A stretch of DNA of 64,000 nt, taken from Dehalococcoidia bacterium. Its GTDB lineage: Bacteria; Chloroflexota; Dehalococcoidia; Bin125. Made by a program: the position numbers and the translations under genes. Positions 1 to 64,000 of the stretch are shown one piece after another (position 1 is the first letter of the stretch; each line of letters begins with the position of its first letter). The stretch spans positions 544,001 through 608,000 of the forward strand of contig OY820591.1 of NCBI GenBank assembly GCA_963555985.3. Direction: 5' to 3'. Under the pieces are notes generated by a model. The model made no database searches. It was not told the DNA's origin and saw only the letters and a list, made by a program, of their open reading frames with translations.

Positions 1-61
1 GAGCGCTTCCGCGAGGCGGCCAACTGGTGAATGGCTTTGCCGTTGCCAGCGACGATCCCGT

Positions 62-355
62 TCAGGACTCGAATCGACGGCGCAACGCGCGCATTTCCAG
101 CAACGCCTCGTTCGCCAGTTGAATGAGGTCGTTGTGCCCCGCCTCCAAGTTCGCCATCCGCTCTGAGACCGATTCGAGAGTGGACTTCATCGACTTCAGG
201 TCGTCATGCACGCGGGGCAGCTCGACCATCGCAAGGTCGATCACGGCTCGGGAGTCGGGCGTGCGCAGTTCGATCAGGTCGAACGCTTTGGCCAACTCCG
301 GCTCCATGCCGGCGTTGATGAGGATTTCCGACCAGGACGTGTCCGGTGTCGTCAT
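62..355 (-). CDS. Small coiled-coil protein, CCDC90/DUF1640-like
   Basis: N-terminal 'LINAGMEPELAKAF' head motif followed by a heptad-like helix; in tandem with a similar gene at 365-691. Confidence 0.55.
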   Translation of the reverse strand: MTTPDTSWSEILINAGMEPELAKAFDLIELRTPDSRAVIDLAMVELPRVHDDLKSMKSTLESVSERMANLEAGHNDLIQLANEALLEMRALRRRFES

Positions 356-364
356 GCGTCCAGT

Positions 365-691
365 TTAGCGAGCGAAGACCGCCAGCAGGCTGCCTAGCAG
401 AGCGCCGATCGCGATCAGGGTGGTGTTGAGCATCCGCTGGATGCGGCTTTCGGACTGCATGCGTTCATCGATGATGTGAAGGTCGGCACGCATTTGGTTC
501 ATGTCATCGCGCAGGCCGCCCAGCTGTGCGCCGTGTTCGTCCAGACGACGCAGGATGAGTTCCAGGGCCTGGGCGACCTCGGGATTGGTCTCCTGAGAAG
601 TCGTCAACAGCTCAACGAGCGCACGCGCCTGCTTGTCGCTGAAGCCGGTGTCGACGAGGCGGTCGTAGTCGTGGAGGGTGTCTGTGGTCAC
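365..691 (-). CDS. DUF1640/CCDC90-like membrane-anchored coiled-coil protein
   Basis: 'DTLHDYDRLVDTGFSDKQARALV' head, coiled-coil stalk, hydrophobic C-terminal anchor; AGGAG SD before the GTG. Confidence 0.7.
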   Translation of the reverse strand: MTTDTLHDYDRLVDTGFSDKQARALVELLTTSQETNPEVAQALELILRRLDEHGAQLGGLRDDMNQMRADLHIIDERMQSESRIQRMLNTTLIAIGALLGSLLAVFAR

Positions 692-805
692 GGTGGTCTC
701 CTGTCGGAGAAGTTAGCCGTTTACTCCGCCTCCGTATCACCAGCTGAGTTTTCCGGGGACTGACCGTAGCGGTGGATTATCCAGGCTTGGGACGGAGGTC
801 CAGAG

Positions 806-1780
806 CTAGTCACTCTGGGCTAGTTCGCCGAGGAAGGCTCGGGTTCGGGTGATGTGGGACTCGGCGTCGTCGACTAGGACGACAATGGCAGCGAGCATTT
901 CATCGACTCCGTAGTCGTCGTGGAGGGTGCGGACCTTGTCTCCGACCTCGGACTCGGAGCCGCTGATGATGAGGGCGTCGGCCATGCGGTCGGTGAAGTC
1001 GCGGCCGGCGGCTTCTTCGTAGCCGGCGTCCTGGAGCATTTGGGAGTAGTAGGGGAGGCGCTGGTAGAAACCGAACTGGCGGCGGGCGGCGGCGTGGATG
1101 GCTTCGGTGTCTTCGCTGAGGATGATCGGGGTGTGCACGACCATGGCGGGTCGGTCGCGGCCGGCGAGGTCGGCTCCGGCTTGCTGGGCGGGGAGGGCGA
1201 CGTCGCGGATGTAGGGCAGGGGCGACATCCAGGAGATGCCTCCGGCGGTGATCTCGCCGCTGAGCGACCAGGCTTTCTCTCGGAGGGCGGAGATCATGGT
1301 GGAGACCTGGGTGGGGCCGCCGGGAAGTTGGGCGCGGGCGGTGATCAGTTCGCCCTCATGGTTGACCTCGCCCTCCTCAAGTAGCGCGCGGCAGATCGTC
1401 ACGTACTCGCGCAAGTGCGAGAGCGGCTTGTGAAAGGGCATACCCCAGGTGCCCTCAATGGCGGGCTTGTGGGAGGGGCCGAGGCCGAGGATCATGCGGC
1501 CCGGGGCCATCTGATCGACCGAGGCAGCGCCCTGGACCATTGAGATTGGGTGACGGGGGTAGGTGGGGACGATCGAGGTGCCGAAGGTGATCCGCTCGGC
1601 GCCGGAGAGGGCGGCGCCGACGAAGACGGCGAAGGGGTCGGGGGCGGGGCCGCCGACGGTGAGCCAGGCGGTGTCGAGGCCGTCGCGGTCGGCGGCGACG
1701 ATGCCGTCGATCAGCGACGGAGCGCTCATCATCTGGATGTTCTGGAGGGCGATGTGGACGCCGATGCGCATGTTCTTCAT
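806..1780 (-). CDS. LLM-class flavin-dependent oxidoreductase
   Basis: 'RITFGTSIVPTYPRHP', 'GRMILGLGPSH' motifs; start set at MKNMRIG behind the AAGGAG SD. Confidence 0.9.
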   Translation of the reverse strand: MKNMRIGVHIALQNIQMMSAPSLIDGIVAADRDGLDTAWLTVGGPAPDPFAVFVGAALSGAERITFGTSIVPTYPRHPISMVQGAASVDQMAPGRMILGLGPSHKPAIEGTWGMPFHKPLSHLREYVTICRALLEEGEVNHEGELITARAQLPGGPTQVSTMISALREKAWSLSGEITAGGISWMSPLPYIRDVALPAQQAGADLAGRDRPAMVVHTPIILSEDTEAIHAAARRQFGFYQRLPYYSQMLQDAGYEEAAGRDFTDRMADALIISGSESEVGDKVRTLHDDYGVDEMLAAIVVLVDDAESHITRTRAFLGELAQSD

Positions 1781-1898
1781 GGTTGCGGTCTCCTTTGAGT
1801 GGGTCGTTTGAGGGCAGGGTACTCCCAAGTGTTGCTCTCTCCTCTTCCGCACAGCACTACGAAGGCTGGTGCATCATCGTCATGCCCACCCCGCAACA

Positions 1899-1997
1899 CC
1901 GTCATACCCGCGCTTGCCGCGGGTATCTCGCCGAGCCGGGCACGGACGTTCGTGCAGCGCACAGCGAGATTACCGCGACGGAGCGCGGTAATGACGG
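1899..1997. repeat. Paired CGTC-type REP palindrome element, copy 1
   Basis: CCGTCAT...ATGACGG termini and two internal hairpins; inverted homologue at 7188-7286. Confidence 0.85.
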
Positions 1998-2039
1998 AGG
2001 TAGCGGTGACGCATCGGCCTTAGTGGGGGATCGTCCCTG

Positions 2040-2885
2040 CTACTCGTAGACGGCTCCTGGAGCGAAGTCGATTCGCTTGGCTTCGGTGACTCCGGCGGTG
2101 TATTGGGTGCCAACGGTGTCGTGGCCGGGGAGGAGGAAAGCGTCGCGGTCGGCGGCGATTCTAGCGATCTTGGCGATCGAGTTGTCCCAGGCCTCGGGCA
2201 GCATGTTGACCGGGGAGGTGGCGTTCGGGTCGCCGATCGTGTCGTGGAAGTACATGGCGTCGGAGGTCAGGAGGACCCAGCCGGTCGAGTCGAGGCGGAT
2301 CAGCAGGCCCATTTGGCCGGGAGTGTGTCCGGGCAGCGAGATGCACCAGAGGTCCTTGGCGATCTCTTGATCGCCGTACATCAGCATCTGCGGCGCGCGC
2401 GAGAGGAAGTTCCAGTCGGCGCGGATGAAAAAGGCGTCGGCGGTCTCGATGTTGCCGACGCAGAAGCGCCACTCATCTTCGTGCACCACGATCTGCGCGC
2501 CGGCGTCCTCGAAGACGCGCAGGCCGCCCGCGTGGTCGGCGTGGAGGTGGCCCTGGATCACGTGCGAGAAGTCCTCGGGCGCCCAGCCGTTGGCCTGGAG
2601 CTGCGCCTCGATGCAGACCTCGGGGGTGATCCCGGAGAGGTCGACGAGGTCAGTCCAGTCGGAGAGCCACTCTTCGCTCCAGTTGGTCGAGACGCCGGTC
2701 TCGAAGGCGATCAGGCCTGCGTCGGGGTGTTCGATGATGTAGGAGAGTGAGGGGCACTGGTAGAGGCCGTTGACGATATCGCCGTCGTCGAGGCGCATCG
2801 ACGTGCGTACGCCGCCAGTCTCGAACAGCATCCCCAAGGGGACGGGGAAGCCGCCCAGTTTCAGTCCGTGAAGCTTGATTCCCAT
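2040..2885 (-). CDS. N-acyl homoserine lactonase-family MBL-fold hydrolase
   Basis: HLHADHAGG zinc motif, LPGHTPG, SDAMY and PGHD motifs typical of AiiA-like lactonases. Confidence 0.85.
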   Translation of the reverse strand: MGIKLHGLKLGGFPVPLGMLFETGGVRTSMRLDDGDIVNGLYQCPSLSYIIEHPDAGLIAFETGVSTNWSEEWLSDWTDLVDLSGITPEVCIEAQLQANGWAPEDFSHVIQGHLHADHAGGLRVFEDAGAQIVVHEDEWRFCVGNIETADAFFIRADWNFLSRAPQMLMYGDQEIAKDLWCISLPGHTPGQMGLLIRLDSTGWVLLTSDAMYFHDTIGDPNATSPVNMLPEAWDNSIAKIARIAADRDAFLLPGHDTVGTQYTAGVTEAKRIDFAPGAVYE

Positions 2886-2934
2886 GGCTGGTTCCTTCCT
2901 AGGTGCTGGTGCACGTGTTTGCTGGGGGCGAGTT

Positions 2935-4335
2935 TCAGTCGCCGGCTGCTTCGGCTGCGGCGGCGAGATGGGGCGCGACGGCGTTGGCGGGCGGATTGAC
3001 GACCATGCCGCCGCAGGCGTCGGCGAGTTGGGGCATACAGTCGGAGGCGAACCACTGCATCTGGTGCTCGACCTCTTCGTGCGAGTAGCCGCCGATCTCG
3101 AACCAGGTGGCGAAGAGGAAGTCCTCGTAGCCGACGCCCTCTTTGACCGCCATCATTTGCTCGACCACCTGATCCGGGGTGCCGACGATCGCGACCTGCT
3201 TGTCGATTAGGAGGTCGGCGGTGACGCGCATGTCGAGCGGGTAGGGGTCTTCGTCGGCGTCGGCGAGGACGGCGGCGAACCCGAAGGGGCCGTAGTAATC
3301 CCACTGCAGTTCGAGGCCGAGCTTGAAGCGTTCCATGTCGGCGTCGGGATCGTTGGGATCGAGCAGGTGGATGTAGCGGCAGCAGCCGTAGCCGCGCTTC
3401 TTTTCGGAGTCCCAGCCGAACTTGAAGGGGCCGCGGTCGAGGCGGTCGGGCCAGCCGGCCGCTTCGCAGGATTCGTAGTAGCGCTCGACGTTGCCGACCA
3501 GCCGCGAGGTGGGCTCCGGCACGGTGAAACAGTTCACGCCCCGTTCGGCGGCCCAGTCGATCGAGCGCGGTGAGGTGACCGGCTGCCAGACCTGTGGATG
3601 CGGCTTTTGCGCCGGCTGCGGGATCACGGAGATCTCGCGCAGCGTGGTCGTCGATGCCAGCACCGGACTGCCCATCGAGTACATGTCGGGCGGGCCGAGG
3701 TTGAGCACGTCGTCGACCGGGTGCTTGGTGCGCTCCTGCTCGAAGTAGGCGATGGTCTGCTTGTGGTTCCACTTGGTGTAGGAGGGCGGGACGCGGTAGA
3801 ACTCGCCGTGGTAGGAGAACGACGGCTCCGTCCAGGCCTTCATGATGATCTCGTAGGCCTCTTCGAAGTAGGAGCGGTTGCGCTCCTGGTCCTGGATCGT
3901 CGCGCCCATTGCGCCGCCGAGGACTTCGGCTTCGCGCGGCTGGTAGCCGCGGCCGACGCCGAATTCGAGCCGCCCGCCGGATATGACATCGAGCATCGCC
4001 GCTGATTCGGCCACCCGGATCGGGTGCCACCAGGGGAGGATGTTGGCCATCTGTCCGAGCCGGATACGGGAGGTGAGGGCGGCGATCGCGGTCTCGGTCT
4101 GGAGCGGAGCGGGCGAGAGCTCCGCTCCCTCCGGCTGGAAGTGGTGCTCGGTCATGAACCAGTAGTTGAATCCCAGCTGATCCGCGAGCACGCCCTGGCG
4201 GACTTGGTTGGCGATGATCCGCCGCCCGGACTCATGCACCTCGTCCAGATCGCCGTCGTTGACCACCACGCCTTCGTGGGTCGTGGTCAGCGGCAGGTCT
4301 GCCGCGCCGTTGTGAAAGACCGCCAATTCGAGCAT
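2935..4335 (-). CDS. LLM-class flavin-dependent monooxygenase
   Basis: 'TEHHF', 'AAMLDVISGGRLEFGVGRGY', 'PQPAQKPHP'; start at MLELAVFHNG. Confidence 0.9.
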   Translation of the reverse strand: MLELAVFHNGAADLPLTTTHEGVVVNDGDLDEVHESGRRIIANQVRQGVLADQLGFNYWFMTEHHFQPEGAELSPAPLQTETAIAALTSRIRLGQMANILPWWHPIRVAESAAMLDVISGGRLEFGVGRGYQPREAEVLGGAMGATIQDQERNRSYFEEAYEIIMKAWTEPSFSYHGEFYRVPPSYTKWNHKQTIAYFEQERTKHPVDDVLNLGPPDMYSMGSPVLASTTTLREISVIPQPAQKPHPQVWQPVTSPRSIDWAAERGVNCFTVPEPTSRLVGNVERYYESCEAAGWPDRLDRGPFKFGWDSEKKRGYGCCRYIHLLDPNDPDADMERFKLGLELQWDYYGPFGFAAVLADADEDPYPLDMRVTADLLIDKQVAIVGTPDQVVEQMMAVKEGVGYEDFLFATWFEIGGYSHEEVEHQMQWFASDCMPQLADACGGMVVNPPANAVAPHLAAAAEAAGD

Positions 4336-5879
4336 GATCCGCCCCAGTTCGTTGCACAGTTCCTCTCTGCACGGCGAGGATAGGAAGTTGCACAGGGGAT
4401 TTGTTGTATTGGCGCTGACCGACGCACGGGTTTCAGCCCTCCATGCTCGCGTGTCCACCAGTAGATGCATTTCCGGATCTCTTGTCGGCCGAAGCGGCCC
4501 ATCTGCTGGCTGGCGTTGCCTTTGCCGCGCGGCAGTACCTCGATCCGATCGCAGCGGAAGCCGGCCTGCTCCGCGAAATCGGAGAGGATCAGATCGACCG
4601 GCACTTCTTCGCCGTGGTAGCGCACGTTGTCGTTGACCATCACGACCCCGCCGCCAGGTCGCACGATCCGCCCGAGCTCGGCGATGATCACGGCCATTTC
4701 GAAGAAATAGCCTTCGAGCAGGCGAATCACGTGCCGATTGCCCAACTCGTTGGCCACGTTCCGCAGGATCTCCAAGACTTCGTGGAGTGCGCCCTGCTGG
4801 TCGTACATGTTTGTCGCGGACGCGATCGTCGGCCCGTTGTCGTATTGCGCCCACAATGACTCGCGCTTGGACTGATTTTCGACGGTCGCGGACAGCATCC
4901 GTTGCCGGAGGGCGGAGAATTGCGCCTGGTCATAACCAAGCCATGCGAGTTCGAGCGCGTAGGTGCGGGTGTAGTCGTAGCGGTTGGCGTACGGCGGCGA
5001 GGTCATCACCAGATCGCGCGAGTGCTCGTCCAGCTTCCTCAGCAGTTCGAGACTCGAACCCACGAGCAAGTCCGGGTTTCCCCCGCCGTACTGCTGTTTG
5101 AGTGGGATGATGTCCGCCGCGATTTCACCGAGCCGAACTTCCAGGGCATGGGCGAGCGGCGGGATTGGCCCCTTGTTGAGGCGCGCGCGCAGCGGTCGGC
5201 CGGAGCGATTGTCCCAGCGCAGATACTGGCCGTCTTTGCGCGTGTAGCTGACCTGTTCGAGCACGCTCAGGCAAGCGAGATCGAGCACCGAGCGGAGCTC
5301 AGGAGCCGTGACTGCGCTGATGTATTCGCGAGCGCGCGCCAGCGCTGTTTCCGTTTCCGCCGGAAAGGCGGATTCGGTGATGCGCACGTGCCGGAAGGCA
5401 TATTCCGGTCGAACCTGAGCGTCTGCATCAATATGCGCGAGTAAGCCGCGCGCGGCCTGCTCAAAGGCGTCACGTTCGAGATCGTTGGCGGTGTGCGCAA
5501 TCGCTCTGCCGGCCATGACCCCAACCGGACTGATCTCGATCCCGCTCCCGTCCAGCCCGCGGCCGGCGGCGATGAGCGGAACGGTGCCGAGTCCGGCGAA
5601 TGGATCGAGCACGGAATCGGGTTGCAGCGTGTCCAGACAGCGTTCGACCAGCGCGTGGGAAAAGCTCTCCTTGTACTTGAGCCAGCGAAAACCGGGCGCT
5701 GCTTTGTTGCCCTGGTAGGAGACCAGCTTGCGAGTCAACTCGGGATTGACTTGCAGCCGGGAGGCAAAGCGATCGTGCAGCCTGCGCCGCTCGGAAACCG
5801 GACCGCCATTGGGAGAGTCCGAGGGAGGCGCGCACTGGTCGCGCGGTATCGGGTCGATCAGGGTCTTCGATTCAGCCAT
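4287..5879 (-). CDS. Site-specific DNA methyltransferase, amino-MTase with SPPY motif (likely N4-cytosine)
   Basis: Motif I 'LDPFAGLGT' precedes motif IV 'TSPPY' (alpha arrangement); no endonuclease adjacent. Confidence 0.85.
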   Translation of the reverse strand: MAESKTLIDPIPRDQCAPPSDSPNGGPVSERRRLHDRFASRLQVNPELTRKLVSYQGNKAAPGFRWLKYKESFSHALVERCLDTLQPDSVLDPFAGLGTVPLIAAGRGLDGSGIEISPVGVMAGRAIAHTANDLERDAFEQAARGLLAHIDADAQVRPEYAFRHVRITESAFPAETETALARAREYISAVTAPELRSVLDLACLSVLEQVSYTRKDGQYLRWDNRSGRPLRARLNKGPIPPLAHALEVRLGEIAADIIPLKQQYGGGNPDLLVGSSLELLRKLDEHSRDLVMTSPPYANRYDYTRTYALELAWLGYDQAQFSALRQRMLSATVENQSKRESLWAQYDNGPTIASATNMYDQQGALHEVLEILRNVANELGNRHVIRLLEGYFFEMAVIIAELGRIVRPGGGVVMVNDNVRYHGEEVPVDLILSDFAEQAGFRCDRIEVLPRGKGNASQQMGRFGRQEIRKCIYWWTREHGGLKPVRRSAPIQQIPCATSYPRRAERNCATNWGGSCSNWRSFTTARQTCR

Positions 5880-5920
5880 GCAGAGAGCATAGACGACACA
5901 GAACGTGCGTACGCGAGAAT

Positions 5921-7141
5921 TTAGCCGTTGTCGTAACCGTCCGTAATCGGACGATCCGTCCGCTGCCCCGACTGACCGTCGGGCGCAAAGTCGTCCACCG
6001 TCGCTCCGAGCTCCTCCCGCGATCGCGGCGGCGGGATCTCCTGCGCGCCCTCGACGCTGCTGGCCAGATGCAGCGTCCGTGTCGGGAAGGCGAACTCCAC
6101 CTGCAACTCGTTCGCCAGACGGATGATGTTGAGGTTGAAGATGTGCCGCGTGCGCAGCTCTTCGTTCCAGTCGGCGGCGCCGATGAAGGTGTAGACCATG
6201 ATGTTGAGGGCGGAGTCGCCGAAGCTGTGCAGTTCGACGATGTAGTAGTCGTGGCGCATGTCCTGGTTGGCGCGGACAATGGCGCGGATGCCTTCGACGA
6301 ACGCCTGAATCCGATCCGGATCGGTGTGATAGGCGATGCCCACGGTCGTGGAGTAGCGCCGCCAGGTACGGCGGCCCATGTTGTTGACCGAGGTGTCGGT
6401 CATGCGCGCGTTGGGCACGGTGATCAGCGAATCCGCGAAGGTACGGATGCGGGTGGAGCGGAAACCGACCTGCTCCACCGTGCCCTCGATATCGCCCACG
6501 ATCACCCAGTCGCCCACCTGGAAGGGTTTGTCCGCCAGGATCGTCGCGCCGCCGAGCAGGTTCTTGATCGTGTCCTGCGCCGCCAGCGCGACCGCCAGAC
6601 CGCCCAGTCCCAGACCGGCGATCAGCGAGGTGATGTTGATATCGAGGTTTTGCAGGACGAAGATCGCGCCGATCGCGCCGACGAAAATCTTGCCCGCCGT
6701 GCGCGCCAGCGGTACGAGCTGATCGTCAAGCTTGGAGTCGCTCTCCTCCGCGATCACCGCCCAGTAGTCGGCGGCGACATCCACGATCCGGAACCCGACC
6801 AGCACGCCCGCAAGCGTCGCCGCCATCCGCGCGAAGATGCCGACCACTTGCTCGACATCCGTGTCGAAATCGAGGACGGGAAAGCCGATCAGCAGCGTCA
6901 GCGCGGCGACCAGCAGGAGCAGCGGACGTTCGAGCCGGCGCAGTTCGCCGCGCCAGAATTCGCGGCGAGCGGGATCGGTGCGGCGTTGGAGCGCGGCCCA
7001 GGCGATCCAGATCAGCGCGTAGCGCAGCAGGAAGATGATGACCGCCAGCGCGCCGAGGCCGATGAATTGCCAGACCTCGATCCCGATCGCCGATTCGTGC
7101 AGCCAACTGAAGATGAGATTAGGAGCCAGCGTCATCAGCAC
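5921..7141 (-). CDS. MscS-family mechanosensitive channel
   Basis: 'SLIAGLGLGGLAVALAAQDT', 'KPFQVGDW', 'VGFRSTRIRT', 'FAFPTRTL'. Confidence 0.92.
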   Translation of the reverse strand: MLMTLAPNLIFSWLHESAIGIEVWQFIGLGALAVIIFLLRYALIWIAWAALQRRTDPARREFWRGELRRLERPLLLLVAALTLLIGFPVLDFDTDVEQVVGIFARMAATLAGVLVGFRIVDVAADYWAVIAEESDSKLDDQLVPLARTAGKIFVGAIGAIFVLQNLDINITSLIAGLGLGGLAVALAAQDTIKNLLGGATILADKPFQVGDWVIVGDIEGTVEQVGFRSTRIRTFADSLITVPNARMTDTSVNNMGRRTWRRYSTTVGIAYHTDPDRIQAFVEGIRAIVRANQDMRHDYYIVELHSFGDSALNIMVYTFIGAADWNEELRTRHIFNLNIIRLANELQVEFAFPTRTLHLASSVEGAQEIPPPRSREELGATVDDFAPDGQSGQRTDRPITDGYDNG

Positions 7142-7187
7142 AATCCCACTGTTCCTCCATGCAGAGACCGGCGCCTCACCCCCACCT

Positions 7188-7286
7188 CGTCATTGCCGCG
7201 CTCCGCCGCGGCAATCTCGCCGTGAGCAGCACCGACCCTCCGCGCTCGGCTCGGCGAGATACCCGCGGCAAGCGCGGGTATGACGG
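7188..7286. repeat. Paired CGTC-type REP palindrome element, copy 2
   Basis: Reverse complement aligns with 1899-1997. Confidence 0.85.
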
Positions 7287-7335
7287 TGATGCATCAATCT
7301 CTCGCAGGGGGAACAGAGGAATCTGTAACGCCCTG

Positions 7336-7539
7336 CTAGGCGGTGGAGGGGTTGTGCTCAAAGCCGCAGGCCTTGTGCGAGCCGTCGCAGAACGGCTTCA
7401 TGTCCGAGTTGCCGCAGCGGCAGAGCGCGGCCATCGTCCCCTTCGGCGTGGGGATCGTCGAGCCGTCGTTCGCTTTCAGGGTCAGGCCCTCGGTCGAGAT
7501 CAGGATCGGCCCGTTCGCGTTGATCGTGATTTCCGCCAT
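7336..7539 (-). CDS. CDGSH iron-sulfur domain protein
   Basis: 'NGP' and 'LCRCGNSDMKPFCDGSH' motifs; GGAG SD before the ATG. Confidence 0.92.
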   Translation of the reverse strand: MAEITINANGPILISTEGLTLKANDGSTIPTPKGTMAALCRCGNSDMKPFCDGSHKACGFEHNPSTA

Positions 7540-7645
7540 GCCACTCTCCGATGCGCTGGGTGGGTGCTCTGAATGACTGGTAGTCACGGCTAGCATAACC
7601 GCCACAAGACATCTGTACCCTCACCTGCCGACAGGAGCGTCACCC

Positions 7646-8572
7646 ATGCGGCTGACCGCTGACTTTCCCTCCGTCGTCCACCGCAACGGCCCGGCCGAGA
7701 TTTCACGGTTGGCCAAGGCGATCGAAGAGATTGGCTACGACGAGATCGACATGTTCGATCATGTCGTGATGGGCCATCCCCAGCCGGACCGGGAGTCCGG
7801 GCCCTACCCGTCCAACATGCCGATCCTGGAAGCACTGGTCACGCTCGGCTACATCGCTGCGGTGACCGAGCGGGTCGGCTTGGGCACGGAGGTCCTGGTT
7901 CTGCCTCAGCGACAGCCCGTCCTGGTCGCCAAGCAGTTCAGCACGCTGGACACGCTCTCCGGCGGGCGACTGCGCGTGGGCGTGGGCGTCGGCTGGCAGG
8001 AGTCGGAATATGAGGCGCTGGGCATGGACTATCACACGCGCGGGGCCGCAATGGACGAGGCGATCGCGCTGATGAAAGCGTGCTGGACTGATTCCTCGAT
8101 CGACTTCGAAGGTGAGCACTTCGTCTCCAATGCGATGGCGATGGAACCCAAGCCGCTGCAAACAGTTGAGGGCAGAGAGATTCCGATCTGGATCGGCGGC
8201 GGTTCGAAGGCCGCTCTGCGCCGCACCGGACGGGTCGGCGACGGCTGGATGGCCTCCGGCGTGTTGGGCGATGCGGCCGTCGAGGCGATCAGCGTGATCA
8301 AGCAAGAGGCGGAGAAGGCCGGCCGCGACCCCGGTGCGCTCGAATTCCAGTGCCAGCTCGCGATGCCGCCGCGCGCCGGCGATGCGTCGACCCGCGACTT
8401 TTGGGCCCGGCCTGCGGATGTCGCGGCCACGGCTGCGGGCGCGCAGGAAGCGGGCTTTGGCTGGGCGGCGATCAATGTGACTGGCATCTTCGTCGCCGGG
8501 GCTCGCTCGATCGATGCGATGATCGAGCAGCTCGGCCTCCTGCATGACGCCATCCGCGCTGAGACGGGCTAG
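7646..8572 (+). CDS. LLM-class (probable F420-dependent, Rv2161c-like) oxidoreductase
   Basis: 'FDHVV', 'LDTLSGGRLRVGVGVGWQESEY', 'PIWIGG'. Confidence 0.88.
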   Translation: MRLTADFPSVVHRNGPAEISRLAKAIEEIGYDEIDMFDHVVMGHPQPDRESGPYPSNMPILEALVTLGYIAAVTERVGLGTEVLVLPQRQPVLVAKQFSTLDTLSGGRLRVGVGVGWQESEYEALGMDYHTRGAAMDEAIALMKACWTDSSIDFEGEHFVSNAMAMEPKPLQTVEGREIPIWIGGGSKAALRRTGRVGDGWMASGVLGDAAVEAISVIKQEAEKAGRDPGALEFQCQLAMPPRAGDASTRDFWARPADVAATAAGAQEAGFGWAAINVTGIFVAGARSIDAMIEQLGLLHDAIRAETG

Positions 8573-8590
8573 AAGTCTGGACTGACGACC

Positions 8591-10021
8591 GTGCGCCGGC
8601 GCTGGCTCTCCATCTTCGTTGTCCTTCTCAGCTGCGGCATGATCCTGGCGATCGACGCCCGTGCCCAGAACGGCGATGACGAACCGCCCCTCGTCCTCGT
8701 CATGGACATCGACGGAGCGATCGAGCCGATCACCGAGCGTTACCTCAAGCGCGTGCTGGACAAAGCCGCCTCCCGCGACGCCGATGCGGTCGTGCTCCGG
8801 ATCGACACTCCGGGCGGGCTGATTACCTCGATGCGGAATCTTGCGGAGCAGCTGCTCAACACGCCGACTCCGACCATCGCCTACGTCCATCCCGCCGGCG
8901 CGCAGGCGGCTTCGGCCGGCACGATCGTGACGATCGCCGCCCATATCGCGGCCATGGCCCCGGCGACCAACATCGGCGCGGCCGCGCCCGTCTCCGGTAG
9001 CGGTGAAGACCTGCCGCCGACCTTGCGCCAGAAGGTGGACGAGGACATCACCGCGCTGATCCGCAGCATCGCCGCCCTGCGCGGGCGCAACTATGAAGCC
9101 ATCGAAGCGACCGTGCTCGTGGCCAAGGCCTACACCGCCGACGAGGCGCTGGAACTTGATGTCGTTGACTACGTGGTCACCGATCTCGACTCGCTCCTGA
9201 CCCGGATCGACGGCACGACGATCGACACGATTGACGGCCCGCACACGCTGCGAACTGCGGGAGCGCGGGTGGACGAGATCGGGCGCTCGCTGCTTGAGCG
9301 TTTTCTCGACATCCTCACCAATCCCAATGTCACCTACGCCCTGATCCTGCTCGGCACCTACGGCGTGATCTTCGAGATTCGCGATCCGGGCAATTTCGGG
9401 CCGGGCGTGCTTGGCGTCTTGGGTTTGGTGCTCGGTTTCTCCGGGATCGGGCTGCTGCCCGTCAACCTCACCGGCGTCGCGCTGATCGTCGCCGGAATTG
9501 TGCTCCTGCTGATCGAATCGCAGCTCGACGGCTTCGGCTGGGCCGGGATCGGCGCGGTGATCTGCTGGATCTTCGCCGGGTTCCTGCTCTTCGGCGAGAT
9601 CTTCCCGGAGCCGACCGCACTTGATGATCCGCTCGAGATCTCGCGTTGGGTGCTGGTGCTCTTCGCGGCTGTCACCGCCTCCGTGATCGCGCTCTTCTGG
9701 ATTCTCGGACGCGGCGGCGGCAAGTCGGAAGGGTTCATCCCTGAACACGAGCGGCGCCTGATCGCGCAGAGCGGGATGGTCGTGGATATTCTCAATCCCA
9801 GCGGCGAAATTCTGGTCGGCGACGAACAGTGGACGGCTATGACCGAAGGCGGCGACATCCCAGTCGGATCAGCGGTCGTGGTCACCGGCGTCTATGCCGG
9901 CGACGTACTCAAGGTCGTCCGGCCTGAAGATGTTCCACCGCCGCCAGTCGCGCGTCGATGGCGAGACCGCTTGGCGCGACTCTCGCTGGCAAGTCTGCTC
10001 AGAACACGAAGGGACGAATGA
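8591..10021 (+). CDS. nfeD: Long-form NfeD membrane-bound serine protease (ClpP-like, TM and OB domains)
   Basis: 'IDTPGG', 'AASAG', 'APATNIGAAAP', TM block, C-terminal 'LNPSGEILVGDEQW'. Confidence 0.9.
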   Translation: MRRRWLSIFVVLLSCGMILAIDARAQNGDDEPPLVLVMDIDGAIEPITERYLKRVLDKAASRDADAVVLRIDTPGGLITSMRNLAEQLLNTPTPTIAYVHPAGAQAASAGTIVTIAAHIAAMAPATNIGAAAPVSGSGEDLPPTLRQKVDEDITALIRSIAALRGRNYEAIEATVLVAKAYTADEALELDVVDYVVTDLDSLLTRIDGTTIDTIDGPHTLRTAGARVDEIGRSLLERFLDILTNPNVTYALILLGTYGVIFEIRDPGNFGPGVLGVLGLVLGFSGIGLLPVNLTGVALIVAGIVLLLIESQLDGFGWAGIGAVICWIFAGFLLFGEIFPEPTALDDPLEISRWVLVLFAAVTASVIALFWILGRGGGKSEGFIPEHERRLIAQSGMVVDILNPSGEILVGDEQWTAMTEGGDIPVGSAVVVTGVYAGDVLKVVRPEDVPPPPVARRWRDRLARLSLASLLRTRRDE

Positions 10022-10022
10022 C

Positions 10023-11396
10023 ATGGGCGTGATTCAGACAGTTGGCCCCAACGAGGCGCTGGTGCGATCCGGCGGCGGCGAACAGCCGAAAGTGGTCGTC
10101 GGCGGACGCACGATCGTGCTCCCCATCTTTCATCGCTCGCAGCGGCTGCCGCTGAGCGTGATGACGCTCCATGTGAAGACCGAGAACGTCTACACGGGCG
10201 AGGGCGTCGCGGTCTCGGTGGACGGCGTGGCGCAAGTCAAGGTCGCCCGCTCCGAAGAGGCGATCCGCACCGCCGCGCAGCAGTTCCTCGGCAAGACTGA
10301 GATCGAAGTGATGGATGTTCCCCTCCAAACCCTGGAGGGTCACCAGCGCGCGATCTTGGGCACGATGACGATGGAAGACATCTATCAGGATCGGGAGAAG
10401 TTCGCCGCCCAGGTGCGCACGGTCGCTTCGCCCGACCTGGCCGGGATGGGACTGGAGATCGTCTCCTTCACGATCCGCGACATTAAGGATCCGGGCGGCT
10501 ATCTCGACGCGCTCGGTGTGCGCCGCACCGCCGAAGTCCGCCGCGACGCCACGATCGGGCAGGCCGAGGCGGAGCGCGACGCCGGGATCCGTTCCGCTCA
10601 GGCCCTGCGCGAGCAGGAGGCCGCCCGCTACGAGGCTGATACCCGCATCGCCGAGTCGGAACGCGACTACAACGTCCAGAAAGCCTCCTACGACCAGGAG
10701 GTCAACGCGCGCCGCGCCGAAGCCGAGCTCGCCGACGAACTCCAGCGCGCCAAGACGCAGCAGGAGATCCGCCGCGAAGAGGTCGAGATCGACGTCGTGG
10801 AGCGGGCCAAGCAGATCGAGCTCCAGGAGCAGGAGATCCAGCGCCGCGAGCGCGAGTTGGAAGCGACCGTGCGCAAGCCGGCTGAGGCTGAGAAGTACCG
10901 CCTCGAAACCATCGCCGAGGGCAACCGCAACGCCGTCGTCGCGCAGGCCACCGCCGACGCTGAGTCCACCCGCCGCCAGGGTGAGGCCGAAGCCGATGTG
11001 ATTCGGCTGACCGGTCAGGCCGAAGCGGAAGCGATCGAGGCCAAGGGCGCAGCCGAAGCCGCCGCCATGCAACTCAAGGCCGAAGCCTGGAAACAGTACG
11101 GCGAGGCGGCGGTCGTGCAGCAAGTGCTCGAAACCTTGCCCGCCGTCGCCGAGGCGGTCTCCAAGCCGCTCGCCCAGACCGATCGGATCGTGATGTTCGG
11201 CGGAGGCGGCGACGGCGGAGGCGGCGTCAGCAAGCTGACCAACGACATCACCCGCACCGTCGGCCAGGTGCCCGAAGTGATCGAGTCACTCACCGGCATC
11301 GACATCGTGGGCAGCATCAAGAACATCCCCGGCCTCGAAAGCTCCCGTCCGCCCCAACGGGACGAGGAAGAAAACGGCAACCCACCCGCCAACTAA
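10023..11396 (+). CDS. Flotillin-family SPFH protein
   Basis: 'VGPNEALVRSG', 'QTLEGHQRAILG', EA-rich coiled coil, 'VRKPAEAEKY'. Confidence 0.92.
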   Translation: MGVIQTVGPNEALVRSGGGEQPKVVVGGRTIVLPIFHRSQRLPLSVMTLHVKTENVYTGEGVAVSVDGVAQVKVARSEEAIRTAAQQFLGKTEIEVMDVPLQTLEGHQRAILGTMTMEDIYQDREKFAAQVRTVASPDLAGMGLEIVSFTIRDIKDPGGYLDALGVRRTAEVRRDATIGQAEAERDAGIRSAQALREQEAARYEADTRIAESERDYNVQKASYDQEVNARRAEAELADELQRAKTQQEIRREEVEIDVVERAKQIELQEQEIQRRERELEATVRKPAEAEKYRLETIAEGNRNAVVAQATADAESTRRQGEAEADVIRLTGQAEAEAIEAKGAAEAAAMQLKAEAWKQYGEAAVVQQVLETLPAVAEAVSKPLAQTDRIVMFGGGGDGGGGVSKLTNDITRTVGQVPEVIESLTGIDIVGSIKNIPGLESSRPPQRDEEENGNPPAN

Positions 11397-11418
11397 GAAA
11401 CCGCCTCCCAAACCCAAT

Positions 11419-11777
11419 CCCCTCTCCCCCCGCAGTGCGGGGGGAGAGGTCGCGGAGCGACGGAGGGGGGTCCGCCCGCCTCCCAACCCAACTGTCGCCT
11501 CTGCAACACCGCGCCGACCCCAACCCCGACACCGAACGCCCGTCCGCATATCATTGCTCCCACGCAACCCCACGCCGGCAACCAACGAAACCCGCCATGA
11601 CCGCCGCAGCCCATCTGGACAAACCTGTACAAACCTGGAATTGCGCCCCAATTCCGCTCCAAGCAGCCCCAGATCAGGCAGAATCTAGCCAAATCTGGAC
11701 AAATCCGGACTACCTGCCGTCCAATTTCCCGCCCACAGCTGCAAATTCGCCCCCCCTCGCTCGAAAATTCGCTGACC
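11419..11777 (+). repeat. ~360-bp dispersed element (GC hairpin plus 10-bp-phased repeats), copy 1
   Basis: Hairpin CCTCTCCCCCCGCAGTGCGGGGGGAGAGG; aligns along its length with the reverse complement of 19031-19391. Confidence 0.85.
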
Positions 11778-11804
11778 GACGAGACCCTGCCCTCCCAAAC
11801 GAGC

Positions 11805-13268
11805 TCAAGGCGAGTCCTTGAGCGTCTTCCAGGCGGATTCGAGCTGCGACATCTCCGCCCGTCCGGGCTCCCGGCCGCCGTAGCGGAAGGCGCTGAAGGC
11901 CTCCGAGATGCGGCCGGGGAGGGGGTCGTTGTAGGCGCGGCTGAGGGCGCCGGCGAACTGGAGCGGGGTGCGGTGGACGGCGCGGGTGGCGCCTCGGGAC
12001 TCGGCGTCGTCGAGCAGTTCGTAATACAGCGCGGCGATCGGCGCGTCGGGCGCGGTCTCGTCGCGCTCGCGCCGGAAGCGGGAACCCAGACCGCGCAGGC
12101 CCGCCATCAGATCGCCGAGCACATCGGCCTCGCTCCAGACCGACTCGCGCTCCTCGTCCCCGCTTGGCTCACGCCGCAGGAAGCGGCGGAAGAAGAGGAT
12201 CGCCAACCCTGTCAAAACCACCACCGCCGCAATCCCGCCCAGCACTCGCACGAGTACGATCCCCGCCGTCGGGTCGGGTTCGGCCTCTTCACTCTCAAGA
12301 TCCTCGGGCGGGAGCCCGATGCCCGCCTCGACCGTTTCGATCACCTCGGGCGGCTGCGTACCCAGGGCTTCCTTGATCTGTTCGACGAGCCAGAAGAGCG
12401 GCCAGAGGATGTACGAGATCGCCGTGATGATCGCGCGCAGGATCACGCCGAGCACGTCCAGCACCGGCTCCACTGCGCCGCTGCCCGCAATCAGGCCCAC
12501 GACTCCAGTGACCAGCAGCAGAAACAAGGTGATGCCGACCACCAGCGCGGCCAGCGTCGCCACGATCGAGAGTCCCGCCTGACCGATGCCCAGACCCTGC
12601 ACCTGATTGGGATTCGCCGCCTGCTTCAGCGCGATCGTGAACAGACCCACGACCACCCAAAGCAGCGCCAGCACGCGGTAGCTGTCTTCGATTCCGGCGT
12701 TGTCGATCAACGGGAAACTGACCGCCAGAACGAAGAAGCCCCAGATTGCATAGTTGGCGAAGTTGCGCTCCTCGATCTCGCTGCTGCCCAGGGCCACCCC
12801 GCGAAACCAGATCGGAATCAAGATCACGCCGGCGATCAGTTGATCGATCTGGCCAACTACTGGCAGCCCGCTCTCATCGATGCCGTCCTCGCGCCAGACG
12901 CCGCTGCTGGGCGAGCCGAGGTCAAGCAGCCAGGACATGTCCCAGATTCGCGCCGATTCGGAGAGATCGGCTGCGCCGATGATCTGGAGCGAGATCAGAG
13001 TGACCAGAATTCCACGCCAGACTCGCTGCCTGCCGCTCAGTTCAGGGTTGGCCAACCAGCGCGAGACCGCGAAACCCAAGACGAGCGTCCCGCCCACTGC
13101 CCAGACACTCAGGGTCTCTCCGTCAGCGCCGCCGCCCAACAGACGCGGAAGCAGCTTCGCCAGCAGGATCAGCAGCACCGCCTCGCCGAGCAGGAGCGAA
13201 GCGATGTAGGCCGCCTGCATTCGCCGTTGAGGAGCGGCACTGGTCAGCGGCGCCGTCAGCGCGGACAT
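11805..13268 (-). CDS. Multi-pass membrane protein with C-terminal DUF4129-like domain
   Basis: Many TM helices; C-terminal 'LYYELL...HRTPLQFA...FSAFRYG'; in the MoxR cluster. Confidence 0.75.
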   Translation of the reverse strand: MSALTAPLTSAAPQRRMQAAYIASLLLGEAVLLILLAKLLPRLLGGGADGETLSVWAVGGTLVLGFAVSRWLANPELSGRQRVWRGILVTLISLQIIGAADLSESARIWDMSWLLDLGSPSSGVWREDGIDESGLPVVGQIDQLIAGVILIPIWFRGVALGSSEIEERNFANYAIWGFFVLAVSFPLIDNAGIEDSYRVLALLWVVVGLFTIALKQAANPNQVQGLGIGQAGLSIVATLAALVVGITLFLLLVTGVVGLIAGSGAVEPVLDVLGVILRAIITAISYILWPLFWLVEQIKEALGTQPPEVIETVEAGIGLPPEDLESEEAEPDPTAGIVLVRVLGGIAAVVVLTGLAILFFRRFLRREPSGDEERESVWSEADVLGDLMAGLRGLGSRFRRERDETAPDAPIAALYYELLDDAESRGATRAVHRTPLQFAGALSRAYNDPLPGRISEAFSAFRYGGREPGRAEMSQLESAWKTLKDSP

Positions 13269-14824
13269 CAGCCGCCCCTCGGTCGCGCCCAGGGGCTGGA
13301 CGGCTGCGCCGGCGCGGCGGCCGCGCGACCGTTGCCCGCCGCCGCAGCCTCGGCTGCCCCGGCAACGCCGTTGCTCGAACCGGGATCACTCAACTCTTCC
13401 GGTTCTTCGCCGCTCACAAAGACCGGCATCTCCACATCCTCACCCGTCGCTTCCAGCCGCGGCCGGGCCTCGCCCCAGAGCCGATCCGAGCGCGCCCAGG
13501 GACCAGCCTCCCCAATCCGCTCGTAATGCAAGCCCTCCAGCGCGCGGCGGATGTCATGTACCGGCGAACCGGCGACGGTGGCAGGCGGATCGTCGATGCC
13601 GACGTAGATGATGCCGATCTCGAGTCCGTGCCGCTTGAGCCGATGGAGCGAGGCTTCGAGTCCGGGCGTAACGACGGCGGTGACGAGCGCGAGCGTGGAG
13701 CCGAAGGGGATGCGCTCCTCGGTCAGCATCCGGTCGATCCGCACCAGGGTGAAGACGTCCGCCATCGCCAACGCTTCGAGGATGCGCGTCATCTGTCCGG
13801 GCGCGCGCGAGGGCGCGACGCGGATCGCGGTGTCGTGTCCGGGCCAGGTGCAGTTAGCCAGCAGTCCGACCGGCACGCGCTGCTCGGAATAGGCGTTGGC
13901 GAGCGAGGCGGCGACGGAGACGGCGCGCTCGAAGATGTCGCCGAAGAATCCCTGCCAGGCGTGGGGCAGAGTGGAGACGTTGAGCGCCACAATTGCCACC
14001 AGATCGCTGGAGGGGTCGTAGACGCGGCTTTGCAGGCTCTGTCGGCGCGCGGTCGCTTTCCAGTCCACGCGCTTGAGCGGATCGCCGGGGCGGTAGTCGC
14101 GGATCGTCTTCAGGCGAGTTGGGTCTTCGAAGAGTTGCTGTCCGCCGCGCCGCTCGCCCTGGGGCCGCAGCTGGGGCAGGCTCAGCTGTTCCAGCGGGAT
14201 CACTTCCGGGTAGATCCAGAGCGTGTTCTCAGCCTCATCCGTGCGTTCGCGCCGATACACGCCAAGCATGTCGCCCGACTTCAGGCCGATCCGGGGCAAG
14301 TGGTAGTAGCCGCGGGTTCGCAGCGGAATCTGATAGCGCCAGGTCAGGCGCTCGTACCAGCGCAGCGCGGTGGTGCGGACGATCACACCCTCGGTCGGCT
14401 CGGCTTCGTGCTGTCTGCTGAAGGCGGCGTTGGCTGGTTCGAGGACTTCGGGCAGGTTGATTCGTACTTGCAATGCAGTCAGCGGCAGCAACTTGCGGTT
14501 CTCGATCCGCAATGCGATCTCGAGCATCTCACCGACGAAGGCGTGAGTCTGCGACAGCTTGGCGCTGGTGTAGAGGCGTTCGAGTGAGTAGCGAGTCCAG
14601 GCCCAGGCGGCCCAACCGGAGACCAGGACGGTCGCGGCAATCAGACTGACCACGATCTCGCCAACGGCGACGCCGACGACGACGATCACGACGGCAACGA
14701 ACGGCCAGATGGCGCGGATGAAGCGGTTGTTGTGCTGAAACGCAAAGATGCCACTGGTCAGCCGCTCGCGTTGGCGGTCGGCCATGTCATCGACTTGGGC
14801 TTCGAGTAGCGGTCCGCCCAGCAT
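13268..14824 (-). CDS. DUF58 domain protein (MoxR partner)
   Basis: 'IRDYRPGDPLKRVDWKATAR', 'FERAVSVAASLA'. Confidence 0.9.
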   Translation of the reverse strand: MLGGPLLEAQVDDMADRQRERLTSGIFAFQHNNRFIRAIWPFVAVVIVVVGVAVGEIVVSLIAATVLVSGWAAWAWTRYSLERLYTSAKLSQTHAFVGEMLEIALRIENRKLLPLTALQVRINLPEVLEPANAAFSRQHEAEPTEGVIVRTTALRWYERLTWRYQIPLRTRGYYHLPRIGLKSGDMLGVYRRERTDEAENTLWIYPEVIPLEQLSLPQLRPQGERRGGQQLFEDPTRLKTIRDYRPGDPLKRVDWKATARRQSLQSRVYDPSSDLVAIVALNVSTLPHAWQGFFGDIFERAVSVAASLANAYSEQRVPVGLLANCTWPGHDTAIRVAPSRAPGQMTRILEALAMADVFTLVRIDRMLTEERIPFGSTLALVTAVVTPGLEASLHRLKRHGLEIGIIYVGIDDPPATVAGSPVHDIRRALEGLHYERIGEAGPWARSDRLWGEARPRLEATGEDVEMPVFVSGEEPEELSDPGSSNGVAGAAEAAAAGNGRAAAAPAQPSSPWARPRGG

Positions 14825-14857
14825 CGCCTTCGTCTCGTTCGTTGCGCTGTGTCTGGG

Positions 14858-15790
14858 CTAGTTGACCGCCGCCTCAATCGGGACGGGAATCTTGTTCAGC
14901 ATCTGCTCCAAGAGGGAGTCAGTCGTGGACGAGCGCAGCCGCGCATCGGCTGAGAGCGTGATCCGGTGAGGCAGCACCACCCGCGCCATTTCCTGCACAT
15001 CGTCGGGCAGTACGTAGTCGCGTCCACGAATCGCGGCCAGCGCCCGCGTCGTGCGCATCAGCGCCAGCGACGCACGCGGCGACGCGCCCAACTCAAATGC
15101 AGGTTCCTGACGGGAAGCCTGCACGATCGAGACGATGTAGCCGCGCACGGTCTCTGCGACACGGACTTGTTCGACGGATTTCGTCATCGCTCGCAGTTGC
15201 TCCGATTCGACGACCGGTTCCAACTCCTCCAGCGGTTGAGCGCGCTCGAAACGTTGGAGGATCGCATCTTCTTCGGTCGCGTCCGGGTAGCCCATACGCA
15301 AACGCAGCAGGAAGCGGTCGAGTTGGGCTTCAGGCAGGGGAAAGGTGCCTTCGAGTTCGACCGGGTTCTGGGTGGCGATCACGAGGAAGGGGCGGGGCAT
15401 CGCCATCGTCTCGCCTTCAACCGTGAGTTGACGTTCCTCCATCGCTTCGAGCAACGCGGCTTGGGTGCGGGGCGAGGCGCGGTTGATCTCGTCCGCCAGC
15501 ACCAACTGCGCCAGCAGCGGACCGGCGCGGAATTCGAATTCACTCGTCTTCTGGTTGTAGATGTTGACTCCGGTCACATCGGAGGGGAGTAGATCAGGGG
15601 TGAACTGGATGCGCCGGAAGGAGCAGCCAATCGAGCGTGCGAACGACTTCGCCAGCATCGTCTTGCCCAAGCCGGGCACGTCGTCCAACAGGATGTGACC
15701 CTCCGAGAGGATCGCCGCAAGGGTGTAGTCGAGTACCTGCTCGCGGCCCACGATCACGCGGCCGACGTTGCTGCGCACCTGCTCCGCCAT
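14858..15790 (-). CDS. MoxR-family AAA+ ATPase
   Basis: 'DDVPGLGKT', 'RIQFTPDLLPSD', 'DEINR', 'ATQNPVE'; start may extend to an ATC at 15850. Confidence 0.95.
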   Translation of the reverse strand: MAEQVRSNVGRVIVGREQVLDYTLAAILSEGHILLDDVPGLGKTMLAKSFARSIGCSFRRIQFTPDLLPSDVTGVNIYNQKTSEFEFRAGPLLAQLVLADEINRASPRTQAALLEAMEERQLTVEGETMAMPRPFLVIATQNPVELEGTFPLPEAQLDRFLLRLRMGYPDATEEDAILQRFERAQPLEELEPVVESEQLRAMTKSVEQVRVAETVRGYIVSIVQASRQEPAFELGASPRASLALMRTTRALAAIRGRDYVLPDDVQEMARVVLPHRITLSADARLRSSTTDSLLEQMLNKIPVPIEAAVN

Positions 15791-16005
15791 TGCCGCCACT
15801 TCCGAGAGCGGCGGCGCGGTCTGGTACGTCCGATCTCTGAGGGTCGTGATGGCGCACCTCCCCGATGCCGAACGCGCCCAAGGCCGACTGCGGACGCGGG
15901 CGAAGCCACAGATTGCAGGCAGGCTATCAGCCGTCCGTTGATTACCCTTCCTGCGTGCAAGCAAGGCCGCGCCCCGCCGGCGCGGCGCTCAGAAGGGGAG
16001 CGGAT

Positions 16006-17271
16006 ATGCGCGCGGAAATCATCTCAATCGGCACTGAGATCCTGATGGGCGAGATCCTGGACACGAACGCCCGCTACATGGCGCAGCGTCTGCCGGCGAT
16101 GGGGATCGATCTGTACTACATGCATCAGATCGGCGATAACCAGGAGCGGCTGGTCGAACTGATCAACACGGCGCGGCGGCGGTCGGATGTGGTCTTGCTG
16201 ACGGGCGGCCTGGGGCCGACCGAAGACGACATCACGCGTGATGCGATTGCAGAGTCGGTCGATGAGCAGGCATACGTAGTGCCGCAGCTGGAACGGCATC
16301 TGCGCAATTTCTTCGAGGGTCGCGGCGGACGGATGCCGGAGCAGAACATCAAGCAGGCGACGATCATTCCGTCGGGCGAGTCGCTGCCGAATCCGCGCGG
16401 GACTGCGCCCGGCTGGTGGGTGGACAAGGGCGGGACGATCGTTGTGGCGATGCCCGGTCCGCCGGCTGAGATGACGGGCATGTGGGAGAACGAGGTCGCG
16501 CCGCGGCTCAAGCGTCGCAGCGGGAACGAAGTACTGATCTCGCGGACGCTGAAGACGACCGGTCTGGGCGAGTCGATGCTGGACGAGTTGCTGGGTGATC
16601 TGCGGCAGTCGCCGGATCCGACCGTGGGGGTCTATCACAAGTTCGACGGGGTTCACGTGCGGATGGCCTCAAAAGCGCGCTCGGAGGAGATCGCGCGTGA
16701 GCGGATTGGGCCAATGGAGGCGCAGATCCGAACGATGCTCGGCGATGCGGTCTGGGGCGCGGACGAGGACACGTTCCAGGAGGCGGTGGGCGGATTGTTG
16801 AAGGATCGGAAGCTCTCGATTGCGGTGATGGAGTCGTGCACGGGCGGTCTGCTGGCGAGCACGATTACCGATGTGCCCGGCGCGAGCAGCTATTTTCGCG
16901 GCGGTCTGGTCTCGTACACGGCGGAGGCGAAGATTCAGTACGGCGTGGATGGGGGTGTGATCGAGGAGTTTGGCGTGGTCTCGAACGAGACTGCGGCTGC
17001 GATGGCCGGGGCGGTGCGACGGCAGTTCGATTCGGATATCGGGGTGGGGATTACGGGCGTGGCGGGTCCGGAGCCGCATGGCGGACAGCCGGTTGGGGCG
17101 GTCTGTCTGGCGGTTGAGACGCCGCTGGAGAGTTACGCGACGGGCTATACCTTCGCGCAGACGCGGGCGGCGATTAAGGCACGGGCGGTGACGTCGGCGC
17201 TGACGCTGGTGCGACGGGCGGCGCTGGGGGAGTTGATGACGGGCTCGTCGGGGGTCTATCGGCGGCTGTAG
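16006..17271 (+). CDS. cinA: CinA family protein (MoCF-like domain plus NMN deamidase PncC domain)
   Basis: 'IGTEIL..DTN', 'GGLGPTEDDIT', 'GTAPG', 'ESCTGG', 'GITGVAGP'. Confidence 0.93.
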   Translation: MRAEIISIGTEILMGEILDTNARYMAQRLPAMGIDLYYMHQIGDNQERLVELINTARRRSDVVLLTGGLGPTEDDITRDAIAESVDEQAYVVPQLERHLRNFFEGRGGRMPEQNIKQATIIPSGESLPNPRGTAPGWWVDKGGTIVVAMPGPPAEMTGMWENEVAPRLKRRSGNEVLISRTLKTTGLGESMLDELLGDLRQSPDPTVGVYHKFDGVHVRMASKARSEEIARERIGPMEAQIRTMLGDAVWGADEDTFQEAVGGLLKDRKLSIAVMESCTGGLLASTITDVPGASSYFRGGLVSYTAEAKIQYGVDGGVIEEFGVVSNETAAAMAGAVRRQFDSDIGVGITGVAGPEPHGGQPVGAVCLAVETPLESYATGYTFAQTRAAIKARAVTSALTLVRRAALGELMTGSSGVYRRL

Positions 17272-17288
17272 TGGGAGGGCGTCTAGGG

Positions 17289-17783
17289 ATGACTTCGACT
17301 GCCGAACCTGCTCACGACGAGCACCCGCCGGGCGGCGAAGCGAGCCTGGAGGTCGCGGCTTGGCATCTGCAAGCGTTGCTCGCTGCGATCAGCGGCTTTG
17401 ACGGCAAGATCATGTTCCTGACGGCGCTCAATGTGGCGGGGATCAGTGCGTTGATTGGGGTGGCGGTGACATCCGATCCATCCACGTGGCTTCTTGCACT
17501 CGGACTCGGCATTTCGGGTATCTGTGTGATGCTCGGATTGAGCATGCTTTGGGCCCGGAATGTGCAGCAATTCCCAACACCAGAAGACGCGCTGCGCTTC
17601 GCCAAGGAGGTCGAGATGGGCAGGGACGATCTCGCCTGGCGACACTTCATCGCGCTACAGCAGGCTGTGAAGCAGGCCGACGAGACGCTTCGCTGGCGAA
17701 GTCTGGCCACGCGCACTCTGCTGGTTGCGACCCCGATTGCATTGTCGGTGGTGGTTGCTGCGGCACTCACTGCGGCGCGTTGA
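17289..17783 (+). CDS. Hypothetical 3-TM membrane protein
   Basis: Three hydrophobic segments; atypical codon usage; 'FDGKIMFLTALN' pattern. Confidence 0.6.
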   Translation: MTSTAEPAHDEHPPGGEASLEVAAWHLQALLAAISGFDGKIMFLTALNVAGISALIGVAVTSDPSTWLLALGLGISGICVMLGLSMLWARNVQQFPTPEDALRFAKEVEMGRDDLAWRHFIALQQAVKQADETLRWRSLATRTLLVATPIALSVVVAAALTAAR

Positions 17784-17787
17784 CCGC

Positions 17788-17928
17788 TCAGATGATCGTG
17801 CGACCCGGCTTGGGATGGGGCGGCAGCTTTGCGGCCTCTTCCTCCCATCGTCGACGCGTCTTGCTCGTTGGGCGTCCAAATAGGAACCACAGGGTTAGCT
17901 CGAATGCGTTCTTTAGCCAAGCGCTCAT
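17788..17928 (-). CDS. Putative 46-aa small protein (absent from ORF track)
   Basis: AGGAGA SD 5 nt before the ATG; MSAWLKNAFELTLWFLFGRPTSKTRRRWEEEAAKLPPHPKPGRTII; fills the gap after the MBL gene. Confidence 0.5.
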   Translation of the reverse strand: MSAWLKNAFELTLWFLFGRPTSKTRRRWEEEAAKLPPHPKPGRTII

Positions 17929-17943
17929 CTTGGTCTCCTGAGT

Positions 17944-19011
17944 TCAGGATAGCCGGATCGTGAGCAGGCCGTCGGACTCGAATTCGACGGCTTCGCCTCT
18001 GGCGACGAGGGCGTCGATGTGGCCGATGACCTCGGCGAGGGCTTGCCAGAGGCGGCGGTCGGGGAGGCGCTTGAAGAGGGTGATCAGGAGCGTGTAGGGG
18101 GTGGCGGGGCCTTCTTCGAGGATGTCTCGGAGCTGGGACTGGCGGCGCTGGTGGTGGCGGCGGGTGCGGTCGATTTCGGGTTGGATGGCGTTGGTGTGTT
18201 CGCCGTGGCCGGGGTAGAGATATGACGCATTGAGGGCGTCGACCTTCGCCAAGGAGTCGGCGAAGGCGGGGAGGCTGCGGAAGCGTGAGGGCGGATCGGT
18301 GGAGAGGTCCCAGTGCCAGCCCGGGTTGGAGTTGACGCCGGGGATGAGTTGGTCGCCGCTGAAGAGGGCTCCGGTCTCGGGCTCGAAGCAGACGGCGTTG
18401 CCGGGGGTATGGCCGGGGGCTGCGAGGAGGGCCAGGGTGCGTCCGCCGACGGTGATCTCTGCGCCGTCGGGGAGGGGATCATCGGGGCGGAAGGGGGTGC
18501 CGCGAATGAGACCGGGCCAGCGCTCGCGGCGACGGCCGCCGCCGGTGAAATCCCCGGCGCGGAAGGCTTGTCTCATGCGTTCACGGTCTTCGATGAAGCC
18601 AGTGATGCGTTCTTCGGGGACGCCGACATTGCGCCAGGTTTGGAAGACGTATTGGGTTTGGTAGCCGATGATGTTGCGTCCGTGCAGGAATTGGGGGGAT
18701 TCTGCTTCCCACGCGGCGACTCGGACGCCTTGGTCCTGCCAGCGGTGAGCGAGACCGCAGTGGTCAATGTGGGCGTGAGTGATGACGACCGTGCGCACAT
18801 CGCGGATGTCGAGGCCGGCGGCGTCGAGTTGGGCGGCGAGGGCGTCCCAAGCGCCGTCGTAGTCGGGGCCGGCGTCGACCAGGATGATGCCGTCGTCGGT
18901 GGGGAGGGCGTAGGCCCAGTTGTCGCTGAGGGCGATCGGCAGGACACCGTGTTCGGTGAGCATGGACGATCCGGCTTGGGTCACGCGGCGGTTCTCCTGT
19001 TGGAGGGGCAA
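17944..19011 (-). CDS. MBL-fold metallo-hydrolase with C-terminal winged-helix-like tail
   Basis: 'THAHIDHCG', 'APGHTPG', 'FSGD', 'PGHG'. Confidence 0.88.
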   Translation of the reverse strand: MPLQQENRRVTQAGSSMLTEHGVLPIALSDNWAYALPTDDGIILVDAGPDYDGAWDALAAQLDAAGLDIRDVRTVVITHAHIDHCGLAHRWQDQGVRVAAWEAESPQFLHGRNIIGYQTQYVFQTWRNVGVPEERITGFIEDRERMRQAFRAGDFTGGGRRRERWPGLIRGTPFRPDDPLPDGAEITVGGRTLALLAAPGHTPGNAVCFEPETGALFSGDQLIPGVNSNPGWHWDLSTDPPSRFRSLPAFADSLAKVDALNASYLYPGHGEHTNAIQPEIDRTRRHHQRRQSQLRDILEEGPATPYTLLITLFKRLPDRRLWQALAEVIGHIDALVARGEAVEFESDGLLTIRLS

Positions 19012-19030
19012 GCTGGCTTACGGTAGCGCA

Positions 19031-19391
19031 GGTCAGGAATTTCTGAGGGCACAGGGTGAATTTGCGGCTGTGGGCGGGAAATTGGGCGGCAGGTAGTCCG
19101 GATTTGTCCAGATTTGGCTAGATTTTGCCGGATTACGGGGATGTTTGGAGTGGAATAGGGGGTGCGATTCCGGGTTTGTCTTGGTTTGTCCAGATGGGTT
19201 ACGGCGGTCATGGCGGGCTCTGTTGGCTGGTGACATGTGGTTGTGTGCGGGCAATGATATGCGGACGGGCGTTCGGTGGCGGGGTTGAGGTCGGCGCGGT
19301 GTTGCAGAGGCGACAGTTGGGTTGGGAGGCGGGTCGGACCCCCCTCTGTCACTTCGTGACATCTCCTCCCGCAGTGCGGGGGGAGAGGGGG
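19031..19391 (-). repeat. ~360-bp dispersed element, copy 2 (inverted)
   Basis: Reverse complement of 11419-11777 with substitutions and indels. Confidence 0.85.
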
Positions 19392-19410
19392 AGTTGCGTG
19401 TCGGTCTCTG

Positions 19411-20154
19411 CTAGTCGGAGTGCAAGTAGGGGCATCCTGCTTGATCTTGACTCAGGACGGCGATTGTGGTGCTGACGTCGATTTCTGCGGCGTATTTGAG
19501 GTCTTGGTGGAAGCCGAGGTCTTGGAGGCGGCGGGCGTGGGGGGAGTCGGCGAAGGCGGTGGCGGGATTGCGGTCGTAGGCGTCGTAGAGCTTGAGGGCG
19601 AGTCTGGCTCCGCCTTGCAGGGCTAGGTGGGGTGCGGCTTGATGAATGGCGTCTACGTACGCGCCGGCTGCGAAGGCGTCCTCGACCGACGGGGCGCTGC
19701 CGCCGTGATCGCCGCTGCATACGATTGCGATCCGATCCGTTGCTTGCGCCAGCGTGCGTTCGACTGCGGCGGCGCGGTTGCGCAGGCAGGCGGAGAGGGC
19801 TTGGGCAGCCTGAGCGGCCCCGAGCAGGGCGCGGGTGCCGTTGCTGGTGACGTGGACGACTTTCCAGTCGCGGACGTCGAGTGCTGCGAACTCTGTCGCC
19901 GAGTTGCCGTAATCGGCTTGGGGGGGCGGGAGCGCGTTGATCTCGCCGATCAGTTTGGCGTCTCCGAGTTTGGTCCGGAGCGCGATTCCCGCTGCGAAAT
20001 CGGCGACGGGGTAGATGCGTTGCGCTCCACCAGCGATCAGGGCGTCGTGGACAGTGGTGGCGCGGAGGATGTCGAGCACGATTACGGTCGCGCCCGCGAG
20101 TAGGTCGGGGGCTGGCGGGGTGATGTGGACCTTGATCGCGGTTTGGGTGGTCAC
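19411..20154 (-). CDS. comB: 2-phosphosulfolactate phosphatase family protein
   Basis: 'VIVLDILRATT', 'DYGNS', 'TSNGTRAL', 'EDAFAAG'. Confidence 0.88.
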   Translation of the reverse strand: MTTQTAIKVHITPPAPDLLAGATVIVLDILRATTVHDALIAGGAQRIYPVADFAAGIALRTKLGDAKLIGEINALPPPQADYGNSATEFAALDVRDWKVVHVTSNGTRALLGAAQAAQALSACLRNRAAAVERTLAQATDRIAIVCSGDHGGSAPSVEDAFAAGAYVDAIHQAAPHLALQGGARLALKLYDAYDRNPATAFADSPHARRLQDLGFHQDLKYAAEIDVSTTIAVLSQDQAGCPYLHSD

Positions 20155-20192
20155 GGGTTCAGGATATTGGAGAGGGCTGGGGGGTTCTCAGG

Positions 20193-20627
20193 CCCTCTGC
20201 TCCTTGGGGCATCTCCTTCCCCGCCTGCGGAGGCCTTTGCGAAAGTCCATCCCTGTGCATTGGAGCTTGGGGGAGCGGATCGCGGATGCAAAGTCAGCGG
20301 TACGACCAGATCTGGAAGCAGCTTCAGACTTGAGAGGTTCGAGATTCCCGCCTGCGCGGGAATGACGGAAATGGGGATCTTGCACAGGCCTTCCTGTGCG
20401 GGGACAGGCTCTCAAGGGGGAGATTGATCGTGGGCGGGTTGAGGGCTTGCCCCTTGTACCTATGGCATTTCCCTCCTCGCTTGCGCGGAGACTGGCTCTC
20501 AAAGAGGCGATCAATCGCGAGTTGGGCATCGGTCTGTTGGGGGGAGTGATCGCGAGTGACTGAGAGGACTGCGAGGCGTCTCACCCCCTCTGCCCCGTTG
20601 GGGCATCTCCCCCTCAAGGGGGAGATC
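20193..20627. repeat. Composite palindromic repeat cluster
   Basis: GAGATTCCCGCCTGCGCGGGAATGACGG, GAGGCCTTTGCGAAAG, GCGGGGACAGGCTC and ATCTCCCCCTCAAGGGGGAGAT modules. Confidence 0.8.
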
Positions 20628-20689
20628 AAACGTGAGTTACGCATTGGTCTCTTTTGGGGTTGGGCGGTGTTGGGGTCTACGATGGGGGC

Positions 20690-21502
20690 ATGGATTTTAG
20701 GGATCGGGTCGGGGCGGCGATGGCGGCGGCGGGTTCGCTGCTTTGTGTGGGGCTTGATCCGCAGCCGGCTCGGACTCCTGCTGATCGGTTGTTGGCTTTC
20801 AACACTGAGGTTGTGGAGGCGACGGCTGATGTCGTGTGCGCGTATAAGCCGCAATCGGCGTTTTATGAGGCGCAGGGAATGGCGGGTTGGCAGGCGCTTT
20901 TGGACACGATCGTGATGATTCGGCGGGTGGTGCCGGAGGCGCTGGTGATTCTCGATGCGAAGCGGGGAGATATTGGGAATTCGTCGTCGGCGTATGCGCA
21001 GGCGGCGTTCGATCATTTTGGGGTTGACGCTCTGACTGTGAGTCCGTACTTGGGCGGGGATTCGATTGCGCCTTTCCTCGAACGCCCGGAGCGGGGGGCG
21101 TTTTTGCTCTGCCGGACTTCGAATGCGGGCGGCGCGGAGCTCCAATCCGTGGCGACGGCCGGCGGCGATCCGCTCTATCTGACGGTTGCAGAGCGGATTC
21201 AGGAGTGGTCGGACGCACATCATGGCAACGCCGGGCTGGTGGTCGGCGCGACCTATCCGGAGGAGCTGGCGCGGGTGCGGGAGCGTTGTCCGACGCTGCC
21301 GATCCTGCTGCCCGGAATTGGCGCGCAGGGCGGCGATCTGGAGGCGTCCGTGTCTGCGGGCGTGGACGCATTCGGGCGGGGCTTGTTGGTGAGCGCGTCG
21401 CGCTCGGTGATCTACGCGGGCGACGCGGCGGCGATTCGGGCCGAAGCGCTCCGTCTGGCCGGGGCGATCAATCACGTGCGCGGATTTTCACGTGTCGGCT
21501 GA
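20690..21502 (+). CDS. pyrF: Orotidine-5'-phosphate decarboxylase
   Basis: 'LCVGLDP', 'LDAKRGDIG', 'CRTSN', 'VVGAT', 'LPGIGAQGG'. Confidence 0.95.
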   Translation: MDFRDRVGAAMAAAGSLLCVGLDPQPARTPADRLLAFNTEVVEATADVVCAYKPQSAFYEAQGMAGWQALLDTIVMIRRVVPEALVILDAKRGDIGNSSSAYAQAAFDHFGVDALTVSPYLGGDSIAPFLERPERGAFLLCRTSNAGGAELQSVATAGGDPLYLTVAERIQEWSDAHHGNAGLVVGATYPEELARVRERCPTLPILLPGIGAQGGDLEASVSAGVDAFGRGLLVSASRSVIYAGDAAAIRAEALRLAGAINHVRGFSRVG

Positions 21503-22820
21503 GGCGGATCATTCGTCTCCGCCGGTATTGCCGTTGCTCCGCAACCGCAGTTTCCTCGCGCTCTGGATCGCCTCGGCGATCCAGTTGACGATCAATTCGG
21601 CGCTCCAGTTCGTGCTGCTGATTTGGGTGCTGGAGCAGACAGGCTCACCACTCGCTTCGACCGCGCTCGTGATCTGTCTCGCTGCGCCGCCGGTGGTGTT
21701 CGGCGCAGTGGCGGGCGTGCTGCTGGATCGGCTCGATAAACGCACCGTGCTGGTTGTGGCGGTGGTGATCCGTTCAGGGCTGACGGCGCTGCTGTTGCTG
21801 GCCGACAACGTTTCGGTGGGAGCGGTCTACGCGGTCGCGTTTCTGACCGCGACGGCGGGGCAGTTCGCCGTTCCGGCGGGGGCGGCGGCTTTGCCCGGTT
21901 TCGTGGCCAAGCAACAGTTGCTGTCGGCCAACTCCGCCTTTCAGCTGGCCACGATGTCGTCGCAGCTGATTGGTCTGGTGGCGCTCTCGCCGATCATGCT
22001 GAAGCTGTTCGGGTTCGACGCCTCGTATGTGGTCTCGGCGGCGCTGTTGCTTTCGACCGCTCCGTTGCTGTTGCTGCTGCCGCCGATTCCTCCGCAGATC
22101 AGGACGCCGCACCGGTTGGGCGAGGATCTTGGTCTGGTGCGGGCGGCGCTGACGACGACGGTGGCGGATATTCGCGCGACCGGAGCGATGATCTGGCGAG
22201 ATCGCCTGACCGCTTTGGCCTACGTTCAGCTGATCACCGGGGTGATGCTGCTGTTCATGTTTGCGGTGCTGGTGCCGCAATTCGTGCATGAGGTGTTGGG
22301 GCGGGCAGAGGAGGATGCGGTGTTCGTGTTCTGGCCGACCGGGATCGGGGCGCTGCTGGCGCTGTTGCTGGTGCCGCGTCTTGGCCGGCGCTTCAGCGTC
22401 AACATGATGGCGACGGCGGCGCTGGCGGTGATCTGCGTGGTGGTGACGATTCTGGGCGTGTTTGATTTTCTGCGCACCTCGACCGGCGGGAGCCAGGACT
22501 GGCTCTTGGTGGGCACGTTGATCATGGCGTTCCCGCTGGGGCTGGCCTATGCGGCTGTGAACGCGCCGGCGCAGACGCTGTTGCAAGAGCGTGCGCCGGC
22601 GGAGATGCGGGGGCGGCTATTTTCGACGCAGATGATGCTGGCGAATGCGGTCTCGATGCTGGCGCTGCTGGTGGTTGGCGGGGTGGCGGACGCGGCGGGC
22701 GTGCGGCAGAGTCTGTTTTTGCTGGGGGGAGTGTTGTTTCTGATTACGCTGGGCGCGCTTTGGTTGGGGCGCGACGGATCCGGGCGTCCGCCGCCGGCTG
22801 CGGAGAGCGCCGGGGGCTGA
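21492..22820 (+). CDS. MFS transporter
   Basis: ~12 TM helices; motif A 'AGVLLDRLDKR'; 'EMRGRLFS'. Confidence 0.9.
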   Translation: MSAEADHSSPPVLPLLRNRSFLALWIASAIQLTINSALQFVLLIWVLEQTGSPLASTALVICLAAPPVVFGAVAGVLLDRLDKRTVLVVAVVIRSGLTALLLLADNVSVGAVYAVAFLTATAGQFAVPAGAAALPGFVAKQQLLSANSAFQLATMSSQLIGLVALSPIMLKLFGFDASYVVSAALLLSTAPLLLLLPPIPPQIRTPHRLGEDLGLVRAALTTTVADIRATGAMIWRDRLTALAYVQLITGVMLLFMFAVLVPQFVHEVLGRAEEDAVFVFWPTGIGALLALLLVPRLGRRFSVNMMATAALAVICVVVTILGVFDFLRTSTGGSQDWLLVGTLIMAFPLGLAYAAVNAPAQTLLQERAPAEMRGRLFSTQMMLANAVSMLALLVVGGVADAAGVRQSLFLLGGVLFLITLGALWLGRDGSGRPPPAAESAGG

Positions 22821-22912
22821 GTTTGCCGCCCCGCTCCGGCGCTGCGCTAATCTGAGCGTGAACGTCATGTCCCGCGTCTGCACGGGGCGGGTTTCGGGGA
22901 GGAGGATCGAGC

Positions 22913-23434
22913 ATGAAGGAAGTCACGATTGAAGCGCTGCGCGTCTCCCTGATGAACTACAACCGGGTGGTGGTGCTGAAGGAGAAGGACGCGGATCGCT
23001 ACCTGACGATCTACATCGGGGCGGCGGAGGCGGACGCGATCGCGCTGCGGTTGCAGCAGGTCAACGTTGCGCGGCCGATGACGCACGATCTGCTGACCAA
23101 CGTGATGGCCGAGCTGGGGGCGCGGGTGATCCGGGTGGTGGTGACGGAGGTCAGGAACGACACCTACTACGCGCGGCTCTACCTGGATGTGAACAACCAG
23201 GAGCTGGAGATCGACTCGCGTCCCTCCGATGCGATCGCGCTGGCGGTGCGGGCGGAGGCTCCGATTTTTGTCGAGGACGCGGTGATCGACGCGGCTGGGG
23301 TGCTGCTGGACGATCAGGGATTGGTGACGGGCGAGGAAGAGGACAAGCCGGAGCCGGTGAGGCCGGAGGAGTTGGAGAAGATGTCGGCCTTCCGGGACTT
23401 CATCGAGAGTCTGGATATGGACGATTTCGAGTAG
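22913..23434 (+). CDS. Bifunctional nuclease (DUF151) family protein
   Basis: 'IYIGAAEA', 'RPMTHDL', 'DSRPSDAIALA'. Confidence 0.92.
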   Translation: MKEVTIEALRVSLMNYNRVVVLKEKDADRYLTIYIGAAEADAIALRLQQVNVARPMTHDLLTNVMAELGARVIRVVVTEVRNDTYYARLYLDVNNQELEIDSRPSDAIALAVRAEAPIFVEDAVIDAAGVLLDDQGLVTGEEEDKPEPVRPEELEKMSAFRDFIESLDMDDFE

Positions 23435-23491
23435 GGGGCTTTTGTCTCTGCGGCGGTGCTGTGGGTGATGCGGCGCAGGGGCAGGGCTTTC

Positions 23492-23630
23492 GGACCCCCC
23501 TCTGCCTTCGGCATCTCCCCCCGCACTGCGGGGGGAGAGGGGAGGTGGGTTCGGGGCATTCGCTCCGCAGTGGCGGGAGAGGGTGAGGTGGGTTCGGGGC
23601 ATTCGCTCCGCAGTGTTGGGAGAGGATCCG
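23492..23630. repeat. GC hairpin repeat plus a 43-bp-period tandem duplication
   Basis: CTCCCCCCGCACTGCGGGGGGAG hairpin; GAGGTGGGTTCGGGGCATTCGCTCCGCAGTG at 23542 and 23585. Confidence 0.8.
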
Positions 23631-23693
23631 GAGACTTTCGGGCCTGCGTATCGTGCGACACATGGGGCTGCGGCGCGTTGTCGCAAGGGGACA

Positions 23694-23711
23694 TTGTGAT
23701 ATCTTTCGCAA
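23694..23711 (+). promoter_or_regulatory. Putative Rex operator upstream of the atp operon
   Basis: TTGTGAT-ATCT-TTCGCAA versus consensus TTGTGAA-N4-TTCACAA (2 mismatches); rex gene is in the window. Confidence 0.65.
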
Positions 23712-23733
23712 GGCTCAGGGAAGGGCCGCCCAG

Positions 23734-23984
23734 ATGAGTCAATGGCCGCCGGCCATGCAGCTCCTGGGGATCGGCTGGTACGTCGCGGTCTGCATTGTCG
23801 GCGGCGTGCTGCTGGGGCTCTGGCTTGATCGTGAGCTGGGGATATCGCCCGCCCTCACCCTGGCCGGCCTCGGGCTCGGTCTGGCTGCAGCCGGCTGGGG
23901 CGGCTACCGAATGCTGCAACAGCTCTTTGCGGCGCAGCAGCAGCGCGACTCGCGGACGGACGGCGACAGCGAAGGAAGCGGGGA

Positions 23985-23988
<4 letters not shown>
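23734..23988 (+). CDS. AtpZ/AtpI-family ATP synthase accessory protein
   Basis: 'GGVLLGLWLDRELG..P..TLAGL'; first gene of the operon. Confidence 0.85.
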
Positions 23989-25813
<1,825 letters not shown>

Positions 25814-25913
25814 CCACAGCCGGGGCGCGAACCGATCTGCGCGGGCTCGGCGCTGAAGTCAGATTCAGCGGCCGGGTCGCAGCAGCAGCGCACGCAGACG
25901 AACGGGGAAGCGT

Positions 25914-26417
25914 ATGGACGCACTCGGTCTCAACCTCGCCGGACTCATCACGCATTTCATCAGCTTCGGGATTCTCTTCGCGCTGCTGTTTGTGCTGCTC
26001 TACAAGCCGCTCGGGCGTGTACTCGAAGAGCGCCGCAAGCGGATCGAAGAAGGCCTGACCGCCTCGGAACGCGCGCAGGAAGCGGCGGAAGAAGCTCGCG
26101 CCGAAGCCCGCGCCGAAATTCAGCAGGGCCGCGAAGAGGCGCAGCGGCTGGTCGCTCAGGCGCAGGAGCTCGCTCAGCGGATCGAAGCGGAGGCTCGCGA
26201 AGGTGCTGTGGAGCAGGCGGAGCAGCTGATCGAACGCGCCCGCTCGGAGATCGAGCAGGAACGCGATCAGGCTGTTCAGCAGTTACGCAACGAATTCGCC
26301 GGTCTCGCCATCTCCGCCGCCGAGCGGGTGATTGGGCAGGCGCTCAACCGCGACGACCACCAGCGCCTGATCGCCGATGTGTTGGCAGAGTCCAACGCCG
26401 GCGAGCGGCGCAACTAG
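25914..26417 (+). CDS. atpF: F0 subunit b
   Basis: N-terminal TM, 'YKPL..LEERRKRIEEGL', coiled coil. Confidence 0.95.
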   Translation: MDALGLNLAGLITHFISFGILFALLFVLLYKPLGRVLEERRKRIEEGLTASERAQEAAEEARAEARAEIQQGREEAQRLVAQAQELAQRIEAEAREGAVEQAEQLIERARSEIEQERDQAVQQLRNEFAGLAISAAERVIGQALNRDDHQRLIADVLAESNAGERRN

Positions 26418-26453
26418 ACTGCCGCGACGCGCAATCGCGCGAAGGAGGCGCAC

Positions 26454-27008
26454 GTGGCACAACGCGACCCCGCCGCTCGACGCTACGCCGATGCGGTCTT
26501 CGGTATCGCCAGCGACTCCGGCGATGCGGATGCGTTCGATCGCTGGCTGAGCGACCTCGACGACATCGCTCAGCTCTTTGCAGAGCCGACTGTGCGCGGC
26601 TTCCTCGTCAGCACCCGGGTGACCCAGGAACAGAAAGAGGCCGTGCTTGAGCAGGCCTTGCCGGATGTGCAGGCGGATTCGCGCAACCTGGCCAAGCTGC
26701 TGGTGCGTAAGCGCCGGGTGGCTCTGGCTGACCAGATCGGCGACGCTTTTCGCCAGCGCCTCAACGCCGTCCGCAACATTACCGAGGCCAGTGTGGTCAC
26801 GGCGGTGCCGCTCAGCGACGAGGCCCGCCGCGCCGTTGCCGAGGCTGTACACCACTACACCAACGCCGAAACGGTGCAACTGACCGAATCGGTGGATCCG
26901 GAGTTGATCGGCGGGGCGGTGATCCAAATCGGCGACCGGATCATCGACGGTTCGGTGCGCACCCGGCTCGCCACGCTCCGCCGCTCACTCGCTAGCGGAG
27001 CCGCCTAA
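26454..27008 (+). CDS. atpH: F1 subunit delta
   Basis: 'ARRYA', 'VDPELIGG...IGDRIIDGS'. Confidence 0.95.
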   Translation: MAQRDPAARRYADAVFGIASDSGDADAFDRWLSDLDDIAQLFAEPTVRGFLVSTRVTQEQKEAVLEQALPDVQADSRNLAKLLVRKRRVALADQIGDAFRQRLNAVRNITEASVVTAVPLSDEARRAVAEAVHHYTNAETVQLTESVDPELIGGAVIQIGDRIIDGSVRTRLATLRRSLASGAA

Positions 27009-27050
27009 CGACAGGGAGCGTCGCCAGACGCTTCGCCAAGGAGACAGAAC

Positions 27051-28577
<1,527 letters not shown>

Positions 28578-28628
28578 GGGGCGAACCCGCCCCGCGTAGG
28601 CAGGGGTCAGGGAAGGCATCAGCCGCCG

Positions 28629-29504
28629 ATGGCCAACACCCGCGAAATTCGCCGACGCATCCGCTCGGTCGAGAACACCGCCAAGATCACCAACGCGATC
28701 CAGCTCGTCGCGGCCTCGAAGATGCGCCGCGCGCAGGATCGCGCGCTTTCGGCGCGGCCCTACGCAGAGAAGATGCAGACGGTCTTGAGCCATCTCTCGA
28801 ACGTGGCCACCGATCCCGATTCCAGCCATCCCCTGCTGGAGCGGCGTGAGATCCAGGAAACCACCGTGATCCTGATCACGCCCGACCGCGGCCTCTGCGG
28901 CGGCCTGATTGCGAACCTCGAACGTCACACCGGTGAGATCGTGCTCGGTTCCGAGCGCTCCGGCGACATCTCGATGATTCCGGTCGGACGCAAGGGCGGG
29001 GACTACTTCCAGCGCTTCGGGATCAACTTTCGCGCCAGCTTCCAGGAGCTCGGCGACTACCCGGGGCTGGCGGAGACGCAGCCGATTTCCCGGATCGCGA
29101 TTGACGACTACATCAACGGCGATATCGATCAGGTGCTGCTGGTCTACGCCTCGTTCATCAACACTGTTCAGCAGGTACCGGTGACGGTCCCGATTCTGCC
29201 GGTCGAGCCGCCCGCCTCGGAGGACGGGGCCGAGGGCGGCGAAGCGCAGTACATCTTCGAGCCGTCCCCGCAGGAAGTGCTCGCTGATCTGCTGCCGCGC
29301 TACGTGGATCTGCTGGTCTACCAGGCGGTGCTGGAGGCGGCGGCCTCGGAGCAGTCGGCGCGGATGGTGGCGATGCGCAACGCGACCGACGCGGCGAACG
29401 AGATGATCGACGAGCTCACGCTCGTTTACAACAAGGCGCGCCAGGAGCAGATCACGTCCGAGCTGCTCGATATCACCGGCGGCGTGGAAGCGCTCAAGGG
29501 CTAA
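28629..29504 (+). CDS. atpG: F1 subunit gamma
   Basis: 'KITNAIQLVAASK', 'DRGLCG', 'NKARQEQITSEL'. Confidence 0.97.
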   Translation: MANTREIRRRIRSVENTAKITNAIQLVAASKMRRAQDRALSARPYAEKMQTVLSHLSNVATDPDSSHPLLERREIQETTVILITPDRGLCGGLIANLERHTGEIVLGSERSGDISMIPVGRKGGDYFQRFGINFRASFQELGDYPGLAETQPISRIAIDDYINGDIDQVLLVYASFINTVQQVPVTVPILPVEPPASEDGAEGGEAQYIFEPSPQEVLADLLPRYVDLLVYQAVLEAAASEQSARMVAMRNATDAANEMIDELTLVYNKARQEQITSELLDITGGVEALKG

Positions 29505-29507
29505 CTC

Positions 29508-30176
29508 ATGGCGGCAGCGGTGATCTTCGATATGGACGGCGTGCTGCTGGACTCGGAGCCGCTGCATTACGAAGCCGTCCGCCAGGCTCTGGCCGAGCAG
29601 GGCGTCGACTTTCCGCTTGACGACTACGCCCGCTATCTAGGCACGACGCTGACCAGCACCTGGGACGAACTCTGCGAGCGCTACCCGATTACGATGACGC
29701 TCGCCGAGTTCGAGGCGCGCTACAACGCTGACGTGCTGGCTCAGTATCAGGCCGGCGCGCCGCTAATTCGCGGGGCGCGTGAGCTTGTCCAGCAGTTGCG
29801 CGAGGCGGGCGTGCCGATTGCAGTGGCCAGCTCGTCGCATCGGATGTGGGTGGAAGCAGCGCTCACGGGTGCGGGCCTGCGCGAGTACTTTGAGCAGACC
29901 ACCGCCGGCGATGAGGTCTCGATGGGCAAGCCCTCACCTGAGATCTATCTGAAGGCTGCGGCCAAGCTCGGTTTCGCGCCGGAGGATTGCATTGCGATTG
30001 AAGACGCTCCTGCCGGGGTCGAATCAGCTACGGCTGCGGGGATGCGGGTAGTGCTGGTGCGCAGCGAACTGACGACGGACCTCAAGCTGACCTCCGACTG
30101 GGAGGTTGACGATCTGACAGAATTCGAGCTCGCATGGCTCAGCGCCGAACCGGCCGATCTGGTCGGGGCGGTCTAG
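29508..30176 (+). CDS. HAD-superfamily phosphatase (beta-PGM/YqaB-like)
   Basis: 'FDMDGVLLDSE', 'ASSS', 'GKPSPEIY', 'IEDAPAG'. Confidence 0.92.
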   Translation: MAAAVIFDMDGVLLDSEPLHYEAVRQALAEQGVDFPLDDYARYLGTTLTSTWDELCERYPITMTLAEFEARYNADVLAQYQAGAPLIRGARELVQQLREAGVPIAVASSSHRMWVEAALTGAGLREYFEQTTAGDEVSMGKPSPEIYLKAAAKLGFAPEDCIAIEDAPAGVESATAAGMRVVLVRSELTTDLKLTSDWEVDDLTEFELAWLSAEPADLVGAV

Positions 30177-31610
<1,434 letters not shown>

Positions 31611-31658
31611 CGCACTTCTTCACCTCTCCCCCTCTGGGGGAGATTGAGAGGGGGGCAC

Positions 31659-32096
31659 ATGCCGCTCACGCTTGAGATCATCACCGGCGAACGCCGCCTG
31701 TTGCGTCAGGAAGACGTGGATGAAGTGATTGCGCCCGGTTCGCTCGGCGAACTCGGGATCCTGCCTAACCACGCTCCCCTGATCACCTCGCTCGCGCCGG
31801 GCGAATTGCGAGTCAAGTCCGGCGGCAACGAAGAGGAGTTCTTCGTCTCCGGCGGGTTCCTGGAGGTTCAGGCGGATGAGGTGACGGTGCTCGCCGATGC
31901 CGCCGAACACGGTGGTGAGATCGATGCCGAGCGAGCCGAGGAGGCTCGTCAGCGGGCGCTTGAGCGGCTCGAGCAAGCGAGCGACGCGGATCGCGCCCGC
32001 GCTCAGGCTGCCCTCTCCCGTTCGCTCCAACGACTCCGAGTGCTCGAACACCGCCGCCGCCGCAGCGGGCGCGAAATGTCGCGGCCCAGCTCCTAG
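31659..32096 (+). CDS. atpC: F1 subunit epsilon
   Basis: 'GELGILPNHAPLIT', 'VSGGFLEV'. Confidence 0.95.
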   Translation: MPLTLEIITGERRLLRQEDVDEVIAPGSLGELGILPNHAPLITSLAPGELRVKSGGNEEEFFVSGGFLEVQADEVTVLADAAEHGGEIDAERAEEARQRALERLEQASDADRARAQAALSRSLQRLRVLEHRRRRSGREMSRPSS

Positions 32097-32159
32097 GCGC
32101 TCCGCGGTTATCCCATTCGGGTTCGCCAGAGCATGACTGGTAGGGCTACCGTCTGAGCT

Positions 32160-33437
32160 ATGGACTCCGACAGCGACACGTATCTGCAGATTCGCGGCGG
32201 GCGGCGCTTGTCCGGCGTGGCGACTGTGGCCGGGGCGAAGAATGCGGCGCTGCCGTGTTTGGCGGCGACGTTGTTGACTGACCAGCCGACGCGCCTGCGG
32301 CGGGTGCCGGCGATCTCGGACATTGGCCGATTTTGCGAGATCCTGGAGACGCTTGGGGCCGTCGTTCAGTTCGACGCGGCCAGCGGCGAGTTGGAGGTAC
32401 GCCCGCCGGCCGGTGGTTGCTCGGCGACGCCGCCCGACCAGTTGGTGGCCGCGCTGCGAGCGTCGTTTCTGGTGATGGGGCCGCTGCTTGCGCGCAGCGG
32501 GCGAGCGTCTTGCGGCGCGCCCGGGGGGGATGTGATTGGCGCGCGTCCGCTGGATGTGCATCTGGCGGGTTTTCGAGCGCTTGGCGCCGAAGTGGAGACG
32601 TCCGGCAGCCGCACGACCGCCTTCGCTCCGCAAGGTCTGCGCGGGGCGGTGATCGTGCTCGATTACCCCAGCGTGCTTGGTACGGAGAATCTTCTGCTCG
32701 CGGCTGTGCTGGCGGCGGGGCGCACTGAGATCGTGAACGCTGCGATGGAGCCGGAGATCGTCTGTTTGGCGGAGATGCTCAAGGCGATGGGGGCGCGCAT
32801 TTCGGGGGCGGGGCAGCACACGATCGTGATTGACGGCGTGGAGCGGTTGTCCGGGGTGGATCATGAGTTGATCGCGGACCGGATCGAAGCGGGGACGCTG
32901 GCGATTGCGGCGGTGATCAGCGGCGGCGATGTTCGTCTGGGGCGGATCGAGCCGCGCCATTTGGACGCGCTGTGCGCCAAACTGACTCAGATCGGGGCGG
33001 AGCTGGAGTGCGAACGGGATGACTTGCGGGTGCGGGCGTTGCATCCGTTGCAGGCGACGAATGTGCAGGCGCTGCCGTATCCGGGCTTTGCGACCGACCT
33101 GCAAGCGCCGATTACCGCTCTGCTGACGCAGGCGCACGGGACCTCGATCGTGCATGAGCGGGTCTTCGAGAATCGGATGCAGCATCTCGATCAGCTGCGC
33201 AAGTTCGGCGCGAACCTGATTAGCGGCGGGGCGATGCCGGTGGTGCATGGTCCGGCGCGGCTGTCGGGGGCGGTGGTGCGGGGGACGGATATTCGCGCGG
33301 CGGCGGCGCTGGTGGTGGCGGCGCTCGCCGCCGAGGGTGTGAGCGAGGTGTACGGGGTGGATCATCTGGATCGCGCGTATGTGGGCTTGGATCGGACGCT
33401 CAGGCGGCTGGGTGCGGAGATTGAGCGGGTTGGCTAG
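32160..33437 (+). CDS. murA: UDP-N-acetylglucosamine 1-carboxyvinyltransferase (Asp at Cys115 position)
   Basis: 'GAKNAALP', 'RASFLVMGPLL', 'PGGDVIGARP', 'DRIEAGT', 'YPGFATDLQ'. Confidence 0.95.
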   Translation: MDSDSDTYLQIRGGRRLSGVATVAGAKNAALPCLAATLLTDQPTRLRRVPAISDIGRFCEILETLGAVVQFDAASGELEVRPPAGGCSATPPDQLVAALRASFLVMGPLLARSGRASCGAPGGDVIGARPLDVHLAGFRALGAEVETSGSRTTAFAPQGLRGAVIVLDYPSVLGTENLLLAAVLAAGRTEIVNAAMEPEIVCLAEMLKAMGARISGAGQHTIVIDGVERLSGVDHELIADRIEAGTLAIAAVISGGDVRLGRIEPRHLDALCAKLTQIGAELECERDDLRVRALHPLQATNVQALPYPGFATDLQAPITALLTQAHGTSIVHERVFENRMQHLDQLRKFGANLISGGAMPVVHGPARLSGAVVRGTDIRAAAALVVAALAAEGVSEVYGVDHLDRAYVGLDRTLRRLGAEIERVG

Positions 33438-33469
33438 GTGGGGAAGGTCATTGCGAGACTTCCTTGGCC

Positions 33470-33620
33470 TGTTCGGATTTGCACAGATCACTGTGCCAGA
33501 GCGTGCGAGTAGGCCGGACCCCCCCTCTGTCGCTACGTGACATCTCCCCCCGCAAGGGGGGGAGAGGGGATCCTCTCTGTCGCTACGTGACGTCTCACCC
33601 GCAGTGCGGGGGAGAGGGGA
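33470..33620. repeat. Composite GC hairpin repeat cluster
   Basis: CCCCCTCTGTCGCTACGTGACATCTCCCCCCGCAAGGGGGGAGAGG followed by a degenerate second copy. Confidence 0.8.
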
Positions 33621-33722
33621 GCTGGTACGGGACATGTCCTCGTGCGGCGCGGGGGTGAGCAGATCACGGTGCAGATGCAGGTTGGGGGTAGAATCGCTCC
33701 AGCGCGGCGGAATGCGAGCTAC

Positions 33723-34769
33723 ATGTTCTTCACCAAGAAGCTGGGGATCGACCTCGGCACGGCCCACCTGCGAATTGCGATTCCCGGCCGCGACGGCGGG
33801 ATTGTGGTCAGCGAACCGTCCGTGGTTGCCTTGTCGCAGCGCGAGAACGCGGTGATCGCGGCGGGGGGCGATGCGGCGAACCTGCTGGGACGGACGCCGG
33901 AGAGCATCACGATCGCTCACCCGATGCGCGAGGGCGTGGTCGACGATTATCTGATCGTGGAGGCGCTGCTGCGCTACTACATGTCGCAGGTGACGGGGCG
34001 CTTCAACCTGGTGCGGCCTGAAGTGATGATCGCGACGCCGGTGGGCGTCACGAACGTAGAGCAGCGGGCGGTGCGAGACGCGGCCGAGCAGGCTGGGGCG
34101 CGGCGTCCGGCGCATTTGATTGCGAATCCGCTGGCAGCGGCGATTGGGGCGGGCGTGCCGATGGGTGACGCGCGCGGTGCGCTGGTGGTGGATCTGGGCG
34201 CGGGGCGTTCGGAGGCGGCGGTGCTCTCGATGTACGGGGTGGTGGTCTGGGAGTCGGCGCGGGCGGGGGGCGAGGTGATCTCGGAGGCGATCTCGGAGCA
34301 TATGAAGCGGCGGCACAACCTGTTGATCGGCGAACGCACCGCCGATGAGTTGAAGCGCCAGATTGGTTCGGCGGTGCCGCTGGAGGATTCGATCCGCACC
34401 CAGGTGCGGGGACGCGATCAGGTCTCGGGGATGCCGCGCACGGTGGCGGTGACCTCGAACGAACTCTCGCCCTCGATTCAGACGGTGCTGGAGACGGTGG
34501 TCGAGGTGATTCGGAGCACGCTGGAGCGGACGCCGCCGGAGCTGACGGCGGACATTATTGATCGAGGGATGATGCTGACCGGCGGGGGCGCGCTGCTGCG
34601 CGGTCTGGACACTTACTTGTTGGAGCAGACGAGCATTCCGGTCACGATTGCGGAGCAGCCTGAGGAGGCGGTGGCGCTTGGTGCGGCTCAGGCGCTGGAT
34701 AATCTGGATTTGATTGGTCCGAATTTGCTGGGCAGCGAGAGCGCTCTGAGCGGGACGGACGGGTTTTAG
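33723..34769 (+). CDS. mreB: Rod shape-determining protein MreB/Mbl
   Basis: 'LGIDLGT', 'EPSVVA', 'LLIGERTA', 'LERTPPEL', 'LTGGGALL'. Confidence 0.9.
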   Translation: MFFTKKLGIDLGTAHLRIAIPGRDGGIVVSEPSVVALSQRENAVIAAGGDAANLLGRTPESITIAHPMREGVVDDYLIVEALLRYYMSQVTGRFNLVRPEVMIATPVGVTNVEQRAVRDAAEQAGARRPAHLIANPLAAAIGAGVPMGDARGALVVDLGAGRSEAAVLSMYGVVVWESARAGGEVISEAISEHMKRRHNLLIGERTADELKRQIGSAVPLEDSIRTQVRGRDQVSGMPRTVAVTSNELSPSIQTVLETVVEVIRSTLERTPPELTADIIDRGMMLTGGGALLRGLDTYLLEQTSIPVTIAEQPEEAVALGAAQALDNLDLIGPNLLGSESALSGTDGF

Positions 34770-34820
34770 GGGGTCTGGGATGATCGCCGTCACTGTGTGA
34801 TCCTGCCTGGTTGGGCGTAG

Positions 34821-35050
34821 GGGACCCCCCCTCTGTCACTACATGACATCTCCCCCCGCAGTGGGGGGAGAGGGGAGCGGACTTCTGCAAAGGGATCCCT
34901 TTGAGGGGACGGGCTCCGCGGTGGGGGGAGAGGGGAGCGGATTTTCGCAACGGTCTCCGCAGGCGGGAATTCACATCCCACTCGATACGCGGCATGGATT
35001 CCCGCCTGCGCGGGAATGACGGATTTTGGGCAGATCTCTAGAGGGGGATC
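34821..35050. repeat. Composite palindromic repeat cluster
   Basis: GC hairpin, 60-bp-period duplication, TTTCGCAACGGTCTC and GGATTCCCGCCTGCGCGGGAATGACGG. Confidence 0.85.
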
Positions 35051-35063
35051 GGCGCTTTTGGTT

Positions 35064-35753
35064 TTAGGCGACCCAGCCGGTTGGTTCCTGATCGCCTGAG
35101 TCTTCGGCGCGGGGGAGGTAGTAGGCCATGCTTTCCAGTTCCATGACGGGATCGATTTGGCGGAGGCGGACTCCGTCGGGGACGCTGGTGGTGATGGGGG
35201 CGTAGCTGAGGATGGCGCGCACGCCGCCCTCGACCAGGGTTTCGATGACCTCCTGGGCGGCTTGGGCGGGGACGGCGACGATGCCCATGGGCACGGGATG
35301 GGCGTCGAGGAACTCGCGCAGCGTGTTGACGTGATCGACACGCACGTTTTCAATCGTCTGGTTGATTCGGGCCGGGTCGAGGTCGAAGGCGCGGATGACC
35401 TCGAAGCCCTGGCGGCGGAAGTCGCCATAACCCAGCAATGCTCGTCCGAGGCGGCCGACGCCGACCAGGACGAGCTGCTGGACGTGTCCGTTGAGGCCGA
35501 GGATGCGGCGCAGGCGCTCGCGCAGTTCTTCGACCTCGTAGCCGCGGCCCTGCTTGCCGAAGCGGCCGAAGTAGGAGAGGTCTTTGCGGATTTGGGCGGG
35601 GGTGACGTTGAGGCGCCGGCCCAGCTCCTTGGAGGAGATGTAGTCGCGTCCCTCGCTGAGCAACAAGCTCAGTTCGCGTGCGTACATGGGCAGGCGCCGA
35701 ACGACGATGTCGGGGATGTCCTCAGTGCCGTCCTGAGATGCAAGCTCGCTCAC
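35064..35753 (-). CDS. rex: Redox-sensing transcriptional repressor Rex
   Basis: 'RRLPMY', 'QIRKDLSYFGRFGKQGRGY', 'VGVGRLG' Rossmann motif. Confidence 0.96.
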   Translation of the reverse strand: MSELASQDGTEDIPDIVVRRLPMYARELSLLLSEGRDYISSKELGRRLNVTPAQIRKDLSYFGRFGKQGRGYEVEELRERLRRILGLNGHVQQLVLVGVGRLGRALLGYGDFRRQGFEVIRAFDLDPARINQTIENVRVDHVNTLREFLDAHPVPMGIVAVPAQAAQEVIETLVEGGVRAILSYAPITTSVPDGVRLRQIDPVMELESMAYYLPRAEDSGDQEPTGWVA

Positions 35754-35838
35754 CTTGCGCCTCCTGGGGACAGGCTACAACCGACTTGCGAATTTGCCCC
35801 TTGAGCGCGGGCGCTGCCGCCGGCCGCGGAGCCAGCGC

Positions 35839-36837
35839 TCACAGCAGTTGATCCGAGGGTTGGCGCGTGCCGAAATCGTCGGCGCGCAGTTCGGCCAGGC
35901 GCCGGGCGCCGGCCTCGGAGAGCGGCGGCAAGTCCATCGCCTTGAGCTGGTCTTCTAGCTCCGCGCGGTTCTTGACGCCGGGGATCACTGAGGAGATTGC
36001 CGGCTGATCGAGGGCAAAACGCGCGGCGACACGCGAAAGCGGGACGCTTTCGGTTTCGAGGAAGCGCAGGCGTTCGACGCGCTGTACGTCGCTGGCGACC
36101 AGCGAGTCGTCGGCGACGGGGCGATCGACTCCCTGCGAGAGCGCTCCGCCGGCGAGGTTGCGGATGCCGATGACGCCGAGTCCGAGTTCGGCCGCGAGCG
36201 GCAGCAACTGCCCGTGATCGTGCAGCGATGAACCTGGCGGCAACGGTTCGGCGGCGGAATTGTTCAACAAGTTGTAATACACCTGGACCGTGTCGAGCGC
36301 TCCCTCGCGCATGACCTGGCGCACGCAGGCGGCGTCGCCCAGGCCGGTGATGCCGAGGTATCGAGTGAGGCCGGCGTCGCGCAGGCGGTGGAGCGCTGCG
36401 ACGGCGCTGAGCGCGTCGGCAAGCGCGATTGAGCGCGGGAACTGATCGCGTTCGGGGGTGATGCTGTTGTGGAGTTGGAACAGGTCGACGCGCTCGCGGC
36501 GGAGCCGCTCCAAGGACTCGTGGAGGCCGCGTTCGACGGCTGCGCCGATGTCTTCGAGGTCGTCGTCTCGGAGGGAGACCTTCGTGGCGACGAGCATGTC
36601 CTGCCCGACGCCGTTACGCGCTTCCAAGAGGGCGCGGCCCAGGTTGCGTTCGGCGGTTCCGTCGCCGTAGGAGGGGGCGACGTCGTAGAAGTTGACGCCT
36701 TCGCGGATGGCGAGGGCGATGGTTTGCTGGATTTCGTCGTCGGTGGTTTCGCCCCAGACCTGCCCGATGCCGCCGCCGCCCAGGCCGATTTCGGAGACGA
36801 CGAGTCCGGTGCGTCCCAGTCGTCGGTAGCGCATCAT
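35839..36837 (-). CDS. Aldo/keto reductase
   Basis: 'YRRLGRTGLVVSEIGLG', 'YDVAPSYG', 'ATKV', 'DLFQLH'. Confidence 0.92.
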   Translation of the reverse strand: MMRYRRLGRTGLVVSEIGLGGGGIGQVWGETTDDEIQQTIALAIREGVNFYDVAPSYGDGTAERNLGRALLEARNGVGQDMLVATKVSLRDDDLEDIGAAVERGLHESLERLRRERVDLFQLHNSITPERDQFPRSIALADALSAVAALHRLRDAGLTRYLGITGLGDAACVRQVMREGALDTVQVYYNLLNNSAAEPLPPGSSLHDHGQLLPLAAELGLGVIGIRNLAGGALSQGVDRPVADDSLVASDVQRVERLRFLETESVPLSRVAARFALDQPAISSVIPGVKNRAELEDQLKAMDLPPLSEAGARRLAELRADDFGTRQPSDQLL

Positions 36838-36939
36838 GGGCGGGTCCTTTCGGGCGGCGTTCGGGAGAGGCTAGTTGCTGTCTGGGTTAGAGGCAGGGTT
36901 GGGGAGGGGCGAGGTGTTCTCACTCCCTCTGGTCGGGCG

Positions 36940-37131
36940 CCCCCCCTCTGTCACTCCGTGACATCTCCCTCCCCGCCTACGCGGGGACAGGCTCCGCAAG
37001 GGGGGAGAGGAGAGCTCCGCAAGGGGGGGAGGAGATTGCGGCTTTGGCAACGGTCTCGGTAGGCGGGAATGCGCATCCCGCTCGAGACGCCGCATGGATT
37101 CCCGCGTTCGCGGGAATGACGGAAATGGGGA
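36940..37131. repeat. Composite repeat, left flank of the HTH gene
   Basis: Shares GACATCTCCCTCCCCGCCTACGCGGGGACAGGCTCCGCAAGGGGG and ATGGATTCCCGCGTTCGCGGGAATGACGGAAA with 38012-38250, same orientation. Confidence 0.85.
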
Positions 37132-37908
37132 TTAGGCGGGGAGTTGTCGCTGGCGCTGGCGGCTGAGTTCAAGGTACTCGCGGATCCAGGGGTCAGGGCC
37201 GTCGACGGCCTGGATCAGGGGGTCTTGGGGGTCGTCGATGTAGCCGGGGTAGGGCGCTTGGGACGGGGGATTCTGGCCGGGTTGGTTCGATTCGCTGTTG
37301 TGGTTGGGGGATTGCTCGATTGCGTGTTCGGGCTTGTTCGGTTCTGTTCGGGCCGGTGCGTCGGCGTCTTGGGCGCGTTCGTCGTGTTCGGAGGCGTTCG
37401 GTTCCGTTCGGCTGGGTGCGGGTGCGAGGGCGAGCGGTTGGTCGGGGTCGAGGTCGGCGTTCGGTTCGGCGGGAGGTGCCTCGATCTGCTGGATTTCTTC
37501 GGGGGTGGGGGGGAAGAAGTGTTCGGGCCTGGGGTAGCGTTGGCCGTAGCGGTCGACGCTGACGCCGCCCTGGACGAGTTCTTGGGTGCGCTCGGATTCG
37601 TCGCGGCGGATTTTGGGCACGGCCGTGAGCAGCAGGCGCAGTTCGCGGATGTCGGCGCGGCGGCGGTCGTGGTGGGGGTCGTCGAGGTCGGCGAGTTGGA
37701 GCAGGTGGACGACGAGTTGGTCGGCGGCGAGTTCCTGGATCAAGTCGGCGCGGAAGAGTTCGAAGTCTTTGAGGTAGGCGGCGACGGTGGAGTGTGCGCA
37801 GCCCATCTCCTGGGCGATTTGGCGGAGGGTGAGGCCTTGTTGGCGGAGTTGGTGTGCTTGGAGCAGTTTGGCGCGTCGGGCGGGGTTGGGGAAGTTGGGG
37901 AAGCTCAT
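37132..37908 (-). CDS. HTH-domain protein with Pro/Glu-rich low-complexity tail
   Basis: 'LRQQGLTLRQIAQEMGCAHSTVAAYL' helix-turn-helix. Confidence 0.7.
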   Translation of the reverse strand: MSFPNFPNPARRAKLLQAHQLRQQGLTLRQIAQEMGCAHSTVAAYLKDFELFRADLIQELAADQLVVHLLQLADLDDPHHDRRRADIRELRLLLTAVPKIRRDESERTQELVQGGVSVDRYGQRYPRPEHFFPPTPEEIQQIEAPPAEPNADLDPDQPLALAPAPSRTEPNASEHDERAQDADAPARTEPNKPEHAIEQSPNHNSESNQPGQNPPSQAPYPGYIDDPQDPLIQAVDGPDPWIREYLELSRQRQRQLPA

Positions 37909-38011
37909 CTTTGCTCGCTCTCTTGTTCTGTGGGTGGATAGTCGAGCTTACCGTATGTGTGTTCGTATGTGTTGGAGTTGGGGTGTGTTTTGGTTGACAG
38001 AGTGGTGAGGG

Positions 38012-38250
38012 AGGACCCCCCTCTGTCCCCCCGCCTTCGCGGGGGCAGGCTCTACGGGACATCTCCCTCCCCGCCTACGCGGGGACAGGCTCCGCAAGGG
38101 GGGGAGAGGGGAGCACTTTTGCAACGATCTCCTCGAGTGGGAATTCGGGTCCCACTCGAGGCGCTGTATGGATTCCCGCGTTCGCGGGAATGACGGAAAC
38201 GGGAGTTTTGCAAAGGCCTCCTTTCGCGGGGACAGGCTCCGCGGCGGAGC
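38012..38250. repeat. Composite repeat, right flank of the HTH gene
   Basis: Direct-repeat counterpart of 36940-37131, continuing into TTTTGCAAAGGCCTC. Confidence 0.85.
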
Positions 38251-38349
38251 GCGGGTCTGACGGTCATGCATTGGTTTGGGGAAGGGTGGAGTGTGGGCTG
38301 CTTGGCGGGAAGGCCGTACTCAGTGTGAACAGGCTTTAGCATTGGCCTC

Positions 38350-39087
38350 ATGGTTCGCAAACGGATGCTTGAGGAAGATGCTCGCCGGCTTTTGGGCGGG
38401 TCTCCGGTGCTGCTGGTCAGCACTCGCTGGCGGGCGGTGGCCAATGTCGCGCCGATCGCGTACGCGATGCCGGTCTCGATGAACCCCCCGTTGATCGCGA
38501 TCGCCGTGCATCCCTCGCGGCGGACGCACGACATGATCAAATACGGCGAGGAGTTCGTGATCAACATTCCCTCACGGGTGCTGCTCAACCACACTCAGTG
38601 GCTGGGGATGGTCTCGAACTCGGTCGGCGACAAGCTGGAGGCGTCGCGGGTGCCCTCGTTCAAGGGCAAGGAGGTGGACTCGCCCCTGCTCGAGGGCTGC
38701 GTCGGCTGGATCGAGTGCACCTTGCACGACTATTACACGATGGGCGATCACACGCTCTTCATCGGCAAGGTCGTCTCTGCGCAGGCGGACACTGACGGGT
38801 TCGATTTCAATACCGGGATGTGGTCGCTGGACGACGCCGAATACAAGCCCTTGATGTACCTGGGCGGGCGCAGCTACAGCCTGCTTGACGAGTCGTTTGA
38901 CGCGACGGTAGAACAGCGCCCGGTTGAACAGATGCTGGAAGAGGGGATCGGGCGCGAACTGGAGGAGGCCGAGGCGGAGCGGCGGATCAAGCGTGAGGAA
39001 GAGGCGGAGCGGCGCGAAGAGGAAGAGCGGCGCGGCGAGTTTGAGCCGGATACGTCGAGTCTGCCGCGCGAACTGCCCGACGCCTGA
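38350..39087 (+). CDS. Flavin reductase-like (DIM6/NTAB) protein with acidic helical tail
   Basis: 'PVSMNPPLIAI', 'EFVINIP', 'IECTL...GDHTLFIGKV'. Confidence 0.88.
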   Translation: MVRKRMLEEDARRLLGGSPVLLVSTRWRAVANVAPIAYAMPVSMNPPLIAIAVHPSRRTHDMIKYGEEFVINIPSRVLLNHTQWLGMVSNSVGDKLEASRVPSFKGKEVDSPLLEGCVGWIECTLHDYYTMGDHTLFIGKVVSAQADTDGFDFNTGMWSLDDAEYKPLMYLGGRSYSLLDESFDATVEQRPVEQMLEEGIGRELEEAEAERRIKREEEAERREEEERRGEFEPDTSSLPRELPDA

Positions 39088-39089
39088 GC

Positions 39090-40154
39090 TCAGGCTCGCA
39101 GCGCCGGCGCGACCTCTGCCATGAACAGGCGCATCGAGCGCACGACCTGGTCGTGCGGGATGACGCCGCCGGCGTTGCACCAGGTTAGGAAGTGGCCGAC
39201 TTGGTAGCGGTCGCGCAGGGCCGCCAGTTTGGCGGTGACTTCATCGACACTGCCGATCGCGCACATTTCGTCAAGCAGTCCCTCGTAGCTGAGGGTGCTG
39301 TTGCGCTCCATCAGCGGAGGCAGGTTGTTGGGGTCGCCGCCGCGCGCGCGCAGACTGCGCAGACCGGTCTCGGTGACGACCTGGATGTAGCTCATCAGGC
39401 TTTCGCGCGCTTCTTCGCGCGCCTGCTCGGGGGTCTCGGCCACATGCACCGGCAACAGCAAGCCGGCGTCGGAGGCAAGGGGACGCGCGCCCTCGCGTTC
39501 GGTGCGGCCCTGCCAATAGCCGGCGTAGCGGTGGTCCAGGTCTTCGTGGAAGGCGGTGATTGGCGAGGCGAAGACGCGCCAGCTCTCGCGCATGGCCCGT
39601 TCGAAGGACTCATCGCTGTTCGCCGCCATTCGGAGCGGCGGTCCGGGGCGCTGAATCGGCTTGGGCACGACCTGGACGTTGCTGTAGCTGAAGTGGTTGC
39701 CGCTGAAGTTGACGGGATCGTCCGACCAGGCCTGGCGGATCACGGTCAGGGCCTCATCAAAGCGCTCTGCTCGATCGGACATGCGCACGTTGAACCCGGA
39801 GAAATGCTCACCGATCGCGCCGCGGCCGACGCCGTATTCGAGCCTGCCAGCGGAGATGATGTCGAGCGTGGCGGCGTCTTCGGCGGCGCGAATCGGATCG
39901 ACCAGCGGCAAGAGCGCGACGCCGGTGCCCAGCCGAATCCGCTCGGTTTGCGCGGCGGCGGCGGCCATCGCCACCATTGGCGAGGGCAGCACGGAGAACT
40001 CGCGCACGAAGTGCATTTCGGCGAGCCAGGCGGCGTCCCAGCCGATCCGGTCGGCCTCGACGATCTGCGCGATGGTGTCGCGGTAGCGCGTGGGTACGTC
40101 CTGGCCGTCGGCTTGGGGCAGCTGGAAGAAGAGTCCGAACTCGAGCGACGCCAT
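39090..40154 (-). CDS. LLM-class flavin-dependent monooxygenase
   Basis: 'WLAEMHF', 'AEDAATLDIISAGRLEYGVGRG', 'VPKPIQRPGP'. Confidence 0.92.
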   Translation of the reverse strand: MASLEFGLFFQLPQADGQDVPTRYRDTIAQIVEADRIGWDAAWLAEMHFVREFSVLPSPMVAMAAAAAQTERIRLGTGVALLPLVDPIRAAEDAATLDIISAGRLEYGVGRGAIGEHFSGFNVRMSDRAERFDEALTVIRQAWSDDPVNFSGNHFSYSNVQVVPKPIQRPGPPLRMAANSDESFERAMRESWRVFASPITAFHEDLDHRYAGYWQGRTEREGARPLASDAGLLLPVHVAETPEQAREEARESLMSYIQVVTETGLRSLRARGGDPNNLPPLMERNSTLSYEGLLDEMCAIGSVDEVTAKLAALRDRYQVGHFLTWCNAGGVIPHDQVVRSMRLFMAEVAPALRA

Positions 40155-40198
40155 ACGCGGCTCCTGTCCTGATGGATCAGGCTACCGCAGCGGAGGCG

Positions 40199-40672
40199 CT
40201 AGTCGGGGAGGGTTAGGTAGACGCTGTTTTCTTCGTAGATTGCGTGGAAGCCGAATTGGAGGAGTACGTCCCGGCCGAGGAGGGAGGGGATGTCCCAAAC
40301 GGGGTCGGCGTCCGGTGCGGCTGGACGGGGGATGAGGACATTAGTGAGAATGCGCTCCGGCGCATCGACATCATCGACAAACGTCAATGTGAGCTCCAGC
40401 GGATAGGCGTCGATTCCGCCTGTAATTCCGGCGAGCGGGACGTGAGTGCGAGGATCGTCGAAGTCGATTTCTTCCCATGCCGTGTCGAGCACGGCTCGGG
40501 CATCCTCCAGACTGAGTGTGGTCACTTCGGAGCCTGTGTCAATCAGGAAGTCAATCCGCGGCCGACGATTATCCCACTCGACGTAGGCTTCGATTGAAGG
40601 CGCGTAGAGTGCCGGCGGCGGTTCGCCGCTGATGGTGTCAAAGACGAGGTAACTGCCTGGAAAGTTGCGCAT
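40199..40672 (-). CDS. Retropepsin-like aspartic protease
   Basis: 'FLIDTGS' catalytic motif and 'SLLGRDVL'. Confidence 0.8.
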   Translation of the reverse strand: MRNFPGSYLVFDTISGEPPPALYAPSIEAYVEWDNRRPRIDFLIDTGSEVTTLSLEDARAVLDTAWEEIDFDDPRTHVPLAGITGGIDAYPLELTLTFVDDVDAPERILTNVLIPRPAAPDADPVWDIPSLLGRDVLLQFGFHAIYEENSVYLTLPD

Positions 40673-41004
40673 TATTGACGTCGACGCAGGTATCCATAGC
40701 TGGAACCCAGTCGTCGGCGGGGTACGAGAAACGTGGCGTTGCGCGTGGGCGGGTCAAGTGCGTCATAGAACTCGAACATCTCGCCGCGCGTCTCGAACGA
40801 ACGCACTTCGCCGCCGCGAATCACCAGGATGTGCCGGTCCCAGTGTGCTTCCAGAATCTCGCTGCGGTGCTCGTCGTAGTAGGAGCGGTTTTGGCGCGAC
40901 TCGCGCAGGCAGGCGCGCTCTTCTTCGGTCCACTCGCGTTGCGGAAGTCGTCGGAAGCCCGTCAGTTTCAAGGCTGGTTCGGTGGAATTCGTTTCGGTCG
41001 TCAC
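40672..41004 (-). CDS. DUF5678-like small protein
   Basis: 'NRSYYDEHRSEILEAHWDRHILVIRGGEV'; TAATG overlap with the protease gene. Confidence 0.6.
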   Translation of the reverse strand: MTTETNSTEPALKLTGFRRLPQREWTEEERACLRESRQNRSYYDEHRSEILEAHWDRHILVIRGGEVRSFETRGEMFEFYDALDPPTRNATFLVPRRRLGSSYGYLRRRQ

Positions 41005-41132
41005 GATGCCGACTCCCCACTGATACCAAGATGATATCGGCTTTCGCAGCAGGCTGGACTGAGGGGATGCCAGGAACGAGGTTGTGGCGGTTGCCTATAC
41101 TCCCCACACTGCTCCAGATCGAGAGGCTCGCC

Positions 41133-41687
41133 ATGTCTACTTACACGATTCAGGACCTCGTCCGCGACGCGCAGCGGATTGCCGACCGGGGCGACTCCGG
41201 CGAGCAGCAGATTGCGGCGATTGCGGGGCCGCTGGAGCGGGTGATTAGCCGGCCCGATTGCCTGCTTGATCTGCCCGATTGCGAGACGGCAGACCCGGAG
41301 AAGGGGTTTCTGATCCATCGCAGCGACAATCTGACGATCAATGCGGTGGTCTGGGCGCCGGACAGCGGGGCGCCGATCCATAACCACAACGGTTGGGCGA
41401 TGGAGGGTGTGATTTCGGGAGTGGAGCTGAACCGCAACTTCGACCGCACCGATGACGGTACTGTGCCCTGGTACGCGACGTTGGAGGAGCGCGATCCGAC
41501 GCGGGTCGAAGCCGGTGGGACGACGTACCTGCCGGAGCCGCCGTCCGACATTCATGCGGTCGAGATTCTGCACGGCAAGACGGTGGCGATTCACGTCTAC
41601 GGCCTCGACCTCTACCGGCAGTGGCGCTACCGCTTCGATCTGGAGACGGGCAAGGTCTCTCCATTTGGGATGCGCTCTCAGCGCTAA
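41133..41687 (+). CDS. Cysteine dioxygenase-like cupin
   Basis: 'APIHNH.GW', 'DIHAV', 'AIHVYG'. Confidence 0.8.
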   Translation: MSTYTIQDLVRDAQRIADRGDSGEQQIAAIAGPLERVISRPDCLLDLPDCETADPEKGFLIHRSDNLTINAVVWAPDSGAPIHNHNGWAMEGVISGVELNRNFDRTDDGTVPWYATLEERDPTRVEAGGTTYLPEPPSDIHAVEILHGKTVAIHVYGLDLYRQWRYRFDLETGKVSPFGMRSQR

Positions 41688-41719
41688 ACGACGATCGGTT
41701 ACAGCGAGAGGGATCGCTC

Positions 41720-42502
41720 ATGGGCAAGCTCGAGGGCAAGGTGGCGTTGATTTCCGGCGGCTCGCGGGGACAGGGCGAAGCTCAGGCGCGTCTGTTCGCT
41801 CGTGAAGGGGCCCAGGTGGCACTCGCAGACGTGCTCGACGCGGAGGGCGAACTGGTCGCCGCGAGCATCAACGACACCGGCGGGGAGGCGGTCTACCACC
41901 ACCTCGACGTGACCGAACAGAGCCAATGGAAGGCGACGGTTGAGGCCGTTGTGGAGCAGTACGGCCGGCTCGACATCCTGATCAACAACGCCGGCATCGC
42001 ACGGATCAAGTTGATCGAGGAATCGTCGCTCGAGGATTACCTCGAGGTGATCCGGATCAATCAGGTCGGCGTCTGGCTGGGCATCCAGGCCGCGATTCCC
42101 GCGCTCAGGGCAGCGGGCGGCGGTTGCATTATCAACACGTCGTCGATCGCCGGACTGCTGGGCAGCGCGGGACTGGGCGCGTATGTCTCCTCCAAGTTCG
42201 CCGTGCGCGGCCTGACCAAGGTCGCCGCGCAAGAGCTGGGCCAGTACAACATCCGCGTCAACTCCGTCCACCCAGGCCCGATCGATACGCCGATGATTCG
42301 CGATCCGCAGATCGCCACGCGCGAACCGGGCGACACCAGCTTCGAAGCTCCGATTCCGCGCGTGGGCACGACTGAGGAAGTCGCGGCGATGATGCTCTTC
42401 ATCGCGGCCGATGCCACCTACAGCACCGGCTCGGAGTTTGTGATTGATGGTGGGATGACAGCCGGGTGGTCAGTCACGCGCCAGCAGGATCGCGGCGAAT
42501 AG
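41720..42502 (+). CDS. SDR oxidoreductase (3-alpha,20-beta-HSD-like), copy A
   Basis: 'SGGSRGQG', NNAG, YVSSK, 'NSVHPG'. Confidence 0.93.
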   Translation: MGKLEGKVALISGGSRGQGEAQARLFAREGAQVALADVLDAEGELVAASINDTGGEAVYHHLDVTEQSQWKATVEAVVEQYGRLDILINNAGIARIKLIEESSLEDYLEVIRINQVGVWLGIQAAIPALRAAGGGCIINTSSIAGLLGSAGLGAYVSSKFAVRGLTKVAAQELGQYNIRVNSVHPGPIDTPMIRDPQIATREPGDTSFEAPIPRVGTTEEVAAMMLFIAADATYSTGSEFVIDGGMTAGWSVTRQQDRGE

Positions 42503-42520
42503 GTCGAAGGAGCGATTGAG

Positions 42521-43291
42521 ATGGGCAAACTCGACGGACAGGTGGCGCTGATCTCGGGCGCGGCGCGGGGCCAGGGCGAAGCGCAGGCGCGGCTGTTTGC
42601 GCGCGAGGGCGCGGCGGTGGTGCTCGGCGACGTGTTGGAGGCTGAGGGTCAGCAGGTGGCCGAGAGCATCATCGACACCGGCGGCCAGGCCACGTTCCGC
42701 AAGCTTGACGTGACCGTTGAATCCGACTGGGCCGGAATCGTTGAGCAGGCTGTCGACCAATTCGGAGGTCTCAACATCCAGATCAACAACGCCGGCATCC
42801 TCCGCGCCGGGATGATTGAGACATCCACGCTGGATGAGTACCTCGAAGTGATCGATATCAACCAGGTCGGCGTCTGGCTGGGCATCCGCGCCGCGATCGA
42901 GCCGATGCGCGCGGCTGGCGGCGGCTGCATCATCAACACCTCCTCGACCGCCGGATACGAGGGCTATCCCGGTCTGAGCGGCTACGTCTCCTCGAAGTTC
43001 GCCGTGCGCGGCATCACCAAGGTGGCCGCGCTCGAACTGGCTCAGTACAACATCCGCGTCAACTCGGTCCATCCCGGACCGATCGACACGCCGATGGTGC
43101 GCGATCCGCGCATCGGCGGCCGCAGCGAAGGCGAGATCCCGGTCGACAGTCCAATCGGACGCGCCGGCCGGCCCGATGAGGTGGCCAAGATGATGCTCTT
43201 CATCGCGGCCGACGCCACCTACAGCACCGGCGCGGAATTTCAGATCGACGGCGGCCAGATGTCGGGCCGGGGCATCCCGGTCAGCGACTAG
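42521..43291 (+). CDS. SDR oxidoreductase, copy B
   Basis: 'SGAARGQG', NNAG, YVSSK. Confidence 0.93.
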   Translation: MGKLDGQVALISGAARGQGEAQARLFAREGAAVVLGDVLEAEGQQVAESIIDTGGQATFRKLDVTVESDWAGIVEQAVDQFGGLNIQINNAGILRAGMIETSTLDEYLEVIDINQVGVWLGIRAAIEPMRAAGGGCIINTSSTAGYEGYPGLSGYVSSKFAVRGITKVAALELAQYNIRVNSVHPGPIDTPMVRDPRIGGRSEGEIPVDSPIGRAGRPDEVAKMMLFIAADATYSTGAEFQIDGGQMSGRGIPVSD

Positions 43292-43327
43292 TTTCCAGGA
43301 ATCACGGAATCCGACGGGAGGAACGAT

Positions 43328-44107
43328 ATGGGCAAGCTCGATGGACAGGTCGCGCTGATCTCCGGCGGGGCCAGAGGACAGGGAGAGGCGCAGGGCCGAC
43401 TCTTCGCCCGCGAGGGCGCAGCCGTCGCGCTCGGCGACGTGCTCGAAGAAGAAGGCCAGCGCGTCGCCGAGAGCATCAACGACAGCGGCGGCCAGGCCAT
43501 GTTCCAGAAGCTGGACGTGACCGAGGCCTCCAGTTGGCAGTCGATGATCGACGAGACCGTATCGCAGTTCGGCCGCTTGGACATTGTGATCAACAACGCC
43601 GGCATCGCCCGGATCAAGATGATCGAGGATTCCTCGTTGCAGGACTATCTCGAAGTGATCCTGGTCAACCAGCTCGGCGTCTGGCTGGGCATGAAGGCCG
43701 CGATTCCGGCGCTCAAAGAGGCCGGCGGCGGCTGCATCATCAACACCTCCTCGACCGCCGGGCTTGAGGGCTATAGCGGTCTGGGCGCCTACGTCTCGTC
43801 CAAGTTCGCCGTGCGCGGCATGACCAAAGTGGCGGCGCTGGAGCTCGCGCCCTACAACATCCGCGTCAACTCGGTCCATCCCGGCCCGATCGACACGCCG
43901 ATGGTCCGCGATCCGCAGATCCAACGGACGGACAATGTCGACCTTGACCTCGCTCGCTCTTCGCCGATCCCGCGGGTGGGCCACGTCGACGAAGTAGCCA
44001 AGATGATGCTCTTCATCGCGGCCGATGCGACCTACAGCACCGGTTCCGAGTTCGTGATCGACGGCGGCGTCACGGCCGGCTCGATGGTCGCGAGGCAAGA
44101 GGACTGA
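43328..44107 (+). CDS. SDR oxidoreductase, copy A'
   Basis: 'SGGARGQG', NNAG, YVSSK. Confidence 0.93.
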   Translation: MGKLDGQVALISGGARGQGEAQGRLFAREGAAVALGDVLEEEGQRVAESINDSGGQAMFQKLDVTEASSWQSMIDETVSQFGRLDIVINNAGIARIKMIEDSSLQDYLEVILVNQLGVWLGMKAAIPALKEAGGGCIINTSSTAGLEGYSGLGAYVSSKFAVRGMTKVAALELAPYNIRVNSVHPGPIDTPMVRDPQIQRTDNVDLDLARSSPIPRVGHVDEVAKMMLFIAADATYSTGSEFVIDGGVTAGSMVARQED

Positions 44108-44127
44108 AACGGCTGAGGAACAACGGC

Positions 44128-44154
44128 GAGATTCCCGCTTTCGCGGGAATGACG
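44128..44154. repeat. CGTC-type REP hairpin
   Basis: GAGATTCCCGCTTTCGCGGGAATGACG. Confidence 0.8.
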
Positions 44155-44173
44155 AGGTGATTGGAGCAACGAC

Positions 44174-44944
44174 ATGGGCAAGCTTGATGGACAGGTCGCG
44201 CTGATTTCCGGCGGCGCGCGCGGTCAAGGCGAACGGCAGGCGCGACTCTTCGCCCGCGAGGGGGCGGCGATCGCGATCGGCGATCTGCGGGAGGAAGACG
44301 GCAACCGCGTCGCCGAGAGCATCAACGACACCGGCGACCAGGCGATCTTCCGCAAGCTCGACGTCTCCGACCAGTCGAGTTGGGCGGAGATGGTCGAGGC
44401 CACGACCGAACAGTTCGGCAGGCTGAACATCCTGCTGAACAACGCCGCCATTCTGCGCAACGGATCGATCGAGGACACGTCGGTGCAGGAGTACCTGGAA
44501 ATGATCAAGATCAACCAGGTCGGGGTCTGGCTGGGCATCCGCGCGGCGATCAAGCCGATGCGCGAGGCCGGCGGCGGCTGCATCATCAACACCTCCTCGA
44601 CGGCCGGTCTGGAAGGCTACCCCGACTCCAGCGCCTACGTCGCCTCGAAGTTCGCCGTGCGCGGCCTGACCAAGGTCGCCGCGCTGGAGCTGGGGCCCTA
44701 CAACATTCGCGTCAACTCGGTGCATCCCGGCCCGATCGATACGCTGATGACCACGAATGAGGACACGCCTCGCCGGGCGGACGGGGAGGTGCCGGTTCGG
44801 ATGCCGATCCCGCGTTTCGGCCACGTCGACGAAGTGGCCAAGATGATGCTCTTCATCGCCGCCGACGCGACCTACAGCACCGGTTCCGAGTTTGTGCTCG
44901 ACGGCGGCCTGACCGCCGGCCGCTCCCTCGAGGTCGGCGAGTAG
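44174..44944 (+). CDS. SDR oxidoreductase, copy B'
   Basis: 'SGGARGQG', NNAA, YVASK. Confidence 0.93.
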   Translation: MGKLDGQVALISGGARGQGERQARLFAREGAAIAIGDLREEDGNRVAESINDTGDQAIFRKLDVSDQSSWAEMVEATTEQFGRLNILLNNAAILRNGSIEDTSVQEYLEMIKINQVGVWLGIRAAIKPMREAGGGCIINTSSTAGLEGYPDSSAYVASKFAVRGLTKVAALELGPYNIRVNSVHPGPIDTLMTTNEDTPRRADGEVPVRMPIPRFGHVDEVAKMMLFIAADATYSTGSEFVLDGGLTAGRSLEVGE

Positions 44945-44973
44945 CATTCCCTCCCCAACCAACGGCCGCGCGC

Positions 44974-45426
44974 TCAGTCGAGATAGCGCCGCAGCAGGGG
45001 CGTGAAGCCGGCTCTGGCGAACTCTTGGTCGGCGGTGAGGATGGTGGCGATGTTGTACTCGCGCATGATCACGATGGCGGCGCAGTCCTGGAGCGAGAAC
45101 GTGGAATCGGCGAACTCGCCGGTGTAGAGGTTGAGCGCCGCTTCGGAGAGTCGGCGGTCGTGCGGGAGGACTGTGTAGCGCGGGTCGGCGCGCAGCGACG
45201 CGATCCGTTGTCCGGCGTCGATCCGAACGGCGCGAGCCCTGCGAGTGAAATGGGCGAGCGTTTCCAGGATCACGCCCTCGCTGGTGACCAGCGGCTGCTG
45301 CGGCAAGATCTCGTTCGCTGCTGCGAGCGCGGCCGCGCGCCAGTTGTCGCGCAACGAATACAGGGCGATCAAGTGGACACTATCGACGAAGAGCGGTTCT
45401 CGATCGGGCAACGGGCGATCCGGCAT
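44974..45426 (-). CDS. PIN-domain (VapC-like) toxin, copy 2
   Basis: Acidic tetrad in 'FVDS', 'ILET', 'SLQDC', 'LTADQEF'; TGATG overlap with upstream gene. Confidence 0.85.
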   Translation of the reverse strand: MPDRPLPDREPLFVDSVHLIALYSLRDNWRAAALAAANEILPQQPLVTSEGVILETLAHFTRRARAVRIDAGQRIASLRADPRYTVLPHDRRLSEAALNLYTGEFADSTFSLQDCAAIVIMREYNIATILTADQEFARAGFTPLLRRYLD

Positions 45427-45644
45427 CAAGACTGACGCGGCACGCGAAACTGGTCCAGGTAAGCGGCCAACTCTTTCTGCGTCTCCTCCGACAGGTCCAG
45501 CGGCTCGTCGCCCCAGGTTTCGCTCAGTACCTGCTGCGTGGTGCGATGGTCGTCCTCCGGGATCGGCTTGATTGGGATGTACCAGCTCGGACGCTCGCGC
45601 GGTTCGTTGGCGTCGGTTCCGTTGGGGGTTGACTCGTCGGACAT
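45426..45644 (-). CDS. Putative antitoxin, copy 2
   Basis: Small acidic ORF coupled to the PIN gene; TAAAAT -10 and AGGAG SD upstream. Confidence 0.7.
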   Translation of the reverse strand: MSDESTPNGTDANEPRERPSWYIPIKPIPEDDHRTTQQVLSETWGDEPLDLSEETQKELAAYLDQFRVPRQS

Positions 45645-45706
45645 CTCGGACTCCTGGGTCGATTTTAGCGCCTTGCCCCAGTCTCTGCTCGGGGGCGGAG
45701 CGGTTG

Positions 45707-46159
45707 TCAATCGAGGTAGCGGCGGAGGAGGGGGGTGAAGCCGGCTCTGGCGAACTCTTGGTCGGCGGTGAGGATGCTGGTGATCCCGTACTCGCGCATG
45801 ATCACGATGGCGGCGCAGTCCTGGAGCGAGAACGTGGAATCGGCGAACTCGCCGGCGTAGAGGTCGAGGGCTGCTTCCATCAGGGCCGGTTGGTGGGGGA
45901 TGACACGGTATCCAGGATCCGCGCGTATTCCGCGAATTCGGCTGACCAGACGCTGCCGAAACGACCGAGGCGCGCGTGAGAAGTGGGCCAGCATCTCCAG
46001 CAGAACCCCGTCGCTGGTGTAGATCATCTGTTCATTATCGAGCTGCCTGGACGCGGCGATCGCTGCGCCCCGCCAATCGTCCTCTGCCGAAAACAGGGCA
46101 ATCAGATAGACGCTATCGACGAAGAGCGGCTCTCGACTTGGCAACGGGCGACCCAGCAT
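45707..46159 (-). CDS. PIN-domain (VapC-like) toxin, copy 1
   Basis: Paralogue of 44974-45426 with near-identical C-terminal third. Confidence 0.85.
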   Translation of the reverse strand: MLGRPLPSREPLFVDSVYLIALFSAEDDWRGAAIAASRQLDNEQMIYTSDGVLLEMLAHFSRAPRSFRQRLVSRIRGIRADPGYRVIPHQPALMEAALDLYAGEFADSTFSLQDCAAIVIMREYGITSILTADQEFARAGFTPLLRRYLD

Positions 46160-46389
46160 CAAGAATCGCGCGGGACCAGAAACTGGTCGAGGAATACCTT
46201 GGTCTCCGCTGCCACTTCCGGAGACAATTCCGGCGGCTCATCACCGAACAGATCTCCGAACGTGCCCTCCAGGACTTCCGCGGCTGTGCGGTGGTCATCC
46301 TCGGGACGCGGCTCGAACTCGATGTACCAGCTCGGACGCTCGCGCGGTTCGTTGGCGTCGGTTCCGTTGGGGGTTGGGTCTTGCGGCAT
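46159..46389 (-). CDS. Putative antitoxin, copy 1
   Basis: Paralogue of 45426-45644; TAGAAT -10 and AGGAG SD. Confidence 0.7.
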   Translation of the reverse strand: MPQDPTPNGTDANEPRERPSWYIEFEPRPEDDHRTAAEVLEGTFGDLFGDEPPELSPEVAAETKVFLDQFLVPRDS

Positions 46390-46512
46390 GGCGGTCTCCT
46401 GCGTCGATTCTAGCGCCGCTGCCCGGCCCTGGATTGGGGCGGGCTGTTCGGACTTGGGCGTGTTTGGCTGGGGATTTGTTGGTGGGGGTGGGAGATGGTT
46501 CGGGCGGGGGCG

Positions 46513-46881
46513 CTAGGGCTTGGCCTGAATGAGCACTTGCCCGCCTTCCTCAATGTCAATGTTCAAGTTGTGGTTGTGCAGCAGGGACATGCCCAGCAGG
46601 GGCGTCGTATCTGAGACGTAGGCAACGATCTCTCTTGGCTGGCCGTCCCAGAGCACCGTGACGCCGTAGACGTCGACTGTCGCTTCGCTGCCGTCTGCCA
46701 GGATGACTCGGTTGACGCCCCGGTAGCTCAATCCCAACTCTGCGACGATGGCCGGTCGCAGGGTGAGGAAGCGGGTGAACCCGGTGTCGACCACGGCGTC
46801 CACGTTGCGGGCTTGTCCGGCCGGACCTCGGAGGGGAAGGGCGACCACCGCCTCGTAGGCTGCGTTCACCGTTCCCTGCAT
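46513..46881 (-). CDS. Clan AA aspartic protease (AF_0612-like)
   Basis: 'DAVVDTGF', 'LADGS', 'PLLGMSLL'. Confidence 0.85.
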   Translation of the reverse strand: MQGTVNAAYEAVVALPLRGPAGQARNVDAVVDTGFTRFLTLRPAIVAELGLSYRGVNRVILADGSEATVDVYGVTVLWDGQPREIVAYVSDTTPLLGMSLLHNHNLNIDIEEGGQVLIQAKP

Positions 46882-47180
46882 CACTCGGCCCTGGGCAGCG
46901 CGCCGCCGCCGATGCTGGCGACCGCGCGGTAGCCCACGCGAAGCAGCCAGATGTCGATGGCATCGGGCCGGGCCTTGCGCAGACGGTCCGATGCAGCCAG
47001 TTCGCTTTCGGCGACGGCCCAGTGGCGGCTGTCCACGTCGATGGCGACGTACTGGCCGTCGTGCCTGGCCTCCACCAACGCTTTGATCTCCCGACGGTAG
47101 ATCTGATCGCCGAGGCGGGCGGTTTCTTGGTTGGGTCGGCGTTCGCGTTGTTCGCGGGTTGGGCCGTTGGGGGTGGACAC
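46881..47180 (-). CDS. DUF5678-like small protein
   Basis: 'GDQIY..EI...VE..HDGQYVAIDVDS', 'LLRVG'; GTG start at end of the linker repeat; TGATG overlap with the protease. Confidence 0.7.
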   Translation of the reverse strand: MSTPNGPTREQRERRPNQETARLGDQIYRREIKALVEARHDGQYVAIDVDSRHWAVAESELAASDRLRKARPDAIDIWLLRVGYRAVASIGGGALPRAE

Positions 47181-47263
47181 GATGCGGCCTCGCTTCCTGA
47201 GGCCAGTGTAGGCAATCCCCGGTTCCGGCTTCACGCCGGAACCCGCGCGGCGGCGGGCGGCGG
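47178..47263 (-). repeat. Conserved linker (hairpin, TACACT -10, SD-like, GTG), copy 2
   Basis: Near-identical to 48193-48279. Confidence 0.9.
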
Positions 47264-47445
47264 CTACTTGGGCACGGCGGTGATCTTGAGCTTCAGGGAG
47301 CGGCCCTGCGCGATCGGATTCCAGCTGTTCCCGGAGTAGTTCACCGAGTTCGCGATGCTCCAGCCGTTGCCGGACGGCTTGCCGATGGCGGCCTTGCTGG
47401 AGGCTGCCCTGATTGGACACGCTGGCGGTGAGGTTGCGCGGGTAG
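47264..47445 (-). pseudogene. Orphan 3' fragment of a surface-protein gene, variant 2
   Basis: Reads PSGNGWSIANSVNYSGNSWNPIAQGRSLKLKITAVPK*, homologous to the end of 49441-53766; no start; an out-of-frame 'LTASVSNQ' piece upstream suggests an internal deletion. Confidence 0.85.
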
Positions 47446-47446
47446 C

Positions 47447-47896
47447 TCAACGTCGGCCGGCGAGCGTGGCGACTGCGACCATGGCGCGTTCTTGCGGCGG
47501 CGCCGCGTTGAAGTCGATGATCGCCCCTTCGGCCCGGTCGATCCACGCCAGGACCTGAGTGAGCGCAAAGTTCGCGTCAGGGTTGTAGTCGGCGTTCTCA
47601 CGCGCCTTCTTGATACTTCCAATGATGAAGGCGAAATGTTGCACCTGTGGGCTGAACAGATGAGGCCACCCGTGCAGCGGGTTCTCGGCGCGGTAATGGC
47701 GCAGCGAGCGGTAGGTCGCCGTCCAGTCGGATTGATTGGCCAGCGTTCGGGGCCCCACGATCAGGTTGGCGTTGCTGGCCGCCAGCGCGTGGAACATGGC
47801 GTAGTAGGCCGTGCTGACCGCGCGCCGCAAGGCTTCCTGGGAAGGTTGACCGTTGGCGAGCTGACGGCTCGCGCGGATCAGTTCTACCCAATCCAC
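47447..47896 (-). CDS. HEPN-domain protein
   Basis: 'RRAVSTAYYAMFH' and 'RENADY' motifs. Confidence 0.8.
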   Translation of the reverse strand: MDWVELIRASRQLANGQPSQEALRRAVSTAYYAMFHALAASNANLIVGPRTLANQSDWTATYRSLRHYRAENPLHGWPHLFSPQVQHFAFIIGSIKKARENADYNPDANFALTQVLAWIDRAEGAIIDFNAAPPQERAMVAVATLAGRR

Positions 47897-48195
47897 GGCG
47901 CGCCCAACTGGTCGGCGTCGCTCTCGGAGACGTAGGAGATGGACGGGAGCGCGTGGATGCCGGCCTCACGCAACGCCCGGTGCAAGTAGGCGTCATAGGA
48001 GTTCAGCCGGGGGATGTCGAGGATGCTCGGATCGCCCTCGTAGATCACCCAGACATCGACGAACGGGACGCCGTCGAAGTCTTCGTCGGGCTTGGTCCAG
48101 ACCTGGCGCCAGGGCAACTTGCCCTGGTGGTGGTCGTCCAAGGTGCCGAGGATGATCTCCCTGGCCTGTTCCGCCTGCTCTGCGGTGATCATCAC
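47884..48195 (-). CDS. Small protein upstream of HEPN, possibly degenerate MNT-like partner
   Basis: Overlaps the HEPN start; acidic 'DEDFDG..FVDVWV' strand; GTG start at end of the linker repeat. Confidence 0.55.
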   Translation of the reverse strand: MMITAEQAEQAREIILGTLDDHHQGKLPWRQVWTKPDEDFDGVPFVDVWVIYEGDPSILDIPRLNSYDAYLHRALREAGIHALPSISYVSESDADQLGAPWIG

Positions 48196-48279
48196 GATGC
48201 GGCCTCGCTTCCCGAGGCCAGTGTAGGCAATCCCCAGTTCCGGCTTCACGCCGGAACCCGCGCGGCGACGGGCGGGCGC
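48193..48279 (-). repeat. Conserved linker, copy 1
   Basis: Near-identical to 47178-47263. Confidence 0.9.
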
Positions 48280-48447
48280 CTACTTTTGCGTGGCGGTGAC
48301 CTTGAGCTTCATGGCGGCGTTGCTGGGATCCAGCGCCTATGAGCCTTGCTGGTAGCGCGTGCCGTTGGCGAGGCTCCAGCCGTTGCCGCTCGGCGTCAGA
48401 GTCTCGTTGTTACTCGCTGCGCCCGGCAGGTAGACGGCGTTGCCGCT
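48280..48447 (-). pseudogene. Orphan 3' fragment of a surface-protein gene, variant 1
   Basis: Reads ETLTPSGNGWSLANGTRYQQGS*ALDPSNAAMKLKVTATQK*; in-frame TAG (48337-48339) where the other copies have Trp. Confidence 0.85.
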
Positions 48448-48697
48448 ACTGCAACACGCCTGCCGGCGAGATGGTTGTGAGCGTGTTGCCCTCGGGTATC
48501 GTGATCGTAGACAGGGGACTTGGCTCCGGCGCCCGCTGCCCGTTCGCCTCCATGCTGGCAATCCAGTCGCGCATGGCGTCTTCCGCATTGCGCACGACCT
48601 CATCCAGGGTGTCGCCCATGGCGACGCAGCCCGGCAAATCCGGGAAGACCGCCCCGTACGCGCCCGTCTCGCCGTCGATCAGCACTGGATACTTCAC
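48446..48697 (-). CDS. hicB: HicB-family antitoxin (short, possibly 3'-truncated)
   Basis: 'YGAVFPDLPGCVAMGDTLDE...NAEDA'; own GGAGG SD and GTG. Confidence 0.8.
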   Translation of the reverse strand: MKYPVLIDGETGAYGAVFPDLPGCVAMGDTLDEVVRNAEDAMRDWIASMEANGQRAPEPSPLSTITIPEGNTLTTISPAGVLQ

Positions 48698-48698
48698 G

Positions 48699-48871
48699 CT
48701 AGTCCTCCCATCCGGCGGCGGCGGCGATACTGCGGGCGACTGCGGGCGACACAGTGCGATGCTATCGCGCAGATTCGGGTGTCGGTAGATGTCGTGATTG
48801 CCGCCCCGACGCTCCAGATACCAGCCTTCCCGCAGCAACCGACGTCGGATCCTGCGGGTTTGCAGTTCCAT
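48699..48871 (-). pseudogene. hicA: Frameshifted HicA-family toxin
   Basis: 'LLREGWYLERRGGNHDIYRHP' start; native-looking end 'VARSIAAAAGWED*' in another frame; 10-bp tandem duplication at 48731-48750. Confidence 0.75.
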
Positions 48872-48897
48872 GATGTCAATCTACCGCCTCGGGCCAG

Positions 48898-48941
48898 TGT
48901 CTGAATCGGGATTGTTGGGATTGTGGGATTTTCAGGATGGG
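48898..48941. repeat. 44-bp GGGATT-unit direct repeat, copy 1
   Basis: TGTCTGAATCGGGATTGTTGGGATTGTGGGATTTTCAGGATGGG; 3 mismatches to 49391-49434. Confidence 0.85.
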
Positions 48942-48948
48942 CGGGCGG

Positions 48949-49332
48949 CTAGCTGAAGAGTTGCGCGAGCTGGGCGGCGACGATGAAGGCGATGGCGGCG
49001 CGGGTCAACCAGCGCTCGGTGTTGCTGCGCTGGTTGGCTTCGTCGAACTTGGCCAGCATCAGCTTCTCCAGATCGGCGAAGCGTTGATCCATCTGCCGCT
49101 GGATGTCGCTGAAGCGGATTTCCATTTCGCGCTGCAACTGATCGCGCAGGTCGGCGAGGCCGTCTTTGAGTTCCTGCTTGGTCGCCGTCTGCGAGAGCAC
49201 GCGGGTCAGGCCGAGCTCGAAGGCGAGGCGGTAGGCCTTTGCCTGCGGCTCTTCCATGCCCGCTTCGGCCAGATCCTCTTCGAGGCGCTCGGACCAGATG
49301 TCCAGCGTTGGGTCGGCCTGCTGCGTGGTCAT
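48949..49332 (-). CDS. DUF1640/CCDC90-like coiled-coil protein
   Basis: 'LAEAGMEEPQAKA' head, 'ATKQEL' neck, coiled coil, hydrophobic C-terminus. Confidence 0.75.
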   Translation of the reverse strand: MTTQQADPTLDIWSERLEEDLAEAGMEEPQAKAYRLAFELGLTRVLSQTATKQELKDGLADLRDQLQREMEIRFSDIQRQMDQRFADLEKLMLAKFDEANQRSNTERWLTRAAIAFIVAAQLAQLFS

Positions 49333-49390
49333 GCTCGGCTTCCTTGAGGCTCAGGATAGGCGCTCCCTCCCGCCCCGGATGGGGATGGGA

Positions 49391-49434
49391 TGTCTGAATC
49401 GGGATTGTCGGGATTGCGGGATTTTCGGGATGGG
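49391..49434. repeat. 44-bp GGGATT-unit direct repeat, copy 2
   Basis: See 48898-48941. Confidence 0.85.
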
Positions 49435-49440
49435 GGCCGG

Positions 49441-52400
49441 CTACTTGGGCACGGCGGTGACGCGGATTTTCAGGGAGCGGCCCTGCGTATTCTCACCCCA
49501 ATTTAGTGAGGAGGCGCGCATCGCGTCCGCGATGCTCCAGCCGTTGGCGGACGGCTGCAACGTCTGCCCGTTGTCCAAGGTGGTGTTCACCTTGGCTTGC
49601 GTAGTGTTGCCGGTCCCCCCGAGGTGGACGAAGTACTGCTTGCCCGCCTCGAGCGCGCAACCGGCGCCTGAGCAGGTGAAGGTGGAATCGCCGACCGCGG
49701 GGGTCCCGGACAGGGTCGCGAGCGCCGTCGTGGTGTCGGGTTTGCCGTTGGACAGCCGGCTGCGGAGGTAGACGGTGATGCTGCCGGCGCTGTGCATCTC
49801 GGCGAAGTTCAGCGTCACACTGGAGAGGGTGTAGCCGCCGCTGTTGCTCCCGGTCGTGAACTCCTGCGCCCACTGGGCGGTGCCTGCGACGATATGAGTC
49901 AGGGTTGTGGTCTGGCTCAGGTTGGAGACGGTGACGGCGGCGGTGAACGTCTCGCTGGCGACCTCGTTCGCGCTGTTGCAGCCGGTCGCGCTGTACGCCT
50001 TGTAGGTGTAGGTCGTGCCGGCGGTCAGCCCGGTCAAGTCCTCTGTGGCGTCGTTGGCCGCGACCGGGCCCTGGCAGGTGTTGTCCGGCCCGGTGTTCGC
50101 GTCGTACCACCACTGCGCGGTGTGTCCGGCGATGGTGAGCGTGGCGGTGATCGTCGTGATCCCGCTCGCGGTGAGCGATGCGGTCGTGGTGAACGCTGGG
50201 GCGGCGGCGAGTTCGTTCGCGCTGGTGCAGGTCGAATCGCTGTAGGCCTTGTAGGTGTAGGTCGTGACGACGGTGAGGCCGCTGAGCGCCTGGCTGGTCG
50301 TGTGGACCGGGCCCTGGCAGGAGGTGTCGGGGGCGGTGTCGGCCTGGTAGTACCAGGCGCCGGCGTGATTGGCGATGGTCAGCGTCGCGGTGGTGCCGGC
50401 GACGTCGCTCGCGGAGAGGGTGGGCGCCGGTGGATCCGGCATATCGGTCGACCAGAGCATGTCGGAGGGTTCGGACCAGGCGCCGTAGCCGATGAAGTTG
50501 TCGTGGGCGCGGACGCGGACCTGGTAGGGCACGCCGCCGCGAATGTCGCCGCTCCAGCTGGCGCGGTTGGTGGTCTCGCCGATCAGCGTGGGCGAGGAGG
50601 TGACCACGGCCTGACCGCCGCGCTTGCCGTCCATGCCGATGATCGGGGCTTCCCACGACGTCCAGGCGGGCTGCCAGGGCTCGCCGATGGCGGTGCGCCA
50701 GATGCACTGCCACTTGCCGTCGACCGCCTGGGGCGGGGTGACCTGGCAGGGGCGCCACTGGATCTGGTACCAGTTGGGGGCGCCGCTGGGCGTGGTCCAG
50801 GAGACTTCGATGTCGTTGTTTTTGGGGGCGCCGGTGGGCTTGGTCGGCGCGCCGACGCAGAGGGGCAGGGTGACGTCGTTGCCGGAGGCGTCGTGCTGGG
50901 GGTTGATGTCGGAGAGGTACTTGGACCAGCCCGCGGGTATACAGCCGCTGAGCCGGTTCTCGCCCAGTGCGAAGTTGGCGGAGGTCAAGGAGGTCAGGCC
51001 GCCGAGCTGGTTCGGGATCTGCCCGCTGAAGCGGTTGTTATTCAGCCAGAGGCGTGTCAAGTTGGTCAGCTTGGCCAGGCTCGCCGGCAGGGGACCGGAG
51101 AGTTGGCTGTTGTCCAGGGCTAGCTCGGTCAACTCGGTGAGGTTGCCGATGTTGGCCGGGAGCTGTCCGGTCAGTTCGCGGTTGTACAACCGGAGCGTCG
51201 TGAGACCGGTGAGGTTGGCGAGTCCGCGCGGCATCGGGCCGGGGCGACTGGCCAAGACGCCGGATTCGACAACGAGCTTTGTCAACGCATCCAGATCGGC
51301 GACGGTGTTGGGCACGTTCCCGGTGCTGGAATACCAATAGAACGTTACGTTCAGTTCCGTCACCCGGCTGTTTTCGACTTTCACACCCGTCCACGAACTC
51401 ATCGCCGTATCGGTCTTCCAGTTGTCGAGCACGGAATCGCTGACCTTGATGATGTCCTTGGCGGCGAGCAGGGTGTCGCAGTCTTCCACGATGGGGCCTG
51501 AGGTCACGGTGCTGCCGCCCACGGCGGTGGTGCCGGCGCAGACGTCGTCGTCGCCTTCGGTGGCGTCCAGCACGGTGGAGACGTTGTTGAAGTTGGCGTC
51601 CGTACTGGTCGCGGTGTGGGTGACCGTGGTCGCGCCGTAGGCGTAGTCGCCGTCGCCCTTGCCCGCGCCGGGCACCGTGTCGGTGTCCTGCGCGGCTGTG
51701 AGCGTGACGGTCTGCGGGACCGACCAGTTGGAGGGGGTGAAGGTCAGCGTGGTCGGGTTGGCGGTGATGTCGCTGTCGCCCGTCGTGGTGATGGTCACGG
51801 TGACGTTGGCGGTGGGCTGATGGCTGAGCCAAACGGTATGGGTCTCCGAGCTGCCTTCGGGAATGATGTGCCAGGGCGTGGAGAGCGCGACCGACGAGGT
51901 GGTGAACTCCGCGTCGGTGGCGTCGGAGGTCACTTCGGTGTTGCAGGCGGCGTTCGAATAGGCCTTGAACGTGTACGAGGTCCCGGGCTCGAGCCGCGTG
52001 AGGCTCGCTGTGTTTCCCGGCCAGTACACGAGGGTGCAATCACCGGAACTGGGCGCGGTCTGTTTGTAGTACCAGTTGCTGGAGTGGCCCGTGATGGTGA
52101 GCGTGGCTCCGTAGTAGGCGACGTTGGATGCGGTCAGCGTGCCTGATCCCGCGGCGGTGACCAGTTGGCCCGAGGCGATCGCCGCGCCGCTGCAGCCGCC
52201 GCCGTAGACGGTGATCGTGTAGGTGGTGTCGGCGTCGAGGCCGCCCACGGTCGTCTGCTGGCCGTTGACCGGGCCGACGCAGCCGGACTGTCCGGAGGCG
52301 CCGCTGGCTCCGGCTGCGCCGGCCGCTCCGGGCGGCTCGTCGGCGCGGTAGTACCAGGTTCCGTCGTAGTTGCCCAGGGTGAGGTCGGCGCCGTCGGCGG

Positions 52401-53766
52401 TCTCGTTCTCGACGGTCAGCGTGGGCGCGGCTTCGGGCGTCGCGGCGACGTACCAGGGCGCGGCGGCGGGCGCGGGGCGGCTATTGCCGACGCTGTTGAC
52501 GGCGCGAATCTTGAAGCGGTATTCGATGCCGTTGTCCAGGCCTTCGACGCGGAAGGAGGTGGTGGTCGCGCCGCTGGTCGGCATCGCCGTCCAGTCGCTC
52601 CAGGCGACGCCGGTGTAGCGGATGCGGTACTCGTAGCGGCTGATCGAGGAGTCGGCCGGGTCGTCCCAGGTGAGGATCACGCGCTGGTCGCCGGGTCTCG
52701 CGCTCAGCCCGGTCGGTCGCGCGGGCGCGGTGGGCTCGTCGTTGTCGATCTCGGTGGCGGTCCAGTCGACCTTGCCGCCGTACCAGTCGCGGGCGTCGTG
52801 GGTGACGTCGCGGGCGCCGTTGGCGTAGTCGTCGTCCTCGGCGGCGATCAGGGTGACGGTCTGGGCGGTGTTCCAGTTGGCGGGGGTGAAGGTGAGCTTG
52901 AGCGCCGCGGCGTCGCTGGGTTCGCCCTTGAAGCTGATGTCGGGGTCGTTGTTGTCGCGTACGGAGAGTCCGATGCAGACTTCGACGTCTTCGTCGGGCT
53001 GGACGGTGAGCTTGACCTGGTAGCTGGTCTCGCCGCCTTCGGGGACGGAGAGGGCGGTGATCGGGTTGCCGTTGCCGTCCTGGACGATGATGCCGCGCGG
53101 AGCGGGCGGCGTGTAGGGTCCGCTCGCGGGGGAGTTGCGCCAGTTGGCGCCGCCGCCCGCGTTCTTGGCGCGGACGCCGACGATGTAAGTCTTGGCGTTG
53201 TCGGCGCTGATGGTGATGCTGGTCGCGGTGAGGTCGAAGGCGGCCAACTGCCAGCTCTGGGCGTTGTCGTCGGTGTAGGTGACGTGGTACGAGGTCGCGC
53301 CCGCCGGAGCGTCCCAGGAGGCGGTGAGGGTTCCGTCGGCGCGGGTCAGGCTGACGGCCGCGACCGCGCTCGGCGGCGGAGGCGGGGTGTAGGGTCCGGC
53401 GGCGGCGGAGTTGCGCCAACCGCTGCCGCCGTGCTCGTTCTTGGCGCGGACGCCGACCACGTAGGTCTTGGCGTTGTCGACGTCGATCCTGATGTTGGTT
53501 TCGGCGTGGTCGAGGGCGGCCAGTTGCCAGCTCTGTTTGCCGTTGTCGGAGTAGGTGACGTGGTAGGAGGTCGCGCCCGGCACGGCGTCCCAGGAGGCGG
53601 TTAATTTTCCGTCGGCGCGGGCGATGCTGACCGAGTTGGGCGTCGCGGGGGGCGAGGTGAGATCACCGCCGCTCTCGGCCAGGGCGCCGGCGATCGCGGC
53701 CAGCGCCGCCAGCAGCGCGATTGCCGCCAAGGTCCAGGTTCGAGAAGCTGAACGCAGGAATGTCAT
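49441..53766 (-). CDS. Large secreted multidomain surface protein (Fn3 repeats, Cys-paired ~80-aa repeats, LRR block, C-terminal choice-of-anchor-R-like domain)
   Basis: Signal peptide; duplicated 'LTASWDA..GATSYHVTY'; 'LTFTP.NW...QTVTL' x2; LRR 'LSGPLPASLAKLTNLTRLWLNNNRFSGQIP'; 'VSNL...AQEFTTGSNSGGYTLSSVTL'. Confidence 0.88.
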   Translation of the reverse strand: MTFLRSASRTWTLAAIALLAALAAIAGALAESGGDLTSPPATPNSVSIARADGKLTASWDAVPGATSYHVTYSDNGKQSWQLAALDHAETNIRIDVDNAKTYVVGVRAKNEHGGSGWRNSAAAGPYTPPPPPSAVAAVSLTRADGTLTASWDAPAGATSYHVTYTDDNAQSWQLAAFDLTATSITISADNAKTYIVGVRAKNAGGGANWRNSPASGPYTPPAPRGIIVQDGNGNPITALSVPEGGETSYQVKLTVQPDEDVEVCIGLSVRDNNDPDISFKGEPSDAAALKLTFTPANWNTAQTVTLIAAEDDDYANGARDVTHDARDWYGGKVDWTATEIDNDEPTAPARPTGLSARPGDQRVILTWDDPADSSISRYEYRIRYTGVAWSDWTAMPTSGATTTSFRVEGLDNGIEYRFKIRAVNSVGNSRPAPAAAPWYVAATPEAAPTLTVENETADGADLTLGNYDGTWYYRADEPPGAAGAAGASGASGQSGCVGPVNGQQTTVGGLDADTTYTITVYGGGCSGAAIASGQLVTAAGSGTLTASNVAYYGATLTITGHSSNWYYKQTAPSSGDCTLVYWPGNTASLTRLEPGTSYTFKAYSNAACNTEVTSDATDAEFTTSSVALSTPWHIIPEGSSETHTVWLSHQPTANVTVTITTTGDSDITANPTTLTFTPSNWSVPQTVTLTAAQDTDTVPGAGKGDGDYAYGATTVTHTATSTDANFNNVSTVLDATEGDDDVCAGTTAVGGSTVTSGPIVEDCDTLLAAKDIIKVSDSVLDNWKTDTAMSSWTGVKVENSRVTELNVTFYWYSSTGNVPNTVADLDALTKLVVESGVLASRPGPMPRGLANLTGLTTLRLYNRELTGQLPANIGNLTELTELALDNSQLSGPLPASLAKLTNLTRLWLNNNRFSGQIPNQLGGLTSLTSANFALGENRLSGCIPAGWSKYLSDINPQHDASGNDVTLPLCVGAPTKPTGAPKNNDIEVSWTTPSGAPNWYQIQWRPCQVTPPQAVDGKWQCIWRTAIGEPWQPAWTSWEAPIIGMDGKRGGQAVVTSSPTLIGETTNRASWSGDIRGGVPYQVRVRAHDNFIGYGAWSEPSDMLWSTDMPDPPAPTLSASDVAGTTATLTIANHAGAWYYQADTAPDTSCQGPVHTTSQALSGLTVVTTYTYKAYSDSTCTSANELAAAPAFTTTASLTASGITTITATLTIAGHTAQWWYDANTGPDNTCQGPVAANDATEDLTGLTAGTTYTYKAYSATGCNSANEVASETFTAAVTVSNLSQTTTLTHIVAGTAQWAQEFTTGSNSGGYTLSSVTLNFAEMHSAGSITVYLRSRLSNGKPDTTTALATLSGTPAVGDSTFTCSGAGCALEAGKQYFVHLGGTGNTTQAKVNTTLDNGQTLQPSANGWSIADAMRASSLNWGENTQGRSLKIRVTAVPK

Positions 53767-53898
53767 GATGATTTCCTCGCAGTCACGTAATCAGGCTAAC
53801 AGAGATACGATAGGGCTATATATGGGGGAATGGGTGGCGGTTGTTCATGTTTTGGTTACTTTTGTGGGTAGGTGTTCACTTTGAGGTCGGTGTCGTTC

Positions 53899-54245
53899 GC
53901 GGGCGGGAATGCGGATGCTGCTCGATCCGCCGCGTGGGTTCCCGCGTTCGGAGGGCTTTGCAAATTGGCATTCCCGCTGCTCTCGTCATTCCAGCGAAAG
54001 CTGGAATCTCGCCCGACCAGATAGACCGAACTCCGAACGAGATTCCAGGTCAAGCCTGGAATGACGGAAATGGGGATTTTGCGCGGGTCTCCTCAAGGGG
54101 GAGCTGCCACGAAGTGACTGAGGGGGTGAAACGTGGTGCAGCGGATAGCGCTGCGGTGTTCTCACCCCCTCTGCCTGCGGCATCTCCCCCTCAAGGGGGA
54201 GATCGATCATGGTGTACGCGCGGGTCTCCTCAAGGGGGAGTGGAG
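53899..54245. repeat. Composite palindromic repeat cluster
   Basis: Paired CGTCATTCCAG...CTGGAATGACGG; CTCCCCCTCAAGGGGGAG hairpin; GCGCGGGTCTCCTCAAGGGGGAG twice. Confidence 0.85.
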
Positions 54246-54592
54246 ATGGGTTTCGCAAACGAGATTTCGTGGCCGTCGGGGTCGACGATGTGGAAGTAGC
54301 GTTCTCGCCAGGGGGCGTCGCGCGGTTCGAATTCGGGTTTGAGGCCGGCGTTGATGGCGTTGGCGTGGAAGGCGTCTACGTCGTCGACGTAGAAGATGGC
54401 GCGTCCCCAGAAGCCGGTTCCGGGTTCGGCGGCGATCAGGTTGAGGTAGCTGTCGCCGGCTCGGTAGGAGGTGAAGCCGGCTTGCGGTCCGCCGTAGAGC
54501 TTTTGGAAGCCGAGGGCTTCGTAGAAGGTTGTGGCGGCTGCCATGTCGGCGGTGGCGAGGGTGACGGCGCTGAGGGACGTGACCGCTGGCAT
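54230..54592 (-). CDS. VOC/glyoxalase family protein
   Basis: 'FYEALGF', 'FYVDDVDA', 'PRDAPWRERYFHIVDPDGHEISF'. Confidence 0.88.
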   Translation of the reverse strand: MPAVTSLSAVTLATADMAAATTFYEALGFQKLYGGPQAGFTSYRAGDSYLNLIAAEPGTGFWGRAIFYVDDVDAFHANAINAGLKPEFEPRDAPWRERYFHIVDPDGHEISFAKPISTPP

Positions 54593-54594
54593 GA

Positions 54595-55005
54595 TCAGGT
54601 CAGGTCCGTGAAGGGGTTGTAGGCGAGTTCCCAGAGGTAGCCGTCGGGATCGCTGAAGTAGCCGCTGTAGCCGCCCCAGAAGACCGCTTCGGGTTGCTTC
54701 ACCAGCGTGGCCCCCGCGTCGAGTGCTTCCGTCATGGCCGCATCGACCGCTTCAACCGAGGCGAGGTTGTGGGCGAGGGTGATCGTCGGCGTGCCGACCG
54801 TTGGCTCGGCGAAGAGCACGTCGGCCTCGTCGGGGAACCTGTCGCGGCGGTAGAGCGAGAGCCAGGTTCCCTCCAGTTCAAGGAAACAGATGTTGTCGCC
54901 GTCGTTGTAGTTGGGGGCGGGCAGGCCCAGCCCGTCGCGGTAGAAGCGGAGCGAGGCTTCGAGGTCGGAGACGCCGAGGGTGATGATGCTGATCTTGGGT
55001 TTCAT
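54595..55005 (-). CDS. VOC/glyoxalase family protein
   Basis: 'IITLGVSDL', 'FWGGYSGYFSDPDGYLWE'. Confidence 0.9.
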   Translation of the reverse strand: MKPKISIITLGVSDLEASLRFYRDGLGLPAPNYNDGDNICFLELEGTWLSLYRRDRFPDEADVLFAEPTVGTPTITLAHNLASVEAVDAAMTEALDAGATLVKQPEAVFWGGYSGYFSDPDGYLWELAYNPFTDLT

Positions 55006-55077
55006 AGGCACAGCATACGAAGCGGGGCGGAGCTTGCGCCCCGCCCCGCTTGGCGTTCTGTCTTGTGAGCGGCAGCG

Positions 55078-56370
55078 CTAGAAGGCGAGCGCGCGCGGCT
55101 CGGACTGTCCGCCGTCCATGCCCTGGGGCCACCAGTGGTCTTCCCAACCTTCGTCGTCCCAGATGTGCTTGAGGTTGGGCAGCACCTGCTGGGCGGTCAT
55201 CTCGATGTTGGGGATGGCGAGTTCCTTGGGGATGGAGCCGAACTGGTTGAGGATCATCAGGTGTCCGACGTGGAGGGTCTTGATGACCTCTTCGAGCTGC
55301 TCGGTGACCTGGCTCGGGGTACCGGCGACGATGTTGCCCTCGCGGATCAGGTCGGCCCAGGTGATCTCGGAGTTCGCCTTGGAGGCGAGCATCTTTTCCT
55401 GGGTCTTCTCGCCCTTGAACTTGTCGGTGTCGCCGAAGACGGGCTTGAGGCCCTGGCTGCGGGTGAAGCCCTGCTCGATGGTGCGGACGGTGCGGTAGCC
55501 GGGCGGGTCGGCGTAGCGGGGGTCGATGTGGAGCATCTTGTTGTAGAAGTACTCCGCGTGGGGCCCGAACTTGTCGGCGACTTCCTGCTCGGTCTCGCCG
55601 ACGGCGACGAGCTGGAGGAATCCGGCCTGATAGGGGTTGAGCGGCTTCTCACGCTGCTGCATGGTTCGCCAGAAGCCGTCGACGTTCTTCTGCCCGGCCT
55701 TGTAGCCGCCGTAGGAGAGGTAGCAGTAGACGTAGTTGTTCTCGGCGCACCATTCCCAGGTCTCAACCGAGCCGCCGCCGGGGATCCAGACGGGCGGGTG
55801 GGGCTGCTGGATCGGTCGCGGCCAGATGTTGATGTAGCGCAGCTGGTTGTAGCGCCCGTTGTAGGAGAACATCTCCGGGCGGGTCCAGGCCTGCGTGATC
55901 ACATCGGCGGCCTCGTAGTACTTGTCGCGCAGGTGCGAGGGGTTCGCGCCGTAGCAGAAGCAGTCGTCCATGGGCGTGCCGACGGGGAATCCGGCGACGA
56001 GGCGTCCGCCGGAGATGCAGTCCAGCATGGCGAACTCTTCGGCGACGCGGGTGGGCGGGTTGTAGAGCGCGATCGAGTTGCCGAGCACGACGATCGCGAC
56101 GTCCTTGGTTCGCCGGCAGAGGTTCGCCGCCATCAGGTTGGGCGACGGCATCAGGCCGTAGGCGTTCTGATGGTGCTCGTTGATGCAGATGCCGTCGTAG
56201 CCGGCGGCCGCGGCGGCTTCGAGCTCGTCCAGGCCGTCGTTGTACATCTCGTGCGCCTTGGCCGGGTCAAACAGCTCCGAGGGCACGTCAACCCAGACCG
56301 AGCTATAGCGCTCGGCGAAGTCGGGGGGGAGGTCCCGATAGGGCATCAGGTGGAAGAACTCAAACTTCAC
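55078..56370 (-). CDS. LLM-class flavin-dependent monooxygenase
   Basis: 'NEHHQNAYGLMPSPN', 'AEEFAMLDCISGGRL', 'WPRPIQQPHPP'; GTG start behind GGAG. Confidence 0.92.
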   Translation of the reverse strand: MKFEFFHLMPYRDLPPDFAERYSSVWVDVPSELFDPAKAHEMYNDGLDELEAAAAAGYDGICINEHHQNAYGLMPSPNLMAANLCRRTKDVAIVVLGNSIALYNPPTRVAEEFAMLDCISGGRLVAGFPVGTPMDDCFCYGANPSHLRDKYYEAADVITQAWTRPEMFSYNGRYNQLRYINIWPRPIQQPHPPVWIPGGGSVETWEWCAENNYVYCYLSYGGYKAGQKNVDGFWRTMQQREKPLNPYQAGFLQLVAVGETEQEVADKFGPHAEYFYNKMLHIDPRYADPPGYRTVRTIEQGFTRSQGLKPVFGDTDKFKGEKTQEKMLASKANSEITWADLIREGNIVAGTPSQVTEQLEEVIKTLHVGHLMILNQFGSIPKELAIPNIEMTAQQVLPNLKHIWDDEGWEDHWWPQGMDGGQSEPRALAF

Positions 56371-56465
56371 GGCCAACTCCGTTCGTATCCGTCGTCACTG
56401 TCCGTCGTGCAGGCGGTCTCTGGGGCAAGGTATTGAATGTCCGCACTCAGTGTCAATCGAGGCCG

Positions 56466-56502
56466 TCAGCGCCGCCTCCGCGCAGTGCGGAGGCGGCGCT
56501 GA
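56466..56502. terminator. Long GC stem-loop after the SBP gene
   Basis: TCAGCGCCGCCTCCGC-GCAGT-GCGGAGGCGGCGCTGA perfect 16-bp stem, no U-tract. Confidence 0.5.
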
Positions 56503-56508
56503 GGGCGG

Positions 56509-58533
56509 CTAGGCCGGGAACTCGGGGTGGGTGGTGTCGAGCCAGGTGTCGTCGTAGCGGTGCGAGGCGTGGGCGAATTGGTAGACGTCCTCGGAGTTGT
56601 TGACGTAGGGCCACTCGACCTGGGGCGAGATCGCGTTCATTACCGAGGGTTGTCCGGTCATCCCGTCGACGCCGTGGTCGGGGTGGACGCCGAGGAAGAT
56701 CTGGAGCAGTTCGGTCGCGGTTTCCTTGCGCTTCTCAACGTCCAACTCGCGCTTCATGCCGAGGATCATCTCTTCGGCGGGCGGGTAGTTGTACTGCGAG
56801 AAGTTGGAACTGCCACCGACGACATGGGTGATATTCCACTCGCCGGTCGGGTCGAGATCTTGCGGGGGGTTGGTCCAGGCGGGCGTCTGTCCTGGGTGGG
56901 TGCCCTCGAGCAGACGCTGGAGGATGACGGTGTAGGGCTGGATGTCCATCGAGAGTTCGACGTCGAGCGCCTGTTCGTACATCGTGCGGACGGTCTCGGT
57001 GATGCCGGGGTAGGTTTGTTCCCAGACATCGGGCGTGATCCAGTAGAAGGTGCGGCTGCCCGGTTCGACTCCAGCCGCGCTGAGCAGGTCGCGCGCCATC
57101 TTGATGTCTTCGTCGCGGTTGGGCCGGTAGCCGGGCCAGGTGGCGAGCTCCTCCGGCGGCACGGTCCAGGCCTGGTTGAACCAGGGGGCCTGGGCGATGG
57201 CGCTGATCTTGGCGGAGCCGAGGTAGACGGCGTCGATCAGCAGGTAGCGGTCGGTGGCGACATGGAAGGCGTAGGCCAGGCGGCGGTCGGCCCAAGGGTT
57301 GCCGAGTCCGTCTTCACCGTCCCAGTCGGGGTTGAAGTTGTAGCGAATCTGGATCGTGAAGCCGAACGGCACGTCAAACGACTGGTGGTCGGGGAAGTCG
57401 TTGAGGATGCCCTCGACCTGGAGGCTGGAGAGCGGGAAGCCGCCGATGTCGATGCCCTTGCCGCGATAGGCGGCGTCCACGGCGGTGGCGTCGAGCAAGT
57501 TGGTGAACTCAATCCGGTCGAGGTAGGGCAGCGGGCCGCCGTCGACTCCCATCTTCCAGTAGTTGGGGTTGGCGTCGAGGTTGATGCCGAGGTCGGGGTC
57601 GTAGTCGAGCGGGATGTAGGCTCCGGTGCCGGAGGAGAGTTCGACATTGGTTTGCTCGTCGCGCCAGCGGTTGCCAAACTCCTCAATCGCTTCGGGCGAC
57701 GTGATCCACGAGAACGGGCTCAGGTGGGCGCCGAGATAGGTTGAGTCGGGCTCGGAGGTGGTGAAGCGGATGGTTTGTTCATCGAGCACCGAGACCGTGT
57801 CGGTCTGCTGGTACTTGCTGGCCGTGAGGAAGGAGGTGTCCTCGATCCCGTCCGCATCGACCGAGTCGATCTGGCGCTGGGCGTTGAAGCGGATGTCCTC
57901 GGCGGTGACGATCCTGCCGCCCTCGGTGGGGAAGCGATCCCAGAAGCGCGCGCCCTGGTCGACGGTGAAGATGTAGGTGGTGTTATCGGGGATTTCGGGC
58001 AGCGACGCGATGTCGCTCTGCATGATCCCCTTTTCCTTGTTCTGCCAGCGGATCAGGTAGTTCATGTAGAGCCCCATCCAGAACTGGGTGGGGCCGAAGA
58101 CGCCGCGGTGGGGGTCGAAGTAGTCGTGGGTTGCGGCCGGGGTCGAGAAGCGCAGCGTGCCGCCGCGGGTGATGGCCGAGACTGCCTGCTGTTGCGCTGC
58201 TTGCTGTTGCTGCGCCTGGGCGACGGCCTGCTCCTGCTGGTCCGCCTGCTGGGCTTGCTGATCGGCGGCCTGCTCCTGCTGCTGCTGTTGGGCTTGCGAT
58301 TGGGCCTGCTGCTGTTGTTGCGCCTGCTGCTGCGCGGCCTGTTGGCGCTGTTGCTGTTGCTGCGCCTGCTGCTGCGCGACAGCCTGGCCGCTGTCGTCGT
58401 CATCGTCGTCGCCGCAGCCGACCAGGGCGAGCCCGGTCGCGCCTACGCCGGCTCGGGCGGACGCGCCCAAGAGAGCGCGGCGGCTCATGCGCCGGCGTCG
58501 CATTCGCTGCCAGTAGTTGCGTTCGTTCGACAT
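56509..58533 (-). CDS. ABC transporter family-5 substrate-binding lipoprotein with Tat signal and Gln/Ala linker
   Basis: 'SRRALL' Tat motif, 'LVGC' lipobox, 'VTAEDIRF', 'SGTGAY', 'NPNYW', 'PYLDRIE'. Confidence 0.88.
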   Translation of the reverse strand: MSNERNYWQRMRRRRMSRRALLGASARAGVGATGLALVGCGDDDDDDSGQAVAQQQAQQQQQRQQAAQQQAQQQQQAQSQAQQQQQEQAADQQAQQADQQEQAVAQAQQQQAAQQQAVSAITRGGTLRFSTPAATHDYFDPHRGVFGPTQFWMGLYMNYLIRWQNKEKGIMQSDIASLPEIPDNTTYIFTVDQGARFWDRFPTEGGRIVTAEDIRFNAQRQIDSVDADGIEDTSFLTASKYQQTDTVSVLDEQTIRFTTSEPDSTYLGAHLSPFSWITSPEAIEEFGNRWRDEQTNVELSSGTGAYIPLDYDPDLGINLDANPNYWKMGVDGGPLPYLDRIEFTNLLDATAVDAAYRGKGIDIGGFPLSSLQVEGILNDFPDHQSFDVPFGFTIQIRYNFNPDWDGEDGLGNPWADRRLAYAFHVATDRYLLIDAVYLGSAKISAIAQAPWFNQAWTVPPEELATWPGYRPNRDEDIKMARDLLSAAGVEPGSRTFYWITPDVWEQTYPGITETVRTMYEQALDVELSMDIQPYTVILQRLLEGTHPGQTPAWTNPPQDLDPTGEWNITHVVGGSSNFSQYNYPPAEEMILGMKRELDVEKRKETATELLQIFLGVHPDHGVDGMTGQPSVMNAISPQVEWPYVNNSEDVYQFAHASHRYDDTWLDTTHPEFPA

Positions 58534-58632
58534 CGGGGTATCCCTCGCTCGGTTTTGAGCGGCAGCCCTCACCGCCTGCTCTGAGGCATAGGGTATAGAA
58601 ATTGAGGCAACACGGGAAATGACAACGAACGG

Positions 58633-59130
58633 CTACAGGGCTCGGATGGTCAATGAAGCGCTCCCCGGATCGAGCTCGCCGAAGCGGTCAACCAGGGCGC
58701 GCCGGCGGAAGCGGAAGATGCGCTCGAGTTGGGGGCGCACCAGGAACTCCGCGATTGGGCGACTGAGCGGATCGAGCGGCAGCGCATAGTGGACGCAGTC
58801 GGTCGCGAGCACGCCGCCGGCGGTCTCCTGGAAGTGGTGCTCGTGATGCCACATGGCATAGGGGCCGACGCGCTGCTCGTCGGCGAAGTAGTGGGGCGGG
58901 TTGAGCTGGGTGATCTCGGTCGCCCAGCTCACCTCGATCCCCAGCAGCGGCGTTACTCGATAAGTGATCATCATGCCCGGGTACATATCGGCGGGGAGTT
59001 CTCCGGTGATGCGGAAATTCATCTCCGGCGGCGTGATCACTGAGAGATTGGCGGGATTGGAGAAAAAGCGCCAAGCGGTCTCGAGGTCGGTGGCGAGCAG
59101 TTGGCGGGCGTCGAGTCGGTACACCTGCAT
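58633..59130 (-). CDS. SRPBCC family protein
   Basis: 'WRFFSNPANL..ITPP', 'FADEQRVGPYAMWHHEHHF'. Confidence 0.88.
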   Translation of the reverse strand: MQVYRLDARQLLATDLETAWRFFSNPANLSVITPPEMNFRITGELPADMYPGMMITYRVTPLLGIEVSWATEITQLNPPHYFADEQRVGPYAMWHHEHHFQETAGGVLATDCVHYALPLDPLSRPIAEFLVRPQLERIFRFRRRALVDRFGELDPGSASLTIRAL

Positions 59131-59198
59131 CGTGCTCGTTAGCGTACCCCGGCAGCGTTGGCTAGGCTGTGTTGCACTCAACCAGTTGGGGAGCGTGC

Positions 59199-59450
59199 AT
59201 GGCGATCATCGACAAACTGCGAGGGGTAGACATCCTGAGTCCGCAGATCGGCGATGAGCCGGCGCGGGAAACCGTCGATTGGTTGCAGGATGAGATGGAG
59301 CCGCTGGTCGCAAATCCTGAGCTTGAGCTCATGCTGGATCGTTTGCTGGCGCAGATGGAAGCTCGTATGTGGCGCATTGTCGCGACTGCCACAGCGCTCT
59401 TACTTGCTGCACTCGCCATTGCCACCGGTCTGATCATCGCGCTCAACTAG
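59199..59450 (+). CDS. Small coiled-coil protein with C-terminal TM helix (CCDC90-like)
   Basis: GGAG SD; short helical body and hydrophobic C-terminus. Confidence 0.55.
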   Translation: MAIIDKLRGVDILSPQIGDEPARETVDWLQDEMEPLVANPELELMLDRLLAQMEARMWRIVATATALLLAALAIATGLIIALN

Positions 59451-60379
59451 AACGTCGCAATCACCCCGCCCAGACCGATCAGCGCTCCCACCAGCAGGTG
59501 CAGTTGCGCCGTGCGTTTGAGCATGGGATTGAGCGCCGGACCGGACAGGCCGTTGGCGAGCTCGCGGACGAGGATCGCTGCGAGCGGCAGGGCCAGCAAG
59601 ACCAGCAGCGTCCAGAGCGGCAACAGCCCTAGGCCGGCGAAGACGGCGACCGCCGCGAACGCGCTGAGCACCAGTAGGCCGTATTCGATCCGCGTCGCGC
59701 CTTCGCCGATCACCACTGCGAGCGTTCGTTTCCCGCTCGCGCGATCGGTGTGAATGTCGCGCAGATTGTTGACCACCAGGATCGCGGTGACCGTGCAACC
59801 AACGGGCACCGAGGCAGCAGCTAGTTCCCAGGTCAGTTCCTCAATCTGGACGTAGCCGGCGCCCATCACGGCGACGAACCCGAAGAAGAGGAAGCAGATG
59901 ATGTCGCCGAGTCCTCGGTAGCCGTAGGGCAGCGGACCTCCGGTGTAGGTCACCGCCGCCAGCAGCGACGCGCCGCCGATGATCAGGATTGGCCAACCGA
60001 CGATCACGGTTAGGGCGATCCCAACGACGAGCGCAGCGGCCGTGACGATTGCGATGCCTACAGTCATCTCGCGCTGCGAGAGCCAGCCTTGAGCCACGGC
60101 GCGTGGAGGACCGAGCCGATCTGGTGTGTCTGCCCCGCGGCGAAAGTCGGAGAGGTCGTTGGCGAAGTTGACCACGATTTGGATCAAGATCGCCCCGATC
60201 ATCGCCAAGAAGAAGCGGCCAGCCTCGAAATCGCCGTCGACGGCTGCGATCCCGGTACCCGCCAACACGGGTGATACCGCCGCCGGCAGCGTCGGCGGGC
60301 GAACGGCAAGCAGCCAGGCTCGGCGCTTGCTCGGCAGTGTGGGCGCTTCAGTAATCAGCGCTTCCCTTGTTTCCGTCAT
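59447..60379 (-). CDS. menA: 1,4-dihydroxy-2-naphthoate polyprenyltransferase
   Basis: 'RPPTL', 'NFANDLSD...GAD', 'YTGGPLPYGYRGLGD', 'VNNLRD..TD...GKRTL'; start uncertain. Confidence 0.93.
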   Translation of the reverse strand: MTETREALITEAPTLPSKRRAWLLAVRPPTLPAAVSPVLAGTGIAAVDGDFEAGRFFLAMIGAILIQIVVNFANDLSDFRRGADTPDRLGPPRAVAQGWLSQREMTVGIAIVTAAALVVGIALTVIVGWPILIIGGASLLAAVTYTGGPLPYGYRGLGDIICFLFFGFVAVMGAGYVQIEELTWELAAASVPVGCTVTAILVVNNLRDIHTDRASGKRTLAVVIGEGATRIEYGLLVLSAFAAVAVFAGLGLLPLWTLLVLLALPLAAILVRELANGLSGPALNPMLKRTAQLHLLVGALIGLGGVIATF

Positions 60380-60447
60380 TCCCGCGTAGGCGGGAATCTA
60401 TGCGGCGCGCGATGTCTGTATGGGTTCCCGCTTTCGCGGGAATGACG
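60374..60447. repeat. Paired CGTC-type REP between menB and menA
   Basis: CGTCATTCCCGCGTAGGCGGGAATC ... TTCCCGCTTTCGCGGGAATGACG. Confidence 0.85.
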
Positions 60448-60479
60448 AACAAAGCATCATAATTCCTTGGTTGCCGCTC

Positions 60480-61331
60480 CTATGGGAATCTCGGGTACTT
60501 GGAGAAGTCGGGCTTGCGCTTCTCGAGGAAGGCGTTCTTGCCCTCCTTGGCCTCCTCGGAGAGGTAGTAGAGCAGGGTCGAGTCGCCGGCGAACATCTGC
60601 ATCCCGGAGAGGCCGTCGGTGTCGGCGACGAGGGCGCGCTTGATGAAGCGCAGCGCGGTTGGGGACATGCAGAGGATTTCGCGGCAACGGTTGACGACTT
60701 CGAGTTCGAGGTCGTCGACCGGGAAGACCTCGCAGGCGAGTCCCATGTCGACCGCTTCCTGTCCGCTGTACTGGCGGCATTGCATCCAGATCTCGGCGGC
60801 TTTCTTGTGCCCGACCAGACGGGCGAGCAGCATCGTGCCGTAGCCCGCGTCGAATGAGCCGACCTTCGGTCCGGTCTGGCCGAACCAGGCGTTGTCGGCG
60901 GCGTAGGTGAGGTCGCAGACGGTGGCGAGCACGTTGCCGCCGCCGATCGCGTAGCCGGCGACCATCGCGATCACGGGCTTGGGGATCGAGCGCATGTAGC
61001 GGTGCAGGTCGAGCACGTTGAGGCGGGGCACACCATCGTCGCCGACATAACCGCCGTCGCCGCGGATGCGCTGGTCGCCGCCGGAGCAGAAGGCTTCCTT
61101 GCCCTCGCCGGTGAGGATGATCACGCCGACCGACATGTCTTCGTGGGCGCGCTGGAAGGCGTCCAGCAACTCGAACAGCGTCTTGGGTCTGAAAGCGTTG
61201 CGTACCTCGGGACGCGCGATCGTGATCTTGGCGATGCCTTCGGCGATGTCGTAGTAGATGTCGCCGTAGTCGCCCTGGCGCTCCCAATCGGGCAGGCCGG
61301 TGCGTTCGACGGTGACGGTGGGTCGGGACAT
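60480..61331 (-). CDS. menB: 1,4-dihydroxy-2-naphthoyl-CoA synthase
   Basis: '[10 protein letters not shown]', 'FCSGGDQ', '[10 protein letters not shown]', 'FLEKRKPDF'. Confidence 0.96.
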
Positions 61332-61337
61332 GAATCG

Positions 61338-61991
61338 TTACTCCTTCGCTGAGGATGTGTGCGGATGGGATTCGAGCGGCACGCCGGCGCTGCGCAGTAA
61401 CAGGCGGCGGAGTTCGGGGTAGATGCGCTCGATTGGCGTTGCGATGCGACCGGCGGCCCAGGCGGTGAGCGTTGCTTGCACCATCCCGACCCAGGCACGC
61501 GCGGTGAGATCGGGATCGAGCGGTGCATCGAGCCGGCTCAGTCGTCCGCTGTCCAGCGCGCAGCGGAGTTCCCGCGCGATGACGGCGACGAACTCGTCCT
61601 CGATCTCAGCCACCCGATCGCGTGCAGCGGCGGAACCGATGACCGTTTCCGTCGCCAGCACGCGGGCCAAGGATCGATGTGCGGAGAGTGTCTCAATCAG
61701 CGTCGCCAAGGCGGCGTCGGCGCGGGCTACGGGATCGGAGCCGGCGGCGGACATGGCCTTGGCCACCCGCCGCCGGAGAACCTCCCCGGCGCGCCCGATC
61801 ACGGCGGCGATCAAGGCTTCTTTGGTGGGGAAGTGGAAGTAGAGGCCGCCCTTGGAGGTGTCGGCCGCGGCGGCGATCTCGTCCATCTGAGCATCCGCGT
61901 AGCCGCGCTGGGCGAAGACGCGAGCGGCGGCGTCAAGCAGCTGCTCGCGGCGCTCCACGGCGCGGGCCTGTCGCGGTTGGCTGAGAACCAT
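61338..61991 (-). CDS. TetR/AcrR-family regulator
   Basis: 'LLDAAARVFAQRGY...MDEIA....TSKGGLYFHF.TKE'. Confidence 0.92.
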   Translation of the reverse strand: MVLSQPRQARAVERREQLLDAAARVFAQRGYADAQMDEIAAAADTSKGGLYFHFPTKEALIAAVIGRAGEVLRRRVAKAMSAAGSDPVARADAALATLIETLSAHRSLARVLATETVIGSAAARDRVAEIEDEFVAVIARELRCALDSGRLSRLDAPLDPDLTARAWVGMVQATLTAWAAGRIATPIERIYPELRRLLLRSAGVPLESHPHTSSAKE

Positions 61992-62021
61992 GCGGGTTCC
62001 GCATCTAGCAGGAGCGTCGCA

Positions 62022-62043
62022 AATCCGACGCACCAGTCGGTTT
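62022..62043. promoter_or_regulatory. Putative TetR operator between tetR and menG
   Basis: CCGAC-GCACCA-GTCGG inverted repeat just upstream of a TAATGT -10 element. Confidence 0.5.
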
Positions 62044-62058
62044 CGATAATGTATCAGC

Positions 62059-62766
62059 ATGGATCGGCAACCCCCGCCTGCGGAGCGCACCGGCGCAATT
62101 GCGGAGATGTTCAGCCGGCTGGCGCCGCACTACGACCGCATGAATCGGCTGATGACGGCGGGCCGCGACGGTCGCTGGCGGCAGTTGGCGGTGGAGGCGG
62201 CGCAGCCGCAGGACGCGATGGCGCTTGATCTGGGGGCGGGCACGGGTGATCTGAGCGCGGAGTTCCGGCAGGCGGGCGCGCAGCAGGTGATCGCGCTCGA
62301 TGTTTCCGCCGCCATGCTCCTACGCGCCCGCGAGAAGTACGGCCAGGAGCGGGTCGATTGGCTGCAAGGAGACGCGCTGCACCTGCCTTTCCCGGATCAG
62401 TCATTCGACGCGGTAGCTTCAGCGTTCGTGCTGAGGAATCTGCCCGACCTGGCGGGGTCATTCGCGGAGATGGCGCGGGTGCTGAGGCCGGGCGGTCGGC
62501 TGGTTGGGCTGGACATCACGCATCCGCCCGACACGCTCTGGGGCAAGCTGCTGCGCTTCGGATTCGAGCAGGGCGTGACGCGAGTGGCAGGTCTGGTGTC
62601 GGGGGATCGGTCGGCGTATCGCTACCTGCCGAATTCGCTTTCGGGCTATCCGACGGCGGACGAGTTGTCGGCGATGCTGGAGTCGGCGGGGCTGGTGGAG
62701 GTGTCGTATCGGCGGTTGTCGATGGGCGCGGTGGCGTTGCATGTGGGCAGGCAACGACGCCAATGA
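62059..62766 (+). CDS. menG: Demethylmenaquinone methyltransferase (UbiE/MenG)
   Basis: 'FSRLAPHYDRMNRLM', 'LDLGAGTGD', 'GDALHLPF', 'AYRYLPNS'. Confidence 0.9.
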   Translation: MDRQPPPAERTGAIAEMFSRLAPHYDRMNRLMTAGRDGRWRQLAVEAAQPQDAMALDLGAGTGDLSAEFRQAGAQQVIALDVSAAMLLRAREKYGQERVDWLQGDALHLPFPDQSFDAVASAFVLRNLPDLAGSFAEMARVLRPGGRLVGLDITHPPDTLWGKLLRFGFEQGVTRVAGLVSGDRSAYRYLPNSLSGYPTADELSAMLESAGLVEVSYRRLSMGAVALHVGRQRRQ

Positions 62767-62950
62767 ATCTTCAATTCACGCGGCATGCGCTCGATGTCAT
62801 GGAAGAGCGAAACATTCGACGGGAATGGGTGGAACGGACCGCTGGAACGACCAATGCGTCGGATGATCGATCCGCACGATGAAGAAGTCGAGCGCTTCTA
62901 CCGCAGTGTTCCCGAACGGGACGACCGCGCTCTGCGTGTCGCAGTGAAGG
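62763..62950 (+). pseudogene. Frameshifted DUF4258-like toxin remnant
   Basis: 'FTRHALDVMEERNIRREWVERT' continues in the +1 frame as 'LERP...RFYRSVPERDDRALRVAV'; ATGA overlap with menG. Confidence 0.6.
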
Positions 62951-63277
62951 GGATCGCAAGGATGTTTTACACCACACTTCCTGCTCTCAGGATATCGGCC
63001 GAACGAGGATGGTCCGGTGAAATGTCAACTAAATCGCGCTATGCTTGGTCTGGAGACTTGGCGAGGCAAGGCCGATGCCGAGCTTCAAGGGCGGGCGGAA
63101 AGGGTGCAGGTTGCGGATTGCGGCACCCCTCCGCCCTAGCGCGGGATCGTCTGTTACCGATTCCCGCGCTTGCCCTACCCTATCAACGACTCTCTCAGTC
63201 AGTCCCCACTTTGCCGGCGTGACATCGAACCGGGCCAGAAACTCATCGGCGCATCGCCCCTCTTTGGATTCCCATTC

Positions 63278-63605
63278 TTATCCAGCAGCAGACGCATGTC
63301 TGTCCAACGCCTGCTCGAACGCCAGCGCTCGCTCCACCGTTGAGCGGGTCAACTCATACGCCTCGGCGATTGCGGCGACCGTATCGCCAGCTTCGGCAAG
63401 CGACGCCAGGGCCGCCGTTTCGAGCCGGCGGCCCTTGAGCGTGGGCGAACCGCCCATCACGTCGGGGCGGCAGCGCGGTCGCGCGGACGGCCCCGGATCG
63501 TCGCCAGCGTCGTAGGTCCTCGGTGGTCACGCCTGCCAAAGCCGCCACCAGACGCGACGGCATCGACCCCGCAGCTGACTGCTCGTCCAGGTCTCCGCTG
63601 CTCAT
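63278..63605 (-). pseudogene. Disrupted HTH/DUF433-domain antitoxin-like gene
   Basis: N-part 'VAALAGVTTEDLRRW' and, out of frame, 'VMGGSPTLKGRRL...IAEAYELT...VERAL.FE'. Confidence 0.6.
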
Positions 63606-63642
63606 GGCGTACTTCTGCGCGGCAAGTGTACCCACCGTGACT

Positions 63643-64000
63643 TCAGCGCTGAGCTTCCAGCGACACCATCGACCGGCCGCTGCCTTTGACCAGGCGGCCG
63701 GACCAAGTGGTTGGCGGGGCGTCCGACGCCTCCAGCCATTCCGCTCGTGTCACTCGAAATCCGGCGGCGTCCATTGGGGGCTTGAGGGACTTGCGCAGCG
63801 TCTGCGGCGACGGCGCGTCGAATTCGTCGGGCGCTGCTTCGGCGTTGAGCACGATGCTCACCCGCGACTGCTCCGCACACAACCCATCAAGCAAGTCTGC
63901 CAATGCTGCGTCACCGTTCAGAACCATCCGCAGCAGGGCGGCCCAGGGAAAATAGATCGTCAGCCAATCCGCCGCCCCGCGCAGCTCTTGCGGCAATGCC
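63643..64000 (-). CDS. 16S rRNA (adenine-1408-N1)-methyltransferase-like protein, NpmA/KamB family (5' end outside window)
   Basis: 'LPQEL...AD.LTIYFPW..LL', 'AGF.V' and 'TTW..RL..G..R' motifs in NpmA order. Confidence 0.7.
   Translation of the reverse strand, partial: ALPQELRGAADWLTIYFPWAALLRMVLNGDAALADLLDGLCAEQSRVSIVLNAEAAPDEFDAPSPQTLRKSLKPPMDAAGFRVTRAEWLEASDAPPTTWSGRLVKGSGRSMVSLEAQR

Follow-up and report, generated by a model that had tools for sequence, protein, structure and literature searches.

The window analyzed here, a stretch of 64,000 nt from a Dehalococcoidia genome, contains an array in which a large adhesin gene is followed, downstream on the same strand, by two start-less remnants of its own terminal domain (the last 4-5 strands), with small genes interspersed. 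The features are given below in the order in which they would be transcribed.

49441..53766, minus strand: adhesin gene, 1441 aa, an open reading frame with a signal-like N-terminus, fn3 repeats, an LRR region, and a C-terminal choice-of-anchor R domain
49444..49923, minus strand: choice-of-anchor R domain, the last 160 aa of the adhesin, an 11-strand lectin-like beta sandwich
49441..49640, minus strand: tip1, the gene end now attached, probably an import, comprising roughly the final 66 codons, delimited by the drop in identity to protein P0002
49385..49440, minus strand: ~50-nt post-stop block, copy 1, after the adhesin stop, with AATCCC repeats and ...GATTCAGACA
48949..49332, minus strand: gene for a coiled-coil protein, 127 aa, with a hydrophobic tail, lying between the ~50-nt blocks, the second of which has the gene's stop codon as its first triplet
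48898..48951, minus strand: ~50-nt block, copy 2, after the stop of the coiled-coil gene, from repeat comparison
48698..48871, minus strand: hicA-like toxin gene, probably defective (PF07927, partial)
48446..48697, minus strand: hicB antitoxin gene (PF15919, 58.2 bits)
48280..48447, minus strand: tip2, an orphan domain end of ~55 codons, from profile A1; it begins at the hicB stop codon
48193..48275, minus strand: 83-nt block, copy 1, after tip2, with two G+C-rich hairpins and an RBS-like GGAAGCGAGG, ending in GTG
47884..48192, minus strand: 102-aa partner gene, family unassigned, with a 13-nt overlap with the next (HEPN) gene
47447..47896, minus strand: gene for a distant HEPN-family protein, 149 aa, with an invariant R..DY, from a family profile search
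47264..~47445, minus strand: tip3, read as a displaced former gene end, from profile A1 and the match to P0002; it begins at the HEPN stop codon
47178..47260, minus strand: 83-nt block, copy 2, after tip3, from repeat comparison
46881..47179, minus strand: 99-aa protease partner gene, without a family match
46513..46884, minus strand: clan AA aspartic protease gene, 123 aa (TIGR03698)
44974..46389, minus strand: two tandem pairs, each of a small partner and a PIN-domain gene (VapBC-like; PF01850, 34.7 and 35.8 bits, above cut-off)

The adhesin reading frame (53766..49441, minus strand) terminates in ...PSANGWSIADAMRASSLNWGENTQGRSLKIRVTAVPK*, and its Pfam matches are to fn3-type (83 bits) and LRR families only, with neither a YD-repeat core nor CdiA filamentous-haemagglutinin repeats. 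Its last 160 aa match NCBIfam NF041539 at 75.2 bits (cut-off 30) over profile positions 2-154 of 155. An AlphaFold2 model of this terminal domain (pLDDT 94.5, from an alignment of 29 sequences) was matched by Foldseek to 9eui_Q (E 7e-8, TMq 0.67) and also to the Cwp84 lectin-like domain 4ci7. Within the domain, tip1 spans the strands from residue ~96 through the stop. These Dehalococcoidia genomes encode many paralogous adhesins.

The initial annotation had described the end of the 1441-aa gene and two start-less variants of it (48280-48447 and 47264-47380), and all of these coordinates hold, with profile E values of ~1e-15. Specifically, profile A1 (50 positions, built from 14 such domain ends; E values per genome) recovered tip3 at E 8.6e-16 and tip2, with one TAG inside, at E 9.4e-16, a resemblance to domain ends that, on sequence grounds, far exceeds chance. 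Tip2 translates as ...TLTPSGNGWSLANGTRYQQGS*ALDPSNAAMKLKVTATQK*, the in-frame TAG lying at 48339-48337 within an open frame of 132 aa. Tip3 (47264-47380, minus strand) translates as PSGNGWSIANSVNYSGNSWNPIAQGRSLKLKITAVPK* in an open frame of 60 aa; it is intact from its PSGNGWS core to the stop (47380-47264), and 5' of the core its frame has been lost. The conserved flanks and variable center noted at the outset were borne out at the nucleotide level, where tip1 and tip3 share a 29-nt core (96.6%) and a 47-nt 3' flank (87%) on either side of an unalignable center; the entire domain family shows this pattern, also in its internal copies. Between tip2 and tip3, a stretch of 21 nt is 95% identical. 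In other genomes, the conserved nucleotide core of the tips is found within internal copies of the domain too.

A search with tip3 among 5.8 billion proteins, limited to longer proteins, yielded one protein, P0002 (1451 aa, another assembly), at E 5.9e-12 among 10 candidates. P0002 aligns end to end with the adhesin at 79% identity (1113/1414 aa) and is the only close full-length relative found. Its C-terminus, ...PSANGWSIANSVNYSGNSWDPTTQGRSLKLKVTAVPK, is identical to orphan tip3 at 32 of 37 positions and to attached tip1 at 24 of 37. Because the end attached in P0002 is thus of the tip3 type, tip3 represents the former end of the adhesin gene and the present end a replacement. The proposal that the adhesin end had been replaced and the old end pushed downstream therefore holds for tip3. 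For tip2, the search turned up no close full-length protein with this type of end, the nearest being P0003, which is 56% identical and belongs to a different adhesin lineage. This indicates that tip2 is another subtype and that the tips are not in-situ duplicates of one sequence. In the alignment with P0002, the adhesin is 91% identical in the 33 columns that precede 'CALEA' and 61% identical in the final 66; this drop is not an outlier, as the final stretch ranks 15th from the bottom among 127 windows. The start of tip2 lies near 'AVYLPG', which aligns with YFVHLG, and that of tip3 a few codons further on, so the three boundaries fall within ~10 codons of one another.

The genes between and behind the tips are a mixed set, and their initial labels fared unevenly. 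HicB, a distant HEPN protein, and a clan AA protease were supported. The hicA match is partial (PF07927 profile positions 2-33 of 58) and below cut-off (26.6 bits vs 27); the gene runs on into the hicB frame after a perfect 10-nt tandem duplication at 48750-48731 and looks broken. "MNT-like" and "DUF5678-like" found no support: the 102-aa protein had no match in Pfam, NCBIfam, PADLOC, or PDB sequences, and only unnamed clusters in the ESM Atlas, and the 99-aa protein had no family match in Pfam, NCBIfam, or PADLOC. Nor did the 127-aa coiled-coil protein match any above-threshold family; it has one paralogue (G000:C1:702708-702989, 57% aa identity). The 149-aa protein belongs to a family of 1175 representative clusters at E<=1e-3, whose 40-sequence profile matched the HEPN/UPF0332 chains 2hsb_A (8.3e-7) and 9xbd_A (5.5e-6) in the PDB, with 3 of the 40 members matching PF05168. 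The protease scored 59.4 bits against TIGR03698 (cut-off 57.35) and 22.7 bits, under cut-off, against PF13650. Together with its 99-aa partner it recurs in genomes of genus g9, and the two form a recurrent two-gene module, putatively a toxin-antitoxin (TA) system. Viewed pair by pair as type II TA systems, HicB is above cut-off with a partial, sub-threshold HicA; the HEPN protein is recognized by profile search only, beside a familyless partner; and the PIN pairs are above cut-off. The PIN-pair region also contains repeats (D2-D4) that are 76-91% identical, and a PIN-type pair lies directly 3' of a paralogous adhesin elsewhere in the genome. Cargo pairs are also found elsewhere, independent of adhesins. 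At five other Dehalococcoidia loci, the genes 3' of such adhesins encode epimerase/BioY/McrBC, Asp protease, PaREP1, NYN, or nothing recognized, which indicates that TA linkage is not a rule.

Two sets of direct repeats mark the junctions. The 83-nt blocks match at 80 of 83 positions (48275-48193 vs 47260-47178), and the ~50-nt blocks reach 93% identity when 44 nt are compared and 90.7% when 54 nt are; neither these repeats nor the stretches shared between the tips recur anywhere else in the 3.33-Mb genome. A motif related to the ~50-nt block lies 3' of the stop of a paralogous adhesin (G000:C1:1507159-1507242). Mismatch-free Logan contigs, drawn from 3 runs of a single study that may represent the source sample, span 48238-48574 (hicB, tip2, 83-nt block) and 48873-49521 (second ~50-nt block, coiled-coil gene, first block, tip1), with further mismatch-free coverage at 46374-47251 and 47340-47729. 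Since these contigs bridge several junctions, the array is not a misassembly. No variant or alternative tip-to-body junctions and no strain-level variation appeared in the Logan contigs. The contig joints of tip3 or tip2 to the body have a shorter side that measures only 28-43 nt at a likeness threshold of 85%, and these probably come from other organisms, because their depths are several-fold above those of the organism's mismatch-free contigs.

Among the 44 window ORFs scanned (33 other and 11 local), none encodes an integrase, transposase, or reverse transcriptase, and the whole genome contains two tyrosine recombinases (C1:962692 and C1:1448131), neither of them near the locus, plus a single weak match to serine recombinases. 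An integron/attC cassette array was rejected, as there is no tyrosine recombinase among the window ORFs scanned and the repeats, inspected by eye, lack R''/R' GTTRRRY-type ends. A diversity-generating retroelement was likewise rejected, given that the 44 ORFs include no reverse transcriptase and that the tip centers differ at all bases and by indels. No Rfam family was found at E<=1 in 44900-54100.

The explanation that we favor, with slightly better than even confidence, is that the locus is a C-terminal displacement array, built by host homologous recombination with imported DNA and carrying addiction-type modules as cargo; the sequence of events, the route of recombination, and the part played by the TA pairs we infer as follows. 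The exchanged unit would be the last ~55-66 codons of the choice-of-anchor R domain, corresponding to the last 4-5 beta strands and the variable hairpin loop, plus whatever lies downstream. The older arrangement would have been body, tip3, 83-nt block, and protease pair, as is predicted, without orphans, for the P0002 locus. DNA of related bacteria, bearing another gene end and its own downstream genes, would then have recombined in at least 2 times, the first import bringing tip2 and the HEPN pair and a later one tip1, the coiled-coil gene, and hicAB. With each import, the new end would have been fused in frame to the resident body and the previous end shunted behind the new cargo, where it would now be without promoter or start. 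Displacement would involve no element-encoded enzyme; its likeliest route would be host RecA recombination via the conserved PSxNGWSIA-coding stretch, as proposed for Rhs genes, acting on DNA that was circular or anchored on one side. The addiction-type pairs would be hitch-hikers that favor retention of the insert and penalize deletion between direct repeats, and the effect at the level of the cell would be an altered ligand-binding or antigenic end of the adhesin. Recombination between alleles would be expected to leave a mosaic like that of tip2 and tip3, with 68% identity in the tip parts and 96% in the adjoining 83-nt blocks, and the flat G+C across the array (0.647-0.662) fits donors from related bacteria. 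Counting against displacement, homologous recombination would have had only short near-identical stretches to work with (29 nt for tip1/tip3 and 21 nt for tip2/tip3). Within this explanation the orphan tips are mainly decaying leftovers, and the stop codon of tip2, the lost frame of tip3, and the broken-looking hicA may speak against ongoing tip swapping.

Other histories could have left a similar arrangement. A limited but real chance attaches to insertion with long target duplication, by which the cargo would have inserted in situ, duplicating the ~50-nt block around the coiled-coil gene and the tip plus 83-nt block around the HEPN pair, with the attached tip later altered by allelic recombination. 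The cargo does lie between direct repeats, from ~50 to ~250 nt long, that are found nowhere else in the genome (identity 96% in the 83-nt blocks, 91-93% in the ~50-nt blocks), without mobility genes among the window ORFs scanned. Further, in G012, a relative from another genus, a BrnT/BrnA pair (80 and 58 bits) lies between 132-nt direct repeats of 92% identity in which an orphan end of this type of domain is contained, an arrangement that counts for displacement as well. Such duplication is known from restriction-modification units, where the repeats measure 46-423 bp (Furuta, Abe and Kobayashi 2010, PMC2853133), and the arrangement here shares several of its traits: units <20 kb, direct repeats >30 bp (~50 nt; 83 nt, or ~250 nt with the tip; 132 nt in G012), and no mobility genes. 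However, one event cannot yield a tip at 68% beside 83 nt at 96%, so a second would be needed, and tip2 and tip3 are of different subtypes. The initial annotation's own alternative, deletion within a tandem array of adhesins, here worked out as three genes, each with its own small gene pair, of which bodies 2 and 3 were lost, is unlikely and less parsimonious than displacement. It would require two independent deletions, both running from the preceding stop codon to nearly the same place in the domain (to within ~10 codons); moreover, the body that bears tip1 is a full-length orthologue of the P0002 body that bears the tip3 type, and identity to P0002 falls right at the orphan boundary. In its favor are the many paralogous adhesins of these genomes and an orphan common to G404 and G012 that looks like, and is best read as, an internal deletion of the last domain, so that orphans can arise without displacement.

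The same G012 and G404 orphans, which are 92% identical over 154 nt while the neighboring adhesin genes are 78% identical, would also suit a silent archive, in which the orphans serve as gene-conversion donors of the pilE/pilS type and the variable loop of the adhesin is switchable. The conserved 5' (29-nt, 96.6%) and 3' (47-nt, 87%) stretches around the variable center of tip1 and tip3 and the open frame of tip3 from core to stop point the same way. We nevertheless consider such an archive improbable: there are two orphans only, and tip2, at 68% identity, is interrupted by a stop codon; flanks conserved around a variable center characterize internal domain copies as well; the substitutions between the G012 and G404 orphans, read by eye, are mostly non-synonymous; and the Logan contigs show no variant junctions. 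Very improbable, finally, is that the array preserves islands driven by integrases whose genes have since been lost, that is, site-specific elements that targeted the adhesin 3' end and supplied a surrogate end. Direct repeats from a gene 3' end are typical of gene-end islands, and the left boundaries of tip2 and tip3 are similar, as a fixed crossover site would make them, but neither integrase nor resolvase occurs in the window ORFs scanned, the few recombinases genome-wide are those listed above, the units measure only ~1 kb, no common core sequence is visible at the left boundaries, and the conserved nucleotide core is found in internal domain copies of other genomes too.

A more far-reaching and rather doubtful possibility is that tips and cargo are self-propagating, integrase-free cassettes. 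Recombination between neighboring tips would free circles of one tip and one addiction module, which would spread among co-resident Dehalococcoidia and be integrated by RecA into the conserved tip core of matching adhesins, each gain changing the binding end and being retained under TA enforcement, with the orphans as an archive for switching. If this were true, the near-common left boundaries of the divergent part of tip1, of tip2, and of tip3 would be inherited traces of cassette boundaries, as would the 154-nt orphan unit (92%, two families).

The displacement of gene ends by host recombination, our preferred explanation, has counterparts in other surface-protein and addiction loci. The pilE/pilS system of Neisseria consists of promoterless partial copies, with conserved flanks and variable centers, near an expressed surface-protein gene, and its recombination is RecA dependent. 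Our array resembles it in having promoterless partial copies with such flanks and centers near a surface-protein gene, whereas it holds two copies only, one of them broken, and no sign of ongoing conversion was found. The orphan cdiA-CT/cdiI modules of CDI loci, which Poole et al. reportedly described in 2011, are said to lie in tandem 3' of a very large surface-protein gene, each made up of a displaced 3' end followed by a small gene. That layout is shared by the array, but its tips are beta-sandwich strands, with no predicted toxin activity or tip-specific immunity partner.

For rhs genes, the evidence given by Jackson et al. 2009 (PMC2935791) is an ancestral tip attached in one strain and displaced in another, and the proposed process is RecA recombination through circular intermediates, with the old tip shunted downstream. 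The array agrees with that account in its full-length gene followed by same-strand start-less fragments, some with stops or frameshifts, in the composition of each fragment (a short conserved part and a different tip), in a tip displaced in one genome and attached in another, and in the absence of an integrase. Unlike in the rhs loci, the main gene encodes an fn3/LRR adhesin and has no YD repeats, the segment exchanged belongs to a lectin-like beta sandwich and not to a toxin domain, the cargo consists of stand-alone TA-type pairs (HicAB, the HEPN pair, and the protease pair) and not a cognate immunity gene, the conserved part of the orphans comprises 10-25 codons and is not near-identical to the gene, and the G+C of the array equals that of the genome. 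According to Furuta, Abe and Kobayashi 2010 (PMC2853133), addiction modules can be inserted between long direct repeats without mobility genes. Our array is similar in its addiction-type units between genome-unique direct repeats >30 bp, in its lack of mobility genes, and in that a repeat can extend into the 3' end of the preceding gene; it differs in that the repeats beside the HEPN pair are mosaic (68%/96%), with one copy from another allele, and in that the cargo comprises TA pairs and not restriction-modification systems. Hence, the array does not constitute the undescribed system that had been suspected, since both Rhs tip displacement (PMC2935791) and addiction modules between repeats (PMC2853133) are already described. 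It reveals no new machinery, and the process is known from Rhs and CDI toxin genes.

What our results would add is that gene-end displacement, best known from polymorphic toxin genes, also remodels a lectin-like adhesin in uncultured Dehalococcoidia, where it would act on a few beta strands within one domain and where addiction modules would hold the place of the immunity genes of toxin loci. For annotation, the array is a warning that a short start-less frame 3' of an adhesin gene can be what is left of an earlier gene end. For the bacteria themselves, displacement would provide a concrete route both for varying the surface-binding end of an adhesin and for the accumulation of TA modules behind surface-protein genes.

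Our analysis revealed an array of variant adhesin ends interleaved with small genes, and the open reading frames, their order and the profile scores confirm the initial annotation on this point. The array follows a 1441-aa open reading frame (53766-49441, minus strand), which encodes a surface protein containing fn3 and LRR regions, in a genome of 3.33 Mb. Below, tip1 denotes the end attached to the adhesin, whereas tip2 and tip3 are start-less orphan copies of such ends.

Layout of the array, from the adhesin stop onward
49441, minus strand: adhesin stop
49385-49440, minus strand: ~50-nt block, copy 1
48949-49332, minus strand: 127-aa coiled-coil gene
48898-48951, minus strand: ~50-nt block, copy 2
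48698-48871, minus strand: hicA-like remnant
48446-48697, minus strand: hicB
48280-48447, minus strand: tip2
48193-48275, minus strand: 83-nt block, copy 1
47884-48192, minus strand: 102-aa gene
47447-47896, minus strand: 149-aa gene
47264-~47445, minus strand: tip3
47178-47260, minus strand: 83-nt block, copy 2
46881-47179, minus strand: 99-aa gene
46513-46884, minus strand: clan AA protease
44974-46389, minus strand: two tandem small-gene/PIN pairs

G+C is flat across the array, and the tip2 and tip1 junctions are bridged by mismatch-free Logan contigs (three runs of one study, in which the source sample may be included). Next to the array (42521-44944, plus strand) stand three short-chain dehydrogenase paralogues in tandem, nearly identical at their N-termini, and five luciferase-like monooxygenase genes also lie in the window.

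The last 160 residues of the adhesin match the whole NCBIfam choice-of-anchor R profile (NF041539; score 75.2 bits, cut-off 30). AlphaFold2, given a 29-sequence alignment, confidently modeled this terminal domain as an 11-strand beta sandwich (pLDDT 94.5). Among solved structures, its fold comes closest to those of a baseplate protein from phage phi812 (9eui_Q, E 7e-8, TMq 0.67), a capsid protein of PBCV-1 and the Cwp84 lectin-like domain. Given these closest folds, the gene end belongs to a lectin-like binding domain. The start of each orphan coincides with the stop codon of the gene before it, and the part of the sandwich retained comprises the final four or five strands (residue ~96-104 of 160 onward). 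A profile of 14 choice-of-anchor R domain ends matched tip2 (E 9.4e-16) and tip3 (E 8.6e-16), and both are true remnants of the end of the domain. Tip2 carries an in-frame TAG at 48339-48337, and the frame of tip3 is open from its PSGNGWS core through the stop. Upstream of that core, the in-frame translation of tip3 lacks likeness to the domain, and we infer an indel there, because another frame reads NLTASVSNQGSLQQ, similar to NTT..DNGQTLQ of the gene.

The two orphans led to different relatives. A search with tip3 against 5.8 billion proteins, confined to longer proteins, found a single one, P0002 (1451 aa). This protein from another assembly is a full-length orthologue of the window adhesin (1113 of 1414 residues identical, 79%), and the end attached to it belongs to the tip3 type.

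Last 37 residues of the attached and orphan ends
P0002 (attached): PSANGWSIANSVNYSGNSWDPTTQGRSLKLKVTAVPK; reference for identities
tip3 (orphan): PSGNGWSIANSVNYSGNSWNPIAQGRSLKLKITAVPK; 32/37 identical to P0002
tip1 (attached): PSANGWSIADAMRASSLNWGENTQGRSLKIRVTAVPK; 24/37 identical to P0002

Between the window adhesin and P0002, identity declines from 91% in the 33 columns that precede 'CALEA' to 61% over the last 66, with the drop falling within about 10 codons of the tip2 and tip3 starts; the drop is not extreme, being the 15th lowest among 127 windows. The simplest reading of these alignments is that tip3 is the former end of this lineage and tip1 a later replacement. Of the earlier proposal that tips are replaced and old ones displaced, the part that stands is therefore that for tip3, the type that P0002 carries attached (32/37, versus 24/37 for tip1). 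For tip2, searched with X at its stop, there was no close carrier. Because the best, the end of P0003, reaches only 56% and belongs to a different adhesin lineage, tip2 represents another subtype and no local duplicate of tip3.

The repeat blocks at the array junctions have no copy elsewhere in the genome. Behind tip2 and tip3, 83 nt are 96% identical, while the tips themselves are 68% identical, a mosaic that would be the expected product of recombination between alleles. A motif related to the blocks, AATCC.GATTCAGAC, otherwise occurs only behind the stop of a paralogous adhesin (G000:C1:1507255, in the window's own genome), which is the one paralogue in that genome ending in the same domain type; a D20-type motif search gave the genome's two adhesin loci only. 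Directly behind the paralogue lies a small-gene/PIN pair (G000:C1:1506428-1507221), with a long palindrome composed of the same motif in front of it, that is homologous to window 44974-46389 (minus strand), where the two tandem pairs are repeats 76-91% identical. In metagenome scans, the 83-nt hairpin (as a 23-nt pattern) gave 0 matches, and the tip profile gave 41 stretches that fit the pattern, among which a single locus, L082, held up on checking, and weakly so.

The small genes behind the tips form a varied cargo. The identity of HicB is clear, and the match of HicA is partial and below cut-off. Just behind the profile-matching part of hicA, two adjacent and fully identical 10-nt copies form a tandem duplication at 48731-48750 (minus strand). 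The toxin gene is probably dead, because its frame past the duplication continues into hicB. The family of the 149-aa protein comprises 1175 representative clusters at E<=1e-3, and its profile matches solved HEPN proteins (2hsb_A, 8.3e-7; 9xbd_A, 5.5e-6), with Pfam HEPN matched by 3/40 members. Its 102-aa partner matched no family, and neither did the 99-aa gene paired with the protease. A protein search with the 99-aa sequence gave no scoring match, a negative that the word prefilter makes uninformative. Four genomes of genus g9 also contain the protease pair; each gave 7-10 matches to the 3.3-kb query, mostly in the protease-pair region and often beside partial tandem copies. In two genomes of that genus (G008 and G023; loci L078-L081), the pair of small gene and clan AA protease is present in multiple copies, and the small gene often adjoins its own partial tandem copy (L079, 4474-4823 versus 4880-5229, 86%). 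At five other loci from Dehalococcoidia, genes of mixed kinds follow the C-terminal tips; linkage to TA modules is frequent and not a rule.

Several routes to tip exchange were weighed. No integrase, transposase or reverse transcriptase was found among 33 other window ORFs scanned and 11 local ones, and the genome holds two tyrosine recombinases (C1:962692 and C1:1448131), plus a single weak match to a serine recombinase. A DGR was rejected for lack of a reverse transcriptase, an integron for lack of an integrase, and a Xer/dif module for lack of dif-like sites, as judged by eye only. Rfam gave no match across 44900-54100, and promoter and terminator scans stayed at background level. A 21-nt core of the tips was considered as an att or recombination site. 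It also lies within internal domain copies in adhesins of other Dehalococcoidia MAGs, and a scan of the genome collection gave 31 stretches, of which 12 were inspected: five in large Dehalococcoidia or Tepidiformaceae adhesin frames, one in a non-adhesin frame of a Thermomicrobiales MAG and six in unrelated proteins. Given these contexts, we rejected the core as evidence for such a site and read it as a conserved, codon-biased protein motif. Logan data from three runs of one study also contained joints of tip3 or tip2 to the adhesin body (47366->49561, 47366->49666, 47378->50105 and 48405->49820). One side of each measures only 28-43 nt (85% likeness threshold), no letters are shared at the joint, and the depths exceed several-fold those of the mismatch-free contigs of this organism itself. 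We rejected them as alternative junctions and read them as adhesins of other organisms.

The domain-end profile was also run on relatives to find orphan ends. The family, here identical to the order, comprises 65 genomes, and the compared set is without any genome of the same genus. Ten of the 65 matched the domain-end profile at E<=0.01, with orphans in the window's genome (two) and in G012 (one, plus a shorter fragment). Among a sample of 401 class genomes, three matched at E<=1e-5, adding one further orphan, in G404; across five chosen genomes, this was the only orphan in a frame <100 aa among 51 places listed. The orphans of G012 and G404 constitute a single 154-nt unit with 92% identity (L043:6325-6478; L075, G404:C1:2064500-2074500, 4299-4452), with sharp ends, differing contexts and mostly non-synonymous substitutions; the neighbouring adhesin genes share 78% identity, and the genomes belong to two families. 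G012 also has a BrnT/BrnA pair (80 and 58 bits) bounded by 132-nt direct repeats, 92% identical, that include the 3' part of the orphan. The G404 orphan begins 15 nt past the stop of an adhesin of 1108 aa and looks like an internal deletion, because P0003 and P0005, relatives of that adhesin, keep the full last domain. At L043 (G012:C1:404000-416000), a second kind of stranded end is seen, an 86% copy (5390-5455) of the 873-aa adhesin's own last 66 nt, directly behind its stop with no cargo between. Two further MAGs, from Dehalococcoidia or Tepidiformaceae (L051 of G404, ~5400-5862; L046, ~5000-5850), have a large adhesin whose last choice-of-anchor R domain is broken by a stop or frameshift, with the remainder in a separate frame, reflecting either pseudogenisation or assembly error.

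The suggestion of an undescribed system is not supported, since rhs displacement as described by Jackson et al. (2009, PMC2935791) has the same anatomy and is argued in the same way. There, host homologous recombination was proposed to excise and integrate tip-bearing circles, which would explain why an old tip is shunted downstream and not replaced. Furuta et al. (2010, PMC2853133) reported insertion of addiction modules (RM systems) that lack mobility genes and are flanked by long direct repeats. The present locus differs in four respects: the gene is an adhesin and no toxin, the piece exchanged is a sub-domain, the cargo consists of TA-type pairs and no immunity genes, and the homology available is very short. 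For this locus, the rhs model fits best, with features shared with the RM insertions, and the sequence comparisons support displacement as the reading for tip3.

Follow-up and report, generated by a model that had tools for sequence, protein, structure and literature searches.

How does the same stretch of non-coding DNA come to stand, almost letter for letter, directly in front of the start codons of unrelated genes? This is the arrangement found in a 64,000-nt stretch of a Dehalococcoidia bacterium genome (the window; plain coordinates below are positions in it, and those prefixed G000:C1 are positions elsewhere in the same genome), where a short linker occurs in two copies on the minus strand, each joining the stop codon of a decayed 3′ fragment of a surface-protein gene to the start codon of a two-gene module, a different one in each case. 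An earlier note had proposed that the linker is a portable promoter and ribosome-binding platform into which open reading frames (ORFs) are exchanged precisely at the start codon. Our analysis points away from such an exchange platform: the linkers look like the footprint of local copy-and-insert in one islet.

Anatomy of the linker and its locus

Linker copy 1 (47178..47263) closes with the GTG (47178-47180) that is the start codon of a 99-aa gene, and linker copy 2 (48193..48279) includes a GTG (48193-48195) that is followed directly by the ATG of a 102-aa gene. The order of elements is the same in both: the TAG stop codon of the gene fragment, or tip (47264-47266 for copy 1, 48280-48282 for copy 2), a GC-rich run, the hairpin GTTCCGGC-GTGAA-GCCGGAAC, TACACT, GGAAGCGAGG and ATC GTG. 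A repeat search of the window aligns 47178-47260 with 48193-48275 at 96% identity (3 differences in 83 nt), a 70-nt core holding 2 differing positions, and beyond the GTG the likeness ends (TCC ACC CCC in copy 1 versus ATG ATC ACC in copy 2). The genes that follow are non-homologous, as had been claimed, with a BLASTP E-value of 0.13 between the two first genes and no alignment between the second ones, and the linker is indeed better conserved than the adjacent tips, which are 68% alike in the repeat search. The extent of ∼86 bp given in the earlier note stands at its downstream end, the start codon, but not at its upstream limit: self-BLAST carries the repeat on at 91% over 122 nt (47178-47298 / 48193-48314) to take in the final ∼45 codons of a choice-of-anchor-R domain, and weaker homology continues through the whole tip.

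The degenerate version said to precede the gene after the intact adhesin is also real. It corresponds to the 3′ half of the linker (49334..49367, minus strand), stands 1 nt before the ATG (49330-49332) of a 127-aa gene, and aligns locally to the linker with a score of 27, which none of 2000 dinucleotide shuffles reached (15.6 ± 2.3). Both full copies are open in frame with the genes downstream, and an N-terminal coding extension was considered and rejected because homologues of these genes start at the GTG or ATG itself, with MITAEQ in the relatives of the 102-aa protein and with MSTPEG in the nearest relative of the 99-aa protein. Within the linker, TACACT is a −10-like element of the TANNNT type and a GAGG precedes the GTG by 7 nt, and a consensus scan of the linker found no sigma-70 consensus promoter; given these two elements it is plausible, as far as motifs can tell, that the linker supplies expression signals to the downstream genes.

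The tips derive from the choice-of-anchor-R domain of a surface protein. An intact gene of this kind (49441..53766, minus strand) encodes 1441 aa with fn3 and LRR domains (Pfam), its last 160 aa matching NCBIfam NF041539 at 75.2 bits (cut-off 30). Tip 1 (47264..47446, minus strand; tblastn E 8e-5) covers profile positions 107-143 of 144, and tip 2 (48283..48445, minus strand; tblastn), which has an in-frame TAG, positions 100-143; at the DNA level tip 2 aligns from 48410 to 48280. Tip 1 is closest to the end of the intact gene itself (47379 to 47264 against 49556 to 49441, 116 nt), nearer to it than to tip 2, and by inspection its upstream extension needs a frameshift. Each tip is headed by its most conserved DNA, GGCAACGGCTGGAGC (NGW motif), and most of the differences between the tips fall in their middle segments, which cannot be aligned. 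Neither is close to the surface-protein paralogue at G000:C1:1507255, and a conversion of tip 2 from that paralogue was dismissed for want of a close tract. The tips carry neither a toxin domain nor any other variable effector domain.

Directly at the TAG of the surface-protein gene begins the first copy of a 54-nt repeat (49391..49443, minus strand), an AATCC-rich half element whose second copy (48898..48951, minus strand; 90.7% identity by self-BLAST) starts from the TAG that ends the 127-aa gene and whose full palindromic form follows the paralogue (G000:C1:1507159-1507251). The downstream region of the intact gene itself lacks the hairpin half of the linker. At the far end of the islet lie two tandem VapBC-type modules (44974..46417, minus strand; PIN by Pfam; a 733-nt repeat), 81.6% identical by self-BLAST to the module after the paralogue (G000:C1:1507134); at three loci in the genome a surface-protein gene end is paired with such a module.

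The whole assemblage, from surface-protein gene to PIN modules, spans ∼44950-54200 (9.2 kb) between a glyoxalase and an SDR gene. These two genes are adjacent in 4 of the 6 relatives examined, none of which has the islet genes there, and no target duplication was found at the islet borders. Judged by this comparison, the locus is a strain-specific gene islet.

Cargo genes and parallel insertions

Cargo 1, downstream of linker copy 1, consists of the 99-aa DUF5678-type protein (46881..47180, minus strand; N-terminus checked; 138 homologues, one with PF18929) and its partner, a 123-aa clan AA (retropepsin-like) aspartic protease (46513..46884, minus strand; TIGR03698 at 59.4 bits against a cut-off of 57.35, Pfam Asp_protease_2 at E 1.6e-4). 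Relatives of the DUF5678 gene carry GCTATCCTG 30-45 nt before the start. When, to see whether the linker could be the native leader of DUF5678 genes, their upstream regions were aligned locally and pairwise with it, 8 of 9 loci did not rise above shuffles and the ninth matched the GC-rich run only.

Cargo 2 is, from homologue comparison, foreign in origin. Its two genes encode proteins of 102 aa (47884..48192, minus strand; 37 homologues) and 149 aa (47447..47896, minus strand), overlap by 13 nt and have no family match. The module occurs at 22 loci in Chloroflexota MAGs, with the 149-aa partner at 21 of them, while the 102-aa gene is found in none of 300 other genomes of the class. The upstream region seen at those 22 loci is absent here, and the C-terminus of the 149-aa protein is native up to its stop, so that foreign sequence extends from the ATG to the TGA, and the join at this end lies 10 nt past the TGA. 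The closest homologues of the cargo proteins stand at 82-88% to the 102-aa protein (three of them) and at 85% to the 99-aa protein (one).

Upstream of tip 2 a decayed HicA fragment is fused in one frame to HicB (48446..48871, minus strand; Pfam HicB_lk_antitox E 4.8e-15); the HicA_toxin match (E 3.5e-5) is below the cut-off and covers profile positions 2-32 of 58 only. A 10-nt tandem duplication is visible in this ORF region. Tip 2 begins 1 nt past the HicB stop codon. The 127-aa gene further upstream (48949..49332, minus strand) has no assigned function; it is multi-copy in relatives, with DNA matches in the family and a second copy here at G000:C1:702708. One stretch, CTCGCCGGC, recurs at the end of HicB and at that of the 149-aa gene and was discarded as a shared feature; since it is native to the 149-aa family the sharing is a chance match. 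At several joins of the locus the repeat and cargo boundaries fall on or within 10 nt of start or stop codons: the GTG/ATG after the linkers, 1 nt after the HicB stop, 10 nt after the stop of the 149-aa gene, and the TAG at both 54-nt copies.

Similar arrangements occur elsewhere in the genome. Among 19 local repeat pairs checked, 8 are two-copy: 2 at the linker locus, 3 bracketing inserts elsewhere, 2 tandem paralogues and 1 ambiguous. The three inserts are a PIN and DUF6364 pair bracketed by a 62-nt copy of the 3′ end of the upstream thioesterase gene, with an uninterrupted site in 7 of 10 relatives; a D12 DNA methyltransferase bracketed by a 122-nt copy of the 5′ end of a gene; and a two-ORF insert bracketed by an 84-nt copy from near the 3′ end of a methyltransferase gene. 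At G000:C1:863987 the cargo lies on the strand opposite to the repeat; the aspartic-protease-like insert there was considered as kin of cargo 1 and set aside, as BLASTP gave no relation. The relative G012 has a 157-nt repeat (tip end and downstream sequence, 87%) bracketing a BrnT/BrnA pair on the opposite strand, a repeat that cannot act as the promoter of that pair for this reason. As two of the eight pairs are tandem paralogues and one is ambiguous, the parallel rests on three loci and this one relative.

Distribution of the linker and search for a recombination system

If the linker were portable, further copies should be found. The 3.33-Mb assembly has the two full copies and otherwise nothing longer than 27 nt, and the linker is present in none of 60 relatives, none of 64 further family genomes (the 3-kb locus being the query), none of 400 genomes of the phylum (where only two GC-rich pieces of 29-37 nt matched) and no plasmids or phages, while a pattern scan of JGI metagenomes gave 8 matches, all without likeness outside the pattern. 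With no further copies in these searches, portability and exchange are not supported. The pattern GATT-N3-5-[AT]ACACTGG occurs 3 times in the genome, where base composition predicts an estimated ∼0.7 chance matches: once in each linker and once in the leader of the PIN/antitoxin insert at genome position 623238. The HicAB leader matches a linker segment at 15 of 22 positions, as many as in 24 of 500 shuffles, and the leader of the PIN insert matches it at 14 of 22, reached by 39 of 500.

The earlier note had likened the locus to an integron with no attC or integrase visible, and neither was found here. No integron integrase in the genome exceeds the cut-off, the best TIGR02249 match being 77 bits against 265, and the sub-cut-off matches are the two ordinary tyrosine recombinases of the genome (C1:962692 and C1:1448131), both far from the locus; one serine recombinase lies ∼460 kb away. 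The co-occurring recombinase that the note suggested looking for was not found among the 62 window ORFs scanned. attC sites are imperfect palindromes of 57-141 nt with cores RYYYAAC / GTTRRRY. The linker is predicted to form just two hairpins, one with a perfect stem of 8-9 bp and a 5-nt loop and one with a stem of 6-7 bp; the stem GTTCCGGC...GCCGGAAC does not fit the attC core consensus, and whole units folded as single-stranded DNA gave no attC-like fold (z −0.52 and −0.43). The integron-like trait that is present is that of ORFs with minimal flanks between repeats, as for cargo 2 and HicB. The exchange of ORFs at the start codon thus stands in part: the same spacer abuts unrelated starts and cargo 2 is foreign from its ATG, but exchange itself finds no support and the repeat is tied to a gene tail.

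Membership in a REP or REPIN class does not agree with two copies only and with the absence of RAYT (PF01797) from the genome, which also has no reverse transcriptase. The linker resembles the REP-like family of the genome (179 profile matches) by eye; as a diverged member of it the linker was rejected, the profile E-value being only 1.1.

Origin of the repeat and related systems

The explanation we prefer, and to which we give about an even chance, is that the linker is a whole intergenic region duplicated by an insertion and then taken up by the newcomer as its expression signal. The original spacer would have comprised the GC hairpin past the stop of the choice-of-anchor-R gene, TACACT, GAGG and the GTG of a resident DUF5678/aspartic-protease pair. 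The foreign two-gene module would have been inserted just at the resident start codon, with the spacer and the last ∼45 surface-protein codons copied along, leaving a direct repeat of gene tail and spacer on either side. An older, decayed round of a like process could account for the 127-aa gene and HicAB upstream. Having lost its own upstream region, the newcomer is probably driven by the copied spacer. No dedicated recombinase would be involved; host recombination is likely, the candidate routes being a one-sided homologous event with illegitimate joining, or single-crossover entry of a circle with a stretch of homology. The repeat probably persists since loss of the intervening DNA would remove addictive or selfish genes. 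Of all this, the anatomy, the uniqueness of the repeat, the status of the islet as an insertion and the parallel cases are observed, and the recombination route, promoter activity and the stabilising role of the cargo are inferred. The uneven divergence, with 2 differences in the core and tip middles that cannot be aligned, is more than a single in-situ duplication with neutral decay can explain; later gene conversion, crossing-over inside the linker or separate origins of the tips must be assumed as well. The joins at start and stop codons also count against our explanation, as unguided recombination does not predict them, and with only two to three copies any history is under-determined.

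It is unlikely that the blocks of tip, linker and cargo are instead former ends of the locus, left by serial 3′-end replacement in which incoming surface-protein alleles with their own downstream genes pushed older tails and their neighbours downstream, much like the orphan arrays known behind polymorphic toxin genes, the linker being the native spacer of these alleles. The differing affinities of the tips (tip 1 close to the intact gene, tip 2 not, neither near the paralogue), the GGCAACGGCTGGAGC motif heading each tip and the recurrent pairing of surface-protein gene ends with VapBC-type modules agree with this, and a metagenome contig of one run links the intact gene body, ending at 49561, through 8 other letters to tip 1, starting at 47366, a hint of tip-1-type alleles seen at 85% likeness, such joints in metagenomes being unreliable. 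Replacement would demand a 96%-identical 83-nt spacer behind diverged alleles and before unrelated genes, which merely moves the puzzle, and the linker occurs in no other genome or metagenome contig searched and the tips lack a toxin or variable effector domain. That the linker is a fixed leader common to mobile ORF cassettes swapped exactly at the start codon by an integron-like logic, the model of the earlier note, is distinctly unlikely. Cargo 2 reduced to ATG…TGA without native flanks, the several cargo ends 0-10 nt from stop codons, the pattern shared with the insert at 623238 and the resemblance of the HicAB and PIN leaders are what it would predict, against which stand motif matches that are individually not significant, the lack of further copies, integrase, attC-like structure or window recombinase, and cargo opposite in strand to the repeat in G012 and at G000:C1:863987.

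The conserved head of the tips, the conserved sequence behind them and the variation mainly in mid-tip could also be read as silent donor cassettes through which gene conversion varies the C-terminus of the surface protein, as with pilS, the linker being the downstream homology arm; the in-frame stop of tip 2, the frameshift needed upstream of tip 1, an expressed gene without the linker hairpin half behind it and a total of two donors, with no variant reads seen, make this very improbable. Equally hard to credit is selection for an RNA acting in cis, as a common 5′ leader or as regulatory hairpins, that puts two toxin-antitoxin-like operons under joint control. Two hairpins are predicted in both copies, the second sequestering the GAGG, and the 70-nt core is nearly invariant, but the folding energy of copy 1 does not stand out (z −0.28) and that of copy 2 does so modestly (z −2.43), the third copy by inspection lacks the second hairpin, Rfam 15 gave no match at E ≤ 1 on either strand of 44000-54000, and compensatory changes are absent, as the copies differ at only 3 positions. 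An assembler that joined unrelated pieces via the repeat is barely conceivable as the cause: contamination of the assembly (96% complete) is 7.5%, and metagenome runs stored as short unitigs break inside the linker, so that the pairing of tip with cargo cannot be confirmed from them, but the window lies on a 3.15-Mb contig, and in unitigs from two studies (three runs of the first, a single run of the second) the joins cargo 1/linker, cargo 2/linker and linker/tip 2/HicB are present and show 0 differences. The 15 joints listed include no recombinant of the two linkers.

Putative mobile promoters have been described as highly similar non-coding DNA before unrelated coding sequences in one genome, mostly in pairs with ∼92% mean identity, and that survey leaves open whether the similarity reflects recent duplication or selection (Nijveen, Matus-Garcia & van Passel 2012, PMC3575422). 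Its sequence definition, at least 80% identity across at least 50 nt ahead of coding sequences that are not paralogues, within a single genome and surveyed from −150 to −50, covers the linker (96% over 83 nt, 91% over 122 nt; ∼72 nt inside −150 to −50) as a putative promoter only. Unlike the families as described there, the linker copy reaches the start codon itself, is joined to a copied gene tail, and has its copies 1 kb apart in one islet and not dispersed. A narrow literature search, judged by titles and abstracts, returned no paper on a repeat-bracketed cassette architecture, and we make no claim that it is undescribed.

Several known systems share parts of this architecture. Chromosomal integron arrays consist of near-flankless ORFs split by a repeated element, typically with toxin-antitoxin cargo and expression from outside the cassette; the linker locus likewise has ORFs with almost no flanks between a repeated element, but it has no IntI or attC-type palindrome, only 2-3 units, and a repeat that holds a protein-gene fragment. 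In naturally transformable bacteria, homology-facilitated illegitimate recombination (additive integration) lets foreign DNA enter beside a homology without a dedicated recombinase, and Campbell-type single-crossover integration leaves a direct repeat of the homologous stretch flanking the insert. The linker locus resembles both in its flanking direct repeat and lack of a dedicated recombinase, though the route here would be by analogy, and differs in its junctions at start and stop codons. Integrative elements leave orphan tail arrays at the 3′ ends of genes or at tRNA genes, and orphan CT/immunity modules lie behind cdiA or rhs genes; in both, displaced 3′ fragments alternate with inserted genes downstream of an intact gene, as here, but the linker locus lacks an integrase or element body, its inserts are 0.7-1 kb, and its tips are of anchor and not toxin type. 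It also falls outside the cdiA-CT/cdiI and rhs array class in that the tips are the last ∼45 choice-of-anchor-R residues and the genes behind the tips and the intact gene are HicAB, the family-less pair and the DUF5678/protease pair, with no variable toxin and immunity gene.

Taken alone, the linker is a modest case of two-copy, putative promoter-region reuse in a strain-specific islet. The broader observation is that a genome with very few mobile-element enzymes shows several small insertions bracketed by 54-270 nt copies of neighbouring gene ends, with the empty site visible in relatives for one of them. A more far-reaching idea, which we regard as unlikely, is that small selfish modules (toxin-antitoxin pairs, an orphan methyltransferase) spread as recombinase-independent cassettes in a lineage with almost no transposases or integrases, each using a copied host gene end and spacer as 'attachment site', host homologous recombination for entry and addiction for upkeep, and leaving an orphan gene tail. 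The linker would then be both crossover zone, which would account for its near-identity, and expression hand-over point, and the start- and stop-codon junctions would follow a rule not yet understood. Were the pattern to hold more widely, it would have a bearing on two questions, the movement of toxin-antitoxin modules and other selfish genes from chromosome to chromosome without recombinases of their own, and the gain of host expression signals by foreign operons.

Extent and boundaries of the repeated unit

The genes of the locus all lie on the minus strand and, in reading order, open with a 1441-aa surface protein (53766 to 49441) that carries fn3 and LRR domains by Pfam and whose final 160 residues form a choice-of-anchor-R domain (NF041539, 75 bits). 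Next come a 127-aa gene (48949-49332), a decayed HicA fused to HicB (Pfam), a 3′ fragment of the choice-of-anchor-R domain (tip 2, 48283-48445), linker copy 2 (48193-48279), a gene pair encoding 102 and 149 aa, a second choice-of-anchor-R fragment (tip 1, 47264-47446), linker copy 1 (47178-47263), a pair encoding a DUF5678-type protein and a clan-AA aspartic protease, two tandem PIN modules (Pfam) and four convergent SDR genes. A tandem duplication of 10 nt within the HicA reading frame (48729-48748) accompanies the loss of the HicA C-terminal half and its fusion to HicB. Relatives carry several copies of the 127-aa gene family, at times in tandem (G340 has 7 DNA matches and G336 has 3 in a row). 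The second copy in the own genome (G000:C1:702708-702989) lies 8 nt behind TATACT, as would suit a start with no leader or a very short one. At the window end, an ORF (63643-63996) resembles the C-terminal half of an NpmA-type 16S rRNA (adenine-1408) methyltransferase (PF24675, scoring 67 bits where the cut-off is 60).

The earlier note described two near-identical linkers that end at start codons and are better conserved than the tips beside them, and this description is accurate, as the linkers are 96% identical (3 differences in 83 nt) and the tips 68% in the repeat search. The likeness stops at a GTG in both copies. For copy 1 this GTG is the start codon, the nearest homologue of the gene behind it beginning MSTPEG, and for copy 2 an ATG directly follows the GTG and homologues of the 102-aa protein begin there (MITAEQ); the linker is thus non-coding. 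The genes behind the two linkers are unrelated to each other, as had been claimed, and the degenerate version reported before the 127-aa gene is a real third copy (score 27 versus 15.6 ± 2.3, reached by 0 of 2000 shuffles).

The repeat exceeds the linker. Self-BLAST extends it to 122 nt at 91% identity (47178-47298 and 48193-48314), and a choice-of-anchor-R profile of length 144, made from 22 copies of the domain in the family, puts tip 2 at positions 100-143 and tip 1 at 107-143. The repeat unit is therefore the last ∼45 codons of a surface-protein gene, its stop codon and the entire spacer to the next start codon. The tip envelopes start straight after the stop codons of HicB (tip 2) and of the 149-aa gene (tip 1), and several junctions fall on start or stop codons or within 10 nt of them. 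The 70-nt linker core holds 2 differences, the mid-part of the tips cannot be aligned, and tip 1 is nearer to the intact surface-protein gene than to tip 2. The copies of a second repeat (54 nt, 90.7%) start at two different stop codons, the TAG that ends the surface-protein gene and the one that ends the 127-aa gene. An AATCC-rich palindromic element of 84 nt (G000:C1:1507159-1507251) has half copies at 49391-49443 and 48898-48951; BLAST with this element, which returned the full element and one half-copy directly and the other half-copy via the 54-nt repeat, places it only behind choice-of-anchor-R surface-protein genes and the 127-aa gene.

Further copies, candidate expression signals and known repeat classes

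The earlier note took the linker for a portable promoter/RBS platform on which ORFs are exchanged at the start codon, and named a lack of further copies as evidence against this. Within the own 3.33-Mb assembly there are two linker copies and all other matches are ≤27 nt; a full match is absent from 60 relatives (best other match 37 nt, E 5e-4). When 64 other family genomes were compared with the whole 3,051-nt locus the linker had no match, all matches lying within the ORFs of the DUF5678/protease pair, the 127-aa gene and HicB. Searches of 400 phylum genomes returned no copy, merely two GC-rich pieces of 29-37 nt, and the linker was not found in plasmid and phage collections. A degenerate pattern spanning all three linker copies hit 8 places in JGI metagenome contigs, about the chance expectation, none of them linker-like outside the pattern. 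Because none of these searches found a further copy, the exchange part of the proposal is unsupported.

Its other part, an expression signal, is plausible from the motifs present. The spacer has the look of ordinary, compact intergenic DNA, with a GC hairpin lacking a T tract, a TACACT, and GAGG 7 nt upstream of the GTG. A consensus scan found no sigma-70-type promoter in the linker, TACACT agreeing solely with the looser TANNNT form of high-GC bacteria, so that promoter activity is no more than plausible. The region has no Rfam match. Under the operational criteria of Nijveen et al. (PMC3575422), who put this class at >4000 families, mostly pairs, the two copies count as a ‘putative mobile promoter’ pair.

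The locus differs from an integron in both integrase and attC, neither of which the earlier note had seen: the genome has no integron integrase at cut-off and two tyrosine recombinases, both distant from the window, and the whole units folded as single-stranded DNA are unremarkable (z –0.5 and –0.4). A Pfam scan of 62 window ORFs brought up neither a transposase nor the recombinase that the note suggested looking for; the genome's one serine recombinase is ∼460 kb off, and it has no reverse transcriptase. Copy number and the absence of RAYT from the genome separate the linker from REP/REPIN elements, and domain content separates the locus from orphan toxin arrays. A REP-like dispersed repeat, in which a conserved 20-mer (25 exact copies) comes after the hairpin TTCCCGC...GCGGGAA, does occur at 20343-20394, 34997-35039, 37097-37141, 38171-38222 and 54042-54093 and at 179 places genome-wide, frequently in tandem and frequently just 5′ of gene starts, in this assembly without a RAYT gene.

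A genome-specific islet and comparable inserts

Most family genomes have the luciferase-like monooxygenase that flanks the block, at 93-96% identity. Of 6 relatives examined, 4 have the second glyoxalase gene and the last SDR gene side by side in convergent orientation, and neither the surface-protein gene nor any small module is present there in any of the six regions. Among the genomes compared, the 9.2-kb block is therefore an islet found in the own genome only. The four tandem short-chain dehydrogenase paralogues (41621-44944) share 73-81% DNA identity per ∼800-nt unit, and relatives carry from one (G007) to five (G339) at the same place. The 102/149-aa pair, which occurs in 0 of 300 other genomes of the class, is foreign to the class. 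It is found at 22 loci in Chloroflexota MAGs, where its upstream region is its own, conserved and unlike the linker and where the 149-aa gene has the same end residues as here; the own genome keeps merely ATG...TGA of the module. At two more loci in the own genome a surface-protein gene end is accompanied by a VapBC-type module akin to those of the window. The feature is a local duplication of gene tail and spacer, with two copies and one relic, in a strain-specific islet.

Self-comparison of the genome for local direct repeats (45-400 nt, ≥85% identity, 200-4000 nt apart) gave 43 pairs. Copy number was checked for 19: 11 belong to dispersed families (3-148 copies) and 8 are two-copy. Three of these 8 surround inserts elsewhere in the genome and two lie at the present locus; of the others, two represent tandem paralogues and the last is unclear. 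At L138 (G000:C1:622200-623700) a 62-nt repeat, which is a thioesterase gene's 3′ end as far as the TAG, brackets a DUF6364-type antitoxin and PIN pair inserted straight after the TAG, with the orphan copy behind; in 7 of 10 relatives looked at the site is empty, the thioesterase gene being directly followed by what is here the gene behind the orphan copy. At L147 (G000:C1:636100-638000) a 122-nt repeat brackets a D12-class DNA methyltransferase gene and is the initial 122 nt of the neighbouring gene, from its ATG, the upstream copy being an orphan N-terminal fragment adjoining a PIN gene. L148 (G000:C1:863700-865600) has an 84-nt repeat (95%) whose sequence comes from close to the 3′ end of a SAM-methyltransferase gene; between its copies, on the opposite strand, lies a 1-kb insert with two ORFs, one of 109 aa and one with sub-threshold aspartic-protease matches. 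A relative from another genus, G012, has at positions 5320-6600 of L054 (G012:C1:404000-416000) a mosaic of 3′ fragments of surface-protein genes. It includes a 66-nt duplicated gene end and a 157-nt repeat (87%) of tip end and downstream sequence, nested inside a 32-nt perfect repeat and bracketing BrnT/BrnA on the opposite strand. Orphan tips are rare in the family, a protein search of 65 genomes finding short-frame tips in the own genome and G012 only, plus one at a contig end.

Possible routes to a duplicated spacer

We give about an even chance to the reading that the duplicative insertion of a small foreign module left a direct duplication of which the linker is the spacer portion. The resident DUF5678/protease pair would have received the module beside its start codon, with the copied spacer now in front of the newcomer, and the route may have been host recombination; one-sided homologous plus illegitimate joining and single-crossover entry of a circle, both of which proceed without a dedicated enzyme, are possible routes. 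Recombination normally removes direct repeats; repeats that persist would be those that enclose addictive or selfish genes. Three points fit poorly: the junctions at or close to start and stop codons, an order of events that cannot be recovered from two to three copies, and the uneven divergence of the copies. As the core is near-identical, the tip middles are unalignable and tip 1 is nearer to the intact gene, the last point requires either that the tips differ in origin or that crossover or conversion took place inside the linker. These misfits keep our confidence in duplicative insertion at that level.

A related model, serial allele replacement, is unlikely, and we consider it still less probable that the linker is a cassette leader, as the earlier note had it. 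In favour of a cassette leader, GATT-N3-5-[AT]ACACTGG occurs in the genome only at the two linkers and the PIN insert leader, and the HicAB leader also resembles the same linker segment, but these leader matches are individually weak, being reached by 39 of 500 (PIN insert) and 24 of 500 (HicAB) shuffles. Duplicative insertion remains our preferred reading, and the locus is of moderate interest, mainly because other small selfish inserts share its architecture and the genome is poor in mobile-element enzymes.
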